Source of the DNA: Verrucomicrobiota bacterium
GTDB lineage: Bacteria; Verrucomicrobiota; Verrucomicrobiia; Verrucomicrobiales; V1-33
Direction of reading: 5' to 3'
DNA length: 55,760 bases
NCBI GenBank assembly: GCA_031429155.1
Contig: JANOZA010000855.1
Location: 1-55,760 of the forward strand
Shown: piece by piece, positions 1 to 55,760 of the stretch
How positions within the stretch are numbered: position 1 is the stretch's first letter
Layout: each line of letters starts with the position of its first letter
The notes under the pieces: generated by a model
Database searches by the model: none
Seen by the model: only the letters and a program-made list of their open reading frames with translations
What the model was told of the DNA's origin: nothing
Translations under genes and position numbers: made by a program

Positions 1-1
1 G

Positions 2-457
2 TTCGCCGGCCTCTGTAATTCTCCGAACGAGAACATGATCCTGAGCGGGATCAGCATCACGCCCGGGGCCGTGGATACTGACGGTGACGGCATGAGCGAC
101 GCCTATGAGGATGCCAACAATCTCGACAAGAACAGCAACGCCGACCGCGATTTGGATGCCGATGGGGACGGTCAGACCAATTATCTTGAATCCGTCGCCG
201 GCACCGGGGCGAACGATGCGGCATCCACGCTGCATATCACGGATGCTTCGGTGAACCGGACCACCGGCGCAGCGAATGTGACGTGGGCCAGCGTGGCCGG
301 GAAACGCTATCGCCTCCAGTATTCTGCGAACCTCACAGGGTGGACGGACACCGGCAGCGCCGTCACCGCCTCCGGAGCAAGCACGAGCGCCGGAGCCACG
401 ATTCCTGGAGCGCCCCTGACAGGAAAGGGAAGTCTCCGGGTGAAGGTGGTTCCCTGA
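2..457 (+). CDS. 3' end of a secreted protein, 5'-truncated by the window edge: thrombospondin-type-3-like Asp-rich Ca-binding repeats plus a C-terminal tail module
   Basis: Frame 2 is open from nt 2 (FAGLCNSPNENMILSG...), so the listed 35..457 ORF continues upstream. It carries DxDxDG motifs (DTDGDGMSDAYED, DLDADGDGQTNYLE). The tail reads VTWASVAGKRYRLQYSANLTGW. Stop TGA is at 455-457. Confidence 0.6.
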   Translation, partial: FAGLCNSPNENMILSGISITPGAVDTDGDGMSDAYEDANNLDKNSNADRDLDADGDGQTNYLESVAGTGANDAASTLHITDASVNRTTGAANVTWASVAGKRYRLQYSANLTGWTDTGSAVTASGASTSAGATIPGAPLTGKGSLRVKVVP

Positions 458-458
458 C

Positions 459-2183
459 TCACTGCGCCACGGGCTTCGCGGCGCGGACTTCTACGGCTCG
501 GCGGATTTCGACGAAGTAAGCGCCGCAGGTTTTCCCCTCGCCGGTGAACCAGGTCTGGAGCGTCGCGGGCCCGGGCTTGAGAGCGACGCGGAAGTTCATG
601 CCGGTGCTCCCTGCGGGGACTGGCTTGGTTTCATCGTGGGTGCCAAAGCGGATGCGGGCTTTGTCAGGAGTGAAGAAGGAGTCGTTGAGCGCGCGCTCCA
701 CAGTGAGCGGCCAGCGGCGCAGGAGGATGTCGTAGTTTCCCTCACTCGCGATCTGCACCAGCCACTGGCTGTTAGCGCTGACGCCGCGGATGACATCGTC
801 GCGGGAGATCGGTGTGCTGCCGCGGGCGAGCCAGTCGTGAGGTGTGAGAAGGACGGGGTCCTGGGGGCCGCCGACCACGGTGCGGACGGGTTCGAGACTG
901 TCCGGGGCGAGGCTGGTCCACCATGCTTCGCCGGCAATGCGGAGTCTCTGCACGGTGTCTGTCTGCGCGGCGGCGAGATTGTTGCGCTGCCCGGGATCGG
1001 TGCGGAGGTCGTAGAGTTCACGGCCGTTGATGAGGCGCCACGGGCCTGACATGATGCACTGTTGCCGCCATGCGACGGGGACGGGGATTTCCTGGGCGTC
1101 GGTGATGAGGATGCGCTCAGGGGTGGTGACGGGAGTCGCGTTAGGAAGAATGAGGGGTGCGAGGTTGATGCCGTCGCTTTTGAATCCTGCGGGGAGCGTG
1201 GTGCCGGTGAGGGCGGCGAGGGTGGGGAGTAAGTCGAAATGCGCGGCGGGAGTGCTGACATTTCCAGGAGTGATGCCGCCCTGGGGCCAGCGGATGAGCA
1301 GGGGGACGCAGTGGCCGCCTTCCCACGGGCCTCCGCGCGTGCCGCGCCGTCCGGCATTGAAGGGTGCGGGCTGGCCTTTCCCGGCTGCAGGGGTGCCGGT
1401 GGTGGAGGTGAGGATGACGATGGTGCCGGGGGTGAGTTGGAGGCGGTCGAGATTGTCGAGGAGATCGCCGATGGCGGCGTCGAGTTCGGTGATCCATGCG
1501 GCGCGCAGAGGCTGGGCGATGCCGGGCTTCTTGCGGAAGGGTTCCACTTTCTCCGCTGGCATCCCCACAGGAAGGGCAGGGGAGAGGTGGCAAAAGAAGG
1601 GCGCGGCGGCGTTCTTTTCGATGAAGCTGATGACCGCGCCGACGGCGACTTCGACAGAGGAGCCGTGGCGTGGCGTGGACTCTCCATTGAGGAGCCAGAG
1701 GTCGTCCGTTCCATCGTTCGAGTAAAAGTCGGCGACGCCGCCGGGAGTGCCGCCGGGATTGGTCAGGACGAAGGAGTAGCCGTTGTCCTGGGGACGCGAG
1801 GGGCAGTTGTCGCCGAGCGCCCATGTTCCAGCGAGGGCGGTGGCATAACCCTGGCCGCGAAAAAGTGAGGCAATGGTGGGGAGCCCGGCGTGGAGGCGGT
1901 GGCGCCCGCTGTGATTTCCCCACACGCCGGCCCGCATGGGCTCGAGTCCCGTAAGCAGCGCGGCTCGCGAAGGGGCGTCGAGTGGACTGACGTGGAAGTC
2001 TCGAAAGACGACGCTCTCAGCGAGGAGTTTGTCCATTCGCGGTGTGGGGACGGCAGCCTGGCCGCTGGCACTCACATCGCCCCAGCCGAGGCCGTCCACG
2101 GTGATGAGCACGATGCCAGGCTTTCCCGCGGCACGGACGGTGCAGTGAATGAGGAGTGTGGCCAGGAGCAGTCGCAGGAGCAT
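459..2183 (-). CDS. Sulfatase-family protein with signal peptide; catalytic residues substituted, so probably a non-catalytic sulfatase homolog
   Basis: N-terminal signal peptide MLLRLLLATLLIHCTVRAAG. Colinear sulfatase motifs are present: IVLITVDGLGWGD, SPLDAPSRAALLTG, GTWALG, TIVILTSTTG, RGGPWEGGHCVPLLIRWP. The key positions are altered (see finding). Confidence 0.85.
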   Translation of the reverse strand: MLLRLLLATLLIHCTVRAAGKPGIVLITVDGLGWGDVSASGQAAVPTPRMDKLLAESVVFRDFHVSPLDAPSRAALLTGLEPMRAGVWGNHSGRHRLHAGLPTIASLFRGQGYATALAGTWALGDNCPSRPQDNGYSFVLTNPGGTPGGVADFYSNDGTDDLWLLNGESTPRHGSSVEVAVGAVISFIEKNAAAPFFCHLSPALPVGMPAEKVEPFRKKPGIAQPLRAAWITELDAAIGDLLDNLDRLQLTPGTIVILTSTTGTPAAGKGQPAPFNAGRRGTRGGPWEGGHCVPLLIRWPQGGITPGNVSTPAAHFDLLPTLAALTGTTLPAGFKSDGINLAPLILPNATPVTTPERILITDAQEIPVPVAWRQQCIMSGPWRLINGRELYDLRTDPGQRNNLAAAQTDTVQRLRIAGEAWWTSLAPDSLEPVRTVVGGPQDPVLLTPHDWLARGSTPISRDDVIRGVSANSQWLVQIASEGNYDILLRRWPLTVERALNDSFFTPDKARIRFGTHDETKPVPAGSTGMNFRVALKPGPATLQTWFTGEGKTCGAYFVEIRRAVEVRAAKPVAQ

Positions 2184-2234
2184 GGGACGTATAACATCGC
2201 ACCGCTCAGAGCCGGCGCAAGTTTCAACCAGGGT

Positions 2235-2636
2235 TTAGGAAGCGTGTTCGTCCCATGCCGCGCCGTCGCCCGCCGCTTTGTCCTTCGGAGTCCACCACGT
2301 CACATCCGCGAGGGGGGTGCCGTTGCCATAGACCTTTTTCACTGCGCGCACATTCAAGTCGAACCCGATCATGTGAAGCGTTGCAGCCATGAGGAGCCAG
2401 AAAGCGCCGATGCTGTCTATCTTCCAGGTGTAGATCAGGAAGGCGATGCAGAGCACTCCGGCGGGCAGGGCGATGTTGAGCGCTCTGAGGATGATCATCT
2501 CGGATTGCGGCTGCGAATGATCAGAATAGGCGATCTCCTGGAGGATGCTGCCCCAGTGCATCGCGTATAGCGCCATGCCGATCTCTGCGAGAGCGCAGGC
2601 GATGGTGACGAGGTAGAGAAAGTGTTTCAGCCGCAT
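2235..2636 (-). CDS. Small integral membrane protein (hypothetical)
   Basis: 133-aa ORF with 3-4 hydrophobic helices (FLYLVTIACALAEIGMALYA, LPAGVLCIAFLIYTW, GAFWLLMAATLHMIGF). It faces an AT-rich divergent intergenic region. No family recognised. Confidence 0.55.
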   Translation of the reverse strand: MRLKHFLYLVTIACALAEIGMALYAMHWGSILQEIAYSDHSQPQSEMIILRALNIALPAGVLCIAFLIYTWKIDSIGAFWLLMAATLHMIGFDLNVRAVKKVYGNGTPLADVTWWTPKDKAAGDGAAWDEHAS

Positions 2637-2892
2637 GATGTGCCGGAAGGGCAGGACAGTGCTGAGTATCGCTGGATGAGTTCAGTTGCAAAGGAAAAAT
2701 TACAGAAATTATAGAAATGGTTTCTTTTTCTGCTGAGTCGGCTGAAAAAGGGAGGGCCACGGGCAAAGTGCTTAAGTATTCTTAAACTAATACGTTGAAG
2801 TAGTCCGGTAAAAGTATAATTTCCATGAGTTCCGCCGTGCTGCCGCTGCTGCCCGGGCGGATTGTTTTTCCTCTACCACCCGATCTTATCAC
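2637..2892. promoter_or_regulatory. AT-rich divergent intergenic region between the membrane-protein gene and ftsK; probable promoters
   Basis: Markedly AT-rich compared with the flanks. A TATAAT hexamer sits at 2815-2820 and TTGAAG at 2795-2800, but the 14-nt spacing is suboptimal, so the exact promoter is not resolved. Confidence 0.35.
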
Positions 2893-5691
2893 ATGTCTGC
2901 CCGCCGCCCCCTTCGCCGCCAGGATGATTCAGCCTTTGGAGCCGAGGGCGGGGCGGGTATCGCGGCGATTCTGATGATTGTCGGAGGCGGGGCTCTCTTT
3001 CTGGCGCTGGCCACCTACACACCTGATGATCTTGCTTCGTGGACGGGCATTAGCACGAAGGAGCCTCCAAACAATCCGGCGTCGAATTTCCTGGGGCCAT
3101 TCGGTGCGACTGTGGCTGGCTTCGCGATGTTTCTGCTGGGCGGTGCGGCGTATTTGCTGCCGTTCGGGCTGCTGTGGCTGGGGCTGGCACGGATCAATAT
3201 GGGGCTGCGGTTGTTGCCCCGTCCGCTCCTCGGGTTCGCCGTTTTCGTCATCTGTGGCGCTGTTTTCCTCGGCACTCAGAAGTGGTGGTTTCAGGACTGG
3301 TGGAAGGAATATAATATCCTCGGCTCTGGCGGTGGCGTCGGCTATCTCGGCAGGGAAGTCGCTCAGCGAACCGTGAATGTCGCGGGAGCCATCATCGTTT
3401 CCCTGACCGGCTACATTATCGGGCTCATCCTCATGACTGGTATTCGGCCGCAACTCGTCATGGGTTCGCTGCGCCGGGCCGTGCTGACCGCATGGAGGCA
3501 GATCATGTTTCGCCTAAGCGGTCAGCGGCGGAGTCTTCTACAGTCCGTGCAGGAGAAGGAAGCGGCCCTCCTCGCTAAGGAGCAGGTCAAAGCCGAACGC
3601 GAGCGCCGCCGGCTCGAAAAAGAGCTGCGACGTCAGCCAGTCGTGGCGGACGCCAGTGGTGCGCTCCACATCCCGCTCAATCCCGCCGGCGCTCTCGATC
3701 TCGATGAGCTGGATGTGGAAGTGTTGGCCGGCCCTCGCGATCCCGCGCCGGCCCTCACCACGGATGAGGACGAAGAGGGGGCGCAGCCAATGGCCGCAGC
3801 CGCTTCTGAGTCCGAACCGCCGATCATCAACGGCTCGCGCCGCAATCAGCCCACCGGAGAAGCCAAGCTTTCGCTCGCCGAATGGCGCAAGCAGCAGCAA
3901 AAGCCGCGCGAGGAATCCTCCCCTGGAACTCCCGGAAGTGCTCCGGCCCTGGACTTCTCCAACTATCAGTTGCCCCCGCTCGCCCTCCTCCATTGGGATG
4001 AAAACGCGGCGGATGTGAAAATTGACGAACGCGGTCTGCGCGAAACGCAGAGAATCATCATCGCCACGCTCAGCACGTTCGGCATCCAGGTCACTCCAGG
4101 GCCGATCACCCGTGGCCCCACCATTTCCCGGTACGAAATTTATCCCAGCGAAGGCCTGCGAGTGAACCGCATCTCGGCGCTGGAGGCCGACCTCGCCCGC
4201 GCCACCCGCGCCGAGCGCATCAACATTCTGGCACCCATTCCTGGAAAGGACACCGTCGGTATCGAGATCGCCAATAATGAAAAGGTCGCGGTTCCGCTCC
4301 GTGAGCTTTTGGAGGACGACACCTTCGCCCACACCAAGGCGAAGCTCCCGCTCGCCCTCGGCAAGGACGTTTACGGGAATACCATCATCGCTGACCTTGC
4401 TGCGATGCCGCATCTGCTCGTAGCGGGTGCCACGGGCTCCGGCAAATCCGTTTGTATCAACTCCATCATCGGCAGCCTGCTCTTTCAGTTCACGCCCCAG
4501 CAGCTTCGTTTCATCATGATTGACCCGAAGGTCGTCGAGATGCAGACCTACAATGACCTCCCGCACCTTGTCGTGCCAGTCGTCACCGACCCGAAGAAGG
4601 TCATCATGGCGCTGCGCTGGGTGGTGAATGAAATGGAGCACCGCTACCGGCTCTTCGCCACCGAGGGCGTCCGGAACTTCGAGTCCTTCAACAACCGTAA
4701 TAGCCGCCCCCAGGCTATCGCTGCTGCGGCGGAAAAGGAGAAACTCAAGAGCGCTGCCAGGACAGCCCGATCCGGCAAAGATTCCACGGTTGGCCTGCCT
4801 CTCTTCGACGCCTCCGCACCTTCCCCTGAGCCAGCATCGCTGGTTCCTGCGGCAGACGACGACGGCACTTACGTTTTTCTCGACCAGCCCCCAGACGAGC
4901 CGCTACCCGTTGAAGATGAAGCCCTCGTCATGCATCAAGTCGCCCTGGAGCCCGCCGCTTCGGATGAAATCTGGGACGACAGCGCCCTTCTCGCCGAGGA
5001 GGAAGCCGATGACGAGCCATCCATGCCCGACAGCATCCCCTACATCGTCGTTATTATTGACGAACTCGCCGATCTCATGCAGACCGCGCCTGCTGACATG
5101 GAGCAACTCATTCAGCGCATCGCCCAAAAGGCGCGCGCGGCGGGCATTCACATGATTCTCGCCACGCAGACGCCGCGTGCGGAAGTCATCACCGGCAACA
5201 TTAAGGCCAATATTCCCTGCCGCATCGCCTTCCAGGTCAGCAGCGCCCTCGACAGCCGCGTCATTCTTGACACCAAGGGTGCCGAAAAACTCGTGGGCAA
5301 AGGGGATATGCTCTATCTACCGCCCGGCAGCAGCAAGCTCTGCCGCGCCCAGGGTGCCTTCGTCACGGATGACGAAATTGCCGCTCTCGTCGCCCACTGT
5401 AACGAGCAGGCCAAGCCCACCTTCGATAAATCCGTCCAGGCGTCCCTCGGAGATGGCCCGAAGGAGGTCGAAGAACTCAGCGACGAAGACGAGGAGGCTC
5501 TGGAACGGTGTATCGAAGTCATCCTCGTGGAGCGAAAAGCGAGCACCAGCCTGCTTCAGCGCAGGCTGCGTCTCGGGTACGGCAGGGCCGCCCGCATGAT
5601 GGATCTTCTCGAGCAGCGCGGCTTTATCGGACCTGGGGATGGAGCCAAGCCGCGAGAAGTCCTCATCGCTCCGGACGATGATCAGGACTAA
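2893..5691 (+). CDS. ftsK: DNA translocase FtsK/SpoIIIE
   Basis: N-terminal multi-TM region, a long low-complexity linker, and a motor domain with Walker A LVAGATGSGKS and Walker B IVVIIDELADL. The C-terminal gamma winged-helix region reads ASTSLLQRRLRLGYGRAARMMDLLEQRGFIGP. Confidence 0.95.
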   Translation: MSARRPLRRQDDSAFGAEGGAGIAAILMIVGGGALFLALATYTPDDLASWTGISTKEPPNNPASNFLGPFGATVAGFAMFLLGGAAYLLPFGLLWLGLARINMGLRLLPRPLLGFAVFVICGAVFLGTQKWWFQDWWKEYNILGSGGGVGYLGREVAQRTVNVAGAIIVSLTGYIIGLILMTGIRPQLVMGSLRRAVLTAWRQIMFRLSGQRRSLLQSVQEKEAALLAKEQVKAERERRRLEKELRRQPVVADASGALHIPLNPAGALDLDELDVEVLAGPRDPAPALTTDEDEEGAQPMAAAASESEPPIINGSRRNQPTGEAKLSLAEWRKQQQKPREESSPGTPGSAPALDFSNYQLPPLALLHWDENAADVKIDERGLRETQRIIIATLSTFGIQVTPGPITRGPTISRYEIYPSEGLRVNRISALEADLARATRAERINILAPIPGKDTVGIEIANNEKVAVPLRELLEDDTFAHTKAKLPLALGKDVYGNTIIADLAAMPHLLVAGATGSGKSVCINSIIGSLLFQFTPQQLRFIMIDPKVVEMQTYNDLPHLVVPVVTDPKKVIMALRWVVNEMEHRYRLFATEGVRNFESFNNRNSRPQAIAAAAEKEKLKSAARTARSGKDSTVGLPLFDASAPSPEPASLVPAADDDGTYVFLDQPPDEPLPVEDEALVMHQVALEPAASDEIWDDSALLAEEEADDEPSMPDSIPYIVVIIDELADLMQTAPADMEQLIQRIAQKARAAGIHMILATQTPRAEVITGNIKANIPCRIAFQVSSALDSRVILDTKGAEKLVGKGDMLYLPPGSSKLCRAQGAFVTDDEIAALVAHCNEQAKPTFDKSVQASLGDGPKEVEELSDEDEEALERCIEVILVERKASTSLLQRRLRLGYGRAARMMDLLEQRGFIGPGDGAKPREVLIAPDDDQD

Positions 5692-5981
5692 TGATTTCAG
5701 GCCGCGGGCGTGAGACGTGGACGGAGTGTCCTGGTCCCGGAACCTTGAGATTCGGTAACGGAAGCCGCCTTTGATTGCCGACTCGGAGTAAGGGATCGTC
5801 TGCCTGAAAAGTATCGAATGGCCATTACAGACGGTTTTGCCGACGGCTGGAGATTCCAGGGTGCGGGCAGGGCGGGGGCTTGCGATTGGGGTGAACAACG
5901 GCTGGAAAAAGTAGCGGCGAAAAGAAAGTTTTATTGACACCGGTGTGATTTTTCTGCAATGGTGGCCGAAATTCCTACCCT

Positions 5982-8900
5982 GTGAATTCTACCAATCACA
6001 ACCGGTTTGACCTTGAGTCGCTGGAGCCGCGGCTGCTGCTGTCGGCGGATGGGCTTGGCGTGGGGGCGTTGCATGACTCGGCGCAGGATGAACTGGAGCG
6101 GCCCTTGGCGGTGGTGGAAGTGGCGGCGGGGTATGAAAGTTGTGTGGCGGGGGCAGGGGATGAGGACTCGATTTTTGGGGACTTTGAGGTGGAGGTTTCA
6201 CTGGGGGAGGAGACGGCGGATGAGGTGAAGGTGGATGAGCGGGCGGGGCAGGATGGCGCAGATTTAGACGTGACATTGACGGCGGTCGAAATGGTGACAG
6301 TGCCGGCTGATGAGTCGGGCGGGGCAGGGGAGGAAAGAGCGGCGGTGGTGGAGGCGACGCAGTCTTATAATAGTGAAGTGGTGCCCGATGGGGCGGCGGA
6401 TGAGGCAGTGCCGATGGGGCTGGAAGGCTCCGGCGACCCGACGACTGAGATCATGGTGGAGACTCTCCATGCGGCAAACGGACCTCCAGCGGATCAGGCG
6501 GGTACCGACGCTTCTGGCGGTGAACGCATTCTCAATCTGAACCAGGAGACTGCACAAAACATTGGAAATCAACTAGTCATCCATGAGGGGGAAACTCTCA
6601 AAGGGACTTGGGCGGCGGATATTGCGCTGATCCAGAATGGCGGAAGGGTGTCGCCGGGGAATTCTCCGGGTATTCAGAGTGTGGCGACCTACACACTTTT
6701 GAGCGGGGAGTTGGAGATGGAGATCGCTGGAGCGCCGGGACCGGGCATGACTGGCGCTGGCGTGACGTATGACCAACTTCAGGTGACGGGGCTGGCGACA
6801 CTGGGAGGAAGCGGTCGGCTGAGGATCACGATACTGGGCGGATATGTCCCGGTTTTGGGGGCTGCGTATCCGATCATCACATGGGGCAGCCATGCGGGTC
6901 AGTTTGAGAATTACCTGGGAACGGCGTCGGCTGGCAATGACCGGTCGTTCGTGATGAGCTACACGGGGGCGGGTCTGACGGTGACGGTGACGGCGACGCC
7001 AAATACCTACGATTTGGTGAAGGCGGATGTGGAAGGAGTGATCAATCAGTTGGGTGAGTTGGGCGAAAAACTGGATGCGGCTGGCGATTTTGCAGAGACC
7101 CTGCCGTTCATCGGCGAGAGTGTCGGGAGCCTGGTGGCGACGGTTTCGGCCATTCAGGGGGTGCTCCTGGACAAGCTGAATGACTTGGGTGCCGGGCTGA
7201 GTTTGGCGGACGTGACCGCGTATCTAGAGGGCTTGGAGGGGACGGTGCTCATGGGCTACACGATGCATGTGGAGGGGATCATCGGGACATTCGGGGCGAC
7301 GACGGCGCAGCCCTTCAGTTGGAAATATGATATTTTCTTCACACGGACGGATACGGTGAATTATGACCTCGGGGACAACGTGGCGTTCGGCGGCGTGGTC
7401 TCGGGGGCGGCGACCGGGTCGGTAACGAGTCGGTTTGATTTGGACTTCGCTTTCGGCAAGGACGGGGGCGGGGCGTATGTCAGTCTGGAGGAGTTTAAGG
7501 CCTGCGTGGACTTGAATACGGCACCGAGCATCTCGGTGGCTTTCGGCGCGCCGATCGGACTGACGGTGGCGGCGAATGGGACCGCGGTGCTCAATGCCTG
7601 CCTGACCATCGCCCCGAATGCCGGGATTCTGACCAGCGGGAAGATTTACCTCGCCACGCTGACCGGGCTGGGAGACGGCAGCGCGTCGGTGATCACCAAT
7701 TTCACTTGGACGCCGACGGCTTCGATCAATGTGGACCTGACGCTGACGGGCACTTCCTCCATCAACTTGGGGGCGGGGATCGTCATCGGAGGGGGGGGCA
7801 ATGCTCACCTGAAGATCGTGGGCAGCGACCTCTTTAATACCGCGCCGGATGTGGACATTGATTTCACCGGGGCGTCGGTCATGCTGACGATGCCGGGGTT
7901 GCCGAGCATTAAGGGCAGCTTCGACATCAACACGGACGGCGCGCTTACCTATATAGACGTCGGCATTACGGAACTGAAGATGCTGGTGGGGGCGACGCAA
8001 ATTGTGAACATGACCGGGACGGCCTCGCTGGTGTATGGGGACAGTCAGATCGCCGGGAAGGCGGACCTGACGCTGGGGTCCGGCCCGGTGCTGCCGAATC
8101 TGACGATCACGGGCGGCGTCTGGCATTTTGAACTGAACACGGGCAATGCGCCGGCGACGGTTCCTTATGATGGCGGGACGGTGGAGTTGCCCGCCGGTCC
8201 GTATCTGCGCGTGGAGGCCGACGGGGCGGCGGTGGGCTTCACGATCAACCCGACTTTCTCCCTGAGCGGGAATTTCGTCTTTGAGAAGAGCGGCTCGGAT
8301 GTTGCGGTGGGGGCCAGCGATGTGAGCTTCAACTTCACGGACGGCACGAACACGCTGATGAGCATCACGGAGGGCGTTGGCGGCTTCATTATTAAATCCA
8401 ACGGCATCGCCGGGATGCTTCAGGGGACTTTCGCCGAGAATATCCCTGTGGTGGACGTGAGCGGAACGTTTGGCGTGGAGTTCAATACGACGGGGGTCGA
8501 GATTGATACGACGATCACCGTGGACGGCGGAAGTGTCGCCATTGATACCGACCCCGGCACTTACCTCCAAATTTGGGGCGATGACACGGTCGTGGAAGTG
8601 CTCGGTGTGGGGATGTCGGGGAATTTCTTCTTTGAGAACCGGGAGACGACGACCGGTGGCGAGCGGGTGATCACGGTGGCGGTGACGAACCTGAATTTCA
8701 ATTTCGCGGACCTTACGACGGACTTGGTGTCGCTGACGAACGGCACGGGTGCCTTTATTATTACCAACACGGGTATGGCGGGCACGGCGAGCATCACCTA
8801 CGCGGTGGATGTATTCGGACTGGCCGCGGCATCTGGAACGGGGACGGTGATGATAAACCAATTGGCGACGCCGGTGACGGAGACGGTGAACATCGGCGGG

Positions 8901-11900
8901 GCGAATGTGAACATCGCCATGCCGGGCGGGCCTTATCTGCGCGTGGATACCGTCGGGACAGTGCTTTCGATCCTGAACAGCGACCTGACGGGCAATTTCT
9001 CCTACGAGCAGAAGACGACCGGCGACGGCGATGAAGTGGTGAGCGTGGCGGTGACGAATGCCAGCATGAGTCTGAAGCAGGGCGGGACGAATTTAATGAC
9101 GCTGACCGGCGGCGCGGGATATTTCATCTTCTCGGACGGCGGCATGGCTGGCACGGCCAGCGGCACGATCACGGAGTCGCTCGGCTTCCTCACGATGAGC
9201 GGCACGCTGTCGCTGGCGATCAACAACACGGATGCGGCGGTGAATGAAAGCTACACGCTCAATGGCATCACGCAGACTGTGAATGTACCGGCGGGGCCGT
9301 ATCTGAAATTCACAGGGGACAACATCGCGCTGACGATGACCGTGGGCGGCGGGATCGGCAGCATCACCGTGACGGGCGACTTTGGCTTTGAGCAGAAGTC
9401 CACGACTACGCTTGGCGTGACGACACTGGACTATATAAAGATCGGCGCGACGGATGTGGATGTGGACATCACGGCGGTGGGGATCAGGTTGGAAGCGCGC
9501 GATGGCGAAGGCGGCTTTGTTTTGAAGACGAGCGGCTTCGCTGGCGAGGCCACGCTGGGCAGCCTGGCGCTGGAAGATGCGGTATCTGGGCTGGCTCCGA
9601 CTTTCATGTCCATCGTGGCGACGGACATGGTCTTCCGCATTAACACGACCGGCGGGGTGGTGAATGAAACGGTCAGCGTTTCTTCCACGGAGGATGTGGT
9701 CCTCGACTTCACCGACGACTACTACTGGAACTACGTCGGAGTAGGCGGCGCGGTGGCAGTGACGCTGTCGAGCTTTGCGGACTTCAGCGGGAATCTGAAC
9801 TTTGAACTGTTTGACGTGGCGACCGTTGATACGATCCGTATCGCGGCGTCGGACGTGAGCATGGCCTTCACCATCGCAGGGGGCGATCCGCTGGTGAGCT
9901 TCTTCAATGGCGAGGGCGGTTTCGTCATCAAGAACACGGGCATCGCCGGTACGGCCAGCCTCCAGTTCCAGACTGGCTATGTGAATGTCAGCGGCACGAT
10001 CCTGCTGGAACTCAACACCACGGCGGCAGCGGCGAACTACACTTGGACCCCGCCCACCGGCCCGGCGATCAGCTTCAACCTGACGACGCCAAACTACCTG
10101 CGCATTTGCGTGAATGGCACCGTCGGCGTGGGCACGATCAGCATCCCGGTGAACTTCACGATTGAGCAGGTCGGCACGGATGTCGTCTTTAAGACCAAAG
10201 GCGGTGTGCCCCAGGTGATCTTCACGCTCGACTCCACCGGCACTTTCATCCCCGGCGCTTACTGGACGGGCTTGGGTCTCGGCGTGGACTTCGATTTCGC
10301 CAATCCGAGCCCGGAGGAAATCCTGACCTTCCTCCAGCGCCTCGGGAACTGGTTCAACCTGCTCGGCGGCAGCGACCTCTTTGATGTGGTCATTCCGTTC
10401 TCCGGCGGCACGACGCTGGGCGAGGCCGTGGATTGGGTGACGGCCTTCGTGGATGTCTTCTACAGCAAGCTGGTGAGCACGGAAGTCGCGGTGCCGCTCC
10501 CGGGCGTGGTCGTTCCTGCGGCTGGCCCGGCCGCCTCGTTCACCATCACCCTGAGCAGCGACCCGACTCCTTACCTTGTCACCACCGCGGCCTATGTCGG
10601 CGGCCTCAACGGGCTCATTGCGGCAATCAACACAGCGATCATGGGCGTGGTCGGGCTCGCTGGCAGGATTGAAGCCCGGCCCAGCCGCGACGGCCTGCTC
10701 TCGCTGGCCCTGACAGAGTCGGAAATCGCCGCCGGCACGCTCAGCTTTGCGCTCACCGGAGGCAGCGGATCGCTCATCACCGCGGGTCTCCCGGCCACGA
10801 CGAACAGTCAGACGATCTCCCGCTACACGCTGGAGCAGTTCCCCCTCGAGCTGAGCACCCTCCTTGGCCTCGGAACGCCGATCACCTACGACCCGATGCA
10901 AAAGCTCTACATCTTCCCGGTGGAAGTGGAAGTCGCGGGTACGGCGTTTGATGTGGACTTTGATTTCGGCGAGGAGATCGGGCCGCTCGGCACGGCATCG
11001 CTTTCGGGCACCATGAATTTCGTGCCGAAGGTGACCTTCAAGTTCGGCCTCGGGCTCGACCTGAATCCCGCCGACATTCCGCGGGTTTTCAGCAGCCAGT
11101 ATATTCCGGTGCCGAGCAATGGCCGGATCACTTCCAGCCTGACGTTTAAGCTCCACCTGAACAACAGTTCGGTGCCGATCACCGTGTCGCTGGCGAAGTC
11201 GGCCACAAACACGAACACCTCGGTGGCGGATCTGGCGGCGGATTTGAATGCCGCGCTGACGGCGGCGGCGAACTACACGCCACCGGGCGGCGTGCCGACG
11301 GACCTGCTGCAGTTGGTGCGCTTTGATTCCGGTGGCACCGTGCTGGTGCTCTCCGGCGTGAACGAAGACTATGATCAGGACGGCAAACGCGACACTTCGG
11401 AAGACACCATCATCGTCAATGGCTACCTTGATGACGGCGAAGACGCGGACGGTGACGGCAACTTTGACGTGAATGAGCCTGACTGGGACAGCGACTCAGT
11501 GCTCGACAATCGCGTCGGCCAGGTGAACCAGATTCGAATCACCGTGGATCAATACAGCACCTTTGCCACGGAGCTGGGCTTCGGCGACATAATCGTGAAC
11601 ACGGCGACGGTGGATTATCCTTACGGCTCTTATGAGAGCATAGGCAATGCGCCGATGAAGGGCTTCTTCCTCGAAAATGTGGAAATGTCGGCCAGTCTCG
11701 ACATCAACACGCCCGCTCCTTACATCGAAGGCAATCTCGTTTTCGGATTCCTCGAAGTCCTCGTCTCCCACGGCGAGGTCTATACTGACAACCCCGCAAA
11801 CCCCGACGACGCCATGATGGCCACGGTCGGCATTCGCGATCCCACGACCGGCAATCAGCGCTTCTATATGCCGGCGTTGATGGATGTGCTCGGCGACCTG

Positions 11901-14900
11901 GGCACTTACGTTGACTTCTCCCTCACCGGCGGCATTTACGCGGGACTCAAGAACATCTCCGCAGAGGTCGGCGGCGTGAACATTCTCAACAGCGGTGAGA
12001 TCAGCGTGTGGATCCCGGACATCAACATCCTGACGCTGAACGAAAACGTCTATGACGTGAACAATGCGGCGGCGAATACCGGAACATTCCTCACCTACCC
12101 CGATGCGGGGCTCAAAGGCGGGTTCAGCTTTGAGCAGATCACTTTCAACGACATCCTGCACGGCCTGAATGCGGTGGTGGACAAGCTGAGCGAGTTCAGC
12201 GCCTTCTCCTTCCTCGACGAGAAGATTCCGTTCATTGATCTGAGCCTGAACGATCTCGTGGATTATGCGGTGCAGTTTGGCGACTTGGTGGATGCTCTGG
12301 CCAATGGCGATGCCAGCAACATTCAGGAGATGCTCGAAGTCCTGGAAGACAGCATCGAGAGCCTGTTCCACCTCGATCCCGATGACTTCTCCATCACCTA
12401 CGACACGAACTCGATCAACTACGGCAGCGGCGTATCGAGCGATGTGCTCACCCACAACGGCGGGCCTGGAGTCGGGGCATGGGTGACATTTGACCCCGGC
12501 GGCCTCAACAACGCCTTTACCGTCACCCGCGATGTGAACGGCGTGGCATGGAACAACAGCCTCCTGCGCATTGAAGGGTCCAGCACCGTCAGTGGTAATC
12601 TGGCGACGGCTTCATGGGATCCGGTGAGCAAGATCATCACCATCCTCATTGATCCCGGCAACACGACAGCCGGGGCCATCGTCTCGGCGATCAACTCGCA
12701 AATCGGCGGTGCCTGGACGGCGGTGAATTTCGCGGGCAACGATGGCACAGGCACGGTGCGGACCAACGCCCTCAAGTTCCACTGGGAGTGGTCCACAGGC
12801 GTTGCACAGGAAATCCCGCTGCATCTCGACATCGCGGAACTCCTCGAAGGCCTCGGCGGCGACAATCCCGGCGTGCAGGCATTCCTTTCCGCCGCGTCGT
12901 CCATCCTTCACGTCTCCGGCAGCGGACTGCTCAATGTCAGCGCCGGAGCCGAGGTGAATCTTGATTTTGGTCTCGACCTCACGGACCCGACAACGGTGGA
13001 GGCCTTCCTCTACGACACCACGGGCGTCACGCTGGAGGCGAAAGTGACCATCACGGACCTGGAATTTGATGCCGCCATCGGCGCGCTCGGCGTTTTTGTC
13101 CGCGGCGGTGAAGTGACCTTCGACTATGACGGGGAAGGGTCCAGCACCGAAAGCGCCCAGATCACGCTGGGTCTCAAGGACCGCGACGGCGATGGCCGTC
13201 ACTACTTTGATTCTTCGTTCCTCAGCCTCGATAACATTGGCGTCACGGCGCACGCTGGCATCTACGCGGAGCTGCCGCTGTTCGCGCCGGTGGATTCCCT
13301 TCCTGTTGGCCTCAGCACTCTGGATGGCAATGGCGACGGCTTTGCCGACAACTCGCTGGGCGTGAGCATTCCCGATCTCGTCCGCCTCCTGCTCGGCGAC
13401 ACCACCGCGCTCTACACCACGAATGCCGCTGAGCGGGCGGATATGATCTTCGCCGGGGCGAATAACGACATCCGTCTCGATGTCGCGAATGGCTCCGGCC
13501 TGAGCGACATCAAGATCACGTTCAGTGACACGGGCTCGCTTTCCGCAGATTACCTCGCTGGATCGAATGAGATCGTGTTCGGCATAGACAGCGGTGTGAC
13601 CACGGCAGCGCAATTGCTGGCCTTCATCGCAGTCCCCGGCATCACCAACAATCCGGGTGGTCTGACTTGGAGCCTCGCTGCCAGTGATGCTGGGAATACC
13701 GGCCTCGGCACGCTGGCCAAGATCACCATCGCCGCGCCGGACCTCAGCGAGCTTTTCGCGGACCTCGATCTTTGCACTATCATTGACAGCTCCGTCGGTC
13801 CGCTGCTCGATGGCCTCGACGAGACGCTCGGAGACATCCAGCAGGCGCTGGAGGAAACAGTGCTCAACACCAATCTGCCGCTCATCGGTGGCGGCCTCGC
13901 CGGCGCGGCTTCCTTCATCGAAGACTTCCGCAACGGCCTGCTCGGCGAACTCCGCGCCCGCATCAATGCCGCCAACGGCAGCGCCATCGGCGCACTGGAG
14001 GACGCTATTAAGGAGGGTATCTGGAATTCCCTCGGGCCCGATGGGCTGAACCTGCTCGTGAATTTCGATGACGGCACTGACTTTGCCGCCGACGCCACCT
14101 TCGATGACTTGGACGTGACGCTTTCCTGCGACGACGGCCTCGTGGTGAATCTCCGGCTCAAGAAGTTCCTCGCCTTCCTCGACACCTCGGCGAACCCCAT
14201 TGATTTCGAGATCGGCGTGCCGGGCTTTGGCCTGGAAGTGGACGGCAACGTCGTGCTCGGCATCGGCTTCGATCTGCGCCTCGTCTTCGGCTTCAACAAG
14301 ACCGACGGCTTCTACCTCGGCACCGAAGGCGGCATGGAAGACCCAGAACTGGTGCTCGAATTCAGCGCCACCATTCCTGGTCTGCATGCTGGCGGCAGTA
14401 TATTCTTCCTCCAGCTCGACGTGATGGATGATCCCGATGCGCCGAGCCATTTCACCGGCGGCTTCTATGTGGACCTGATGGACCCGAACGGGGACGGGAA
14501 GCTGACGTTCGCCGAACTAAGCTCGGCAAACTTTGAGGACATCATCCACGGCGAACTCTCCGCAGAGGCTGATCTGAATCTCGACATCGCGGCCAGCTTC
14601 GGCGGCAATGCCAATTTCCCGCGCCTGCTGGCGGATTTCCATCTCGGCTGGGAATGGTCGTTGAGCGAAGGTTCCAGTGATCCGGTCATTGAGTTCAACA
14701 ACCTGCGTCTCGACCTCGGCACTTTCATTTCCGACGTGCTCGGCCCGATCCTCGAAGAGGTGCAAAAGATCACGCAGCCGCTCCAGCCGATCATTGATAT
14801 CGCGACCTTCAGGCTGCCGATCTTCAGCGAACTTGCGGGCAAGGACATTACCTTGCTCGACATCGCGCAAGGCTTTGGCTATCTTGATCCCGAGACGCGG

Positions 14901-17900
14901 AAGTTCATCGAGGACGTGATCGCCGTCGTGGAACTCATCAACAGCATCCCGACCGGCAGCGGCAGCATCTACATTCCGCTCGGTGCCTTCTCCATGCTCA
15001 CCAATGAGGACGGCGAGTATGACACCAACCCGCTGGGCAATCTGTCGGACATTGATCTGGATAGCGAACTCGCCAATCTCGGTAGCGAGTCCACGGCTAC
15101 CGGCACACAGATTTCGCAGACGACCGGCTTTGTGGACGGCGCGAATGCGATGGATGGATTCAGCCTGCCCTGGCTGAAGAACCCCAGCGAAATATTCGGC
15201 CTGTTCACCGGCAAGCCGGTCCGCCTTGTGGAGTGGCAACTGCCTACCTTTGCGTTTGAGTTCACTTATACGCAAAAGCTGCCGATCTATCCGCCACTAT
15301 ACGCTCAGTTTGGCGGCACGGTCGGTGCTTATATCAACATCGGCGTCGGTTTCGACACTTACGGCATTCAGAAGTTCATCGAAAACGGAGCGAAAGACGT
15401 CGCTCAGATTTTCGAGGGCTTCTATATCGCCGACTACGATGCCGAGGGCAATGAGCGGGCGGAGTTGACGCTGAGAGGCGAAATCTTTGCGGGCGTCAGC
15501 CTCAGCATCGGGCCGGTGGAAGTCGGCGTGCAGGGCGGCCTGGGAGTTGAAGTCACCTTTGACCTCAACGACATCGAAAAAGACGGCCGCGTGCGCATCG
15601 GTGAACTCATCGCCCTCGCCGAGCAGGATCCGCGCTGCATTTTCGACATCCACGGACGCGTGTATCTTTTCCTCGAAGCCTTCCTCAAGGTGGACCTGCT
15701 GCTCTTCAAGATAGACAAGACATGGCGCTTCGGGGAGTTCACGCTGTTCGAGTTTGAGAGCGTCTGCCCCGTTCCGGTGCTGGCTAGCGTCACGGGCGGC
15801 GTGCTGACGATCCACGTCGGCCTGAATGCGGGCCTCCGCCTGGAAATTGACACCAACGACAACAGCGAGACCTTTGTCATCCAGCACGTCAGCGGCGCGC
15901 AGGGCACGGAGACGGTTTCTGTCCAGTGGGGCAACTACACGCAGACCTTCGGCCCAGGCAGTGCGGATCATCCGGAAGCTTTCGACTCCATCGTGGCGCA
16001 CCTCGGGGAAGGGAATGACTACCTTGATCTCGGCACTGCGGTGACCACGGCCACCATCACCGGCGGGGCGGGGAATGACACGATCCTGCTCGGTGTAGGC
16101 ATCACTTCCACGGCCAAAGGTGAGGACGGCGACGACATTATCACCGCCGGCTCGGATGATGTGCTGATCGCCACGGGCGTCATCATCGAAGGCGGCAACG
16201 GCGCGGACCTGCTCACCGGCGTGAAGACTGCCATCACCATCAAGGGCGACGGCGGCAGTGACAAGATTTACGGCACGCCGGGCAACGACACGCTCGAAGG
16301 CGGCGACGGTGCAGACCTCATTTATGCCTACGGCGGCGATGACATCATCAAAGGCGAGGCCGGCAATGACACGATCTATGCCGACAGCGGCGCCGACACG
16401 GTAGAGGGCGGCGACGGCAATGACCTCGTCGAGGGCGGATTGGGGAATAACCGGATCCACGGCGGCAGCGGCAGCGACCGACTCTATGGGGGCTCGGACC
16501 ATGACTTGATCGTTGGCGGCACGGGCGACGACGAAATGTATGGCTATGGCGGCGTGGACCTGCTGGTGGGCGATGACTTCAACTGGACCGCTTTCACCGC
16601 AGCGAACATGAACAGCCTGGTGCTGGCCGGCAGCGCGGGAGGGAGCTTCGCCCTCCAGGATATCACCGGCAGCGGGAATGACAAGATCATCGGCGGCGGC
16701 AGCTACGATGTGATCTTTGGCGGCGACGGCGATGACTACCTCTTCGGCGGCAATCTCTTCACCTCCGGGGTTTCCCAACCCATTGAGGAGGACGACAACG
16801 ACTTTATTGATGGCGGTCGCGGCGATGATGAAATCTTCGGCGACGACAGCCTCGGCAAGACCGGGGACCGCATCACCGGCATTTCCATTGAAGGCGTCGT
16901 CTTCCACGACCTCAATCTCACCAACCTTTACGATGGCGATCCGGACCTCGACGACAGCGACCGCGGGCTGGCGGGGGTGATCGTGAAGCTTTATAAAGGC
17001 AGCGATGACTCGCTCTTCTCCGAGACCGTGACCGACAGCGCGGGCCGCTGGCAGTTGCTGGGCCTCGACCCTCTCAGCTATTATCTGAAATTCATCAGCC
17101 CGATTGGCTACACGGTGGTGACAATCAATGCCGGCTCGGCGCTGGGTCTGGATGACATCAACGAGCCGGGCGATGACAGCGATGTTTATCAGGAGAGCAT
17201 CACCCCGGCTGGCGCTGTCACCGCGAGGACGGCGGCCTTCGACCTCGGCTACGATGAAGCCGAGACGACCATAACTGCCGGCTACGCGGGCGATCCGACG
17301 CTGACCATTTACAACGAGGCCGTCTATGAGCGCAGCGAGGGCCAGACCAATTCCGCGACCTTTACGCTGACGCTCAGCGGCCCGTCCGGAGTCGCAATCA
17401 CGCTCGACTACCACACGCTGGATGGCGATGCGGGCATGGTCACGCCGGCCTACGAAAAGGCGCTGAACGCCGACAATGATTACGAGCCGATCATCGCCGG
17501 CATGGTGACTTTCCAGCCGGGCGAGATCAGCAAGACGATTACGGTCATCATCAACGGCGACTCGAAGTTTGAACTGCATGAGGGCTTCTTCCTCATCATC
17601 GAGCCGCAGGTGCCGTCACAGCTTTATACTTCGCCGACGAGCATCTCGACCAAGCAGACAATCATCAATGACGACGCCGCGCCGAGCATTACCATCACGG
17701 ACGTGACGATCAGCGAGCCGGCCACGGCGCTCGATCTGGCGGAGATGCGCTTCACGGTGCGGCTGTCGAACCAACACTGGGCGGGCCTCGTGAAGGTGGA
17801 CTACCTCACGACGGATGCCTCGGTGCTCGACGGCGATGCTGTAGGCCACTCGGCTACGGCTGGTGCGGCGAAGGACTACATCGCCCAGGGACCAACGACG

Positions 17901-20900
17901 CTGACTTTCGGTGCCGGCGAGGTGGAGAAGATCATCACCATACTGGTCAATCTCGACAACATTGATGAGTATGATGAGGCGTTCTACGTGAACCTCTTCA
18001 ATCCGGTCTTCTCCACCATCGGCGATGACCGCGGCTATGGCATCATCCTGGATACCGACGCCGCGCCGACGGTTTTGATCAAGCCATTCATCATGGATGC
18101 CGACCCCAGCGGTCAGAGCACGACGGTCTTTGAACTGCACACCGAGTCCACGATGGCGCTGTTTGATGTGATTATCACCGGGGCCACGGAAAAGACGATC
18201 ACGGTCAACTGGAGCACTGCTCGCGGCACCGCGGAACCGGGCTTTGGAATTGCGGTGGGCGACTACTTCGATCCCGCGACCAGCGACACCGCTGACGAAG
18301 CCGCCACCAGCGACACCACGCTCGTCTTCGCGCCGAATGGAATGCTGACGCAGACGAAGCAAATCAGCGTCGAGGTGCAGGGCGACACCCTTGATGAGGA
18401 CGTGGAAGAGCACTTCTACGTGAACCTACTCACCGCGGACGGGGCCACGATCACGCAAAACCACGGCGTCGTCCGCATTCTTGATGACGACGGCCCCGGC
18501 GGTTCCGGAGGGCCATACGATGTGCGATTCGCCCGCGCCAATTTCCAGGATTGGGAAACCGAGACGACCCATGACGGATTCCTCACACTGGTGCGCACCC
18601 CCGGCCCTGGCCAGGCCTACACCATTCTCACCGTCACCGGCGGCACGGCCACGAGCGGCGCGGACTATATCGCCACCACCAGCCAGCTCATCGTTTTCGC
18701 GGTCGGTGAATATGTGAAGCAGGTGCCAATCTCGATCATTGGCGACGAGATCAACGAGTATAACGAGACGATCACATTCAGCCTGCGCCGCCCGACCGGT
18801 GCTCCCTCCAATGGCGTGCCCTACGTGGCGACGATGACGATCCTGGATGACGACAATGTTAGCATCTATGTCCATGCCTCCATCACCAATCAGGTGGAAG
18901 GCACTGGCGGCCATGTGTTCCACGTTCACCTGGTGGACGCGGACAATCCGGTGATCGGCGATTACAAAACCACCGAGCAGAACATCACGTTCAACTATCG
19001 GACGCTGGCCATCACTGCGACCGCCGGCAGCGATTATGTGAGCATCCCGCTCACGGCCGGCTTGTTCAATTCTCCGGCCAACTCTTTCCTGTCCATCCCC
19101 GTGACGGACGTGGGTAATGCCACGCCGGAGTTCTCGGAGGTCTTCCGCGTGCTGGTGAGCAGCGTCGTGGGTGCGAGCGTTTACGTTCCGTATGCCGACG
19201 GTGTTATCCTCGACGACGACAAGGCGCTCATCGAAGGCTACATCTTCCAGGACGACAACGAGAACGGCTATTGGGACGATGTCACGGAGTCGGCCTTCGG
19301 GGACGTGAATGTGACGATCACGGATTCCGGCGGCGGTGTTTATCCGGTCACGACCACTCCGGCGGGCTATTACTCCGCGTCCATACTGCTCGGGGATCTC
19401 ACTTTCCGCGTGCTGGAGAATGACACCATCGAGGGCTGGGAAGTCACGACGGAGAATGACTCCCAATCCGCCGAGTTTGACGGCAGCGTGGGCCTCACGC
19501 CGCTGACGCCGGTGGGCTATCGCACCACGGAGGAGATCGAACTGCCGAACAGCGCAGACAGCGTGGGCCGGGGCGGCACGGATGACACGCTCTTCGGTGG
19601 CCCGGGCGATGACTACATTGATGGCGGCGCGGGCGATGATCACATCGTCGGCGGTCACTGGCAGACGGCCACGGATTCCGCGGCCCCGATCAATACCGGC
19701 ACCTACGACGCGACGATCATCGCCAACTACATCAAGAACGGCCCGCCTGTTGTGCCGCCGCTCGTGCCGACTGAAATCCAGGATCCGCAAACGGCGCCGA
19801 TCTGGACCGTGAATACTGCCATCGGGGCCGGCACGGGCCTGGTCAGCGGGAATATCTTCGTGGACACCAATGACTCCAGCCGCCACGACGAGGGGCTGTA
19901 TCTCTTTGAAGTCGTCGTCACGCTGCTCGACTGCGATTCCAATATCATTGATGTCCAGGCGACGAGCACGGGCTTCTATGAGTTCGATGGACTCTACGAG
20001 AACGATTACTACCTGGTGTTCAGCCTGCCCGCCGGTCAGCAGTTCGTGGCCCCTAATGTAGGCGCTGACGGCGATGACAGTGATGCGGAGTATGCCGGAG
20101 CCACCGCGGCGTATCATTTCAACGTGGGCCAGGCGCGGACGAATGTGGATGTTGGTCTGGAAGTAGCCGGCTCGGCCGCCGTCGCCAGCACTTCCAGTGT
20201 GGAATTTGACCAGCCGGAATATCATGTCGTGGAAAGCGCCGGAGTCGTCACCATCACCCTGATTCGTACCAATGCCTCCACTGCCGAGGCCGTCGTTTGG
20301 TTCGCCGAAGACGGCGCTGCGCTGGAGGGCTCGAACTACACTGGCGTGCAGGGCATCGTGATTTTCGGCATCGGCGAGACGCTGGCTACTTTTGAGATTC
20401 CCATCCTCGACTCCGGTCTCCCTTCCGCCTGCGATGTGAAGGACTTTCACCTCAGCGTGCGCCGCCCGACCGGCCAGCCGATCCGCGGCGGTGAAGCCGA
20501 TGTCTATATCCACGGCGAAGGCGGCATCCCGCTCACGGACGACGACACCATTCTCGGCGGCGAAGATTGGGACATCATCCTCGGCGACAGCGGCCACATC
20601 ACCTCCTACGTGGTCCAGGCTCAGTTTGTGAACCCTGTGACTGACATCGAAGACAACGCGGGCATGGGGCACGACACGATCTACGGCGACAACGGCCCTG
20701 ACTACATCAACAGTCAGCTCGGCAATGACCTTGTGGTCGGCGGCGAGGGCAATGATTACGTCTTCGCCGGCTACGGCGATGACCGCATCATCGTGGAACT
20801 CGACGACGACACCATTGATGGCGAGCATGGCACCGACACCATCGCCGGCGTCTCGAATCGCACCTTCATCACGCTGACCGGCGGCGCGGATCCGCAGGAA

Positions 20901-23900
20901 CTGCGCTTCGGCACCTCGGCGGTCTTCAATGTCGCGGACAGCGTCTTCACGCTCTACAAGATCGAAAAGGCGGAAGTCTTCGGCACCCCGGGCGACGATA
21001 CCATCACCATCAATACCTTCGCCGGCGAGGTCTTCGTCTTCGGCGATGACGGCAATGACGTTCTCCAGGTCCAGTCCGACGCTGCGACCATGACCGCCGC
21101 AGATGCCAGCGCGATCCAGAAGCTCATCTACCTGATCTTCTACGGCTTCAATGTGGAGGCCAATGTGACGCTCTCCACCGGCGCGGCCTATCACTTCGGT
21201 GAAATGGAAACCGTGAAGCTGACCGGCGGCCCATCCGCAAATGTTCTGGATGGCGGCGGCTGCAGCTTCGATCTCATCTTCGACGGTGCTGCGGGGAACG
21301 ACACGCTCATCGGAGGCGGCGGCGATGACACCTTCCTCTTCGACCTCGATCTCGTGAACGGCGCCGACACAGTGACTGGCAACGGCGGTCTTGATACCAT
21401 CAGCTTCGCGGGCAGCTCCAATACCGCCCACGCGGTCCTTGATCTCGGCAACATCGGCAGCAACCAGACGGTGCGCACCGGCTCCCTCCTCCTCAATCTC
21501 ACCGCTGAAGACATCGAAGGTGCCACCGGCGGAGACGGCAACGACAACCTCACCGGCAACAGCCTCGACAACATCCTCGACGGCGGGCTCGGCGGCGACG
21601 TGCTCACCGGACGCGCCGGCAGCGAGACCTATCGCTACGACCTCGACCTCGGCCTCGTGCAGGCCGATGAGATCGTGGAAAACGGCGCTGACGCTGGCCA
21701 CGACATTATTGACTTCTCCACCACCACCGGCGTGGCCGTCTCGCTGAACATGCAACTCACCGCGTTCCAGCCGGTGGGCGGCGGGCTCTCGCTCAAGATC
21801 ACCGGCACCGGCGTGGATGAAGTGATCGGCGGCTCGCTGGCGGACAATATCACTGGCAACAGCGGCAACAACACCCTGCGTGGCGGCCCGGGCGATGACA
21901 CGCTCTACGGTGCTCAGGGCGACGACTTCCTCGACGGCGGCGCAGGCACGGACTTGCTGGACGGCGGGGAAGACGGCGAGATCAACGGCGACAGCATCGC
22001 GGCCATCGCCAATTCCAACTTTACGCTCACGGACACCATGCTCCTGCGAAACGGCAGCGACGTGGATAACCTCTTCAATATCGAAACCGCCACCCTCACC
22101 GGCGGCGCGTCGAACAACGTCTTCACCCTCACCGGCTGGACCGGCAATGCGACCATCAATGGCAAAGGCGGCACGGACACCATCGTCTTCACCGCGGACG
22201 AAGACATGGACCTCGCTACCTCCGGCGGCACTGATGTGCTCAGCGTCGGCATCGCGCCCTTCACCTTCACCGCCTCCAATGTCGAGCGCTGGACCCTCAC
22301 CGGCGGTGTGAGTGCCAACAACATTGACGCCAGCCTCTACACCCGCGCCGGCGGCTTCCTCACTTTGTCAGGCAACGGCGGCGCGGATACGATCATTGGC
22401 AGTCAGAATGACGACCTCATCAACGGCGGCAGCGGCAACGACAATCTCACCGGGGGCAGCGGCAACGACACAATCCTCGGTGGCACCGGCACGGACCGCG
22501 TGATCGAAACGACCGACCTCACTATGTGGGTCGTGAATTCCGGCCTCGAAATCACCCGTGTCGCCACCGGCGTGGAGACCGACGATCACACATCCATCGA
22601 AATACTCGACCTCAGCGGCGGAGCCGGCCCGCAGACCTTTGTTTATACCGGCTCACTGGCCAGCGTCACCGGCATCAGCTTCGCCGGCGGTCCGGGCAGC
22701 GATGTTGTGGGAGCCATTTGGAACGGCAACATGACCGCCACCAACGCCCTGATGACGCTCGACGGCGCGCCGCCCATCAGCATCTCCAACATGGAAATCG
22801 TCGCGCTCCTCGACGGCGCAGGCGATCACCTGCTGGATGCCAGCCTCTTCACCGGTGTCGGCGGCGCGTTCCTCTCCGGCGGTGGTGGCAACGACGTGCT
22901 CAAAGGCACCGGCGTCGCAGACACGCTCATCGGCAATGCCGGCAACGACAGCCTCGAGGGCTTCGGCGGCAATGACTCGCTCAACGGCGGCGACGGCGAC
23001 GACACTTACCTCTTCAACACCTTCCTCGCCCTCGGCACCGACACTATCATTGACTCCGGCGGCACGGACAAACTGGACTTCTCCGCCAGCACCGTCACCA
23101 ACGTTGTGAACCTCACGCTCATCGCCAATCCGGTGCATGTGAACCTCACGCTCAACTGGGCCCTCGGCACGCTCATTGAGAATCTCACCGGCGGCAGCGC
23201 CGTGGACACCTTCACCGGCGATGCCAACGCCAACGTCCTCACCGGCAACGGCGGCAACGACAACCTCAGCGGCGGCCTCGGCAATGACACTTACGTCTTC
23301 GATGTGGATACCAACCAGGGTGCCGACATTCTGACGGACACCGGCGGCGTGGACACGCTCGACTTCTCTGCCACCAGCAGCGCGAAGAATCTCACGGTGA
23401 ACCTCAATCTCGGCGGCGTGCAGCAGACTGACGCCGCCACGCTCTTTCTCTCCATTACCAACGCGAGCAGCATGGAGAACGTGGTCGGCGGTGAAGGCAA
23501 CGACATCCTCACCGGCAATGCCGCGAACAACAATCTGACCGGCAATGGCGGCAACGACACCCTCACAGGCAACAACGGCAATGACACCCTCACTGGTGGG
23601 GCCGGCAACGACACTCTCCAGGGTAATGCAAACGACGACACCTACGTCTTCAACGCCGGTCTTGCTGGTCAGGGCTTGGACACCGTCAGCGACAGCGGCG
23701 GCACCGACACGCTCGACTTCTCTGCCACCTCCGGTCTCGGTATCACCTTCACGCTCGGTTCGACCGCCATTCAGACTGTCGCCCTCGCAGCCCCGACAAA
23801 CCTCCGGGTGCAGTTGAATTCGGCAGCGGCTTTTGAAAACGTCATCGGCGGCAGTGGCAATGACACGCTCACCGGCAACAACCTCGTCAACACCTTCACC

Positions 23901-24440
23901 GGCAACGCCGGCAGTGACACCATCAACGGCTCCGTCACCGGCAATGACCGACTCGCCGAGACCCGCGATGTGGACTTCACCCTCCTCGATTTCTCCGCCA
24001 CTCAGGCTCTGCTCACGGTGAACGGCATCGAGACCGACACCCTTAACAACATTCACTACGCCACCCTCACCGGCGGCGACTCCGCCAACACAATTGATGT
24101 CAGCGAATTCGGCAGCCTCGCCACCGTCGTCACCACCGCCTTCCTCAACGGCATGGGCGGCGATGACACCCTCATCGGCGGCGGCGATGCTGACCTGCTG
24201 CTCGACCATGTCATGAACTTCGACGGCGGCACCGGCGACGACACTTACGTCTTTGATCTCGCGCTCCGTTCTCTCAACACGATCACCGAAGGTGCCGGCG
24301 ACCTGCATGACACCATCATCGGTGCCGGCGGCGGTCTCGTGGACCTCGCCGCCATCGTCTTCCATACGCCGGATGCCATCAACTATCCCTTCTTCCAACT
24401 CAAGTTCACCATCGCCTCCACCGTGGAGCACACGCTATGA
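5982..24440 (+). CDS. Giant (6152 aa) secreted repeat protein: LEPR-XLL N-terminus, unassigned tandem repeats, RTX-type Ca-binding repeats, Calx-beta and SdrD/Cna-B-like modules
   Basis: A single uninterrupted ORF with a GTG start at 5982. The N-terminus [24 protein letters not shown] matches the LEPR-XLL motif seen on PVC-group giant proteins. Many GGxGxDxL/I nonapeptides occur. Calx-beta-like signatures include [28 protein letters not shown] and [38 protein letters not shown] hexamer lies at 5934-5939. Confidence 0.9.
   Translation: [6152 protein letters not shown]
8100..10230 (+). repeat. About six tandem ~115-140 aa coding repeats inside the giant gene (family not recognised)
   Basis: A recurring block reads (E/I)(F/L)NTTG ... 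P(A/G)GPYL(R/K)(V/F) ... (S/T)GNFxFE(K/Q) ... VAVTNxxFxF ... LxSxTxGxGxFI(I/L) ... G(I/M)AGTAS. The GPYL-type anchors sit near nt 8200, 8560, 8935, 9295, 9715 and 10085. Confidence 0.8.
16060..16850 (+). repeat. RTX / hemolysin-type Ca-binding nonapeptide block 1 (coding)
   Basis: [107 protein letters not shown]. Confidence 0.85.
17290..19220 (+). repeat. Array of about five Calx-beta-like modules (coding), flanked by SdrD/Cna-B-like modules at ~16880-17285 and ~19225-19490
   Basis: Each ~105-140 aa module ends in an ...ILD(D/T)D boundary and contains xDYxxxxxxLxFxxGExxKxIxVxIxxDxxxExxExFxVxL. The Cna-B-like segment reads [36 protein letters not shown]...[12 protein letters not shown]. Confidence 0.75.
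20540..24260 (+). repeat. C-terminal ~1240-aa RTX-type or parallel-beta-roll repeat region (coding)
   Basis: Dozens of GxxGNDxLxG units occur, for example [37 protein letters not shown]. They are interleaved with recurring GG(T/V)DTLDFSATS ... spacer modules. Confidence 0.8.
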
Positions 24441-27400
24441 AAACGCACTCAGCCACAGAACCAGGACGGCCCCGCGGCCCCTCGCCGGGCCTGCTGCCAC
24501 GCGCGGCGTGGCTCATCGCTGCCTTCGCGGCACTCTGCTTCGCCGGCAGCGTCCGCGCGCAGGGCGGCAGTCTCATCGTCATTGATAAAATCCTCGCGGC
24601 AGAGGACAACGTGGATGTTTACGATCACGAGGGCGACCTGCCCGCCGTGATTTACATCAAAAACAACGGCACCGGCCCCGCCACCATCTCGAACTTTTCC
24701 CTCACCGATGATCAGCAGGAGCCCAGGAAATGGATTTTCCCTTCCGGTACCATCACCATCACCATCGGAGCCGGCCAGACCCTTCCGGTCTTTGCCTCGG
24801 GAAAGAATCGCCTAACATCGCCCTACGCCACGAACTTCGTCCTGCCCTGCAATTCCACCGGGTACCTTTACAACCCACAGTCAGGGCTCATCTCGCAGAA
24901 GGGAGTCTTCGGTTCCGAATGCCCGGAGTGCTTCGATTTGATCCCCGATACGGTTAACAACGCCTATCTCGTTCCCACCGCCTCCAATCCCCCTCAGACC
25001 GGCACCGACTGGCGGCTCCCGGCATTCAGCGACACCCAGTGGCCCCGCTCCTTTCCGTGCCTCGGCTACGAAAGCGATCCAATCGTGAACAACATGATCC
25101 TCTACTCCACGTTCGACACGCCGGATGTGAATGTCGCTGCCAGGACCATCACCGACGTCAGCGGTCCCGCCGTTTTCCACACCGGCACCTGGCCCGCATC
25201 GGCGGCGGCCTCGAACATCGGCATCCCCATGACCTCGCTGCCGAAGATACTGCAAAACGTAGAGTTCTACGGCATCAACAACGCCAACAGCTACGTGGAG
25301 TATGTGCATAACGCCGAACTCAATCCCCTCACCGCCAGCTATAGTTTCTCCGTCTGGTTTCGCCCCACCAACAACGACATCTCCAATGGTGAGGTCATCT
25401 TCCGCAAAGGCCGCGTCTCCACCACTGACACCACCGGCTTTGTTCTTTCCCGCGGCCCTTCCAACCAGCTTGCCTTCAGCATCTTCACGCCCGGTTCCCC
25501 CAACATCAATGTCACCACCCCGATCAATACTGCCACGCTGAACGCATGGAATCATGCAATGGTCGTCATCACGCGGACCACCACGCACACCGCGAAGATT
25601 TACCACAACGGCATTGAGAGAGCCTCCGGCAACATCCCGGCCGCCCAGTCCGTCACCGGCGGCACCACCGCCCCCAACGCCAATCTTTACCTCGCCCGCG
25701 CCATCTCCGGCGGCGGCCCCGTCAATTTCACCGGCAGAATGGACGACTTCGTTACATGGGGCCGCGCCCTGCCTCCGGCGGAGGTCACCCGCGTGTATGA
25801 CACCGGCAATGCCGGCAAGAAAGTCAATGACCCCACCGCCCCCGGCGGTCCCGGAGTCCTCTTCGCCCCCTGCATCCAGACGAACGTCCAGACCGCCATG
25901 AAGAACGTCAATCCCGGCATCTACCAGCGCCTGCCATTCTTCGTGGCCAATCCTTCCGCCGTCAGTGCCATGACTTTCAAAGTGAAGTATGCCGATGGCT
26001 TCATCGCTTACATCAACGGCGTCGAAATCGCCCGCCGCAACGCGCCCACCAGCGCGGTTTGGAATTCCGCCGCCACCGCCGACAGGCCCGATGCCAGCGC
26101 CATCATCCTCGAAGAAATCCCTGTCCCCCCAGCCGCCATCGCCGCCCTCACCGTGGATGGCCAAAGCATCCTCGCCATCCACGCCATGAACTTCACGGCC
26201 AACCAGGACCGCTTCCTCATCTGCCCGGACCTTTGCTATGAAGAAATGGGCCCCGAAGACTGCTACACCACCACCAGCGGCCGGGACTTCTGGATCACCT
26301 ATCCGGGCAATGCCCCTGACGACACCGCTAATCCACTCCAACTCAGCGTCTGCATCACCGGCAGTTTCGGCACTCAGGTCATCGCCACCATCCCCGGTCT
26401 CGCATGGAGCAGCGGCCTCCTCGCCCTCCCCGCCGGCGGGAGGCTGGACGTCGTCCTGCCCAAAGCCGCCAGCCTCGACAAGAGCGACACCATTGAAAAC
26501 AAAGGCGTCCACATTGTCGCCAGCAAGACCGTCGCCGTGTATGGCAAGACGCGCATAGATTTCTCCACCGACACTTTCGTCGCGCACCAAATCAAGACTC
26601 TGGGCTCCAGCTACATCGTCCTCGGCTGGGGAAACAAGTGGCCCTACGCAGACCTCAACGGCTCGCAGTTCGGCATCGTTGCCACTGCCAACAACACCCA
26701 CGTCACCATCAAGCCCACCGCCACCACCGGCGCGCACATCGCGGGAGTGCCCTATAATTTCATCTTCAACCAGGGCCAGACCTACCTGCTGCGGAATACC
26801 ACCGACGCCGCCGACCTCACCGGCACAGAAATCACCTCCGACAGCCCTGTTGCCGTCTTCGGCGGGCACCGCTGCGCCAATGTGAACGGCGAGGTATTCT
26901 TCTGCGACACCGTGCTGGAGCAGACCCTCCCCGTCGCGCTCTGGAAGACCGAATACTGCGTCGCCCCACTCGCCACCCGCACCAGCGGCACCGAACTCAT
27001 CCGCGTCGTCGCTGCGGAAAACGGCACCACCGTCTCCATCAACGGCGTCGCCCAGCCAACCGTGCTGAACAAGGGTGATAAGCAAAACTACACGCAAGCC
27101 GGCGGTGCCGTCATCACCGCCAACAAAAAAATCCTCGCCGCTCACATGTCCCGCAGTTCCGATGCCGATGGCGTCGTCAATGCCGACCCTTTCCAGATCA
27201 ACGCCCAGCCCAGGACGAGTTGGCTGGCCGGCTACAAATTCTGCACCGCTCCGGCGACTGAATTCGGCACCCATTACGCCAACATCATCGCCCTGAATGG
27301 GGAGATCGCCGGCGTTGCCGTGAATCCCCTGCCGCTGGCCGATACCGGTCCTGTTGCCATCGGAGTCACGGCCTATTCCTACCGTCAGGTCACCCTCGCC

Positions 27401-28195
27401 GCTGGCACCACCTACACCAGCAGCGGACGCACCCACGGCCTGGAAATCTACGGATGGGGCGAATACGACTCCTACGGCCACACCGGCGGCATGGGCTTCG
27501 CCGACAGTCTGCCGCCCACCTTTACCCAGTGCCCGCCGGATATCACCATTTTCACAACTCTCATCCCTGGTGCCGGCGAACGCGCCACTATGCCCGATCT
27601 CGGCGCGCAGTTCGGCGTCACCGACAACTGCTGCCCGCTGACCACCCTTTCGATCGTACAAACTCCCGGACCCGGCACCCTTCTCGCGGTCGGTGACTAC
27701 GTCGTCATCATCCAGGCCACCGACTGCAATCAGAACACCATCACCTGCGTGGTAAATGTTCACGTCCGCACCGACCCCCGCGCCGCCGCCTTCCCCACCC
27801 AGTTCGGCAATCCCGCTCTCGAAGCCACCGTCTGGGGCTGGCAGGCGGATCCTGATGGTGATGGATTGTCCAATGAAGTCGAGGATGCCCTCGGGACCAA
27901 CATGGCTGTGGCTGTGTCCGGCGAGCTTTCTTCCGCGTTGAGCTTTCGTCGCGTCTCTTTTGGCAACGTGGATGGTGTCGAGGTCAGCTACCGCAAACGA
28001 AATAACAATCCGTCCTACGACTACAGCCCCGAAGGCAGCGCTGACCTGAATGGCTGGTTTAGTGGCCTCGGTCATTTCGAAGAAACCTCCATCACCCCCG
28101 ATACCCTCGCTGGCTTTAACCGTGTTCGTGCTTTCAGCCACGACAGTGTTCCTTTCAGCCGCTTCTTCCTGCGCCTGATCATCCGCAGGAACTGA
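24437..28195 (+). CDS. Secreted 1252-aa multidomain protein: lamin-tail-like domain, LamG/ConA-like lectin domain, IgGFc-binding-N-like beta-helix region, HYR domain, thrombospondin-type-3 motif plus C-terminal tail
   Basis: Its ATG (24437) overlaps the giant gene's TGA (24438-24440). Signal peptide: AAWLIAAFAALCFAGSVRAQG. LTD-like: LIVIDKILAAEDNVDVYDHEGDLPAVIYIKNNGTGPATISNFSLTDD. LamG-like: YSFSVWFRPT...GRMDDFVTWGRALPPAEVTRVY. Also GRDFWITYPGN. HYR-like: PPTFTQCPPDITIF...GDYVVIIQATDCNQNTITCVVNVHV. Ca-binding-type motif: DPDGDGLSNEVED. Confidence 0.9.
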   Translation: MKTHSATEPGRPRGPSPGLLPRAAWLIAAFAALCFAGSVRAQGGSLIVIDKILAAEDNVDVYDHEGDLPAVIYIKNNGTGPATISNFSLTDDQQEPRKWIFPSGTITITIGAGQTLPVFASGKNRLTSPYATNFVLPCNSTGYLYNPQSGLISQKGVFGSECPECFDLIPDTVNNAYLVPTASNPPQTGTDWRLPAFSDTQWPRSFPCLGYESDPIVNNMILYSTFDTPDVNVAARTITDVSGPAVFHTGTWPASAAASNIGIPMTSLPKILQNVEFYGINNANSYVEYVHNAELNPLTASYSFSVWFRPTNNDISNGEVIFRKGRVSTTDTTGFVLSRGPSNQLAFSIFTPGSPNINVTTPINTATLNAWNHAMVVITRTTTHTAKIYHNGIERASGNIPAAQSVTGGTTAPNANLYLARAISGGGPVNFTGRMDDFVTWGRALPPAEVTRVYDTGNAGKKVNDPTAPGGPGVLFAPCIQTNVQTAMKNVNPGIYQRLPFFVANPSAVSAMTFKVKYADGFIAYINGVEIARRNAPTSAVWNSAATADRPDASAIILEEIPVPPAAIAALTVDGQSILAIHAMNFTANQDRFLICPDLCYEEMGPEDCYTTTSGRDFWITYPGNAPDDTANPLQLSVCITGSFGTQVIATIPGLAWSSGLLALPAGGRLDVVLPKAASLDKSDTIENKGVHIVASKTVAVYGKTRIDFSTDTFVAHQIKTLGSSYIVLGWGNKWPYADLNGSQFGIVATANNTHVTIKPTATTGAHIAGVPYNFIFNQGQTYLLRNTTDAADLTGTEITSDSPVAVFGGHRCANVNGEVFFCDTVLEQTLPVALWKTEYCVAPLATRTSGTELIRVVAAENGTTVSINGVAQPTVLNKGDKQNYTQAGGAVITANKKILAAHMSRSSDADGVVNADPFQINAQPRTSWLAGYKFCTAPATEFGTHYANIIALNGEIAGVAVNPLPLADTGPVAIGVTAYSYRQVTLAAGTTYTSSGRTHGLEIYGWGEYDSYGHTGGMGFADSLPPTFTQCPPDITIFTTLIPGAGERATMPDLGAQFGVTDNCCPLTTLSIVQTPGPGTLLAVGDYVVIIQATDCNQNTITCVVNVHVRTDPRAAAFPTQFGNPALEATVWGWQADPDGDGLSNEVEDALGTNMAVAVSGELSSALSFRRVSFGNVDGVEVSYRKRNNNPSYDYSPEGSADLNGWFSGLGHFEETSITPDTLAGFNRVRAFSHDSVPFSRFFLRLIIRRN

Positions 28196-28329
28196 TTCCG
28201 AAATTAGTTCCGGCTGCCGCGCTCCAGCCATTGCACTGATTTGCGAACTGGCCAGGGACTCCCGGGCGCTCAAGCCTTCGGCGCTTAGCCGTGACTGGGT
28301 ATTGCCTGGTGCTCGTTTCCCTATTCACT

Positions 28330-28851
28330 ATGTCTCCATTCCTGCTCTTCCGTCATTGTCCTGCCTGTGGAATTGCGCGCGAACCGCTGGCTGCACAACC
28401 TCTCGCGTGTGCCGCATGTGGGTTCACCCTATACCTGAACACCACTTGTGCCGCCGCCGCCTTCTTGCGCAGGCCTGATGGAAAGGTGCTCTTCATCCGG
28501 CGAGCCAAAGAGCCGGCTAAAGGAAAGCTCGCCATCCCCGGCGGATTCGTAGATGCGGGCGAGACGGCAGAGGACGGTCTGCGGCGTGAGTTCATGGAGG
28601 AGGTCGGAATTCGCGTCGCGGACATCGCATTCCTCTGCTCGCAGCCAAATCAATACCACTACAAGGGCCTCACTTATCCCGTGCTCGATTTCTTCTTTAC
28701 TGCCAATGCCACGGGCGGGGAAAAGCCGGAGGCGCTCGACGCCGTCGAGAGCTGCTGCTGGCTCAATCCTGCGGACGTCAATCCGGAGGAGATTGCCTTC
28801 CCCTCAATGGTTCATGCGCTCGCGCTCTATCTGGAGCGGAATTCAGTTTGA
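28330..28851 (+). CDS. NUDIX hydrolase with N-terminal Zn-ribbon (NudC-like architecture)
   Basis: The Nudix box is intact: GGFVDAGETAEDGLRREFMEEVGI (Gx5Ex7REUxEExGU). CPACG...CAACG cysteine pairs lie upstream. ATG at 28330 is preferred; the listed ORF starts at GTG 28291. Confidence 0.85.
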   Translation: MSPFLLFRHCPACGIAREPLAAQPLACAACGFTLYLNTTCAAAAFLRRPDGKVLFIRRAKEPAKGKLAIPGGFVDAGETAEDGLRREFMEEVGIRVADIAFLCSQPNQYHYKGLTYPVLDFFFTANATGGEKPEALDAVESCCWLNPADVNPEEIAFPSMVHALALYLERNSV

Positions 28852-28884
28852 GAGGACTTTTCAGTTTTCAGTCTTTGGTTTTCG

Positions 28885-30114
28885 GTGTGGGTGGATGCAA
28901 CTGCCTGCCGCAACCTGAACACCGATAACTCCATCGAAGCGCGCGAGCGCCGCACCTTCCAGCTTGAACGCTGGAGGTCGGCCTGCATGGGGATACTGGA
29001 GACGGCTGGCGCTACGTTTCTGATCCTGATCGCGGGCCGGTGGTTCGACAGCGGTCCGGCGGTGAAGTCCCTGCTTCAGGCCAGCGGGAGCGTGGGGTTG
29101 TTGCTGACGCCGCTGGTGCTGGAGTGGGCTTCGCGGCGGGCAGGAGGGGCTGCGCGATCGGCTGCGGTGTTGTTCATCATTGCTGCTGCGGCGGTGCTGA
29201 CGGCGGCACTGGCGACGCGCGATCATGTGGAGATTTACGTCGCCGGTTGTATGCTCGGATTTGTCTGTGTGGCGGGAGCGACACCGCTGTTTGCGAGCAT
29301 TTACGAGAGTAACTACCGCGCGGACCGGCGGGGTGATTTGTTTTCGCGCAATGTGGTGGTGCGCATCCTGGCGAGTGTGGCCTTTGCCGGTGCGGGAGGC
29401 GCTTTGCTCAAGTACGACATCGCCAACTGGAGATGGATTCTCGCGGCCTATGGACTGGCCCTGCTGGGTGGCGCAGCGTGCCTGCGGCATAGTCCGCCGG
29501 TGAAGGTGGAGACCAGTGAGGGCACTCATCCGTTGAGGGCGTTCGTGCATGTGAAGAGTGACAAGGTATTCCGCTGGACGCTGGTGAGTTGGATGCTGAT
29601 GGGCTTTGCGAATCTGGCAATGCTGGCTCTGCGCGTGGATTACCTCGCCTCAGAAAAGTACGGTCTGCGGCTCGATGCGACGACGGTGGCGCTGCTGACC
29701 GGCATCGTGCCAAACATTGCGCGCCTGGCGTGTACCCGCATGTGGGGACGGCTGTTCGACCGGGTGAATTTCTTTACGCTCCGCATCGTGCTCAATTCCG
29801 GCATCATGCTCAGTATTATCTCGTTCTTCACCGGTGCGGGAACTGTGGGGTTGTATGCAGGCGCGGTGCTCTTCGGTATTAGTCTAGCCGGTGCCGATGT
29901 CGCGTGGTCACTGTGGGTGACGAAAGTCGCTCCTCCGGGGCTCGCCGGCGAATATATGACGGTCCACACATTCCTTACCGGTGTCCGCGGAGTCATCGCT
30001 CCTTTCGCGGCGTTTTATATGGCAGAGCACTTTGGCATTCCGGCGACGGCAATTGGAATGGCCGGACTGATCGTGCTCGCCACCCTGCTTCTCGTTCGGG
30101 AGCGGCGGCGATAG
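28885..30114 (+). CDS. MFS-type transporter
   Basis: About 12 hydrophobic helices in a 6+6 layout with a central loop (RHSPPVKVETSEGTHPLRAF). The start is uncertain: GTG 28885 or a later codon such as ATG 28987. Confidence 0.75.
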   Translation: MWVDATACRNLNTDNSIEARERRTFQLERWRSACMGILETAGATFLILIAGRWFDSGPAVKSLLQASGSVGLLLTPLVLEWASRRAGGAARSAAVLFIIAAAAVLTAALATRDHVEIYVAGCMLGFVCVAGATPLFASIYESNYRADRRGDLFSRNVVVRILASVAFAGAGGALLKYDIANWRWILAAYGLALLGGAACLRHSPPVKVETSEGTHPLRAFVHVKSDKVFRWTLVSWMLMGFANLAMLALRVDYLASEKYGLRLDATTVALLTGIVPNIARLACTRMWGRLFDRVNFFTLRIVLNSGIMLSIISFFTGAGTVGLYAGAVLFGISLAGADVAWSLWVTKVAPPGLAGEYMTVHTFLTGVRGVIAPFAAFYMAEHFGIPATAIGMAGLIVLATLLLVRERRR

Positions 30115-30116
30115 AC

Positions 30117-31457
30117 TCAATTCGGCCAGGCGCGGAACGAACGGACCCGGTAGAACCGGCGAGCGTCTGTGAGCGCGGCAGGGTCGGTGAATTCTGTGAG
30201 TGAGCCTGTCGCCTGCAGCGTGGCCAGAGGTGACCATGCGACGGCGGTGAGATCGGAGGAAGACTCGAGGAAGTACCAGCTTACGGGATCCGATTGCCAG
30301 CGCAGCCGCAGGCCGGCCGGTTGCAGGCTTATGGGTTCCCACGGCGTCGCTGCGGGAGGCGATAGAATGTTACGCACGATGCGGACCACACCGGAGTCGT
30401 TGGAGGCGATGAGCACATCGCCCGTGCGGCTGACGGAGACAGAACGGGGCTCGGACATGATGATTCCTGCAGTGGGCACATCCACGGGGTTCCGGTTATC
30501 CACGTTGGCGCTGTTGCCCTGCACGAACATCCACGCCCTGCCGCCGGTATCAATATACCAAACGTCGCCGCCCTTGTGTGTGGCGACGAAGTATCCGCCG
30601 AGAGGGTGGAAGGCCACGCCCCGGGGCTCGAGGAGTCCTACCTGCGTGGCGAGGAGTCCGCTGGAGGCCGGGCCGCTGTCAGTAGCGATAGCGCTGCCGA
30701 GACCAGCTACCCGCAGGGAATCTGTGAACGCGCCTCCACCGTAGCCGGCTGGCACACGATAGACTCCGTTATTGGTGCGGTCGCTGATGTAAATATTGCC
30801 GGCTGCATCCACATCAATGTTGCCGGTTTGGGCGAAGCCGGTGGCGACATTCACGCCGGGGCCGTTGCCCATCGCTGGTGTCCAGCGCTTCAGGGCGGTT
30901 CCGGTGCAGTAATAAATGAGTTGGCCGTCGCGGCGCACCCATAGACCGCGGTTCAGGGTGACGGCGTCAGTAATGACGGTGGTGAGCTGACCGGCGGTAT
31001 CCACCCGGCGGACTCGAAAGTTGCCGCTGTCGAGGATGTAGAAACTGCCGTCGGGCATGGCATACGCGTGTTGCGGGCCGTTGAGCAGGCATGCCCGGGC
31101 GTCGCCGTCTCCGTTGAAGCCGGCGTTGGGCGAGGATTCGTTCAGATTCCTCCCGGCTACGGTGTGAAGGGTGCCGTCAGTATCCACGCGGCGGATGGCG
31201 TGGGCATTCTTGTCCGCGATAAAGATGCGGCCATTCAGGTCCATCGTCGCCATGTGAGGCTCGGAAAGTTCCGCTGCCAGGGCGCTCAGTCCTTCTGCAT
31301 TGTTCCACTCGTTGGGATTACCATTCGCCCCCGCGACACCCAGTCCCGCCGCGACGGTGCAGGACCGATATTGCGCACGGAGATCATCCCATTCCGTGGC
31401 CGGGGCAGGGGAGAGGAGGCTGAGCAGGATCGGGAGGCAGAGGAGGGGGCGTGACAT
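30117..31457 (-). CDS. Secreted NHL-repeat beta-propeller protein with C-terminal tail module
   Basis: Signal peptide MSRPLLCLPILLSLLSPAPA. Repeated NHL-like blades include PHMATMDLNGRIFIADKNAHAIRRVDTDG, PQHAYAMPDGSFYILDSGNFRVRRVDTAG and IDVDAAGNIYISDRTNNGVYRV. The tail ends ...ARRFYRVRSFRAWPN. Confidence 0.85.
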   Translation of the reverse strand: MSRPLLCLPILLSLLSPAPATEWDDLRAQYRSCTVAAGLGVAGANGNPNEWNNAEGLSALAAELSEPHMATMDLNGRIFIADKNAHAIRRVDTDGTLHTVAGRNLNESSPNAGFNGDGDARACLLNGPQHAYAMPDGSFYILDSGNFRVRRVDTAGQLTTVITDAVTLNRGLWVRRDGQLIYYCTGTALKRWTPAMGNGPGVNVATGFAQTGNIDVDAAGNIYISDRTNNGVYRVPAGYGGGAFTDSLRVAGLGSAIATDSGPASSGLLATQVGLLEPRGVAFHPLGGYFVATHKGGDVWYIDTGGRAWMFVQGNSANVDNRNPVDVPTAGIIMSEPRSVSVSRTGDVLIASNDSGVVRIVRNILSPPAATPWEPISLQPAGLRLRWQSDPVSWYFLESSSDLTAVAWSPLATLQATGSLTEFTDPAALTDARRFYRVRSFRAWPN

Positions 31458-31525
31458 TGCGAAAGGGGATCAGCACACTGCGGCACTGTGGCTTAATCGG
31501 CGATGAGCGAGTGTTCCGGCGGCGT

Positions 31526-32125
31526 TCACTTCCAGTCCTTGCCCAGAGTGCCGTCGAGGAGTTCGCGCAGCGGAGGGGCTTTCCCGTCCCGGTCCTGGAG
31601 TTCGCTGGCGAGAATGGCGGCCTCGTTTTCGGGATCGAGATCGGCGGCGAGGCGGATAAGGACGCGGGCTAGCGTTTCCCGGGCCGGGGTGGGTTTGTCG
31701 GCCTGACGGGCGGCAGCGGTGAGGAGGAAGTTGGAGAAGACTCGGAGGTCGTCGTCGGGCGGAGGAAGGGAAGGGGATTTGCCGTCGGCCCAGCGCTGCC
31801 CGCAGTGAACAGCGGGCGCATTGAGTGGCTGCAGATGAAGTGAAATGGTGAGGAGGAGTCGCCCGCGGGTGCGGGCGGCAGCGTCCCCTCGCAGCACGGC
31901 ATCGGTATATTCCCTGGAGGCGTAATGGGAAAGAAAGGCGGCGATGCGCTCGCACTCGGGCTCGAGCAGGGCTGTCTTTTCAGGCGTGAAGAGGGGCGCC
32001 GGGACGTTGGGCCGGATGAACGGGCGCTTCTCTGTTTGCACGGCTTCGGCGGGCGGGACCGCAGGCTCTTGAGCGGACACGGTCGTCGCCAGCAGCAGGA
32101 GAAGTGCAGGCAGCCGCTTCATCAA
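31526..32125 (-). CDS. Hypothetical secreted protein
   Basis: Signal peptide MMKRLPALLLLLATTVSAQE. Its start overlaps the upstream gene's stop by 4 nt (ATGA on the minus strand), which suggests operon membership. No family recognised. Confidence 0.6.
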   Translation of the reverse strand: MMKRLPALLLLLATTVSAQEPAVPPAEAVQTEKRPFIRPNVPAPLFTPEKTALLEPECERIAAFLSHYASREYTDAVLRGDAAARTRGRLLLTISLHLQPLNAPAVHCGQRWADGKSPSLPPPDDDLRVFSNFLLTAAARQADKPTPARETLARVLIRLAADLDPENEAAILASELQDRDGKAPPLRELLDGTLGKDWK

Positions 32126-33093
32126 AACTTCTTCGGCTTGCCTTCCGCCAGGATGGAGACGGCGTGTTCCAGTCCGCGCTCGGTGCTGGCGGCGAGCAGG
32201 CGCTTGAGCGGCTCGTCCATGGGCTCACAGCCAAGGGGAAACGTGCCGTAGTGCATGGGCACCATGTGGCTGGCCCGGAGGTCGCCGAAAGCCGTCAGGG
32301 CTTCCTCGGGGTTCATGTGGACTTCGCGTCCGCTCATGGCTTGATAGGCTCCGATGGGGAGCATCGCGAGGTGAACGTCGCTATGGTTCCCGATCTCGGT
32401 GAAGCCTTCAAAGTAGGCACTGTCTCCGCAGTGATAGACGGTCCGGCCGCTTTCATTGCGGATGAGAAATCCGCCGAAGCCGCGGTTCACGTCGAGGCCC
32501 ATTCTCGCTCCCCAGTGCTTGGAGGGAGTAAAGGTTATCTCCAACGGGCCGAGCTGCACTTTGGCCCAGAGATCCATCTCCACGATCTCCCCAAATCCCC
32601 GGCCCTTCACCAGTTTTCCCACGCCGTGCGGGACGATGATGGGCTGGCCCCTGCCGATCTTTTTCAGCTCGCGCAGATGGAGGTGATCGAAGTGCGCGTG
32701 GGTGATGAGCACGGCGTGGATGGGCGGGAGGTCTTCTATTTCCAGCCCCGGATGCCGTGCCCGCTTGAGCAAGCCCAGCCAACTCGACCAGACTGGGTCC
32801 ACGAGCACATTCATGCCTTCCGTCTGGATCAGGAAGGACGCGTGTCCGATCCATGTGACCTGAAAATCCGCGCCGTCGTGTGAGAGCAGGTCCGGTCGCA
32901 GCGGGGTGCCGGTGCGCAGGGAAAACATCTGCGGCAGCATAATGCGGCGCACGAAATTGTAGTTCCGCCGGCTCCAGCCTTTTACCGGGCGCAGACCCAC
33001 GCGCTGGCCGCCGGATTGCGGCTGGGCAGGAGGGGATGAGGGTTCTTTTCCGTCCACGGCTGGTCGTTGAGGAAGTTCACACGCATCATGCAT
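32122..33093 (-). CDS. MBL-fold metallo-hydrolase (NAPE-PLD-like / beta-lactamase-fold family)
   Basis: Motifs VTWIGHASFLIQTEG, DPVWS, AVLITHAHFDHL and YHCGDSAYF. The listed 403-aa ORF (to 33333) would overlap ssb, so I trimmed to Met81 (33093). Met132 (32940) is an alternative start. Confidence 0.85.
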   Translation of the reverse strand: MHDACELPQRPAVDGKEPSSPPAQPQSGGQRVGLRPVKGWSRRNYNFVRRIMLPQMFSLRTGTPLRPDLLSHDGADFQVTWIGHASFLIQTEGMNVLVDPVWSSWLGLLKRARHPGLEIEDLPPIHAVLITHAHFDHLHLRELKKIGRGQPIIVPHGVGKLVKGRGFGEIVEMDLWAKVQLGPLEITFTPSKHWGARMGLDVNRGFGGFLIRNESGRTVYHCGDSAYFEGFTEIGNHSDVHLAMLPIGAYQAMSGREVHMNPEEALTAFGDLRASHMVPMHYGTFPLGCEPMDEPLKRLLAASTERGLEHAVSILAEGKPKKF

Positions 33094-33151
33094 CCGGAGG
33101 CGGCAAGTGCAATGCGGGATGCGGAAGGCGATACGCTTCGCCGCAGGTTTT

Positions 33152-33643
33152 TTAGAAAGGAATCTCGTCCTCTTCGTCGAGGCCCGGAGGGAACGCATTG
33201 CTCTCCTGGCGCGCTGCCGGCGCATTGTTTTGGCGCTGCGGCGGACGGCTGCGCGGGGCTTCGTCGTCGTCGCTGCGGCTGCTGCCTTCGCCACCGCCGC
33301 CACCGCCTTCTTTGTTGCCTCCAAGGAATTCAAAAGCGTCTCCGACTACTTTTAAGCGACTCGTCTTTTTGCCCGTCTGCTTGTCGTCCCATGAGTCCAG
33401 TTGGAGGCGGCCTTCCACATAGATCGGCCGGCCTTTCTTCATCCACTGGCAGAGAACCTCCGCCTGTTTTCCCCAGAAAGTGACCTCTACAAAAGTAACT
33501 TCTTCGCGGACCTCATTCTCTACTTTGTAGCGGCGGTTAATGGCCATCCCGATGTCCGTAACCGCCATGCCCTTGGGCGTGTAGCGGAGTTCGGGGTCGC
33601 GGGTGATGTTCCCCATGAGCATGACTTTGTTGAGATTGGGCAT
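33152..33643 (-). CDS. ssb: Single-stranded DNA-binding protein
   Basis: OB-fold N-terminus MPNLNKVMLMGNITRDPELRYTPKG, a Gly-rich linker, and the canonical acidic tip ...DEEDEIPF. Confidence 0.95.
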   Translation of the reverse strand: MPNLNKVMLMGNITRDPELRYTPKGMAVTDIGMAINRRYKVENEVREEVTFVEVTFWGKQAEVLCQWMKKGRPIYVEGRLQLDSWDDKQTGKKTSRLKVVGDAFEFLGGNKEGGGGGGEGSSRSDDDEAPRSRPPQRQNNAPAARQESNAFPPGLDEEDEIPF

Positions 33644-33753
33644 AGCAAGTATTTGAGCTGAGTGTGCCGCGAGTTAAGCGGTCATGCCAAAATGCAGCAA
33701 CCTGTAATTTCCCCGGCTTGCATGTCTGGAGGGGCGGCGGCAAATGCCGGGCC

Positions 33754-34233
33754 ATGATCCCCACCGGTATTATCACCATTTCCGACCGTGCCTCGCGCGG
33801 TGAATACGACGACCTCGGCGGTCCGGCGCTGCGCGCCGCGGTGGTGGCGCTCGGCTGGACGGTTCAGGCGGAAGCGCTGGTGCCCGATGAAGCGGCGCGC
33901 ATCCAGGAGGCCGTGAAATCCTTCTCCGCGCAGGGGTGTCACCTCATTCTGACGACGGGCGGCACCGGCATCGCCGCACGCGATGTGACGCCGGAAGCGA
34001 TCCGCGGCATCATGCGGGTGGAATTGCCCGGCTTTGGCGAGGCCATGCGGATGAAGTCATTCGAGACGCTGCCCAACGCCATCCTCTCCCGCTCCCTGGC
34101 CGCAGTCGTGGAGCAATCCCTCGTCATCGCCCTGCCCGGCAAGCCCCAGGGTGCGGTGGATTGCCTCCACATCATCGCCGCAGCCGTTCCCCACACCGTA
34201 AAAGTCGTCCGCAAAGAAGCGACATCCTGCTGA
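33754..34233 (+). CDS. mog: Molybdopterin adenylyltransferase (MogA/MoaB family)
   Basis: IITISDRASRGEYDDLGGPAL, LILTTGGTGIAARDVTPEA, PGFGEAMR and ILSR...LPGKPQ are colinear with E. coli MogA as recalled. The start was trimmed to ATG 33754. Confidence 0.85.
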   Translation: MIPTGIITISDRASRGEYDDLGGPALRAAVVALGWTVQAEALVPDEAARIQEAVKSFSAQGCHLILTTGGTGIAARDVTPEAIRGIMRVELPGFGEAMRMKSFETLPNAILSRSLAAVVEQSLVIALPGKPQGAVDCLHIIAAAVPHTVKVVRKEATSC

Positions 34234-34316
34234 GTGACGCGGATGAATTTTCCAGTGACAGGCGCTCAGACCTTTATAGCATCCCGCCCACGATTCCAAC
34301 CAACCACACCAACCCC

Positions 34317-35351
34317 ATGAAATTCCGCACCCCATTTCTCGCCGCCAGTTTGTCCCTCACCGCCATGCTGGCCGCCCACGACGGCACTGAGCCCGCTCCC
34401 ACTTTCTCCCCAGGCGTAGTGGCCGAGGAAAGCATCGCCTTCACCTCCGACGGCGATTTCAAATTCTCCACCGACCCGGGGTGGGGCGCACTGCCCAATG
34501 GCGAGAATCCAGGCCCCACGCACGGCGGCGTCGCCCGTGACAAGGCGGGCAATGTTTATGTCAGCACCGACACGGACAAAGGCATCCTCGTCTTCAATCC
34601 CGACGGCACCTTCCAGAAGAGCATCGCCAAAGAATTCAAAGCCATCCACGGCCTCATGCTGCGCGAGGAAAAAGACGGGGAATTCCTCTACGCCGGCTGG
34701 CTCGGCGGCGGCCACGCCCTCAAGCTCAAGCTCGACGGCACCGCCGTGCTCAAGATTCCCTGCCCGATGGAGAGCGGCAAATACAAAGCCCCCGGCGAAT
34801 GGAAACCCACCAATGCCGACAGCGCCCCGGACGGCTCCATCTTCGTCACCGACGGCTACGGCAAATCCTTCATTCACAAGTTCGACGCCGCCGGCAAATA
34901 CATCCTCACCTTCGGCGGTGGCGGCAATGACAACGACCACTTCAACACCCCGCACGGCGTCGGCGTGGACCTCCGCGGCGAAAAGCCCCTCCTCCTCGTC
35001 GCCGACCGAGGCAATGGCCGCCTCCAGCACTTCGACCTCGACGGCAAATACGTCGCCACCGTCGCCAAAGGACTCCGCGCCCCCTGCGCCGTTTCCTTTG
35101 AGGGCAGGATGGTCGTCGTGCCTGAACTCCAGGGCCGCGTCACCATCCTAGACGGCAGCAACAAGGAAGTCGCCCACCTCGGCACCAACCCGAACCCGAA
35201 ACAGAGCGGCAACTTCGGTGTCCCTCCTGCTGACTGGAGCCCCCTCTTCTTCACCGCCCCCCACGGCGCCTGCTTCGACGGCAACGGCGGCATCTACGTT
35301 CAGGACTGGAACGCCACCGGTCGCATCAGGCATTTGAAGGCGGTGAAGTGA
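34317..35351 (+). CDS. Secreted NHL-repeat / six-bladed beta-propeller protein
   Basis: Signal peptide MKFRTPFLAASLSLTAMLAAHDG. NHL-like blades include GVARDKAGNVYVSTDTDKGILVFNPDG, PHGVGVDLRGEKPLLLVADRGNGRLQHFDLDG and PHGACFDGNGGIYVQDW. The upstream part of the listed ORF (from 33936) overlaps mog and was trimmed. Confidence 0.8.
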   Translation: MKFRTPFLAASLSLTAMLAAHDGTEPAPTFSPGVVAEESIAFTSDGDFKFSTDPGWGALPNGENPGPTHGGVARDKAGNVYVSTDTDKGILVFNPDGTFQKSIAKEFKAIHGLMLREEKDGEFLYAGWLGGGHALKLKLDGTAVLKIPCPMESGKYKAPGEWKPTNADSAPDGSIFVTDGYGKSFIHKFDAAGKYILTFGGGGNDNDHFNTPHGVGVDLRGEKPLLLVADRGNGRLQHFDLDGKYVATVAKGLRAPCAVSFEGRMVVVPELQGRVTILDGSNKEVAHLGTNPNPKQSGNFGVPPADWSPLFFTAPHGACFDGNGGIYVQDWNATGRIRHLKAVK

Positions 35352-35463
35352 CCCGGTCTTGAAATCCCCGCTACGGCATCATCCGTCGGGGCAGCCACAC
35401 GCGCGCCCGGCTTAAACAAACACAGCTTGCCGGATGTCAGGGGCGGGACACACTCCCGCTGCC

Positions 35464-37578
35464 ATGAAGAAACTGCTCGTCCCTGCGCTTACGCTCACCG
35501 CCGGTTTTGCCGGCGGATGGTTCATTCCGAAACGACAGCCTCTCTCGTCGGGCTCTGCCGCAGAGCCGCCGACCGCCGTCGTCGTGGCTCCTGCCGCACC
35601 AACCGCCGCCGCGCCGGACAAGACGTCGGAAGGCAAAGCAGCCGCCGCCAAAGCCAGCCTCGCGCAGTGCCGGGACTTGTTTAAGGCGGAGAAGAATCCC
35701 GCACGGGCCACCGTGAAGATGCTGGCGCTGCTCGATGGTATGGACGCCGCTGCCATCACCGCGCTGGCAGCACAGTTGGGCGACAGTGTCGGGTCATGGT
35801 CCGATGCCCAGTCCGGCACGCTCCTGACGCTCGTCTTTGGCAAGCTGGCGGAACTCAATGCCCCGGCGGCTTTTCAGACCGCCATGCAGTCCAAAGACAT
35901 GTGGATCCGCATGACCTCCGTCAGTGCCGTGGTGGAACAGATGGCCCGCACCAATCCCGCAGCAGCCATAGCGGCGGTGGATAAACTCCCCCAAGGCTAC
36001 CTGCGCCGCAGCGTGCTCGCCAGCGCGGCCAGCGCCATCGCGCAGAGCGACGGCCCCGCCGCCGTGGCCATGCTCCAGCGCGCCAAAGTCCCGCCGAATG
36101 ACTGGGCGTGGGGCCGGATGCTGGGCTCGTGGGCCGCACACGATCCCTCGGGAGCCGCTGCGCAACTGCTCACCCTCCCTCGCCAGACGGTGTTCAACAG
36201 CATGAACAGCATCGCCGCCGCATGGGCCAAATCAGACCCTTCCGCGGCCATGGCCTGGGCTCAATCCCTCTCAGATCCCGCCCTGCGCCGGTCCGCGCTT
36301 TCCAACACCATCACCACCATTGCTCAACGCGATCCGGAGCAGGCCACCGCGCTGGCTGCCGCCCAGCCCGTCGGGGAAAGGCGTCTGTTGATGACAGGCA
36401 TTGCCAGCAATCTGGCCCAGGCTGACGGCCCCGGTGCTCTCGCCTGGGCGCAGGCCCTCACCGATCCGCAGGAACGCCAGCGCTGCCTCAGTGCCGTAGC
36501 GGATGGTACCGGATACAGCGACACCGACACCGCCCGCGCCGCCGTTCAGCAGTTGCCCGCAGGTGCCATACGCAACGAAGCCCTCCAACGCCTCAGCAAC
36601 CGGCTCTCCTGGACTGACCCCATCGCCGCCCGCGACTGGGCTCTGACTCTGAAGCCCAACGAACAGGCTCTCGTCATGCGCCAGGTCGTCCAGGAGCTCG
36701 CCGGCACGGATGTCGCGGCTGCGGAAAAGCTGGCGGATTCCCTCCCTCAGACGGGCGACAACGAATGGGCCTGGCGCAGCATCGCCGGCTCCAAAGCGCT
36801 CACCGATCCCGCCTCCGCCCTCACCTGGGCCGGCGCGCTGGATACAGAACAGGCGCGGCTCGCCGCCACCAGCGCCGTCTTTGAGCAATGGGCCAGCCAT
36901 TCCCCGGACAAAGCCGCCGCCGCCCTCGCCGGCATCACCGACCTCAACCTCCGCCGAGCCGCCGCCGAAAAACTCGGCGAATCCTGGGCCAACCGTTCCC
37001 CCGCCGAAGCTACCCAGTGGGCCGCGAGCCTCACCGGAGACGACCGTATCTCCGCCCTAAGTGCCGTAGGGAATGCCAGCGCCGCCGACGATCCCCGCGC
37101 CGCCGGTGCCAGCCTCGCCGCTGCCACTTCCGCCGCCGGCAGTGACACTGCCACCGACAAACTCGCCGCTTCCGCCGCCACCATCGCCGCTGCATGGACC
37201 GGCCAAAGCCCCACCGATGCCGCCGCATGGGCCACCACTCTGCCCGATGGCAAAATCCGTGAGCAAGCCCTCGGCCAGGTAGCCGGCGAGTGGGCACGCT
37301 ACGACCCCGCGGGAGTCTCCGAGTGGATCAACGACCTCCCGCACGACCGCTCCCGCGACGCCGCCATCGGCCAACTGGTGAACCGCATTGTGAACACAGA
37401 CCCCGAGAGCGCCTTCACCTGGGCCGCCTCCGTGGAAAACACCGAGCAGCAGGCCGAGACCCTCAAGTCCGCCGCCACCGCATGGAAAGCCATCAACCCC
37501 GAAGCCGCCCGCGCCGCCGTGCAAAACGCCGCCCTTCCAGACGACGTGCGCGCCCGCCTCATGGAGGCGATCCGCTGA
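35464..37578 (+). CDS. Ala-rich alpha-helical repeat protein with N-terminal signal/anchor (hypothetical)
   Basis: MKKLLVPALTLTAGFAGGWFI is followed by more than 12 copies of a ~35-40 aa unit with signature W(A/T)xxDPxxAxxWAxxL. Examples: AAAWAKSDPSAAMAWAQSLSDPALRR, ALAWAQALTDPQER, ATQWAASLTGDDR, AAAWATTLPDGKIR, AFTWAASVENTEQ. Confidence 0.75.
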   Translation: MKKLLVPALTLTAGFAGGWFIPKRQPLSSGSAAEPPTAVVVAPAAPTAAAPDKTSEGKAAAAKASLAQCRDLFKAEKNPARATVKMLALLDGMDAAAITALAAQLGDSVGSWSDAQSGTLLTLVFGKLAELNAPAAFQTAMQSKDMWIRMTSVSAVVEQMARTNPAAAIAAVDKLPQGYLRRSVLASAASAIAQSDGPAAVAMLQRAKVPPNDWAWGRMLGSWAAHDPSGAAAQLLTLPRQTVFNSMNSIAAAWAKSDPSAAMAWAQSLSDPALRRSALSNTITTIAQRDPEQATALAAAQPVGERRLLMTGIASNLAQADGPGALAWAQALTDPQERQRCLSAVADGTGYSDTDTARAAVQQLPAGAIRNEALQRLSNRLSWTDPIAARDWALTLKPNEQALVMRQVVQELAGTDVAAAEKLADSLPQTGDNEWAWRSIAGSKALTDPASALTWAGALDTEQARLAATSAVFEQWASHSPDKAAAALAGITDLNLRRAAAEKLGESWANRSPAEATQWAASLTGDDRISALSAVGNASAADDPRAAGASLAAATSAAGSDTATDKLAASAATIAAAWTGQSPTDAAAWATTLPDGKIREQALGQVAGEWARYDPAGVSEWINDLPHDRSRDAAIGQLVNRIVNTDPESAFTWAASVENTEQQAETLKSAATAWKAINPEAARAAVQNAALPDDVRARLMEAIR

Positions 37579-37723
37579 TTCCAAAGTCAGAATACCAAGC
37601 CTGGAGGTTAAACAGCCGGGAGCTCCATCCTTTGCAACGTAACCGTTGCAGCAATCCACCTAACGCAGGGCGTGTATTTCGCGCGGGCGTTGGCGGGATT
37701 GGCGCATGACCAATGCAACGAAC

Positions 37724-38290
37724 TTACAACGTGAGACCCGCTGGCGGGCTATCGTGCGGCGGCAGATAGCCGGACAATCCCTGCGCGTGGTAGTGCGGGA
37801 TGAGCTTCACGTAGCGCTCAGCCCATTCGCGCAGACCGGATTGTTCCTCCATGGAAAGCCCGCGCACCACTTTGGCCGGCGAGCCAAGTACCATGCTGCC
37901 CGGCGGAATCTTTTTCCCCTGTGTGACCAGCGCCCCCGCGCCGACGATGCTTCGCTCACCGATCTCCACGCCGTCGAGAATGATCGCCCCCATGCCGATC
38001 AGGCACTCGTCACCGATGGTGCAGGCATGTAACATCGCCATATGCCCAACGGTCACATAGTCACCGATGATGCAGCCGTGCTCAGCGGAAAGGTGCAGCA
38101 CTGAGCCGTCTTGAATGTTTGATCCTTTGCCGACGGTGATGCGATTGATGTCGCCGCGCAGAACGCTGTTGTACCAGACACTGGCACTCTCGCCAATGGT
38201 CACATCGCCGAGCAGTGTGGCGCTGGGTGCGATGAATGCGGACGGGTGAATCGTTGGCTGCCGGAGCAGGAAAGCGGGAGATTGGTTCAT
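37724..38290 (-). CDS. Gamma-class carbonic anhydrase-like / hexapeptide-repeat protein (YrdA/PaaY family)
   Basis: Left-handed beta-helix hexapeptide pattern and family motifs: IHPSAFIAPSATLLGDVTIGESASVWYNSVLRGDINRITVGKGSNIQDGSVLH...GHMAMLHACTIGDECLIGMGAIILDG. Confidence 0.85.
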   Translation of the reverse strand: MNQSPAFLLRQPTIHPSAFIAPSATLLGDVTIGESASVWYNSVLRGDINRITVGKGSNIQDGSVLHLSAEHGCIIGDYVTVGHMAMLHACTIGDECLIGMGAIILDGVEIGERSIVGAGALVTQGKKIPPGSMVLGSPAKVVRGLSMEEQSGLREWAERYVKLIPHYHAQGLSGYLPPHDSPPAGLTL

Positions 38291-38443
38291 GGTTTTTAAA
38301 AAGTTTTATTTCAGCGGGTGGTGTATTTTTATAACAAATCAGACGCAAAGGTTTTGACACTAAAGGAGAGAATCTCTATTGATGCAGCACCGGTAAGCGT
38401 TCCACGACGCGAATCGAACACTCAACTAAAATCCAACACTACC

Positions 38444-38719
38444 ATGAACAAAGCCCAACTCATCGAATCAATACAAAAAGCCCTCGGAAAAGATGCCACC
38501 AAGAAATGCGCCGGCGACGCTCTGGCCGCAGTCCTCGAATCCATCGTCAAAGGTGTGAAGAAGGACAAGAATGTGCAGCTCATCGGATTCGGCACCTTTA
38601 AGGTCTCCAGCCGCAAGGCCCGCAAAGGTCGCAACCCGAAGACTGGCGCTGCGATGACCATCAAGGCTTCGAAGAGCGTCCGCTTCGTCGCTTCCAGCGC
38701 TATCAAGAAAGGCCTGTAA
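38444..38719 (+). CDS. hup: HU-family DNA-binding protein
   Basis: MNKAQLIESIQKALG...VQLIGFGTFKVSSRKARKGRNPKTGAAMTIKASKSVRFVASSAIK is the classic HU/IHF fold signature (GFGxF, RxGRNPxTG). Confidence 0.9.
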   Translation: MNKAQLIESIQKALGKDATKKCAGDALAAVLESIVKGVKKDKNVQLIGFGTFKVSSRKARKGRNPKTGAAMTIKASKSVRFVASSAIKKGL

Positions 38720-38738
38720 GCCCGAACTTCAATCATTG

Positions 38739-38772
38739 GCCCGACCCCGCTTCGTGGGGTCGGGCTTTTTTT
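38739..38772 (+). terminator. Rho-independent terminator after the HU gene
   Basis: A perfect 10-bp GC-rich stem, GCCCGACCCC (38739-38748) paired with GGGGTCGGGC (38756-38765). It is followed by T7 (38766-38772). Confidence 0.8.
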
Positions 38773-38837
38773 CGTACGCTTTCTGCGGCGAGTTTTCTCT
38801 TTCCACTTTGGGCATTCAGCCTAAGCCACCGCTACTG

Positions 38838-39731
38838 ATGTCCGCCGCTCCACCAACACCCACGAAGTCTCAGGTCTTCGTCAAAAGGCTGTCCAGCACT
38901 CTTGCCCTGTGGGCGCTGGTGGCCGCGGCCATTATCCTCGCCAAGAGTTGGCTGTTCTTCATTCTGCTTGGGCTTCTCGGCATGACCGGGGTCATGGAGT
39001 ATGTGAAGATGGATGCGACGCTGCCTCGTCCCTGGCGTGTCGGCTTCGTGGTTTTGTCTGCGGCCTGGATGGCCGGGACCTTTACGCTTTGCCAGATGAC
39101 TGGAACAGAGTGGTCGCCCCTGCTGGACCTGGCTTTCGTAGCGCTCGCAGCGATGGCCGCGTTCTTGCCAGCGCTGTTCCGGCCGCTTGAGGGTCGGGCG
39201 ACGCTGTGGGCGATCGTCTATACTCTCGCCGGTTTTGTCTATGTTCCCTGGCTGTGGAGTTTCATGACTCGTCTGCTTTTCATGGATGGCATGGATGCGG
39301 AGAATCATGTGAGCGGCGTGCCGGTCCTCCTCTTTGTCATCGCCGCGACGAAGTTCACTGACTGTGGAGCCTACGTGGTGGGCTCCCTGTTTGGAAGGCA
39401 CAAGATGATCCCGCACGTCAGTCCCGGGAAGACCTGGGAGGGAGTGCCGGGGGCATTCCTCGGCGCTGTCGCCGCGGGGCTGGGTGTTTACTACGCTTAT
39501 GGCGAGGGACGGATGGGATTCAGTGCCTGCCATGCAGTGGTTCTCAGCCTGATTATTGGCGCGGTGTGCATTGTTGGCGATCTCGCGGAGTCTATCCTAA
39601 AGCGATGCCTCTCCGTGAAGGACAGTGGACAGATGCTGCCGGGAATCGGCGGCGCGCTGGATCTCATTGACAGTCTGTTGTGGACGGGGCCCGTCGCATA
39701 TTTCTACCTGTATTATGCCTGTGCAGCGTAA
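38838..39731 (+). CDS. cdsA: Phosphatidate cytidylyltransferase
   Basis: Multi-TM protein with the CdsA signature ATKFTDCGAYVVGSLFGRHKMIPHVSPGKTWEG...GDLAESILKRCLSVKDSGQMLPGIGGALDLIDSLL. The start was trimmed to ATG 38838, downstream of the terminator. Confidence 0.9.
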   Translation: MSAAPPTPTKSQVFVKRLSSTLALWALVAAAIILAKSWLFFILLGLLGMTGVMEYVKMDATLPRPWRVGFVVLSAAWMAGTFTLCQMTGTEWSPLLDLAFVALAAMAAFLPALFRPLEGRATLWAIVYTLAGFVYVPWLWSFMTRLLFMDGMDAENHVSGVPVLLFVIAATKFTDCGAYVVGSLFGRHKMIPHVSPGKTWEGVPGAFLGAVAAGLGVYYAYGEGRMGFSACHAVVLSLIIGAVCIVGDLAESILKRCLSVKDSGQMLPGIGGALDLIDSLLWTGPVAYFYLYYACAA

Positions 39732-40872
39732 GCGCGTCATCATTCTCGGCAGTACCGGCAGCATTGGCACCAGCGCGCTTAAGGTGGCGCGTGATCTACC
39801 GGATCGCATGGAAGTTGTAGGCCTGGCCGCGGCCCGCAGCATCACGGCCCTCGCGCAGCAGGCTGCGGAAACCGGCGCACAGCATGTGGCGCTCTTCGAT
39901 GAATCGGGCGCCGCTGAATTGCGGACGAAACTTCCTCCCGGCGTGAAAGTGTTTGGCGGTGCCCAGGGACTAGTTGATCTCGTCACCGAAGTAGAGGCTG
40001 ATATCGTAATCGTGGCCATCGTTGGCACCGCAGGACTGCGGCCGGCGCTGGCGGCCATCGAATGCGGACGTGACCTCGCCGTAGCCAGTAAGGAGATTCT
40101 CGTCATGGCCGGCGAAGCGGTGATGGCCTCCGCGCGCCGCAAGGGCGTGCGTGTGCTGCCTGTGGACAGCGAACATAACGCCATTTTCCAGTGCATGGAA
40201 GGCCGCCGCGCGGATGAAGTGAGCCGCCTTATCCTCACTGCGAGTGGCGGGCCGTTTCGCACCTGGAGCGCCGGAGAAATCGCCGCTGCCACGGTGGAGC
40301 AGGCGTTGAAGCACCCCACTTGGGAGATGGGTCGCAAGATCACCATTGATTCCGCCACCCTCTTCAACAAAGGCCTCGAAATGATCGAAGCCCGGTGGCT
40401 CTTCGATGTGGAGATGCCGCGTGTGGACGTCATCGTGCATCCACAAAGCATCGTTCACAGCATGGTGGAATTCATTGACGGCAGTGTGCTCGCGCAGCTC
40501 AGCCATACCGACATGTGCTTCCCCATCCAATACGCCGTCACCTGGCCGGAGCGGGTGCCGAACAGCCTGCCTCCGCTCGACTTTGCGAGTTTGGCAAAAT
40601 TGGAGTTTGAGGCCCCTCGCCGCGCCGTTTTCCCGGCCCTCGATCTCGCCCGGGAAGCCGGCACGAAGGGTGGCACTCTCCCCTCGGTGCTCAATGCCGC
40701 GAACGAAGTCGCCGTCGCGGCTTTCCTGGAGCGCCGCCTCGCCTTTCCCTCCATTTGGGAAACCGTCGCCTCCGTCATGCAGCGCCATGTTAACGTTTCC
40801 CATGCCGGACTCGAAGATATCCTCTCCGCCGACGCCTGGGCACGGGACGAGGCATTGCGTCTCCTGTCCTGA
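39715..40872 (+). CDS. dxr: 1-deoxy-D-xylulose-5-phosphate reductoisomerase
   Basis: KRVIILGSTGSIGTSALKV (NADPH-binding), LPVDSEHNAIFQC and HPTWEMGRKITIDSATLFNKGLEMIEA. The start ATG 39715 overlaps the cdsA 3' end by 17 nt. Confidence 0.95.
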   Translation: MPVQRKRVIILGSTGSIGTSALKVARDLPDRMEVVGLAAARSITALAQQAAETGAQHVALFDESGAAELRTKLPPGVKVFGGAQGLVDLVTEVEADIVIVAIVGTAGLRPALAAIECGRDLAVASKEILVMAGEAVMASARRKGVRVLPVDSEHNAIFQCMEGRRADEVSRLILTASGGPFRTWSAGEIAAATVEQALKHPTWEMGRKITIDSATLFNKGLEMIEARWLFDVEMPRVDVIVHPQSIVHSMVEFIDGSVLAQLSHTDMCFPIQYAVTWPERVPNSLPPLDFASLAKLEFEAPRRAVFPALDLAREAGTKGGTLPSVLNAANEVAVAAFLERRLAFPSIWETVASVMQRHVNVSHAGLEDILSADAWARDEALRLLS

Positions 40873-40892
40873 CTTCCCGTTCCTTCCCTCAA

Positions 40893-41363
40893 ATGTCCGC
40901 TTCCCGCGAATGGATCAAATTTAAGCACGCCCGCTTCACCGCGCGCTTCCCATCGGATTTCCGATACTCCCGTTCGCACTACTGGATGGCGCAAGTGCCT
41001 GATGAGCCAGGCGTGTGGCGTGTTGGCTTCACGAAGTTCGCGACCCGAATGCTGGGTGAGCTGGTGGACTTTACTTTCAAGTCGCAGCCCGGTGAGGAGG
41101 TTGCTCCGGGGATGGAGATTGGCTGGGTGGAGGGCTTCAAGGCCTCCAGCGATGTCTTTTGTGTGATGCAGGGCGCATTTGTCGGGAGTAATCCTGCTCT
41201 CGCCGCCGATGCCTGTATCGTGCGCAGCGATCCTTATCTTGATGGATGGCTCTACGCCGTGCGCGGCAAACCGGAGGACGGACACCTTGATGTGCATGGC
41301 TATGTGGAGATGCTGAACGCCACCATCACTCGGATGGCCGAGGAAGAACACCCCGCCGAATGA
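40893..41363 (+). CDS. Glycine-cleavage H-protein-like (lipoyl-domain) protein
   Basis: Colinear with GcvH as recalled: YSRSHYWM..GVWRVGFTKFATRMLGELVDF...GWVEGFKASSDVFCVMQGAFVGSN...DPYLDGWLYAV. The lipoyl-Lys position is retained in EGFKAS. Confidence 0.7.
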   Translation: MSASREWIKFKHARFTARFPSDFRYSRSHYWMAQVPDEPGVWRVGFTKFATRMLGELVDFTFKSQPGEEVAPGMEIGWVEGFKASSDVFCVMQGAFVGSNPALAADACIVRSDPYLDGWLYAVRGKPEDGHLDVHGYVEMLNATITRMAEEEHPAE

Positions 41364-41364
41364 T

Positions 41365-41958
41365 ATGCACCGGCTCATCCGCGAGACTTTATTCGCCGCA
41401 CTGGACTTTGAGAGCGCTGGCGAGGCACCGGGCATGACAGATGCCCCGGTCCAGGCCGGCATCGCGCAAATGCGTGGGGTGGACATTCTTCCCGACTCCT
41501 TTGTCCGGACCTACATCAATCCTCAGCGCACGGTGACCTGGGCGGCCCAAAGGGTCCACGGGATCACAGCGGAAGACCTTTCCGCCGCGCCGGAGATGAA
41601 AGCGCTGTGGCCGGAGTTCCGCCGGTGTTTGGGCGGAAATGTCGTTGTTGCTCACGCAGCCGGCACGGAGAAGCGCTTCCTTCGTGCGTTTCCGATGCAC
41701 GGATTTGGACCGTGGCTCGATACCGTCACCCTGGCCCGCCGGGCGTGGCCTGGTTTGGCGGATTACTCACTCGAGGGGCTGGCCGGTTCGCTTGGTTTTC
41801 GGGGGGAACTTGATCTGCTCTGCCCGGGCCTGCGGTTCCATGATGCACTTTATGATGCAGTCGGCAGCCTGCTGGTCTTGCGCAGGCTCATCTCCCAGGC
41901 GGGTCTCGAAGGTCAGGAACTCCAGGAACTGCTGGTCCGGGAGCCTGATTTCTGTTGA
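41365..41958 (+). CDS. DEDD-family 3'-5' exonuclease (DnaQ/epsilon-like)
   Basis: ExoI FAALDFESAG, ExoII VVVAHAAGTEKRFL and ExoIII HDALYDAVGSLLVL (DEDDh pattern). Confidence 0.75.
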   Translation: MHRLIRETLFAALDFESAGEAPGMTDAPVQAGIAQMRGVDILPDSFVRTYINPQRTVTWAAQRVHGITAEDLSAAPEMKALWPEFRRCLGGNVVVAHAAGTEKRFLRAFPMHGFGPWLDTVTLARRAWPGLADYSLEGLAGSLGFRGELDLLCPGLRFHDALYDAVGSLLVLRRLISQAGLEGQELQELLVREPDFC

Positions 41959-42393
41959 GTGAGGAACCCGTCAATTGCCTGCGGTTTAGGGACCGGATGC
42001 CGTTCGACCCTGGATGCTGGCCGTCGCGCGCACTCACAATCAAAATCACCTTGCGTATCCCTCTATGAGTCCGTATCTTCGAGACCGTTGAGCAAAACCA
42101 TCACCCAGTCCCGCCCGCCATTCGCTCCTTCGTGTTTCGTCACGCAGGAGTTGTTTGTTGTCTTTGTGGATGAAGTGATGCCGGGCGAATCAGGTGAACC
42201 CGGAAGCGGCGTGCAGATTTGAACGCATGACAGGCGCGTCCAGCAATCAGCCCCGGTTTGAATCTGCCACCGTCCGTCCGCAGACCTGGTGGCTCCATGT
42301 CTGCAATTTTCCCCCGGCTCAATTCTAAACAACAACCCGTACACGCTTATTCCCTCCCAATCCTCCAGACCCAACCAGTCCCGCTTCCGCGAC

Positions 42394-43068
42394 ATGACGC
42401 GGATCAATGATCGTATCCGCGCCCCCAAGATCCGTGTTATAGACGGAGAAACGAATCAGCAGATGGGAGTGCTTACTCCTGCGGAAGCCATGCAGATCGC
42501 ACGCAGCCGCGGGCTCGATCTAGTGGAAGTCGCCGCCGAGGCCAAGCCTCCGGTGTGCAAGATCATCAGTTACGGAAAGTGGAAGTATGAGCAGTCCAAG
42601 CACAACAAGGACAAGACCAAGCACAAGGGCGGTAAAGTGAAGGAGATGAAGTTCCGCATCAACATCAACGAACACGACTACCTCACGAAGCTCTCGCACG
42701 GCGAAGAGTTTCTCGACCACAACGACAAGCTCCGTGTCATCTGTCAGTTCCGCGGTCGTGAGGTAGCTCACCCGGAGATCGGCATGAGGCTGATGCACAA
42801 GATTATCGAGGATCTAAAAACCATGTCGCATGTGGACATGAGTCCCCGGCAGAGCGGGCGGACCATCAGCATGACTCTCTCGCCCCTGGCGCAGCACCTT
42901 AGGCACCGGAAGTTTGAGAAGCCCAAGATCGAATACATTGAAGATGTTGGGGAAGGTGACGACGATGAAGATCCCGAAGCGCACAAGCCTCATCTTCATA
43001 CTCTGAACATTGAGCAGATACTTGTGGAGATGGAGGAGGACGACGGGCGTCCCAAGCGCAGGAGCTAA
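42394..43068 (+). CDS. infC: Translation initiation factor IF-3 with an acidic C-terminal extension
   Basis: INDRIRAPKIRVIDGETNQQMGVLTPAEAMQIARSRGLDLVEVAAEAKPPVCKIISYGKWKYEQSK...MKFRININEHDY...FRGREVAHPEIG. ATG 42394 was chosen as the start. An in-frame ATT at 42349 and GTG at 42289 are alternatives, and IF-3 genes often use atypical starts. Confidence 0.9.
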   Translation: MTRINDRIRAPKIRVIDGETNQQMGVLTPAEAMQIARSRGLDLVEVAAEAKPPVCKIISYGKWKYEQSKHNKDKTKHKGGKVKEMKFRININEHDYLTKLSHGEEFLDHNDKLRVICQFRGREVAHPEIGMRLMHKIIEDLKTMSHVDMSPRQSGRTISMTLSPLAQHLRHRKFEKPKIEYIEDVGEGDDDEDPEAHKPHLHTLNIEQILVEMEEDDGRPKRRS

Positions 43069-43145
43069 CGCTGAGCCTGTTGCCGGAACATTGGATAATC
43101 GAATTGCGCGGCTCCAGGTATTGCGTGGTGTAGGCGGCTATTCAT

Positions 43146-44870
43146 ATGCCGAAGCCTAAGCATCCTCTGCGCCAGCTCCGTGCTGCCACGCCTTTTGGGA
43201 CGCAGGCGGCGTTCGCCGCGTTTATCGGGGTGCCGGTGGGGGTGCTGCAGGCGCTGGAGTCGGGTCGCGGGCGCCTCACATCAAAGCTGGCGGCCAGGGT
43301 CAGGGAACTGACGGGTGCGGATGAAATTGAATTGCTGCGCGGCGCGGGCGGGGCGGCAGCGACGCTGTCGGGCCGGCGTTACACGGCGGAGGATTTTGCA
43401 GCCTGGCAGGGATCAGCGGCACAGACCGAGGATCGGGCGAGGCGGGTGGCTCAGGAACAGGCATGGCGCGAAGGCTGGCAGAAGCTGGCCTGCGACGCGG
43501 CTGCACCCTCAGATGCACTCGTGCCCTGGCAGACGTGTGAATTTGGCAGTGCAGAGGCTCGCGCATGGAAAGAAATGACGCCTGCTCAGCAGCGGCTTAC
43601 CGGTTGGTCTGCGGAGCTGTCGCTGCCTCCGCGCACGCGGCTCACTCTGGCCGTCCAGGCCGCTCCGCCGTGGAATCCTGAAGCCCCGCCGCCGGGCCTT
43701 GCAGCGGCGAACGCAGAGTTGTTCCCTCCCTGCTATTTCACGGTCGCGGCTGGCAGCGGAGGTTGCCGCATGGCGAATACTTTCTGGCGGGCAGTGTGCA
43801 GGGAGCATGCGGTAAATTCCAGCGACGGGCAGCCGATCCACGATTCGCCCACGGGGAATTGGCGTGGATTTTTCCGCAGCCAATCGGGTCGTTGTGAACC
43901 TCACGCGGTGTTCACTGGTTTGGAACCGGGTGAGGCTGGCGACTTGGAGAGCGGTTTGTTTTCCGGGGGCGGAATTTTGTGTGGCAGGGCAGGGGAGGAC
44001 ATGGCGCAGGCGACGTTGAGCTTTATCGAGGCACACTCCGAGGATGCTGGAAGTCCGGCCGGGATTTTCCTGTTTGCGTCTCTGGAGGGCGGCACCGCCA
44101 GCGCGCTCGGCAGCCTGCTTCTGGAGCGTCTGAGAGAAAGGTTTCCTTCAGCCCCGGTAATGATAATTGCCGTGCTGCCGGTATCGGGCGTCAGCCCGGT
44201 GGTGGGGGCCCCACTGCACATCGCGTTGGCCATGCAGGCGATTCGCCGCCATGCGGGCGCGGCCTTGCTCTTCAGCACTGATCAACTCCATGGCCAGGCC
44301 CGGAAGTTCTGGGGAATCGATTCTCCGGGCTACGACGAGGCGAATTTGCTGATCTCGGAATGTCTCGCTGCCCTTACCGCTCCACTCCGGTTTGGCGGCA
44401 CGGATGCGCCGCCCGTGGATCTCACGGAGATCATCGCCTGCCTTCAGGCAGGTGATGCCGGGCGCTTGCCGGTGATTACGGGGCATTGCTGGCCGATTAC
44501 GGTGCTGGCAGACCGGCGGTTGAAGACGATCACGCTCCCATGGCTCATGCAGCGGACCCTGCGGGCTGCCACAAGTCTCACCCGGGAGGCTGCTGCGGTC
44601 ATGCTTTGTCTTCGCGTGCATTTGCTGGCCGGCGGGGAATTTATCATCAGCGACGACCCGCCAGCCATTGACCTAAGCGGGCGCATTGGGCCCGGACTGC
44701 ACGAGTCAGCGTCCGGCTTCGCTCCGTCGCCGGTTATTGGCAGCCTGCTACGCCGCCTCGCCCGTCAGGCCCACGAGGTGATGGCGACGCAGAACGCGGC
44801 TGAATTGTGCCGAGATTTGGGGGTGACGGAGGCCACTGTTCGCTCGGCTATTTCTGATATGACCTGCTGA
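43146..44870 (+). CDS. Fusion protein: N-terminal XRE-type helix-turn-helix plus C-terminal divergent tubulin-like domain
   Basis: HTH: LRQLRAATPFGTQAAFAAFIGVPVGVLQALESGRGRLTSKLAARVRELTG. From about aa 195 to 574 the protein is colinear with tubulin motifs: ANTFWRAVCREHAV, AVFTGLEPGE, GIFLFASLEGGTASALGSLLLERLRERFP, VLPVSGVSPVVGAPLHIAL and LRFGGTDAPPVDLTE (see finding). Confidence 0.85.
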   Translation: MPKPKHPLRQLRAATPFGTQAAFAAFIGVPVGVLQALESGRGRLTSKLAARVRELTGADEIELLRGAGGAAATLSGRRYTAEDFAAWQGSAAQTEDRARRVAQEQAWREGWQKLACDAAAPSDALVPWQTCEFGSAEARAWKEMTPAQQRLTGWSAELSLPPRTRLTLAVQAAPPWNPEAPPPGLAAANAELFPPCYFTVAAGSGGCRMANTFWRAVCREHAVNSSDGQPIHDSPTGNWRGFFRSQSGRCEPHAVFTGLEPGEAGDLESGLFSGGGILCGRAGEDMAQATLSFIEAHSEDAGSPAGIFLFASLEGGTASALGSLLLERLRERFPSAPVMIIAVLPVSGVSPVVGAPLHIALAMQAIRRHAGAALLFSTDQLHGQARKFWGIDSPGYDEANLLISECLAALTAPLRFGGTDAPPVDLTEIIACLQAGDAGRLPVITGHCWPITVLADRRLKTITLPWLMQRTLRAATSLTREAAAVMLCLRVHLLAGGEFIISDDPPAIDLSGRIGPGLHESASGFAPSPVIGSLLRRLARQAHEVMATQNAAELCRDLGVTEATVRSAISDMTC

Positions 44871-44954
44871 ACCCGCCGCTTCCCGGGGACATTCCGGTTG
44901 CATTCACTTTGCGGGAAGTGAAAGCAATGACCGGACCACTATTCCCTCACGACC

Positions 44955-45146
44955 ATGAACAAGCCCGCCGCTTTCCTCCTCCTCGCTCTCGCTCTTGGCG
45001 TTAACACCAGTTGCGAACAGCAAAGCTACGAAGAGACGAAAATGTTCAATCAGTCGTCCAAGCCCGGCGTCCATGCGCATGATGCCCACCCGGAAAAGGA
45101 CGCTGGGAAAGGTGCCCCCGCCGAACACCCCAAAGTGAAGGAGTGA
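44955..45146 (+). CDS. Small putative lipoprotein or secreted peptide (63 aa)
   Basis: MNKPAAFLLLALALGVNTSC is a signal peptide with a lipobox-like Cys. A charged, His-rich tail follows. Support is from the ORF and signal peptide only. Confidence 0.45.
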   Translation: MNKPAAFLLLALALGVNTSCEQQSYEETKMFNQSSKPGVHAHDAHPEKDAGKGAPAEHPKVKE

Positions 45147-45286
45147 GCTGGTGGCTCTACCGGGCGCGATGATGGAATCGCACCTTGCTTTTCAATGGCC
45201 GGCAGGCTAATGGAATCCCCTAGTCGGGCGAAACTGAGCTTTTTCGCATCAAGCCCCGGCTCAATCAGCCACTACGACTATTCCCC

Positions 45287-46135
45287 ATGAAAATGACCCA
45301 TTTTGCCATCGCCGGACTCTTCCTGCTCCTCGGCGCGGGAATTTATCTCACCGTCCAGACGGATATGGACGGACGCATGGAGCAGCAAAAAGCCGATTTC
45401 GAACGGATGCGCGCTGAGAGCGACAAGAAGATCGAGCAGTTGGAGAAAACGATGCGCGATCAGAAGGCACCGCCTGCCGTTGCGGATGCGGCGACTGACC
45501 TGAAAAACACTGTGGCGGGCGAAGCGGATGCCGCAGCCGCGCAGGCAAAAAAGGCGATCGCCAATGTAAAGTCTGCCCTGGAAGATCAATCGCCCGGAGC
45601 AAAGGAGATTGAGGGCGCTGTGGACAACGCGACGAAAGGTCTGACGCGACGGGCCAATGATCTTACCTCCGCGCCGAAGGCTGCGGTGGATGGTGCCGGG
45701 GAAAATTTGACCGAAACGGCGGACGAGGTAGCGCAGCGCATCCTCGAAAAGGAACAGGACGTTCTTAACAACACCGGCGTGAGTGACGCGCGTATCGCCC
45801 GTGACACTGCGGAAGTGACGGGCGCCATTCCGGATAATCTGGCACCGCGGATGACCAATATCCAAACTCAGATCATGGCCCAGCCGGCGATAGCCCGCGT
45901 GGAGAATGCCAATGCTGCCGCCAACGAGGGTTTTGTGATTCTTGATCGCGGTCTCAACGCCAATCTCGCCAAAGGCGACGCCTTCGCCGTTCGGCGCGGC
46001 ACCGCAGTGATAGGGCGCGTAGTGATCGGCGAAACCATGGAAGAGACGCGTTGCGTCGCTGAAGTTCTCGCAAGGCACCTCGTGCAGGGCATGGTCATTC
46101 AGAAGGGCGACGAAATCATCAAGTTCGACCAGTAA
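45287..46135 (+). CDS. Membrane-anchored coiled-coil / Ala-Lys-Glu-rich protein with a small C-terminal beta-rich domain (hypothetical)
   Basis: N-terminal TM segment FAIAGLFLLLGAGIYLTV. About 180 aa of helical low-complexity sequence follows. The C-terminus reads GFVILDRGLNANLAKGDAFAVRRGTAVIGRVVIGE...VIQKGDEIIKF. The antisense ORF 45278..46078 has an Arg-rich junk composition. Confidence 0.7.
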   Translation: MKMTHFAIAGLFLLLGAGIYLTVQTDMDGRMEQQKADFERMRAESDKKIEQLEKTMRDQKAPPAVADAATDLKNTVAGEADAAAAQAKKAIANVKSALEDQSPGAKEIEGAVDNATKGLTRRANDLTSAPKAAVDGAGENLTETADEVAQRILEKEQDVLNNTGVSDARIARDTAEVTGAIPDNLAPRMTNIQTQIMAQPAIARVENANAAANEGFVILDRGLNANLAKGDAFAVRRGTAVIGRVVIGETMEETRCVAEVLARHLVQGMVIQKGDEIIKFDQ

Positions 46136-46145
46136 GCGCCTGCGG

Positions 46146-46445
46146 ATGAAGTCGGCGGATGCTGTCAGTCAGGAACGCGAGGAGGCGTGGATCGGTGATG
46201 CGGTGCTGGCGCTCTTCGCCCGGCGCTGGATTCTCGCCAATCAGCGATGCATGGATGCCGACCTGTTCACGGCGATGACGTCCAACCAGTTCCTCAGCAC
46301 CATGAGCAACCCCACACGCCTTGAGGCCCGCATCGGGAGACGATTCACCGAGGCCGGCTTGGAAGCCGCCTTCGCTTTCATTGAGGCCGAAATTCTTCCC
46401 AAGTTTCTCGCACAGACGAAGAAGGTCCGCTGCGGACGGAAGTGA
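46146..46445 (+). CDS. RNase III-domain protein (Mini-III-like)
   Basis: 99 aa. EEAWIGDAVLALFARRWIL resembles the RNase III signature (ExLExLGDAxL). The size fits the mini-RNase III class. Recognition is motif-level only. Confidence 0.55.
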   Translation: MKSADAVSQEREEAWIGDAVLALFARRWILANQRCMDADLFTAMTSNQFLSTMSNPTRLEARIGRRFTEAGLEAAFAFIEAEILPKFLAQTKKVRCGRK

Positions 46446-46593
46446 TCTCCGTTGAGACAACGCAGCGTCCTTATCTGGCGATTGCGCGGAGCCGGGCGTA
46501 GTACCGCGTGGCTCCGGGGAGGATGCCGGGCTGCGGGGCGAGCACCACTTTCACTTTGCCGCCGGGCTGGGTGATTTCGGTGAAGATTATCAG

Positions 46594-55760: not shown

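Follow-up and report, generated by a model that had tools for sequence, protein, structure and literature searches.

A 6152-Residue LEPR-XLL Protein of a Verrucomicrobiota Bacterium and a Candidate ABC-Less Route for Its Export

Introduction

How does a protein of more than half a megadalton leave the cell when its own gene neighborhood offers no exporter? To our knowledge, only the adhesins of the type I secretion system (T1SS) have provided an understanding of how bacterial proteins of 0.5–1.5 MDa cross two membranes when they lack a Sec signal. The question is raised by a giant gene of a Verrucomicrobiota bacterium, which lies on contig JANOZA010000855.1 of the assembly GCA_031429155.1; the 55,760-nt stretch of this contig that was analyzed is referred to as the window. 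A preliminary description made from the DNA letters had read in this gene a mosaic of calcium-binding and adhesin-type modules behind an LEPR-XLL start, with no T1SS genes nearby. Here we examine whether the gene is sound, what its product is composed of, and which export genes the genome holds. The reading that we favor, for which we put the chances at about even, is that the giant is an extracellular calcium-binding fiber of the cell surface or matrix, exported via its LEPR-XLL start by an ABC-less, TolC-linked set of five genes.

Results and Discussion

The Giant Gene and Its Soundness

The gene is a single, intact ORF of 6152 aa at 5982..24440 (+). Its GTG at 5982 is the first start downstream of an in-frame TGA (5946–5948), and the position matches the ATG of close orthologues (MTATDQRRFELESLEAR here versus VNSTNHNRFDLESLEPR in the orthologues). 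The predicted product has a mass of 638 kDa and contains 837 D+E residues against 200 K+R, 11 Cys (0.18%), and no transmembrane-like segment, a composition that fits an extracellular calcium-binding protein.

Approximately 60 independently assembled orthologues of 5.9–6.5 kaa, from Verrucomicrobiota and including Limisphaera, can be aligned with the protein from end to end, and their sources include cultured Limisphaera isolates, among them Limisphaera ngatamarikiensis and Limisphaera sp. VF-2, and one closed MAG chromosome. The source assembly is a fragmented draft (6.8 Mb, 919 contigs, N50 of 9.9 kb) and the gene carries internal repeats, so that a chimeric or collapsed short-read assembly, or a gene no longer expressed, had to be considered. 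However, residues 14–6152 form one gapped alignment, 66% identical, with an orthologue of 6133 aa that was assembled independently, which argues against collapsed or expanded repeats, and orthologues of the same size come from the cultured isolates and the closed chromosome. The repeats are only 25–40% identical to one another and are thus too divergent to collapse in assembly, and purifying selection is seen in every region of the gene (overall dN/dS of ~0.25). We therefore hold an artefact or a dead gene to be very improbable. The uninterrupted 18.5-kb ORF noticed earlier stands, and, judged from its sequence, the gene is real and conserved and encodes a very acidic protein with domains of calcium-binding type (RTX, Calx-beta).

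The LEPR-XLL Start and the N-Terminal Modules

The LEPR-XLL profile NF012209 matched residues 11–26 of the 6152 with 22.8 bits (cut-off 17), which correspond to DLESLEPRLLLSADGL at 6012..6059 (+). No Sec-type signal was detected before or after this motif. The motif is kept in orthologues at the extreme N-terminus, in Limisphaera just 2 aa past the Met, and is far more conserved (dN/dS of 0.13) than the adjoining acidic linker (0.46–0.51). Furthermore, the giant gene is the sole ORF with such a start in the 6.8-Mb assembly. In its terminal position, high conservation, and uniqueness, the LEPR-XLL motif thus behaves as a signal would. The acidic low-complexity linker (aa 31–165; 6072..6476 (+)) is the least constrained part of the protein, sharing 37–40% identity with the closest orthologues, and ends in a conserved ETL(R/H)AANGPP motif (6459..6488 (+)) present in nearly all orthologues that were read. 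Two assignments considered for this region were rejected: the ETLRAANGPP motif is probably not a LapG site, as its di-alanine is not invariant (R-[AS]-[AS]-N-G-P-P in orthologues), and the LEPR-XLL start is not a double-glycine leader for a C39 ABC transporter, as its −1/−2 positions are not conserved.

The linker is followed by a module that was modeled as beta-rich by AF2 (aa 182–338; 6525..6995 (+)), in which the SPGNSPG...YDQLQVTG pattern is located at aa 224–270. It gave a local Foldseek match to the passenger of antigen 43 (probability 1.0, E of 0.034, 164 columns), a marginal similarity that we do not take as homology; the TM-scores in the PDB fold searches of the models were about 0.1–0.2. 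The same module is common to LEPR-XLL giants that adjoin the SecA-like gene set described below. Three long helices (aa 344–416; 7011..7229 (+)) were then predicted, followed by long beta hairpins. Self-comparison located about six repeats of ~122 aa at aa ~651–1400 (7932..10181 (+)), which were modeled as antiparallel strands of 13–15 residues, and this repeat type also occurs in the giant of a metagenome locus (L072). The linker, the SPGNSPG pattern, and the repeats had all been read from the translation beforehand, and each was recovered, as was the LEPR-XLL motif itself. A looser Pfam scan of aa 1–650 gave no family match passing its cut-off, including for a retention module of the LapA type.

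A Conserved Core within the Region Lacking Known Families

Residues 1–3350 gave no Pfam match at E ≤ 0.01 and no sequence relative in the PDB at E ≤ 1, and a looser Pfam scan of five N-terminal pieces yielded sub-threshold matches only. NCBIfam, Pfam, and PDB sequence searches with aa 1–3400 returned nothing above cut-off apart from NF012209. Within this region, the non-repetitive part (aa 1401–2569; 10182..13688 (+)) contains the Asp-rich DxDxDG cluster noted previously, now placed at aa 1795–1843, and an EF-hand-like loop at aa 2400–2411, both read from the sequence. The preliminary description had regarded about 1900 aa as bearing no recognizable motif. This was correct in that no Pfam family was found there, but within the stretch lies the best-conserved portion of the whole protein, a core module of ~800 aa (aa 2570–3375; 13689..16106 (+)) shared with thousands of giant proteins. 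Alignment gave 55% identity for this core versus 37% for the whole protein, and its dN/dS was 0.165. A cluster search retrieved 2416 representatives at E ≤ 1e-30, mostly LEPR-XLL/RTX giants, and the core directly precedes the RTX repeats in all relatives examined. Its AF2 model (pLDDT of 73.8) consists of three long helices followed by amphipathic beta hairpins of 15–19 residues with EF-hand-like loops. No fold match to this model was found in the PDB (all E > 0.001, TM-score about 0.1), and for both AF2 models, that of the core and that of the N-terminal part, the matches were to large barrels, ApoB, and antigen 43 and no more than marginal. A domain model of the core, which is lacking although the module occurs in thousands of giants, would improve the annotation of many genomes.

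Calcium-Binding Modules, the Conserved Tail, and the Partner Gene

The C-terminal half contains known families. PF00353 (RTX) scored 235 bits over 16 stretches, and 38 nonapeptide cores were counted, distributed over two large blocks and a small third block. RTX block 1 (aa 3361–3633; 16062..16880 (+)) leads into a row of modules at 16881..20522 (+) with the order SdrD_B 1, Calx-beta 1–5, SdrD_B 2, a short RTX stretch, SdrD_B 3, and Calx-beta 6, which was examined by Pfam searches with the cut-out modules. Calx-beta modules 1, 2, 4, and 6 matched PF03160 with 35.9–54.8 bits (cut-off 27), module 5 was weak (22.1 bits), and module 3 gave no match in this search. SdrD_B modules 1 and 3 were above the cut-off, and module 2 was weak (26 bits; cut-off 29.7). 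Accordingly, of the six Calx-beta modules claimed earlier, four are firm, one is sub-threshold, and one rests on its pattern, while two of the three Cna-B/SdrD-like modules pass and the remaining one falls short. The domain annotation that had been proposed as a check thus supports all four families (LEPR-XLL, RTX, Calx-beta, and SdrD_B), with the RTX blocks as described.

RTX block 2 extends over ~1300 aa (20523..24413 (+)) and ends in a serralysin-type C-terminal RTX domain; the last 300 aa matched both HemolysinCabind and Peptidase_M10_C (25.6 bits, cut-off 20.7). At the extreme C-terminus lies the conserved sequence ASTVEHTL (24414..24437 (+)). The corresponding tail, STVE[HYF][ST][FL], was found in 52 of 68 close homologues versus 31 of the 8729 ORFs of the same genome, and it is limited to the Verrucomicrobiota subfamily, whereas the LEPR-XLL motif spans the wider family. 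With its acidic residue, short stretch, and hydrophobic end, it resembles the signals of the serralysin and lipase classes. The C-terminus had been described as not obviously a T1SS signal; its conservation within the subfamily means that a putative C-terminal export signal may exist and should not be dismissed.

The gene that follows (24437..28195 (+); 1252 aa) encodes a protein with a Sec signal peptide and LTD, Laminin_G_3, IgGFc_binding, and TSP3 domains. Judged from the ATGA overlap, it is translationally coupled to the giant gene, and its homologue is located directly 3′ of the giant gene in seven related loci. The giant would be produced jointly with this lectin-like partner, which takes the Sec route.

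Export Genes of the Genome

The 55.8-kb window contains no gene for an ABC exporter, for HlyD, or for TolC, as the preliminary description had stated. A genome-wide search, which it had recommended, did reveal a row of TolC-like, ABC, and HlyD-like genes on contig C105, but this triad is of bacteriocin type. Its ABC transporter includes a C39 peptidase domain bearing a catalytic-type Cys (DCGPACL) and best matches an NHLP bacteriocin exporter (430 bits), while all T1SS models scored below their cut-offs, given in brackets: HlyB 413 (726), PrtD 253 (510), HlyD 104 (209), and TolC 61 (225).

The genome also contains all five genes of the “secondary SecA” set, split over three contigs. Contig C727 encodes an OEP protein (91 bits), a small HlyD adaptor, and a GAF-HlyD adaptor; contig C862 encodes an M50-HlyD fusion that shares 75% identity with its complete counterpart in a related locus (L040); and contig C242 encodes a truncated SecA (SecA_DEAD, 299 bits). 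The latter lacks the wing and scaffold domains and is 53% identical to set-encoded SecA copies elsewhere versus 42% to the housekeeping SecA of its own genome. The N-terminus of the M50-HlyD fusion showed a sub-threshold match to a PqqD-like leader-binding domain (14 bits, E of 0.06). An abutment of contigs C727 and C862 was considered and rejected, as their ends have no sequence in common and the short ORF that follows GAF-HlyD on C727 does not match the N-terminus of the M50 fusion. One copy of each set gene, one bacteriocin-type ABC triad, and one LEPR-XLL ORF were found in this genome. Kamneva, Poudel, and Ward (2015) described the secondary SecA_DEAD/T1SS-related locus without naming a cargo and stated its role to be unknown (PMC4452313).

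A link between this set and LEPR-XLL giants is suggested by gene neighborhoods. The five genes form one operon in loci L086 and L088. In locus L009, an orthologue of the set OEP (55% identity) is divergently oriented and lies upstream of the giant-gene orthologue, at a distance of less than 100 nt. Moreover, in a metagenome scan with the M50 fusion, 7 of 43 loci had a long ORF of LEPRxLL type at a distance of up to 10 kb, that is, 7 of the ~16 loci with enough flank, and these belong to at least three lineages. The giants of four of these loci (L058, L061, L064, and L072) share the N-terminal module with the Verrucomicrobiota giant, that of L072 over aa 7–313 with an E of 3e-13. The set and the giant are not adjacent in the window or in L038–L042, L086, or L088, which comprise most relatives examined. 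This separation, the division of the set over three contigs, and the sub-threshold score of the PqqD-like domain speak against the link. The earlier suggestion of a different export route, based on the LEPR-XLL start, has circumstantial support from the set in this genome and from the adjacency in L009 and the metagenomes. In the searchable literature, we found no experimental data on set-dependent export or on recognition or cleavage of the LEPR-XLL motif.

Proposed Export Route and Its Alternatives

A cell-surface or matrix fiber of adhesin type appears to be the most likely function by domain analogy. In the proposed mechanism, LEPR-XLL would be the tag that directs the giant to an export set that is ABC-less and TolC-linked. 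This set consists of an OEP channel in the outer membrane, a small adaptor, a GAF-adaptor, a fusion of an M50 intramembrane protease with an adaptor, and a truncated motor ATPase of SecA type. Binding of external calcium would let the loops of RTX, Calx-beta, and EF-hand-like type fold and would render export irreversible, and the long-hairpin N-terminal half together with the 800-aa core would constitute the stalk. That the set exports the giant and recognizes or cleaves the tag is what we infer and propose. The more specific version, in which the wing-less SecA pushes the megadalton-class chain through the M50/adaptor/TolC assembly, the protease removes the tag, and the core is a new domain diagnostic of this cargo class, is offered tentatively, with a chance somewhat short of even.

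Hallmarks of a T1SS substrate (C-terminal RTX repeats, a serralysin-type domain, and a conserved tail), along with an ABC/HlyD/TolC triad in the genome, speak against the preferred reading. They would suit classical T1SS, in which the giant is exported C-terminus first by the unlinked triad on C105 with the tail as its signal, and LEPR-XLL serves, say, for retention in the channel or periplasm. The ~1300 aa of C-terminal RTX with a Peptidase_M10_C-type domain and the STVE[HYF][ST][FL] tail are both as expected for such a substrate, and T1SS genes are often unlinked from those of their substrates. However, the only such ABC transporter is the NHLP type with a C39 Cys, with every T1SS model sub-cut-off; the C39-like domain of RTX exporters is normally inactive or absent, and a double-glycine leader is lacking in the giant. 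No orthologue examined adjoins an ABC-type T1SS, and the family-wide feature is the LEPR-XLL motif rather than the subfamily tail. We consider this alternative rather unlikely. A different function was also weighed, namely that the protein is a weapon whose amphipathic-hairpin core inserts into target membranes, as do the pore regions of RTX/MARTX toxins, making it a cytolysin, contact-dependent or secreted, against prey or competitors. The position of the core immediately before the RTX repeats in all relatives examined recalls the hydrophobic domains of RTX cytolysins, its strands alternate hydrophobic and polar residues, and its weak fold-search matches were all membrane barrels or pore-forming toxins. 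These matches are insignificant, however, and soluble beta sandwiches typically show such an alternation as well. The window contains no acyltransferase gene, toxin or enzymatic domain, or immunity-like gene, and the N-terminal repeats share the long-hairpin style, which suggests a structural stalk. A cytolysin thus seems improbable, and the adhesin-type fiber is retained as the preferred function.

Comparison with Known Giant Proteins

LapA of Pseudomonas, MpIBP of Marinomonas, SiiE of Salmonella, and FrhA of Vibrio resemble the present protein in that they measure hundreds of kDa, are extremely acidic, and carry modules that depend on calcium. Such T1SS giant RTX adhesins also share with it a C-terminal RTX beta-roll, the lack of a Sec signal, and a modular stalk with binding-type domains. 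In contrast to them, the giant has no adjacent ABC/MFP/OMP genes and no recognizable LapA-type N-terminal retention module or tandem BIg extender; it begins with LEPR-XLL, and half of it is made of long-hairpin beta modules without a family match.

The N-terminal motif, giant size, and C-terminal RTX/serralysin repeats are those of the LEPR-XLL proteins (NF012209, “LEPR-8K”), such as a Vibrio protein of ~8000 aa whose C-terminus carries domains of RTX and serralysin type (PMC10868602). The Verrucomicrobiota subfamily differs from the other members in its fixed ~6-kaa architecture, its Calx-beta/SdrD_B block, and a tail of its own. No experimental study of any LEPR-XLL protein was found in the searchable literature, and the gene taken alone is another member of a catalogued but unstudied family. 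Its interest is that it belongs to a large uncharacterized class defined by the LEPR-XLL start, the 800-aa core, and RTX repeats, and that this start together with the SecA-like set points to a little-known export of giant proteins. Since one LEPR-XLL ORF, one set, and one ABC triad are present, and an orthologue exists in cultured Limisphaera, the two export routes could be separable by gene removal.

The five set genes of the present genome (OEP, HlyD/biotin-lipoyl adaptor, GAF-HlyD, Peptidase_M50-HlyD, and SecA_DEAD) are those of the locus described by Kamneva et al. (PMC4452313). Here, the set is divided among contigs and unlinked from the giant, and its link to a cargo comes from L009 and the metagenome loci. 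For the giant proteins of Omnitrophota, wing-less SecA-type ATPase domains have been proposed to aid their own export (West-Roberts et al., bioRxiv 10.1101/2023.11.21.568195), and large antiparallel beta structures were predicted in their unannotated regions, similar to those modeled here. The Omnitrophota proteins carry the SecA domain within the giant, contain many transmembrane segments, and have type II-like secretion genes nearby, whereas in the present genome the SecA-like protein is encoded apart from the giant, which lacks such segments.

A conserved giant reading frame

The window is the longest contig of a 919-contig, 6.8-Mb draft assembly (93% complete), and the single giant ORF proposed for it was recovered as an uninterrupted frame of 6152 codons at 5982..24440 (+). 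An open frame of this length in 61% G+C DNA is not attributable to chance. The GTG start was likewise upheld, GTG 5982 being the first start codon past an in-frame TGA (5946–5948) and occupying the position at which close orthologues have their ATG. Approximately 60 orthologues of 5.9–6.5 kaa emerged from a search of 5.8 billion proteins, exclusively from Verrucomicrobiota, among both MAGs and isolates such as Limisphaera ngatamarikiensis. The closest (6133 aa) was matched to residues 14–6152 of the giant in a single gapped alignment at 66% identity. A frame of equal size was present at the loci of 25 related genomes, two of them from cultured Limisphaera isolates and one a closed chromosome of 6.08 Mb. 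Comparison with the two nearest orthologues gave a dN/dS of approximately 0.25 overall and below 0.55 in each region, values that are rough because synonymous change is nearly saturated. Since the internal repeats are mutually only 25–40% identical, an assembly artefact is very unlikely. Overlapping the gene on the minus strand (7224–24431) are numerous long ORFs of up to 1109 aa, which are most likely not genes but by-products of its biased, G+C-rich codon usage.

Domain anatomy and the core module

The giant has a mass of 638 kDa, with 837 Asp+Glu against 200 Lys+Arg and 11 Cys, and contains no hydrophobic stretch sufficient for a membrane helix or Sec signal. The LEPR-XLL start read in the preliminary description was detected by NF012209 at residues 11–26 (22.8 bits, cut-off 17), and the RTX repeats by PF00353 over 16 stretches (235 bits). 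The six Calx-beta modules were recovered in part: as cut-out modules, four exceeded the cut-off, the fifth reached 22.1 bits (cut-off 27), and the insert-rich third was undetected. Of three Cna-B/SdrD-like modules, similarly cut out, two exceeded the SdrD_B cut-off and one was weak. The label "adhesin" is given by analogy, both with these Calx-beta and SdrD_B (Cna-B-like) modules and with giant RTX adhesins. Peptidase_M10_C, the serralysin C-terminal domain, matched the last 300 residues.

The first 3350 residues gave no Pfam family above cut-off and no PDB sequence relative. The roughly six repeats described earlier were located at residues 650–1400, each of ~122 aa. The AlphaFold2 (AF2) model of residues 160–900 (pLDDT 76) consists, in order, of a compact beta domain (SPGNSPG module, 182–338), three long helices, and antiparallel hairpins of 13–19 residues, a run that extends through the ~122-aa repeats. 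A 5997-aa homologue (P0057, 33% identity) lacks both the LEPR-XLL start and the repeats; its N-terminal ~700 aa instead contain a region marked by an alpha/beta-hydrolase-like "LLLHGIGGS" motif, which suggests an exchange of N-terminal modules among members of the giant family.

A stretch of 1900 aa had been described as devoid of recognisable motifs. It indeed has no Pfam family above cut-off and no PDB sequence relative, but it contains the best-conserved part of the giant, a core module at residues 2570–3375. This module is 55% identical in orthologues whose overall identity is 37%, and its dN/dS of 0.165 is the lowest among the large regions. Giant RTX proteins of other architectures, planctomycete ones (Stieleria, Rhodopirellula, Phycisphaera) among them, also contain it at 28–35% identity, and in every case RTX repeats come directly after it. 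When 1.84 billion proteins were searched with its profile, 2416 cluster representatives were obtained at E ≤ 1e-30, nearly all spanning the whole ~790 positions within proteins of 2–8 kaa. Among the matches listed, 104 representatives have at least 3000 aa; 67 of them start with an LEPRxLL-type motif, and five or more RTX nonapeptides occur in 96. Giants of the LEPR-XLL/RTX kind have been catalogued (NF012209; an example from Vibrio appears in PMC10868602) yet are unstudied, and the recognition of this 800-aa core as a widespread domain lacking a model is new here.

In the AF2 model of the core (pLDDT 73.8, pTM 0.44), three long helices precede numerous amphipathic hairpins of 15–19 residues, with EF-hand-like loops such as DPNGDGKLTFAEL. 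Its Foldseek list against the PDB was dominated by membrane barrels and pore-forming toxins, which could point to a pore-forming role. These matches reflect the long hairpins and nothing more, and the best had an E of 2e-3 and a TM-score of ~0.1; such a role is improbable. We regard the core as a domain not previously described and without a recognised fold.

Neighbouring genes

The giant gene lies downstream of ftsK and is followed by a partner gene whose start overlaps its stop in ATGA. The 1252-aa partner protein carries a Sec signal peptide and LTD, Laminin_G_3, IgGFc_binding and TSP3 domains. Seven related loci have a partner homologue directly downstream of the giant gene, and a different Sec-secreted protein occupies this position in other clades. 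That the giant is secreted, folds with calcium and belongs to the surface or matrix, and that it is produced alongside a lectin-like partner, is well supported. The partner ends (27800–28195) in a TSP3-like Asp-rich motif and a ~90-aa tail with a basic-hydrophobic end, which may be a sorting signal. Elsewhere in the window, a 574-aa protein (43146–44870) gave a weak Tubulin/FtsZ-family match (64 bits).

Candidate export routes

As noted previously, no cognate secretion genes lie nearby, ABC exporter, adaptor and TolC all being absent from the window. However, the genome holds all five genes of the "secondary SecA" locus, over contigs C727, C862 and C242. In describing this already published set, Kamneva et al. 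(2015; PMC4452313) proposed that it functions in secretion and that the SecA domain is its ATPase; its cargo was not named. C727 encodes, consecutively and reaching the contig end, an OEP (91 bits), a 247-aa HlyD adaptor and a 620-aa GAF-HlyD adaptor. The M50(HEMGH...NPLLRFDGYY)-HlyD fusion on C862, cut by the contig end, passes the Peptidase_M50 cut-off and is 75% identical to a complete 717-aa fusion at related locus L040; a PqqD-like match at its N-terminus (14 bits) is a hint only. The 655-aa SecA paralogue on C242 has SecA_DEAD, PP_bind and P-loop domains without wing or scaffold, and is 53% identical to SecA copies inside such operons versus 42% to the housekeeping SecA of this genome. 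The five genes form one operon at loci L086 and L088.

At locus L009, whose giant (P0010) is an orthologue at 48% identity, an orthologue of the C727 OEP (55% identity) is encoded upstream of the giant gene, in divergent orientation and at a distance of less than 100 nt, an adjacency inside the orthologous family that is new here. A metagenome scan with the M50 fusion as query gave 43 loci, at least 22 with a SecA-like ORF after the fusion and 7 with a long LEPRxLL-starting ORF within 10 kb. The latter represent at least three lineages and are 7 of the ~16 loci whose flank reaches 5 kb or more; in this 6.8-Mb genome, by comparison, the giant is the only such ORF. The giants of four of these seven loci (L058, L061, L064, L072) share the N-terminal module of the 6152-aa protein; the L072 giant matches it over residues 7–313 (E 3e-13) and also has its type of 122-aa repeat. 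Set and giant gene lie apart in this genome and in its close relative GCA_964523105.1 (L031 vs L039), as they do in L038–L042, L086 and L088.

Correctly started orthologues begin with x(2-40)-[FY][ED]LE[AS]LE[PAQ]R[LIV]LLS, the motif being 73–76% identical versus 37–40% for the acidic linker behind it. In Limisphaera orthologues it starts two residues past the Met, leaving no room for a preceding Sec signal. We favour a route in which the SecA-like/M50/adaptor/OEP set would export the protein by way of its LEPR-XLL start, and give it an even chance. The main rival, a classical type I secretion system (T1SS) using the C-terminal tail, is rather unlikely. The C-terminus, considered not obviously a T1SS signal, is nonetheless conserved at its extreme end: 52 of 68 close homologues carry ...STVE[HYF][ST][FL], versus 0.4% of the ORFs of this genome, a newly recognised feature of the giant subfamily. 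Few members of the wider core-module family have this tail (6 of 104 proteins of at least 3000 aa among the matches listed). A check of the rest of the genome for T1SS genes yielded a TolC-like/ABC/HlyD-like row on contig C105, for which every score against T1SS models was under cut-off. Its ABC transporter carries a C39 peptidase domain with a catalytic-type Cys and best matches an NHLP bacteriocin exporter. This inventory of one giant, one export set and one triad is also new.

The triad (C105:1766–10956, minus strand) is flanked by 651-aa WD40-type and 398-aa Ser/Thr-kinase-like proteins. On C242 (1–4253), the SecA paralogue lies apart from the other set genes, after carbon-nitrogen-hydrolase-like and SnoaL-like genes, and adjoins a type I restriction methylase gene fragment. 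On metagenome contig L041, large cadherin/Big_9-type proteins lie on both sides of the set (1–2004 and 19140–21560), one of which has a normal signal peptide and lacks an LEPR-XLL start. Two independent assemblies stop right after the GAF-HlyD gene (C727:1–191, and L039 at the end of CAZFZN010000017.1), and L038 has a transposase a few genes downstream of it; repeated or mobile DNA may be present at this junction.

Follow-up and report, generated by a model that had tools for sequence, protein, structure and literature searches.

A BtubA-related tubulin-fold protein fused to an XRE-type helix-turn-helix module in Verrucomicrobiota

Background

In bacteria, tubulin proper is known only in the form of BtubA and BtubB, whose cellular function has been unknown since 2002 (PMC9871819, PMC13394414, PMC2175320). 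The Asgard AtubA/AtubB and the Odin tubulin are archaeal proteins with canonical GTPase motifs that assemble into mini-microtubules or tubules and carry no DNA-binding fusion (PMC13394414).

The window examined in this paper is the whole stretch of 55,760 nucleotides (55.7 kb) of a contig from a Verrucomicrobiota bacterium. One of its genes was originally predicted to encode a eukaryotic-type tubulin homologue covalently joined to an XRE-family helix-turn-helix (HTH) domain. The analysis of this gene and its relatives reveals a further BtubA-related lineage in Verrucomicrobiota metagenome-assembled genomes (MAGs), in which an XRE-type DNA-binding module is consistently found either as a partner of the tubulin or fused to it. 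The original prediction knew of no described family with such an architecture, and no description of an HTH-tubulin family was met in the literature searched here either. The HTH-fused tubulin family of Verrucomicrobia is apparently undescribed so far.

Results

The gene and the tubulin fold of its product

The gene occupies positions 43146..44870 of the + strand, on which all features of the locus given below also lie, and encodes 574 aa from an ATG start. Its N-terminal sequence, MPKPKHPLR, is kept in the orthologues, so the start codon is correct. The protein is composed of three parts: an XRE-type HTH (aa 1-65), an adaptor (aa 66-195) and a complete tubulin fold (aa 196-574). Its identity as a tubulin-fold protein that has BtubA as nearest relative and has lost most of the GTP-binding motifs is confirmed. 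Pfam PF00091, the match to BtubA, the AlphaFold model and the HTH module profiles all bear out the covalent fusion of an XRE HTH and a tubulin. Another ORF of 574 aa in the window (459-2183, - strand) was considered as a paralogue; it is unrelated and encodes a sulfatase.

The N-terminal, nucleotide-binding-type domain of the tubulin body, with its remodelled loops, extends over 43731..44330 (aa 196-395), as delimited by PF00091, the BtubA alignment and the motif table. The Pfam PF00091 Tubulin/FtsZ GTPase profile matches aa 199-383 significantly (E=2.9e-17, 64 bits, cut-off 33), which places the protein in the superfamily as predicted. In a phmmer search of the PDB, the best match was BtubA (2bto_A; E=3.2e-35, aa 199-432), followed by Asgard AtubA (4e-24), alpha-tubulin (1e-20) and BtubB (1e-18). 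All of the best 60 sequence matches were tubulin, Btub or Atub, and FtsZ and TubZ were absent among the matches listed. Comparison of the family profile with a BtubA-like protein by hhalign gave 99.9% probability over aa 199-565.

The AlphaFold2 model of the whole protein has a pLDDT of 87.4 and a pTM of 0.86. When it was searched with Foldseek, the top match was again BtubA (E=5.8e-23, TM 0.72 on the target), and alpha/beta-tubulin and AtubA/B came after it, with TM values of 0.67-0.72 and whole target lengths aligned. The best 50 structural matches were all tubulin, Btub or Atub; the best viral PhuZ or FtsZ match reached E=2.4e-7 and TM 0.52. As was claimed from the sequence, the tubulin part thus belongs with tubulin proper and Btub rather than with FtsZ, TubZ or PhuZ, on the evidence of the PDB sequence search, Foldseek and the weak PhuZ/FtsZ match. 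The Rossmann-like N-domain, H7 and the activation domain are all present in the predicted fold, as seen in the AlphaFold2 model, Foldseek and the hhalign alignment over aa 199-565. The term "eukaryotic-type" was not appropriate: the protein is instead related to BtubA; its family is sister to BtubA and belongs to the bacterial order that also contains Prosthecobacter.

The core helix H7, the T7 loop and H8 follow at 44331..44441 (aa 396-432). The remainder of the gene (44442..44870, including the stop codon) encodes a reduced activation, or C-terminal, domain (aa 433-574), defined by DSSP of the model, hhalign and alignment. An M-loop-length segment, H11 and H12 are present, and the hhalign alignment with a BtubA-like protein extends through residue 413. 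Two long terminal helices are assigned by DSSP of the model to aa 529-546 and 562-573. H10 and the H9-S8 loop are shortened, the acidic tail is absent, and the domain lacks about 40 aa as well as the RKAFxxWY motif. Pfam Tubulin_C (PF03953) gave no match to the protein even at E<=10; the BtubA-like proteins of loci L022 and L024 do match it.

Nucleotide-binding motifs

The tubulin motifs quoted in the original prediction lie at the positions given there and align as claimed (for example SLEGGTASA at aa 312-320 and E428, codon 44427-44429), and the motif table agrees that the nucleotide-binding motifs are degenerate. Of the canonical loops, T1 is replaced by GSGGCR, T4 by LEGGTASA and T5 by VGAPLH, and T3 is missing altogether. 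The T1 loop (43746..43775) has AAGSGGCRMA in place of GQAGNQ and is invariant within the family; T2 is altered as well. The H3 region had been described as shortened. Residues are indeed missing, but the description was an understatement, since the entire T3 loop with GxGNN(W/F)A, about 13 residues, is gone at 43974..43994 when aligned with BtubA and alpha/beta/gamma-tubulin. The T4 signature SLEGGTASA (44079..44105) replaces GGGTGSG, and its residues S312, L313, E314 and G315 are invariant in the family. Because VVEPYN reads VGAPLH in the T5 loop (LPVSGVSPVVGAPLHI, 44175..44222), the ribose-binding Glu and Asn are lost. The equivalents of Q11, D69, E183 and N186 are substituted. The Glu equivalent to the catalytic Glu of alpha-tubulin is present in this protein as E428, as had been noted, but is not conserved in the family, nor are the T7 catalytic acids in general.

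Other parts of the pocket are kept. Y396 and N400, which correspond to the guanine-contacting Y224 and N228 of tubulin, are retained throughout the family, and the equivalent of the guanine-contacting N206 is retained in most members. LRFGGxD is invariant in the H7-T7-H8 region, and the invariant pocket residues G203, S204, G206, R208 and S312-G315 are non-canonical. Given the retained guanine contacts and the invariance of the altered T1 and T4 loops, the protein may still bind a nucleotide or some other ligand. Similarly, the good conservation of T7-H8 and of the M-loop-length segment within the family means that the protein may still be able to polymerise.

The helix-turn-helix and the adaptor

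The XRE/Cro-type HTH with its basic arm, MPKPKHPLR, is encoded by 43146..43340 (aa 1-65). These residues have a net charge of about +5, and HPLR of the arm is invariant. The original prediction regarded the HTH as clear. Its XRE-type identity stands, based on the modules of relatives, the profiles and the model, but it is not clear from the protein's own sequence, which scores below the gathering threshold of HTH_3 (E=0.0086, 16.5 bits, cut-off 23) and reaches 10.6 bits with HTH_31 (cut-off 27). Among the orthologues, 7 of 16 N-termini match HTH_3 or HTH_31 (best 7e-7), and homologous stand-alone modules exceed the HTH_3 cut-off (P0091, 35.5 bits; P0041, 24.9 bits). When the HTH module profiles were compared with each other, the match was 99.9% (E=7.6e-36). 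The modelled HTH superposes on HigA-DNA and PbsX-family structures with an RMSD of 1.5-1.7 A over about 50 residues and a probability of 0.96-0.99, with Foldseek E values above 0.1 despite probabilities up to 0.99. Taken together, the N-terminus is solidly established as homologous to the XRE-family HTH, with a five-helix XRE/Cro fold. The charge and the invariant basic arm suggest that it may bind DNA in a sequence-specific manner. No strong palindromic operator was found upstream of the gene. In the fused group that includes this protein (group A, defined below), the recognition helix is unusually hydrophobic, VPVxVVQAVE versus SAATIQAIE in the split modules.

The region between the HTH and the tubulin body had been taken for a linker of about 130 aa. 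This view has to be abandoned, because aa 66-195 are conserved and folded, as indicated by the orthologue alignment and the model. The first half, a "stalk" formed by a beta-hairpin and a long helix (43341..43496, aa 66-117), is predicted to fold together with the HTH, with pLDDT above 85 in both the full-length model and the isolated N-terminal model. Its residues G69, G76, R78, Y79, W87 and W111 are invariant, and it matches no Pfam family. The second half is a putative tubulin-docking subdomain (43497..43730, aa 118-195) with the motifs VPWQTCEF, GW, LTLxVQxxPxWNP and AANAELFPPC. A confident prediction of this half is obtained only together with the tubulin body: its pLDDT is about 85-93 in the model of the whole protein and drops below 50 in that of the isolated N-terminus. 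It shares homology with the C-terminal half of the stand-alone modules, and it is kept even in relatives that have no HTH, the group B proteins, which start at about aa 111.

Family, phylogeny and selection

About 35-36 homologues of the protein were found. The fusion is kept at 48-92% identity, and more than 30 assemblies have an intact ORF at identities down to 48%, with 64 columns invariant. All 10 of the genome-collection loci of the family are titled Verrucomicrobiota MAGs. According to the HTH and the GTP-binding motifs, the family can be divided into 3 groups. Group A, to which the present protein belongs, is HTH-fused and has degenerate motifs; group B has degenerate motifs like those of group A and has lost the HTH, in place of which there is a C-terminal aromatic peptide that resembles a protein-docking motif; group C is HTH-fused with near-canonical motifs. 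The motifs form a series from canonical in tub1, an unfused paralogue of BtubA described below, through intermediate in group C to degenerate in groups A and B.

Neighbour-joining trees from simple distances with 100 bootstraps, a type of tree that is vulnerable to long-branch artefacts, joined groups A and B with bootstraps of 96-97, groups A, B and C with 100, the family and tub1 with 97-99, and the family, tub1 and BtubA with 76-86. A BtubA clade (P0053, P0055, P0060, L022 tub2 and L024 tubA; bootstrap 91-98) excludes the present protein. In these trees, the fused family thus appears as sister to the tub1 paralogue clade and both together as sister to BtubA, and the polarity of fusion versus fission is not settled by them. 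The "GGAGCR" tubulins, whose T1 loop is like that of the fused family, were also considered as close relatives; they are divergent alpha-like tubulins. Comparison of the gene with its orthologue in locus L005 gave dN/dS of about 0.20 for the HTH, 0.16 for the adaptor and 0.15 for the tubulin part, and all domains are under purifying selection (dN/dS ~0.15-0.2).

Split loci and the extended btub cluster

In several relatives (loci L019, L020, L022, L024 and L025-28), the HTH and adaptor module is encoded by a gene of its own that lies directly upstream of tub1, at a distance ranging from an 8-nt overlap to a 50-nt gap. The stand-alone module is homologous from end to end with aa 3-185 of the fused protein (hhalign 99.9%), and tub1 is a BtubA paralogue with the canonical motifs GQAG, SGNNFA, GGGSGSG and TEPYN. 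These adjacent genes strengthen the analogy to TubR and TubZ that was drawn in the original prediction. In one MAG (L024), the gene order is module, tub1, a 509-aa protein, btubA, btubB and bklc, a TPR gene. The order in L022 is the same up to the start of btubB, where the contig ends; its tub2 is BtubA (E=2.8e-207) and is followed by the BtubB start. The 507/509-aa protein between tub1 and btubA was considered as a hidden tubulin and rejected (hhalign probability 0.1%). It has no Pfam or NCBIfam match, and against the PDB only a non-significant kinase hint was obtained. Downstream of one stand-alone module (P0104, L021) lies a convergent gene that is not a tubulin; pairing of module and tubulin is therefore frequent but not universal. 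A metagenome scan with the module profile returned a single irrelevant locus (L023).

Locus, neighbours and upstream element

The gene is single-copy and chromosomal, located among the housekeeping genes infC, gatB, dxr and ftsK. In several loci it is monocistronic and has a conserved upstream element of its own. This promoter-like element (43099..43134) consists of TCGAATTGCGC, a 19-nt spacer and TGTAGG, with a leader of about 11 nt, and it is conserved in the window and in loci L005, L001 and L004 though the upstream genes differ. There is one exact copy of the element in the window, where TCGAATTGCGC recurs elsewhere at chance level. A sigma-70 consensus scan called no promoter, the 43099-43134 element included; the element is a putative promoter.

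Three genes follow downstream: 44955-45146, encoding 63 aa with a signal peptide; 45287-46135, encoding 282 aa with a TM segment and a coiled coil; and 46146-46445, encoding a weakly RNase III-like protein of 99 aa. Pfam matches in this block (44955..46445) are only weak. By tblastn, the block is also found in L001 and L004/L011 and not in L002 or L003. Since it occurs in some group A loci only and the neighbourhoods of groups B and C all differ from each other, no conserved partner can be claimed. Searches of the 55.7-kb window by tblastn with a BtubB-like protein and the TPR region detected no partner tubulin, bklc or second HTH module; the absence of a partner tubulin had been noted originally, and bklc is missing as well. 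No tubC-like iterons or centromere repeats were found near the gene, only two-copy repeats of 12-17 nt at chance level, and Rfam at gathering thresholds gave no match anywhere in the window.

Discussion

A proposed DNA-tethered pseudo-tubulin

The most favoured interpretation, held with slightly better than even confidence, is that the protein is a DNA-tethered pseudo-tubulin with a dead GTPase, acting as a transcription regulator or a nucleoid-bound scaffold and not as a dynamic filament. In this interpretation, the binding of DNA, the inability to bind GTP and the ability to self-associate are inferred. The gene would represent a fused form of the adaptor and tubulin pair that no longer adjoins btubAB or bklc within 55.7 kb. 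The HTH and its basic arm would bind DNA, and the C-terminal half of the adaptor (aa 118-195) would clamp the tubulin body as an intramolecular version of an adaptor-tubulin complex. With T3 deleted, T1, T2, T4 and T5 altered and the T7 catalytic acids not conserved, the body would no longer serve as a GTPase switch, and it is proposed to have become, for this reason, a constitutive platform for self-association or partner binding.

The evidence also has to be weighed against several other explanations. The protein might be a working cytomotive filament for DNA segregation or positioning, TubR and TubZ in one polypeptide, which still binds nucleotide, polymerises and moves the DNA held by its HTH. 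The adjacent HTH-adaptor and tubulin genes of relatives resemble tubR-tubZ, conservation extends to the base-contacting residues Y396 and N400, to T7-H8 and to the M-loop-length segment, and T1 and T4, though remodelled, show invariance and not decay. However, the gamma-phosphate (T3) loop is deleted, the equivalents of Q11, D69, E183 and N186 are replaced, the T7 acids are not conserved, the single-copy gene resides on a chromosome among infC, gatB, dxr and ftsK with no iteron or centromere-like repeat array nearby, and the protein falls outside the TubZ and PhuZ clade; such a filament is considered unlikely. A similarly low probability is assigned to the possibility that the HTH is a protein-protein interaction module that links the tubulin-fold body to a cytoskeletal or divisome component instead of DNA. 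RodZ, a membrane protein whose XRE-type HTH binds the actin homologue MreB, is the precedent, and the hydrophobic recognition helix of group A, the failure to find an operator palindrome and the docking-like aromatic peptide of group B agree with it. Against it, the best structural matches of the HTH are DNA-bound XRE regulators and antitoxins, the domain has a net charge of about +5 with the invariant arm HPLR, and the modules of relatives exceed the HTH_3 thresholds.

In a typical XRE regulator, the HTH is N-terminal and a large sensor or oligomerisation domain makes up the C-terminal part; the same order is seen here. The remodelled pocket, with residues that are invariant yet non-canonical and with base contacts that are kept, could bind GDP/GTP or another small molecule and control the binding of the HTH to DNA, as in a ligand-sensing transcription factor; the monocistronic gene, preceded in several loci by a conserved element of its own, would be in accordance with this. 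But the search did not find an operator, no neighbour gene is conserved across the family, and the cytoskeletal cluster in which the split ancestors reside argues for a structural role, making a ligand sensor quite improbable. Finally, degenerate GTP-binding motifs and the absence of partner genes from the window might indicate a decaying btub-type relic without present function. This explanation is already contradicted by the conservation data, namely an intact ORF in more than 30 assemblies with 64 invariant columns at identities down to 48%, dN/dS of about 0.15-0.2 in every domain, the conserved promoter-like element and the confident structural model, and hardly any weight can be given to it.

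The relatives form a series of graded steps, from a canonical GTPase whose adaptor is a separate gene in the extended btub cluster, through a near-canonical fusion and a degenerate fusion, to an HTH-less form. This series may represent a natural evolutionary route from a cytomotive tubulin to a non-GTPase scaffold or regulator. For bacterial microtubules, the locus further suggests a connection with DNA that could be tested. Conceivably, with a rather small chance, the pair of HTH-adaptor and tubulin is a third component of the Btub system that couples tubulin polymers to DNA, and the fused protein is its descendant, self-assembling into DNA-anchored polymers without nucleotide or with a non-canonical ligand. 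If true, this would imply a linkage between DNA and tubulin that is encoded on a bacterial chromosome and built from tubulin proper, and would give the first functional handle on the purpose of the Btub mini-microtubules.

Comparison with known systems

Among known systems, BtubA of Prosthecobacter (PDB 2bto, 2btq, 5o09) is the best match in both sequence and structure, and its fold, with H7, T7 and H11/H12, is the same. It occurs in the same bacterial order, its clade is sister to the family and tub1 in the trees, and the unfused relatives share a cluster with btubA, btubB and bklc. Unlike BtubA, the present protein has an additional 195-aa N-terminal HTH and adaptor, a deleted T3, non-canonical T1, T2, T4 and T5, T7 catalytic acids that are not conserved, and a shortened C-terminal domain without a Pfam Tubulin_C match; it is located outside the BtubA clade, and its gene has no BtubB or Bklc partner within the 55.7 kb. 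The Asgard AtubA/AtubB and Odin tubulin are likewise prokaryotic tubulins proper, and in the PDB search AtubA ranks second (E=4e-24).

The TubZ-TubR-tubC type III partition systems of plasmids and phages also couple an HTH DNA-binding adaptor to a protein of the tubulin superfamily, as adjacent genes in the relatives and as one chain here. However, the tubulin part is tubulin proper and not TubZ or PhuZ, the HTH is of the XRE/Cro type and not a winged helix, and the locus has no centromere iterons, a chromosomal housekeeping context and degenerate GTPase motifs. SlmA, a TetR-type HTH protein, binds FtsZ while bound to DNA and so links DNA to a tubulin homologue. In both RodZ and SlmA an HTH protein is coupled to a cytoskeletal protein, as in the present case, but both act in trans, are unrelated to the adaptor and are not fused to the cytoskeletal protein. 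The closest counterpart is the pair of module and tub1, of which no description was met in the literature searched: the module is homologous to aa 3-185, and tub1 is the tubulin clade closest to the fused family. The pair differs in consisting of two genes, in the canonical motifs of tub1 and in its linkage to btubA, btubB and bklc.

Identity of the tubulin domain

The ORF at 43146-44870 (+), which begins with ATG and encodes 574 aa, is the sole long ORF at that position, and its start codon is fixed by the conserved N-terminus MPKPKHPLR. Its product, the HTH-tubulin, is a fusion of an XRE-type helix-turn-helix (HTH, aa 1-65), an adaptor (aa 66-195) and a tubulin fold (aa 196-574). The Tubulin/FtsZ GTPase domain of Pfam scored 64 bits (cut-off 33, E=2.9e-17) over aa 199-383. 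When all PDB chains were searched with phmmer, the top match was Prosthecobacter BtubA (E=3.2e-35, aa 199-432), followed by Asgard AtubA (3.8e-24), alpha-tubulin (about 1e-20) and BtubB (1e-18); neither FtsZ nor TubZ was among the 60 matches listed. The family profile aligned with a BtubA-like protein at 99.9% probability across aa 199-565, indicating that homology extends through the C-terminal domain up to H11/H12. An AlphaFold2 model, with 26 family members as input, reached a mean pLDDT of 87.4 and a pTM of 0.86. In Foldseek, BtubA again came first in the PDB (E=5.8e-23, TM 0.72 on target) and alpha/beta-tubulin and AtubA/B came next, all with alignments spanning the full target length. 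Among viral structures, the model was best matched by PhuZ and by FtsZ-like proteins, at E=2e-7 or worse and a TM of about 0.5. A superfamily match and the expected fold were thus obtained, and the best match was neither FtsZ nor TubZ, so the original prediction of tubulin proper rather than FtsZ/TubZ holds. A second ORF of exactly 574 aa, at 459-2183 (-), encodes an unrelated sulfatase, and the equal length is coincidental.

HTH and adaptor domains

The window sequence alone only weakly suggests an HTH: HTH_3 was matched at E=0.0086, under the Pfam cut-off, and a PDB profile search gave HigA3 (0.016) and a PbsX-family regulator (0.026). The assignment becomes firm through homology and structural superposition. 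HTH_3 or HTH_31 was matched by 7 of 16 orthologue N-termini (best 7e-7), and the Pfam HTH cut-off was passed in the related proteins P0091 (35.5 bits) and P0041 (24.9 bits). In the model, 47-51 residues of the HTH can be laid over DNA-bound HigA and over a PbsX-family regulator, with an RMSD of 1.5-1.7 A and an identity of about 30%. The domain also has a net charge of about +5 and an invariant basic arm, HPLR. It would bind DNA.

The region of aa 66-195 had been taken for a linker; it is in fact conserved and rich in invariant Trp, Pro and Gly, and the full-length model predicts its fold with confidence, although no Pfam family or PDB fold is matched. When aa 1-198 were modelled alone, aa 1-115 kept a pLDDT above 85, aa 118-133 and 170-198 fell below 50, and the stretch between them stood at about 64-74. 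This drop suggests packing of aa 118-195 against the tubulin body. Consistent with such packing, the HTH-less relatives start at about aa 111 and retain exactly the aa 118-195 part. The C-terminal half of the adaptor would therefore bind the tubulin body.

Distribution and origin of the family

A large protein database yielded 36 homologues, most with 100% coverage and 48-92% identity, and an exhaustive representative search gave 16 clusters at E<=1e-30. All ten loci from the genome collection come from MAGs of Verrucomicrobiota; their titles mostly read Verrucomicrobiales or Verrucomicrobiaceae, and three MAGs are labelled 'Akkermansia'. Automatic annotation names these proteins 'hypothetical', 'XRE-family transcriptional regulator' or 'helix-turn-helix transcriptional regulator'. 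The family can be divided into 3 groups. Group A, which includes the window protein, has HTH, adaptor and tubulin (about 575-630 aa) with degenerate GTP motifs. Group B, also degenerate, is without the HTH, begins within the adaptor and carries a C-terminal tail. Group C has HTH, a longer adaptor and tubulin (about 640 aa) with near-canonical motifs (LEGGTGSG, G/APYN, SGNxFA). In group B (proteins P0029-P0033, P0040; loci L006-L010, L012-L016), the tail consists of an acidic/Gly-rich linker before a short aromatic peptide (MLPDFGWD, GEFDWG or LELIFE) that resembles the FtsZ C-terminal docking peptide.

The HTH and adaptor also exist as a separate gene. These proteins of about 220-230 aa are end-to-end homologous to window aa 3-185 (hhalign 99.9%, E=7.6e-36), and their genes lie directly 5' of a canonical-motif tubulin gene, tub1, the two overlapping by up to 8 nt or lying up to 50 nt apart, at loci L019, L020, L022 (NCBI GCA_013003335.1), L024 (GCA_048267005.1) and L025-L028; the module gene of L021 has no tubulin gene after it. 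Classical btub operons have been described as btubA-btubB-bklc only, with unrelated flanks (PMC2175320; PMC3232192). The complete six-gene btub cluster of L024 (10001-17392, JBLWYI010000006.1) encodes the HTH module (220 aa), tub1 (422 aa), a 509-aa protein without family match, BtubA-like (510 aa) and BtubB-like (425 aa) tubulins and a Bklc-type TPR protein (258 aa). L022 (8001-13435) keeps this order as far as the btubB start at the contig end; its tub1 is closest to BtubA (1e-70), with AtubA second, and tub2 gave E=2.8e-207 against BtubA of P. dejongeii. An unfused adaptor and tubulin gene pair thus exists within extended btub clusters. The conserved protein of about 508 aa between tub1 and btubA (L022 10091-11614, 507 aa; L024 12116-13645, 509 aa) has no Pfam or NCBIfam match, is ruled out as a tubulin (hhalign 0.1%) and gave a non-significant Ser/Thr-kinase-like hint (E=0.34). 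L025-L028 show a variant (about 10001-15547 in L025) with module, tub1, ORFs of 88, 156 and 106 aa, a BtubB-like tubulin and a TPR protein. The small ORFs occupy the expected place of the 509-aa gene and btubA, which suggests that tub1 may replace BtubA as partner of BtubB. P0055 (738 aa, from the representative library) is a BtubA-like tubulin with a C-terminal TPR region, possibly a BtubA-Bklc-type fusion.

Neighbour-joining trees (Kimura distances, about 410-426 trimmed columns, 100 bootstraps) were run both with and without fast-evolving groups. Bootstrap values were 96-97 for A+B, 100 for A+B+C, 100 for the tub1 clade, 97-99 for the fused family with tub1, 91-98 for the BtubA clade, and 76-86 for family, tub1 and BtubA together, with BtubB separate; long-branch artefacts are possible in such distance trees. 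The window protein is therefore related to BtubA via tub1. In these trees, the fused family is a derived offshoot of the BtubA paralogue associated with the HTH module, and the HTH loss of group B is secondary. The tree alone gives no polarity; since the split form has canonical motifs and lies in btub clusters, fusion rather than fission is the simpler reading.

GTPase motifs and selection

In alpha-tubulin numbering, T1 of the window protein reads GSGGCR (canonical GQAGNQ), D69 of T2 is G, T3 with the gamma-phosphate sensor GxGNN(W/F)A is lost in a deletion of about 13 residues, T4 reads LEGGTASA (GGGTGSG), T5 reads VGAPLH (VVEPYN) without E183 and N186, and in T7 Pro replaces D251. The catalytic Glu, E254, noted in the original prediction is present as E428 but unconserved in the family. 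The base-contacting residues Y224 (Y396) and N228 (N400) are kept, as is N206 in most members. The motifs form a graded series from canonical tub1 through intermediate group C to degenerate groups A and B, and within A and B the new sequences of T1 and T4 show no variation. Between the window protein and its L005 orthologue (73% identical), dS is about 0.7-1.3, and dN/dS is about 0.20 in the HTH, 0.16 in the adaptor and 0.15 in the tubulin N-domain. These low ratios indicate a functional, not a decaying, gene. The canonical GTP-binding loops have been lost, yet the protein is still under purifying selection.

Genomic context

The window is a chromosomal segment with ftsK (2893-5691) and a giant Calx-beta/RTX protein of 6152 aa with calcium-binding repeats (5982-24440). 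The HTH-tubulin gene is immediately preceded by cdsA, dxr, gcvH, an exonuclease gene and infC, and gatB lies downstream of it. The first 2000 aa of the giant protein are without Pfam match, and its ORF overlaps by 4 nt with that of a 1252-aa protein with LTD/LamG/IgGFc-binding domains (24437-28195). The rest of the 55.7-kb window encodes no further tubulin, no BtubB, no TPR protein of the Bklc type and no other HTH module, and neither iteron arrays nor Rfam families were found in the window. A promoter-like element at 43099-43134, just 5' of the ATG, reads TCGAATTGCGC, 19 nt, TGTAGG. It is kept in 4 of 6 group A loci although the upstream genes differ, in the form TCGAATTGCGC, 19 nt, T(G/A)TA(G/A)G. 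As it ends about 11 nt 5' of the ATG, the transcript would have almost no leader and would lack an obvious Shine-Dalgarno sequence. Three small genes lie downstream (44955-46445), for proteins of 63 aa (signal peptide), 282 aa (TM/coiled coil) and 99 aa (weakly RNase III-like), with no informative family match. This block is syntenic with HTH-tubulin in L001 and L004/L011 though the outer flanks differ; it is absent from L002 and L003, and the neighbourhoods of group B and C genes are unrelated. Therefore, no obligate partner gene can be named.

Functional interpretation

On the most likely reading, the C-terminal half of the adaptor would hold the tubulin body, the HTH would attach to DNA, and the body would serve as an association platform independent of a nucleotide switch. 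The window protein would then be a DNA-tethered pseudo-tubulin, acting as regulator or scaffold. Rival readings give the same domains other roles. The protein could be a still-active filament that moves DNA, as in TubZRC; the HTH could bind protein, as in RodZ; or the remodelled pocket could serve a ligand-sensing transcription factor. A non-functional relic is rejected by the conservation data.

The full-text literature searched contained no description of this fusion of an XRE-type HTH to a tubulin. Recent surveys limit bacterial tubulins to BtubA/B (PMC9871819). A 2026 Asgard-tubulin paper includes 'previously unidentified Verrucomicrobia sequences' solely as members of the BtubA and BtubB clades; the words 'HTH', 'DNA-binding' and 'fused' do not occur in it (PMC13394414). 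Bacterial tubulin itself is already known; the HTH-fused architecture, without description in the literature searched, connects a DNA-binding module with Btub, a system of enigmatic function.
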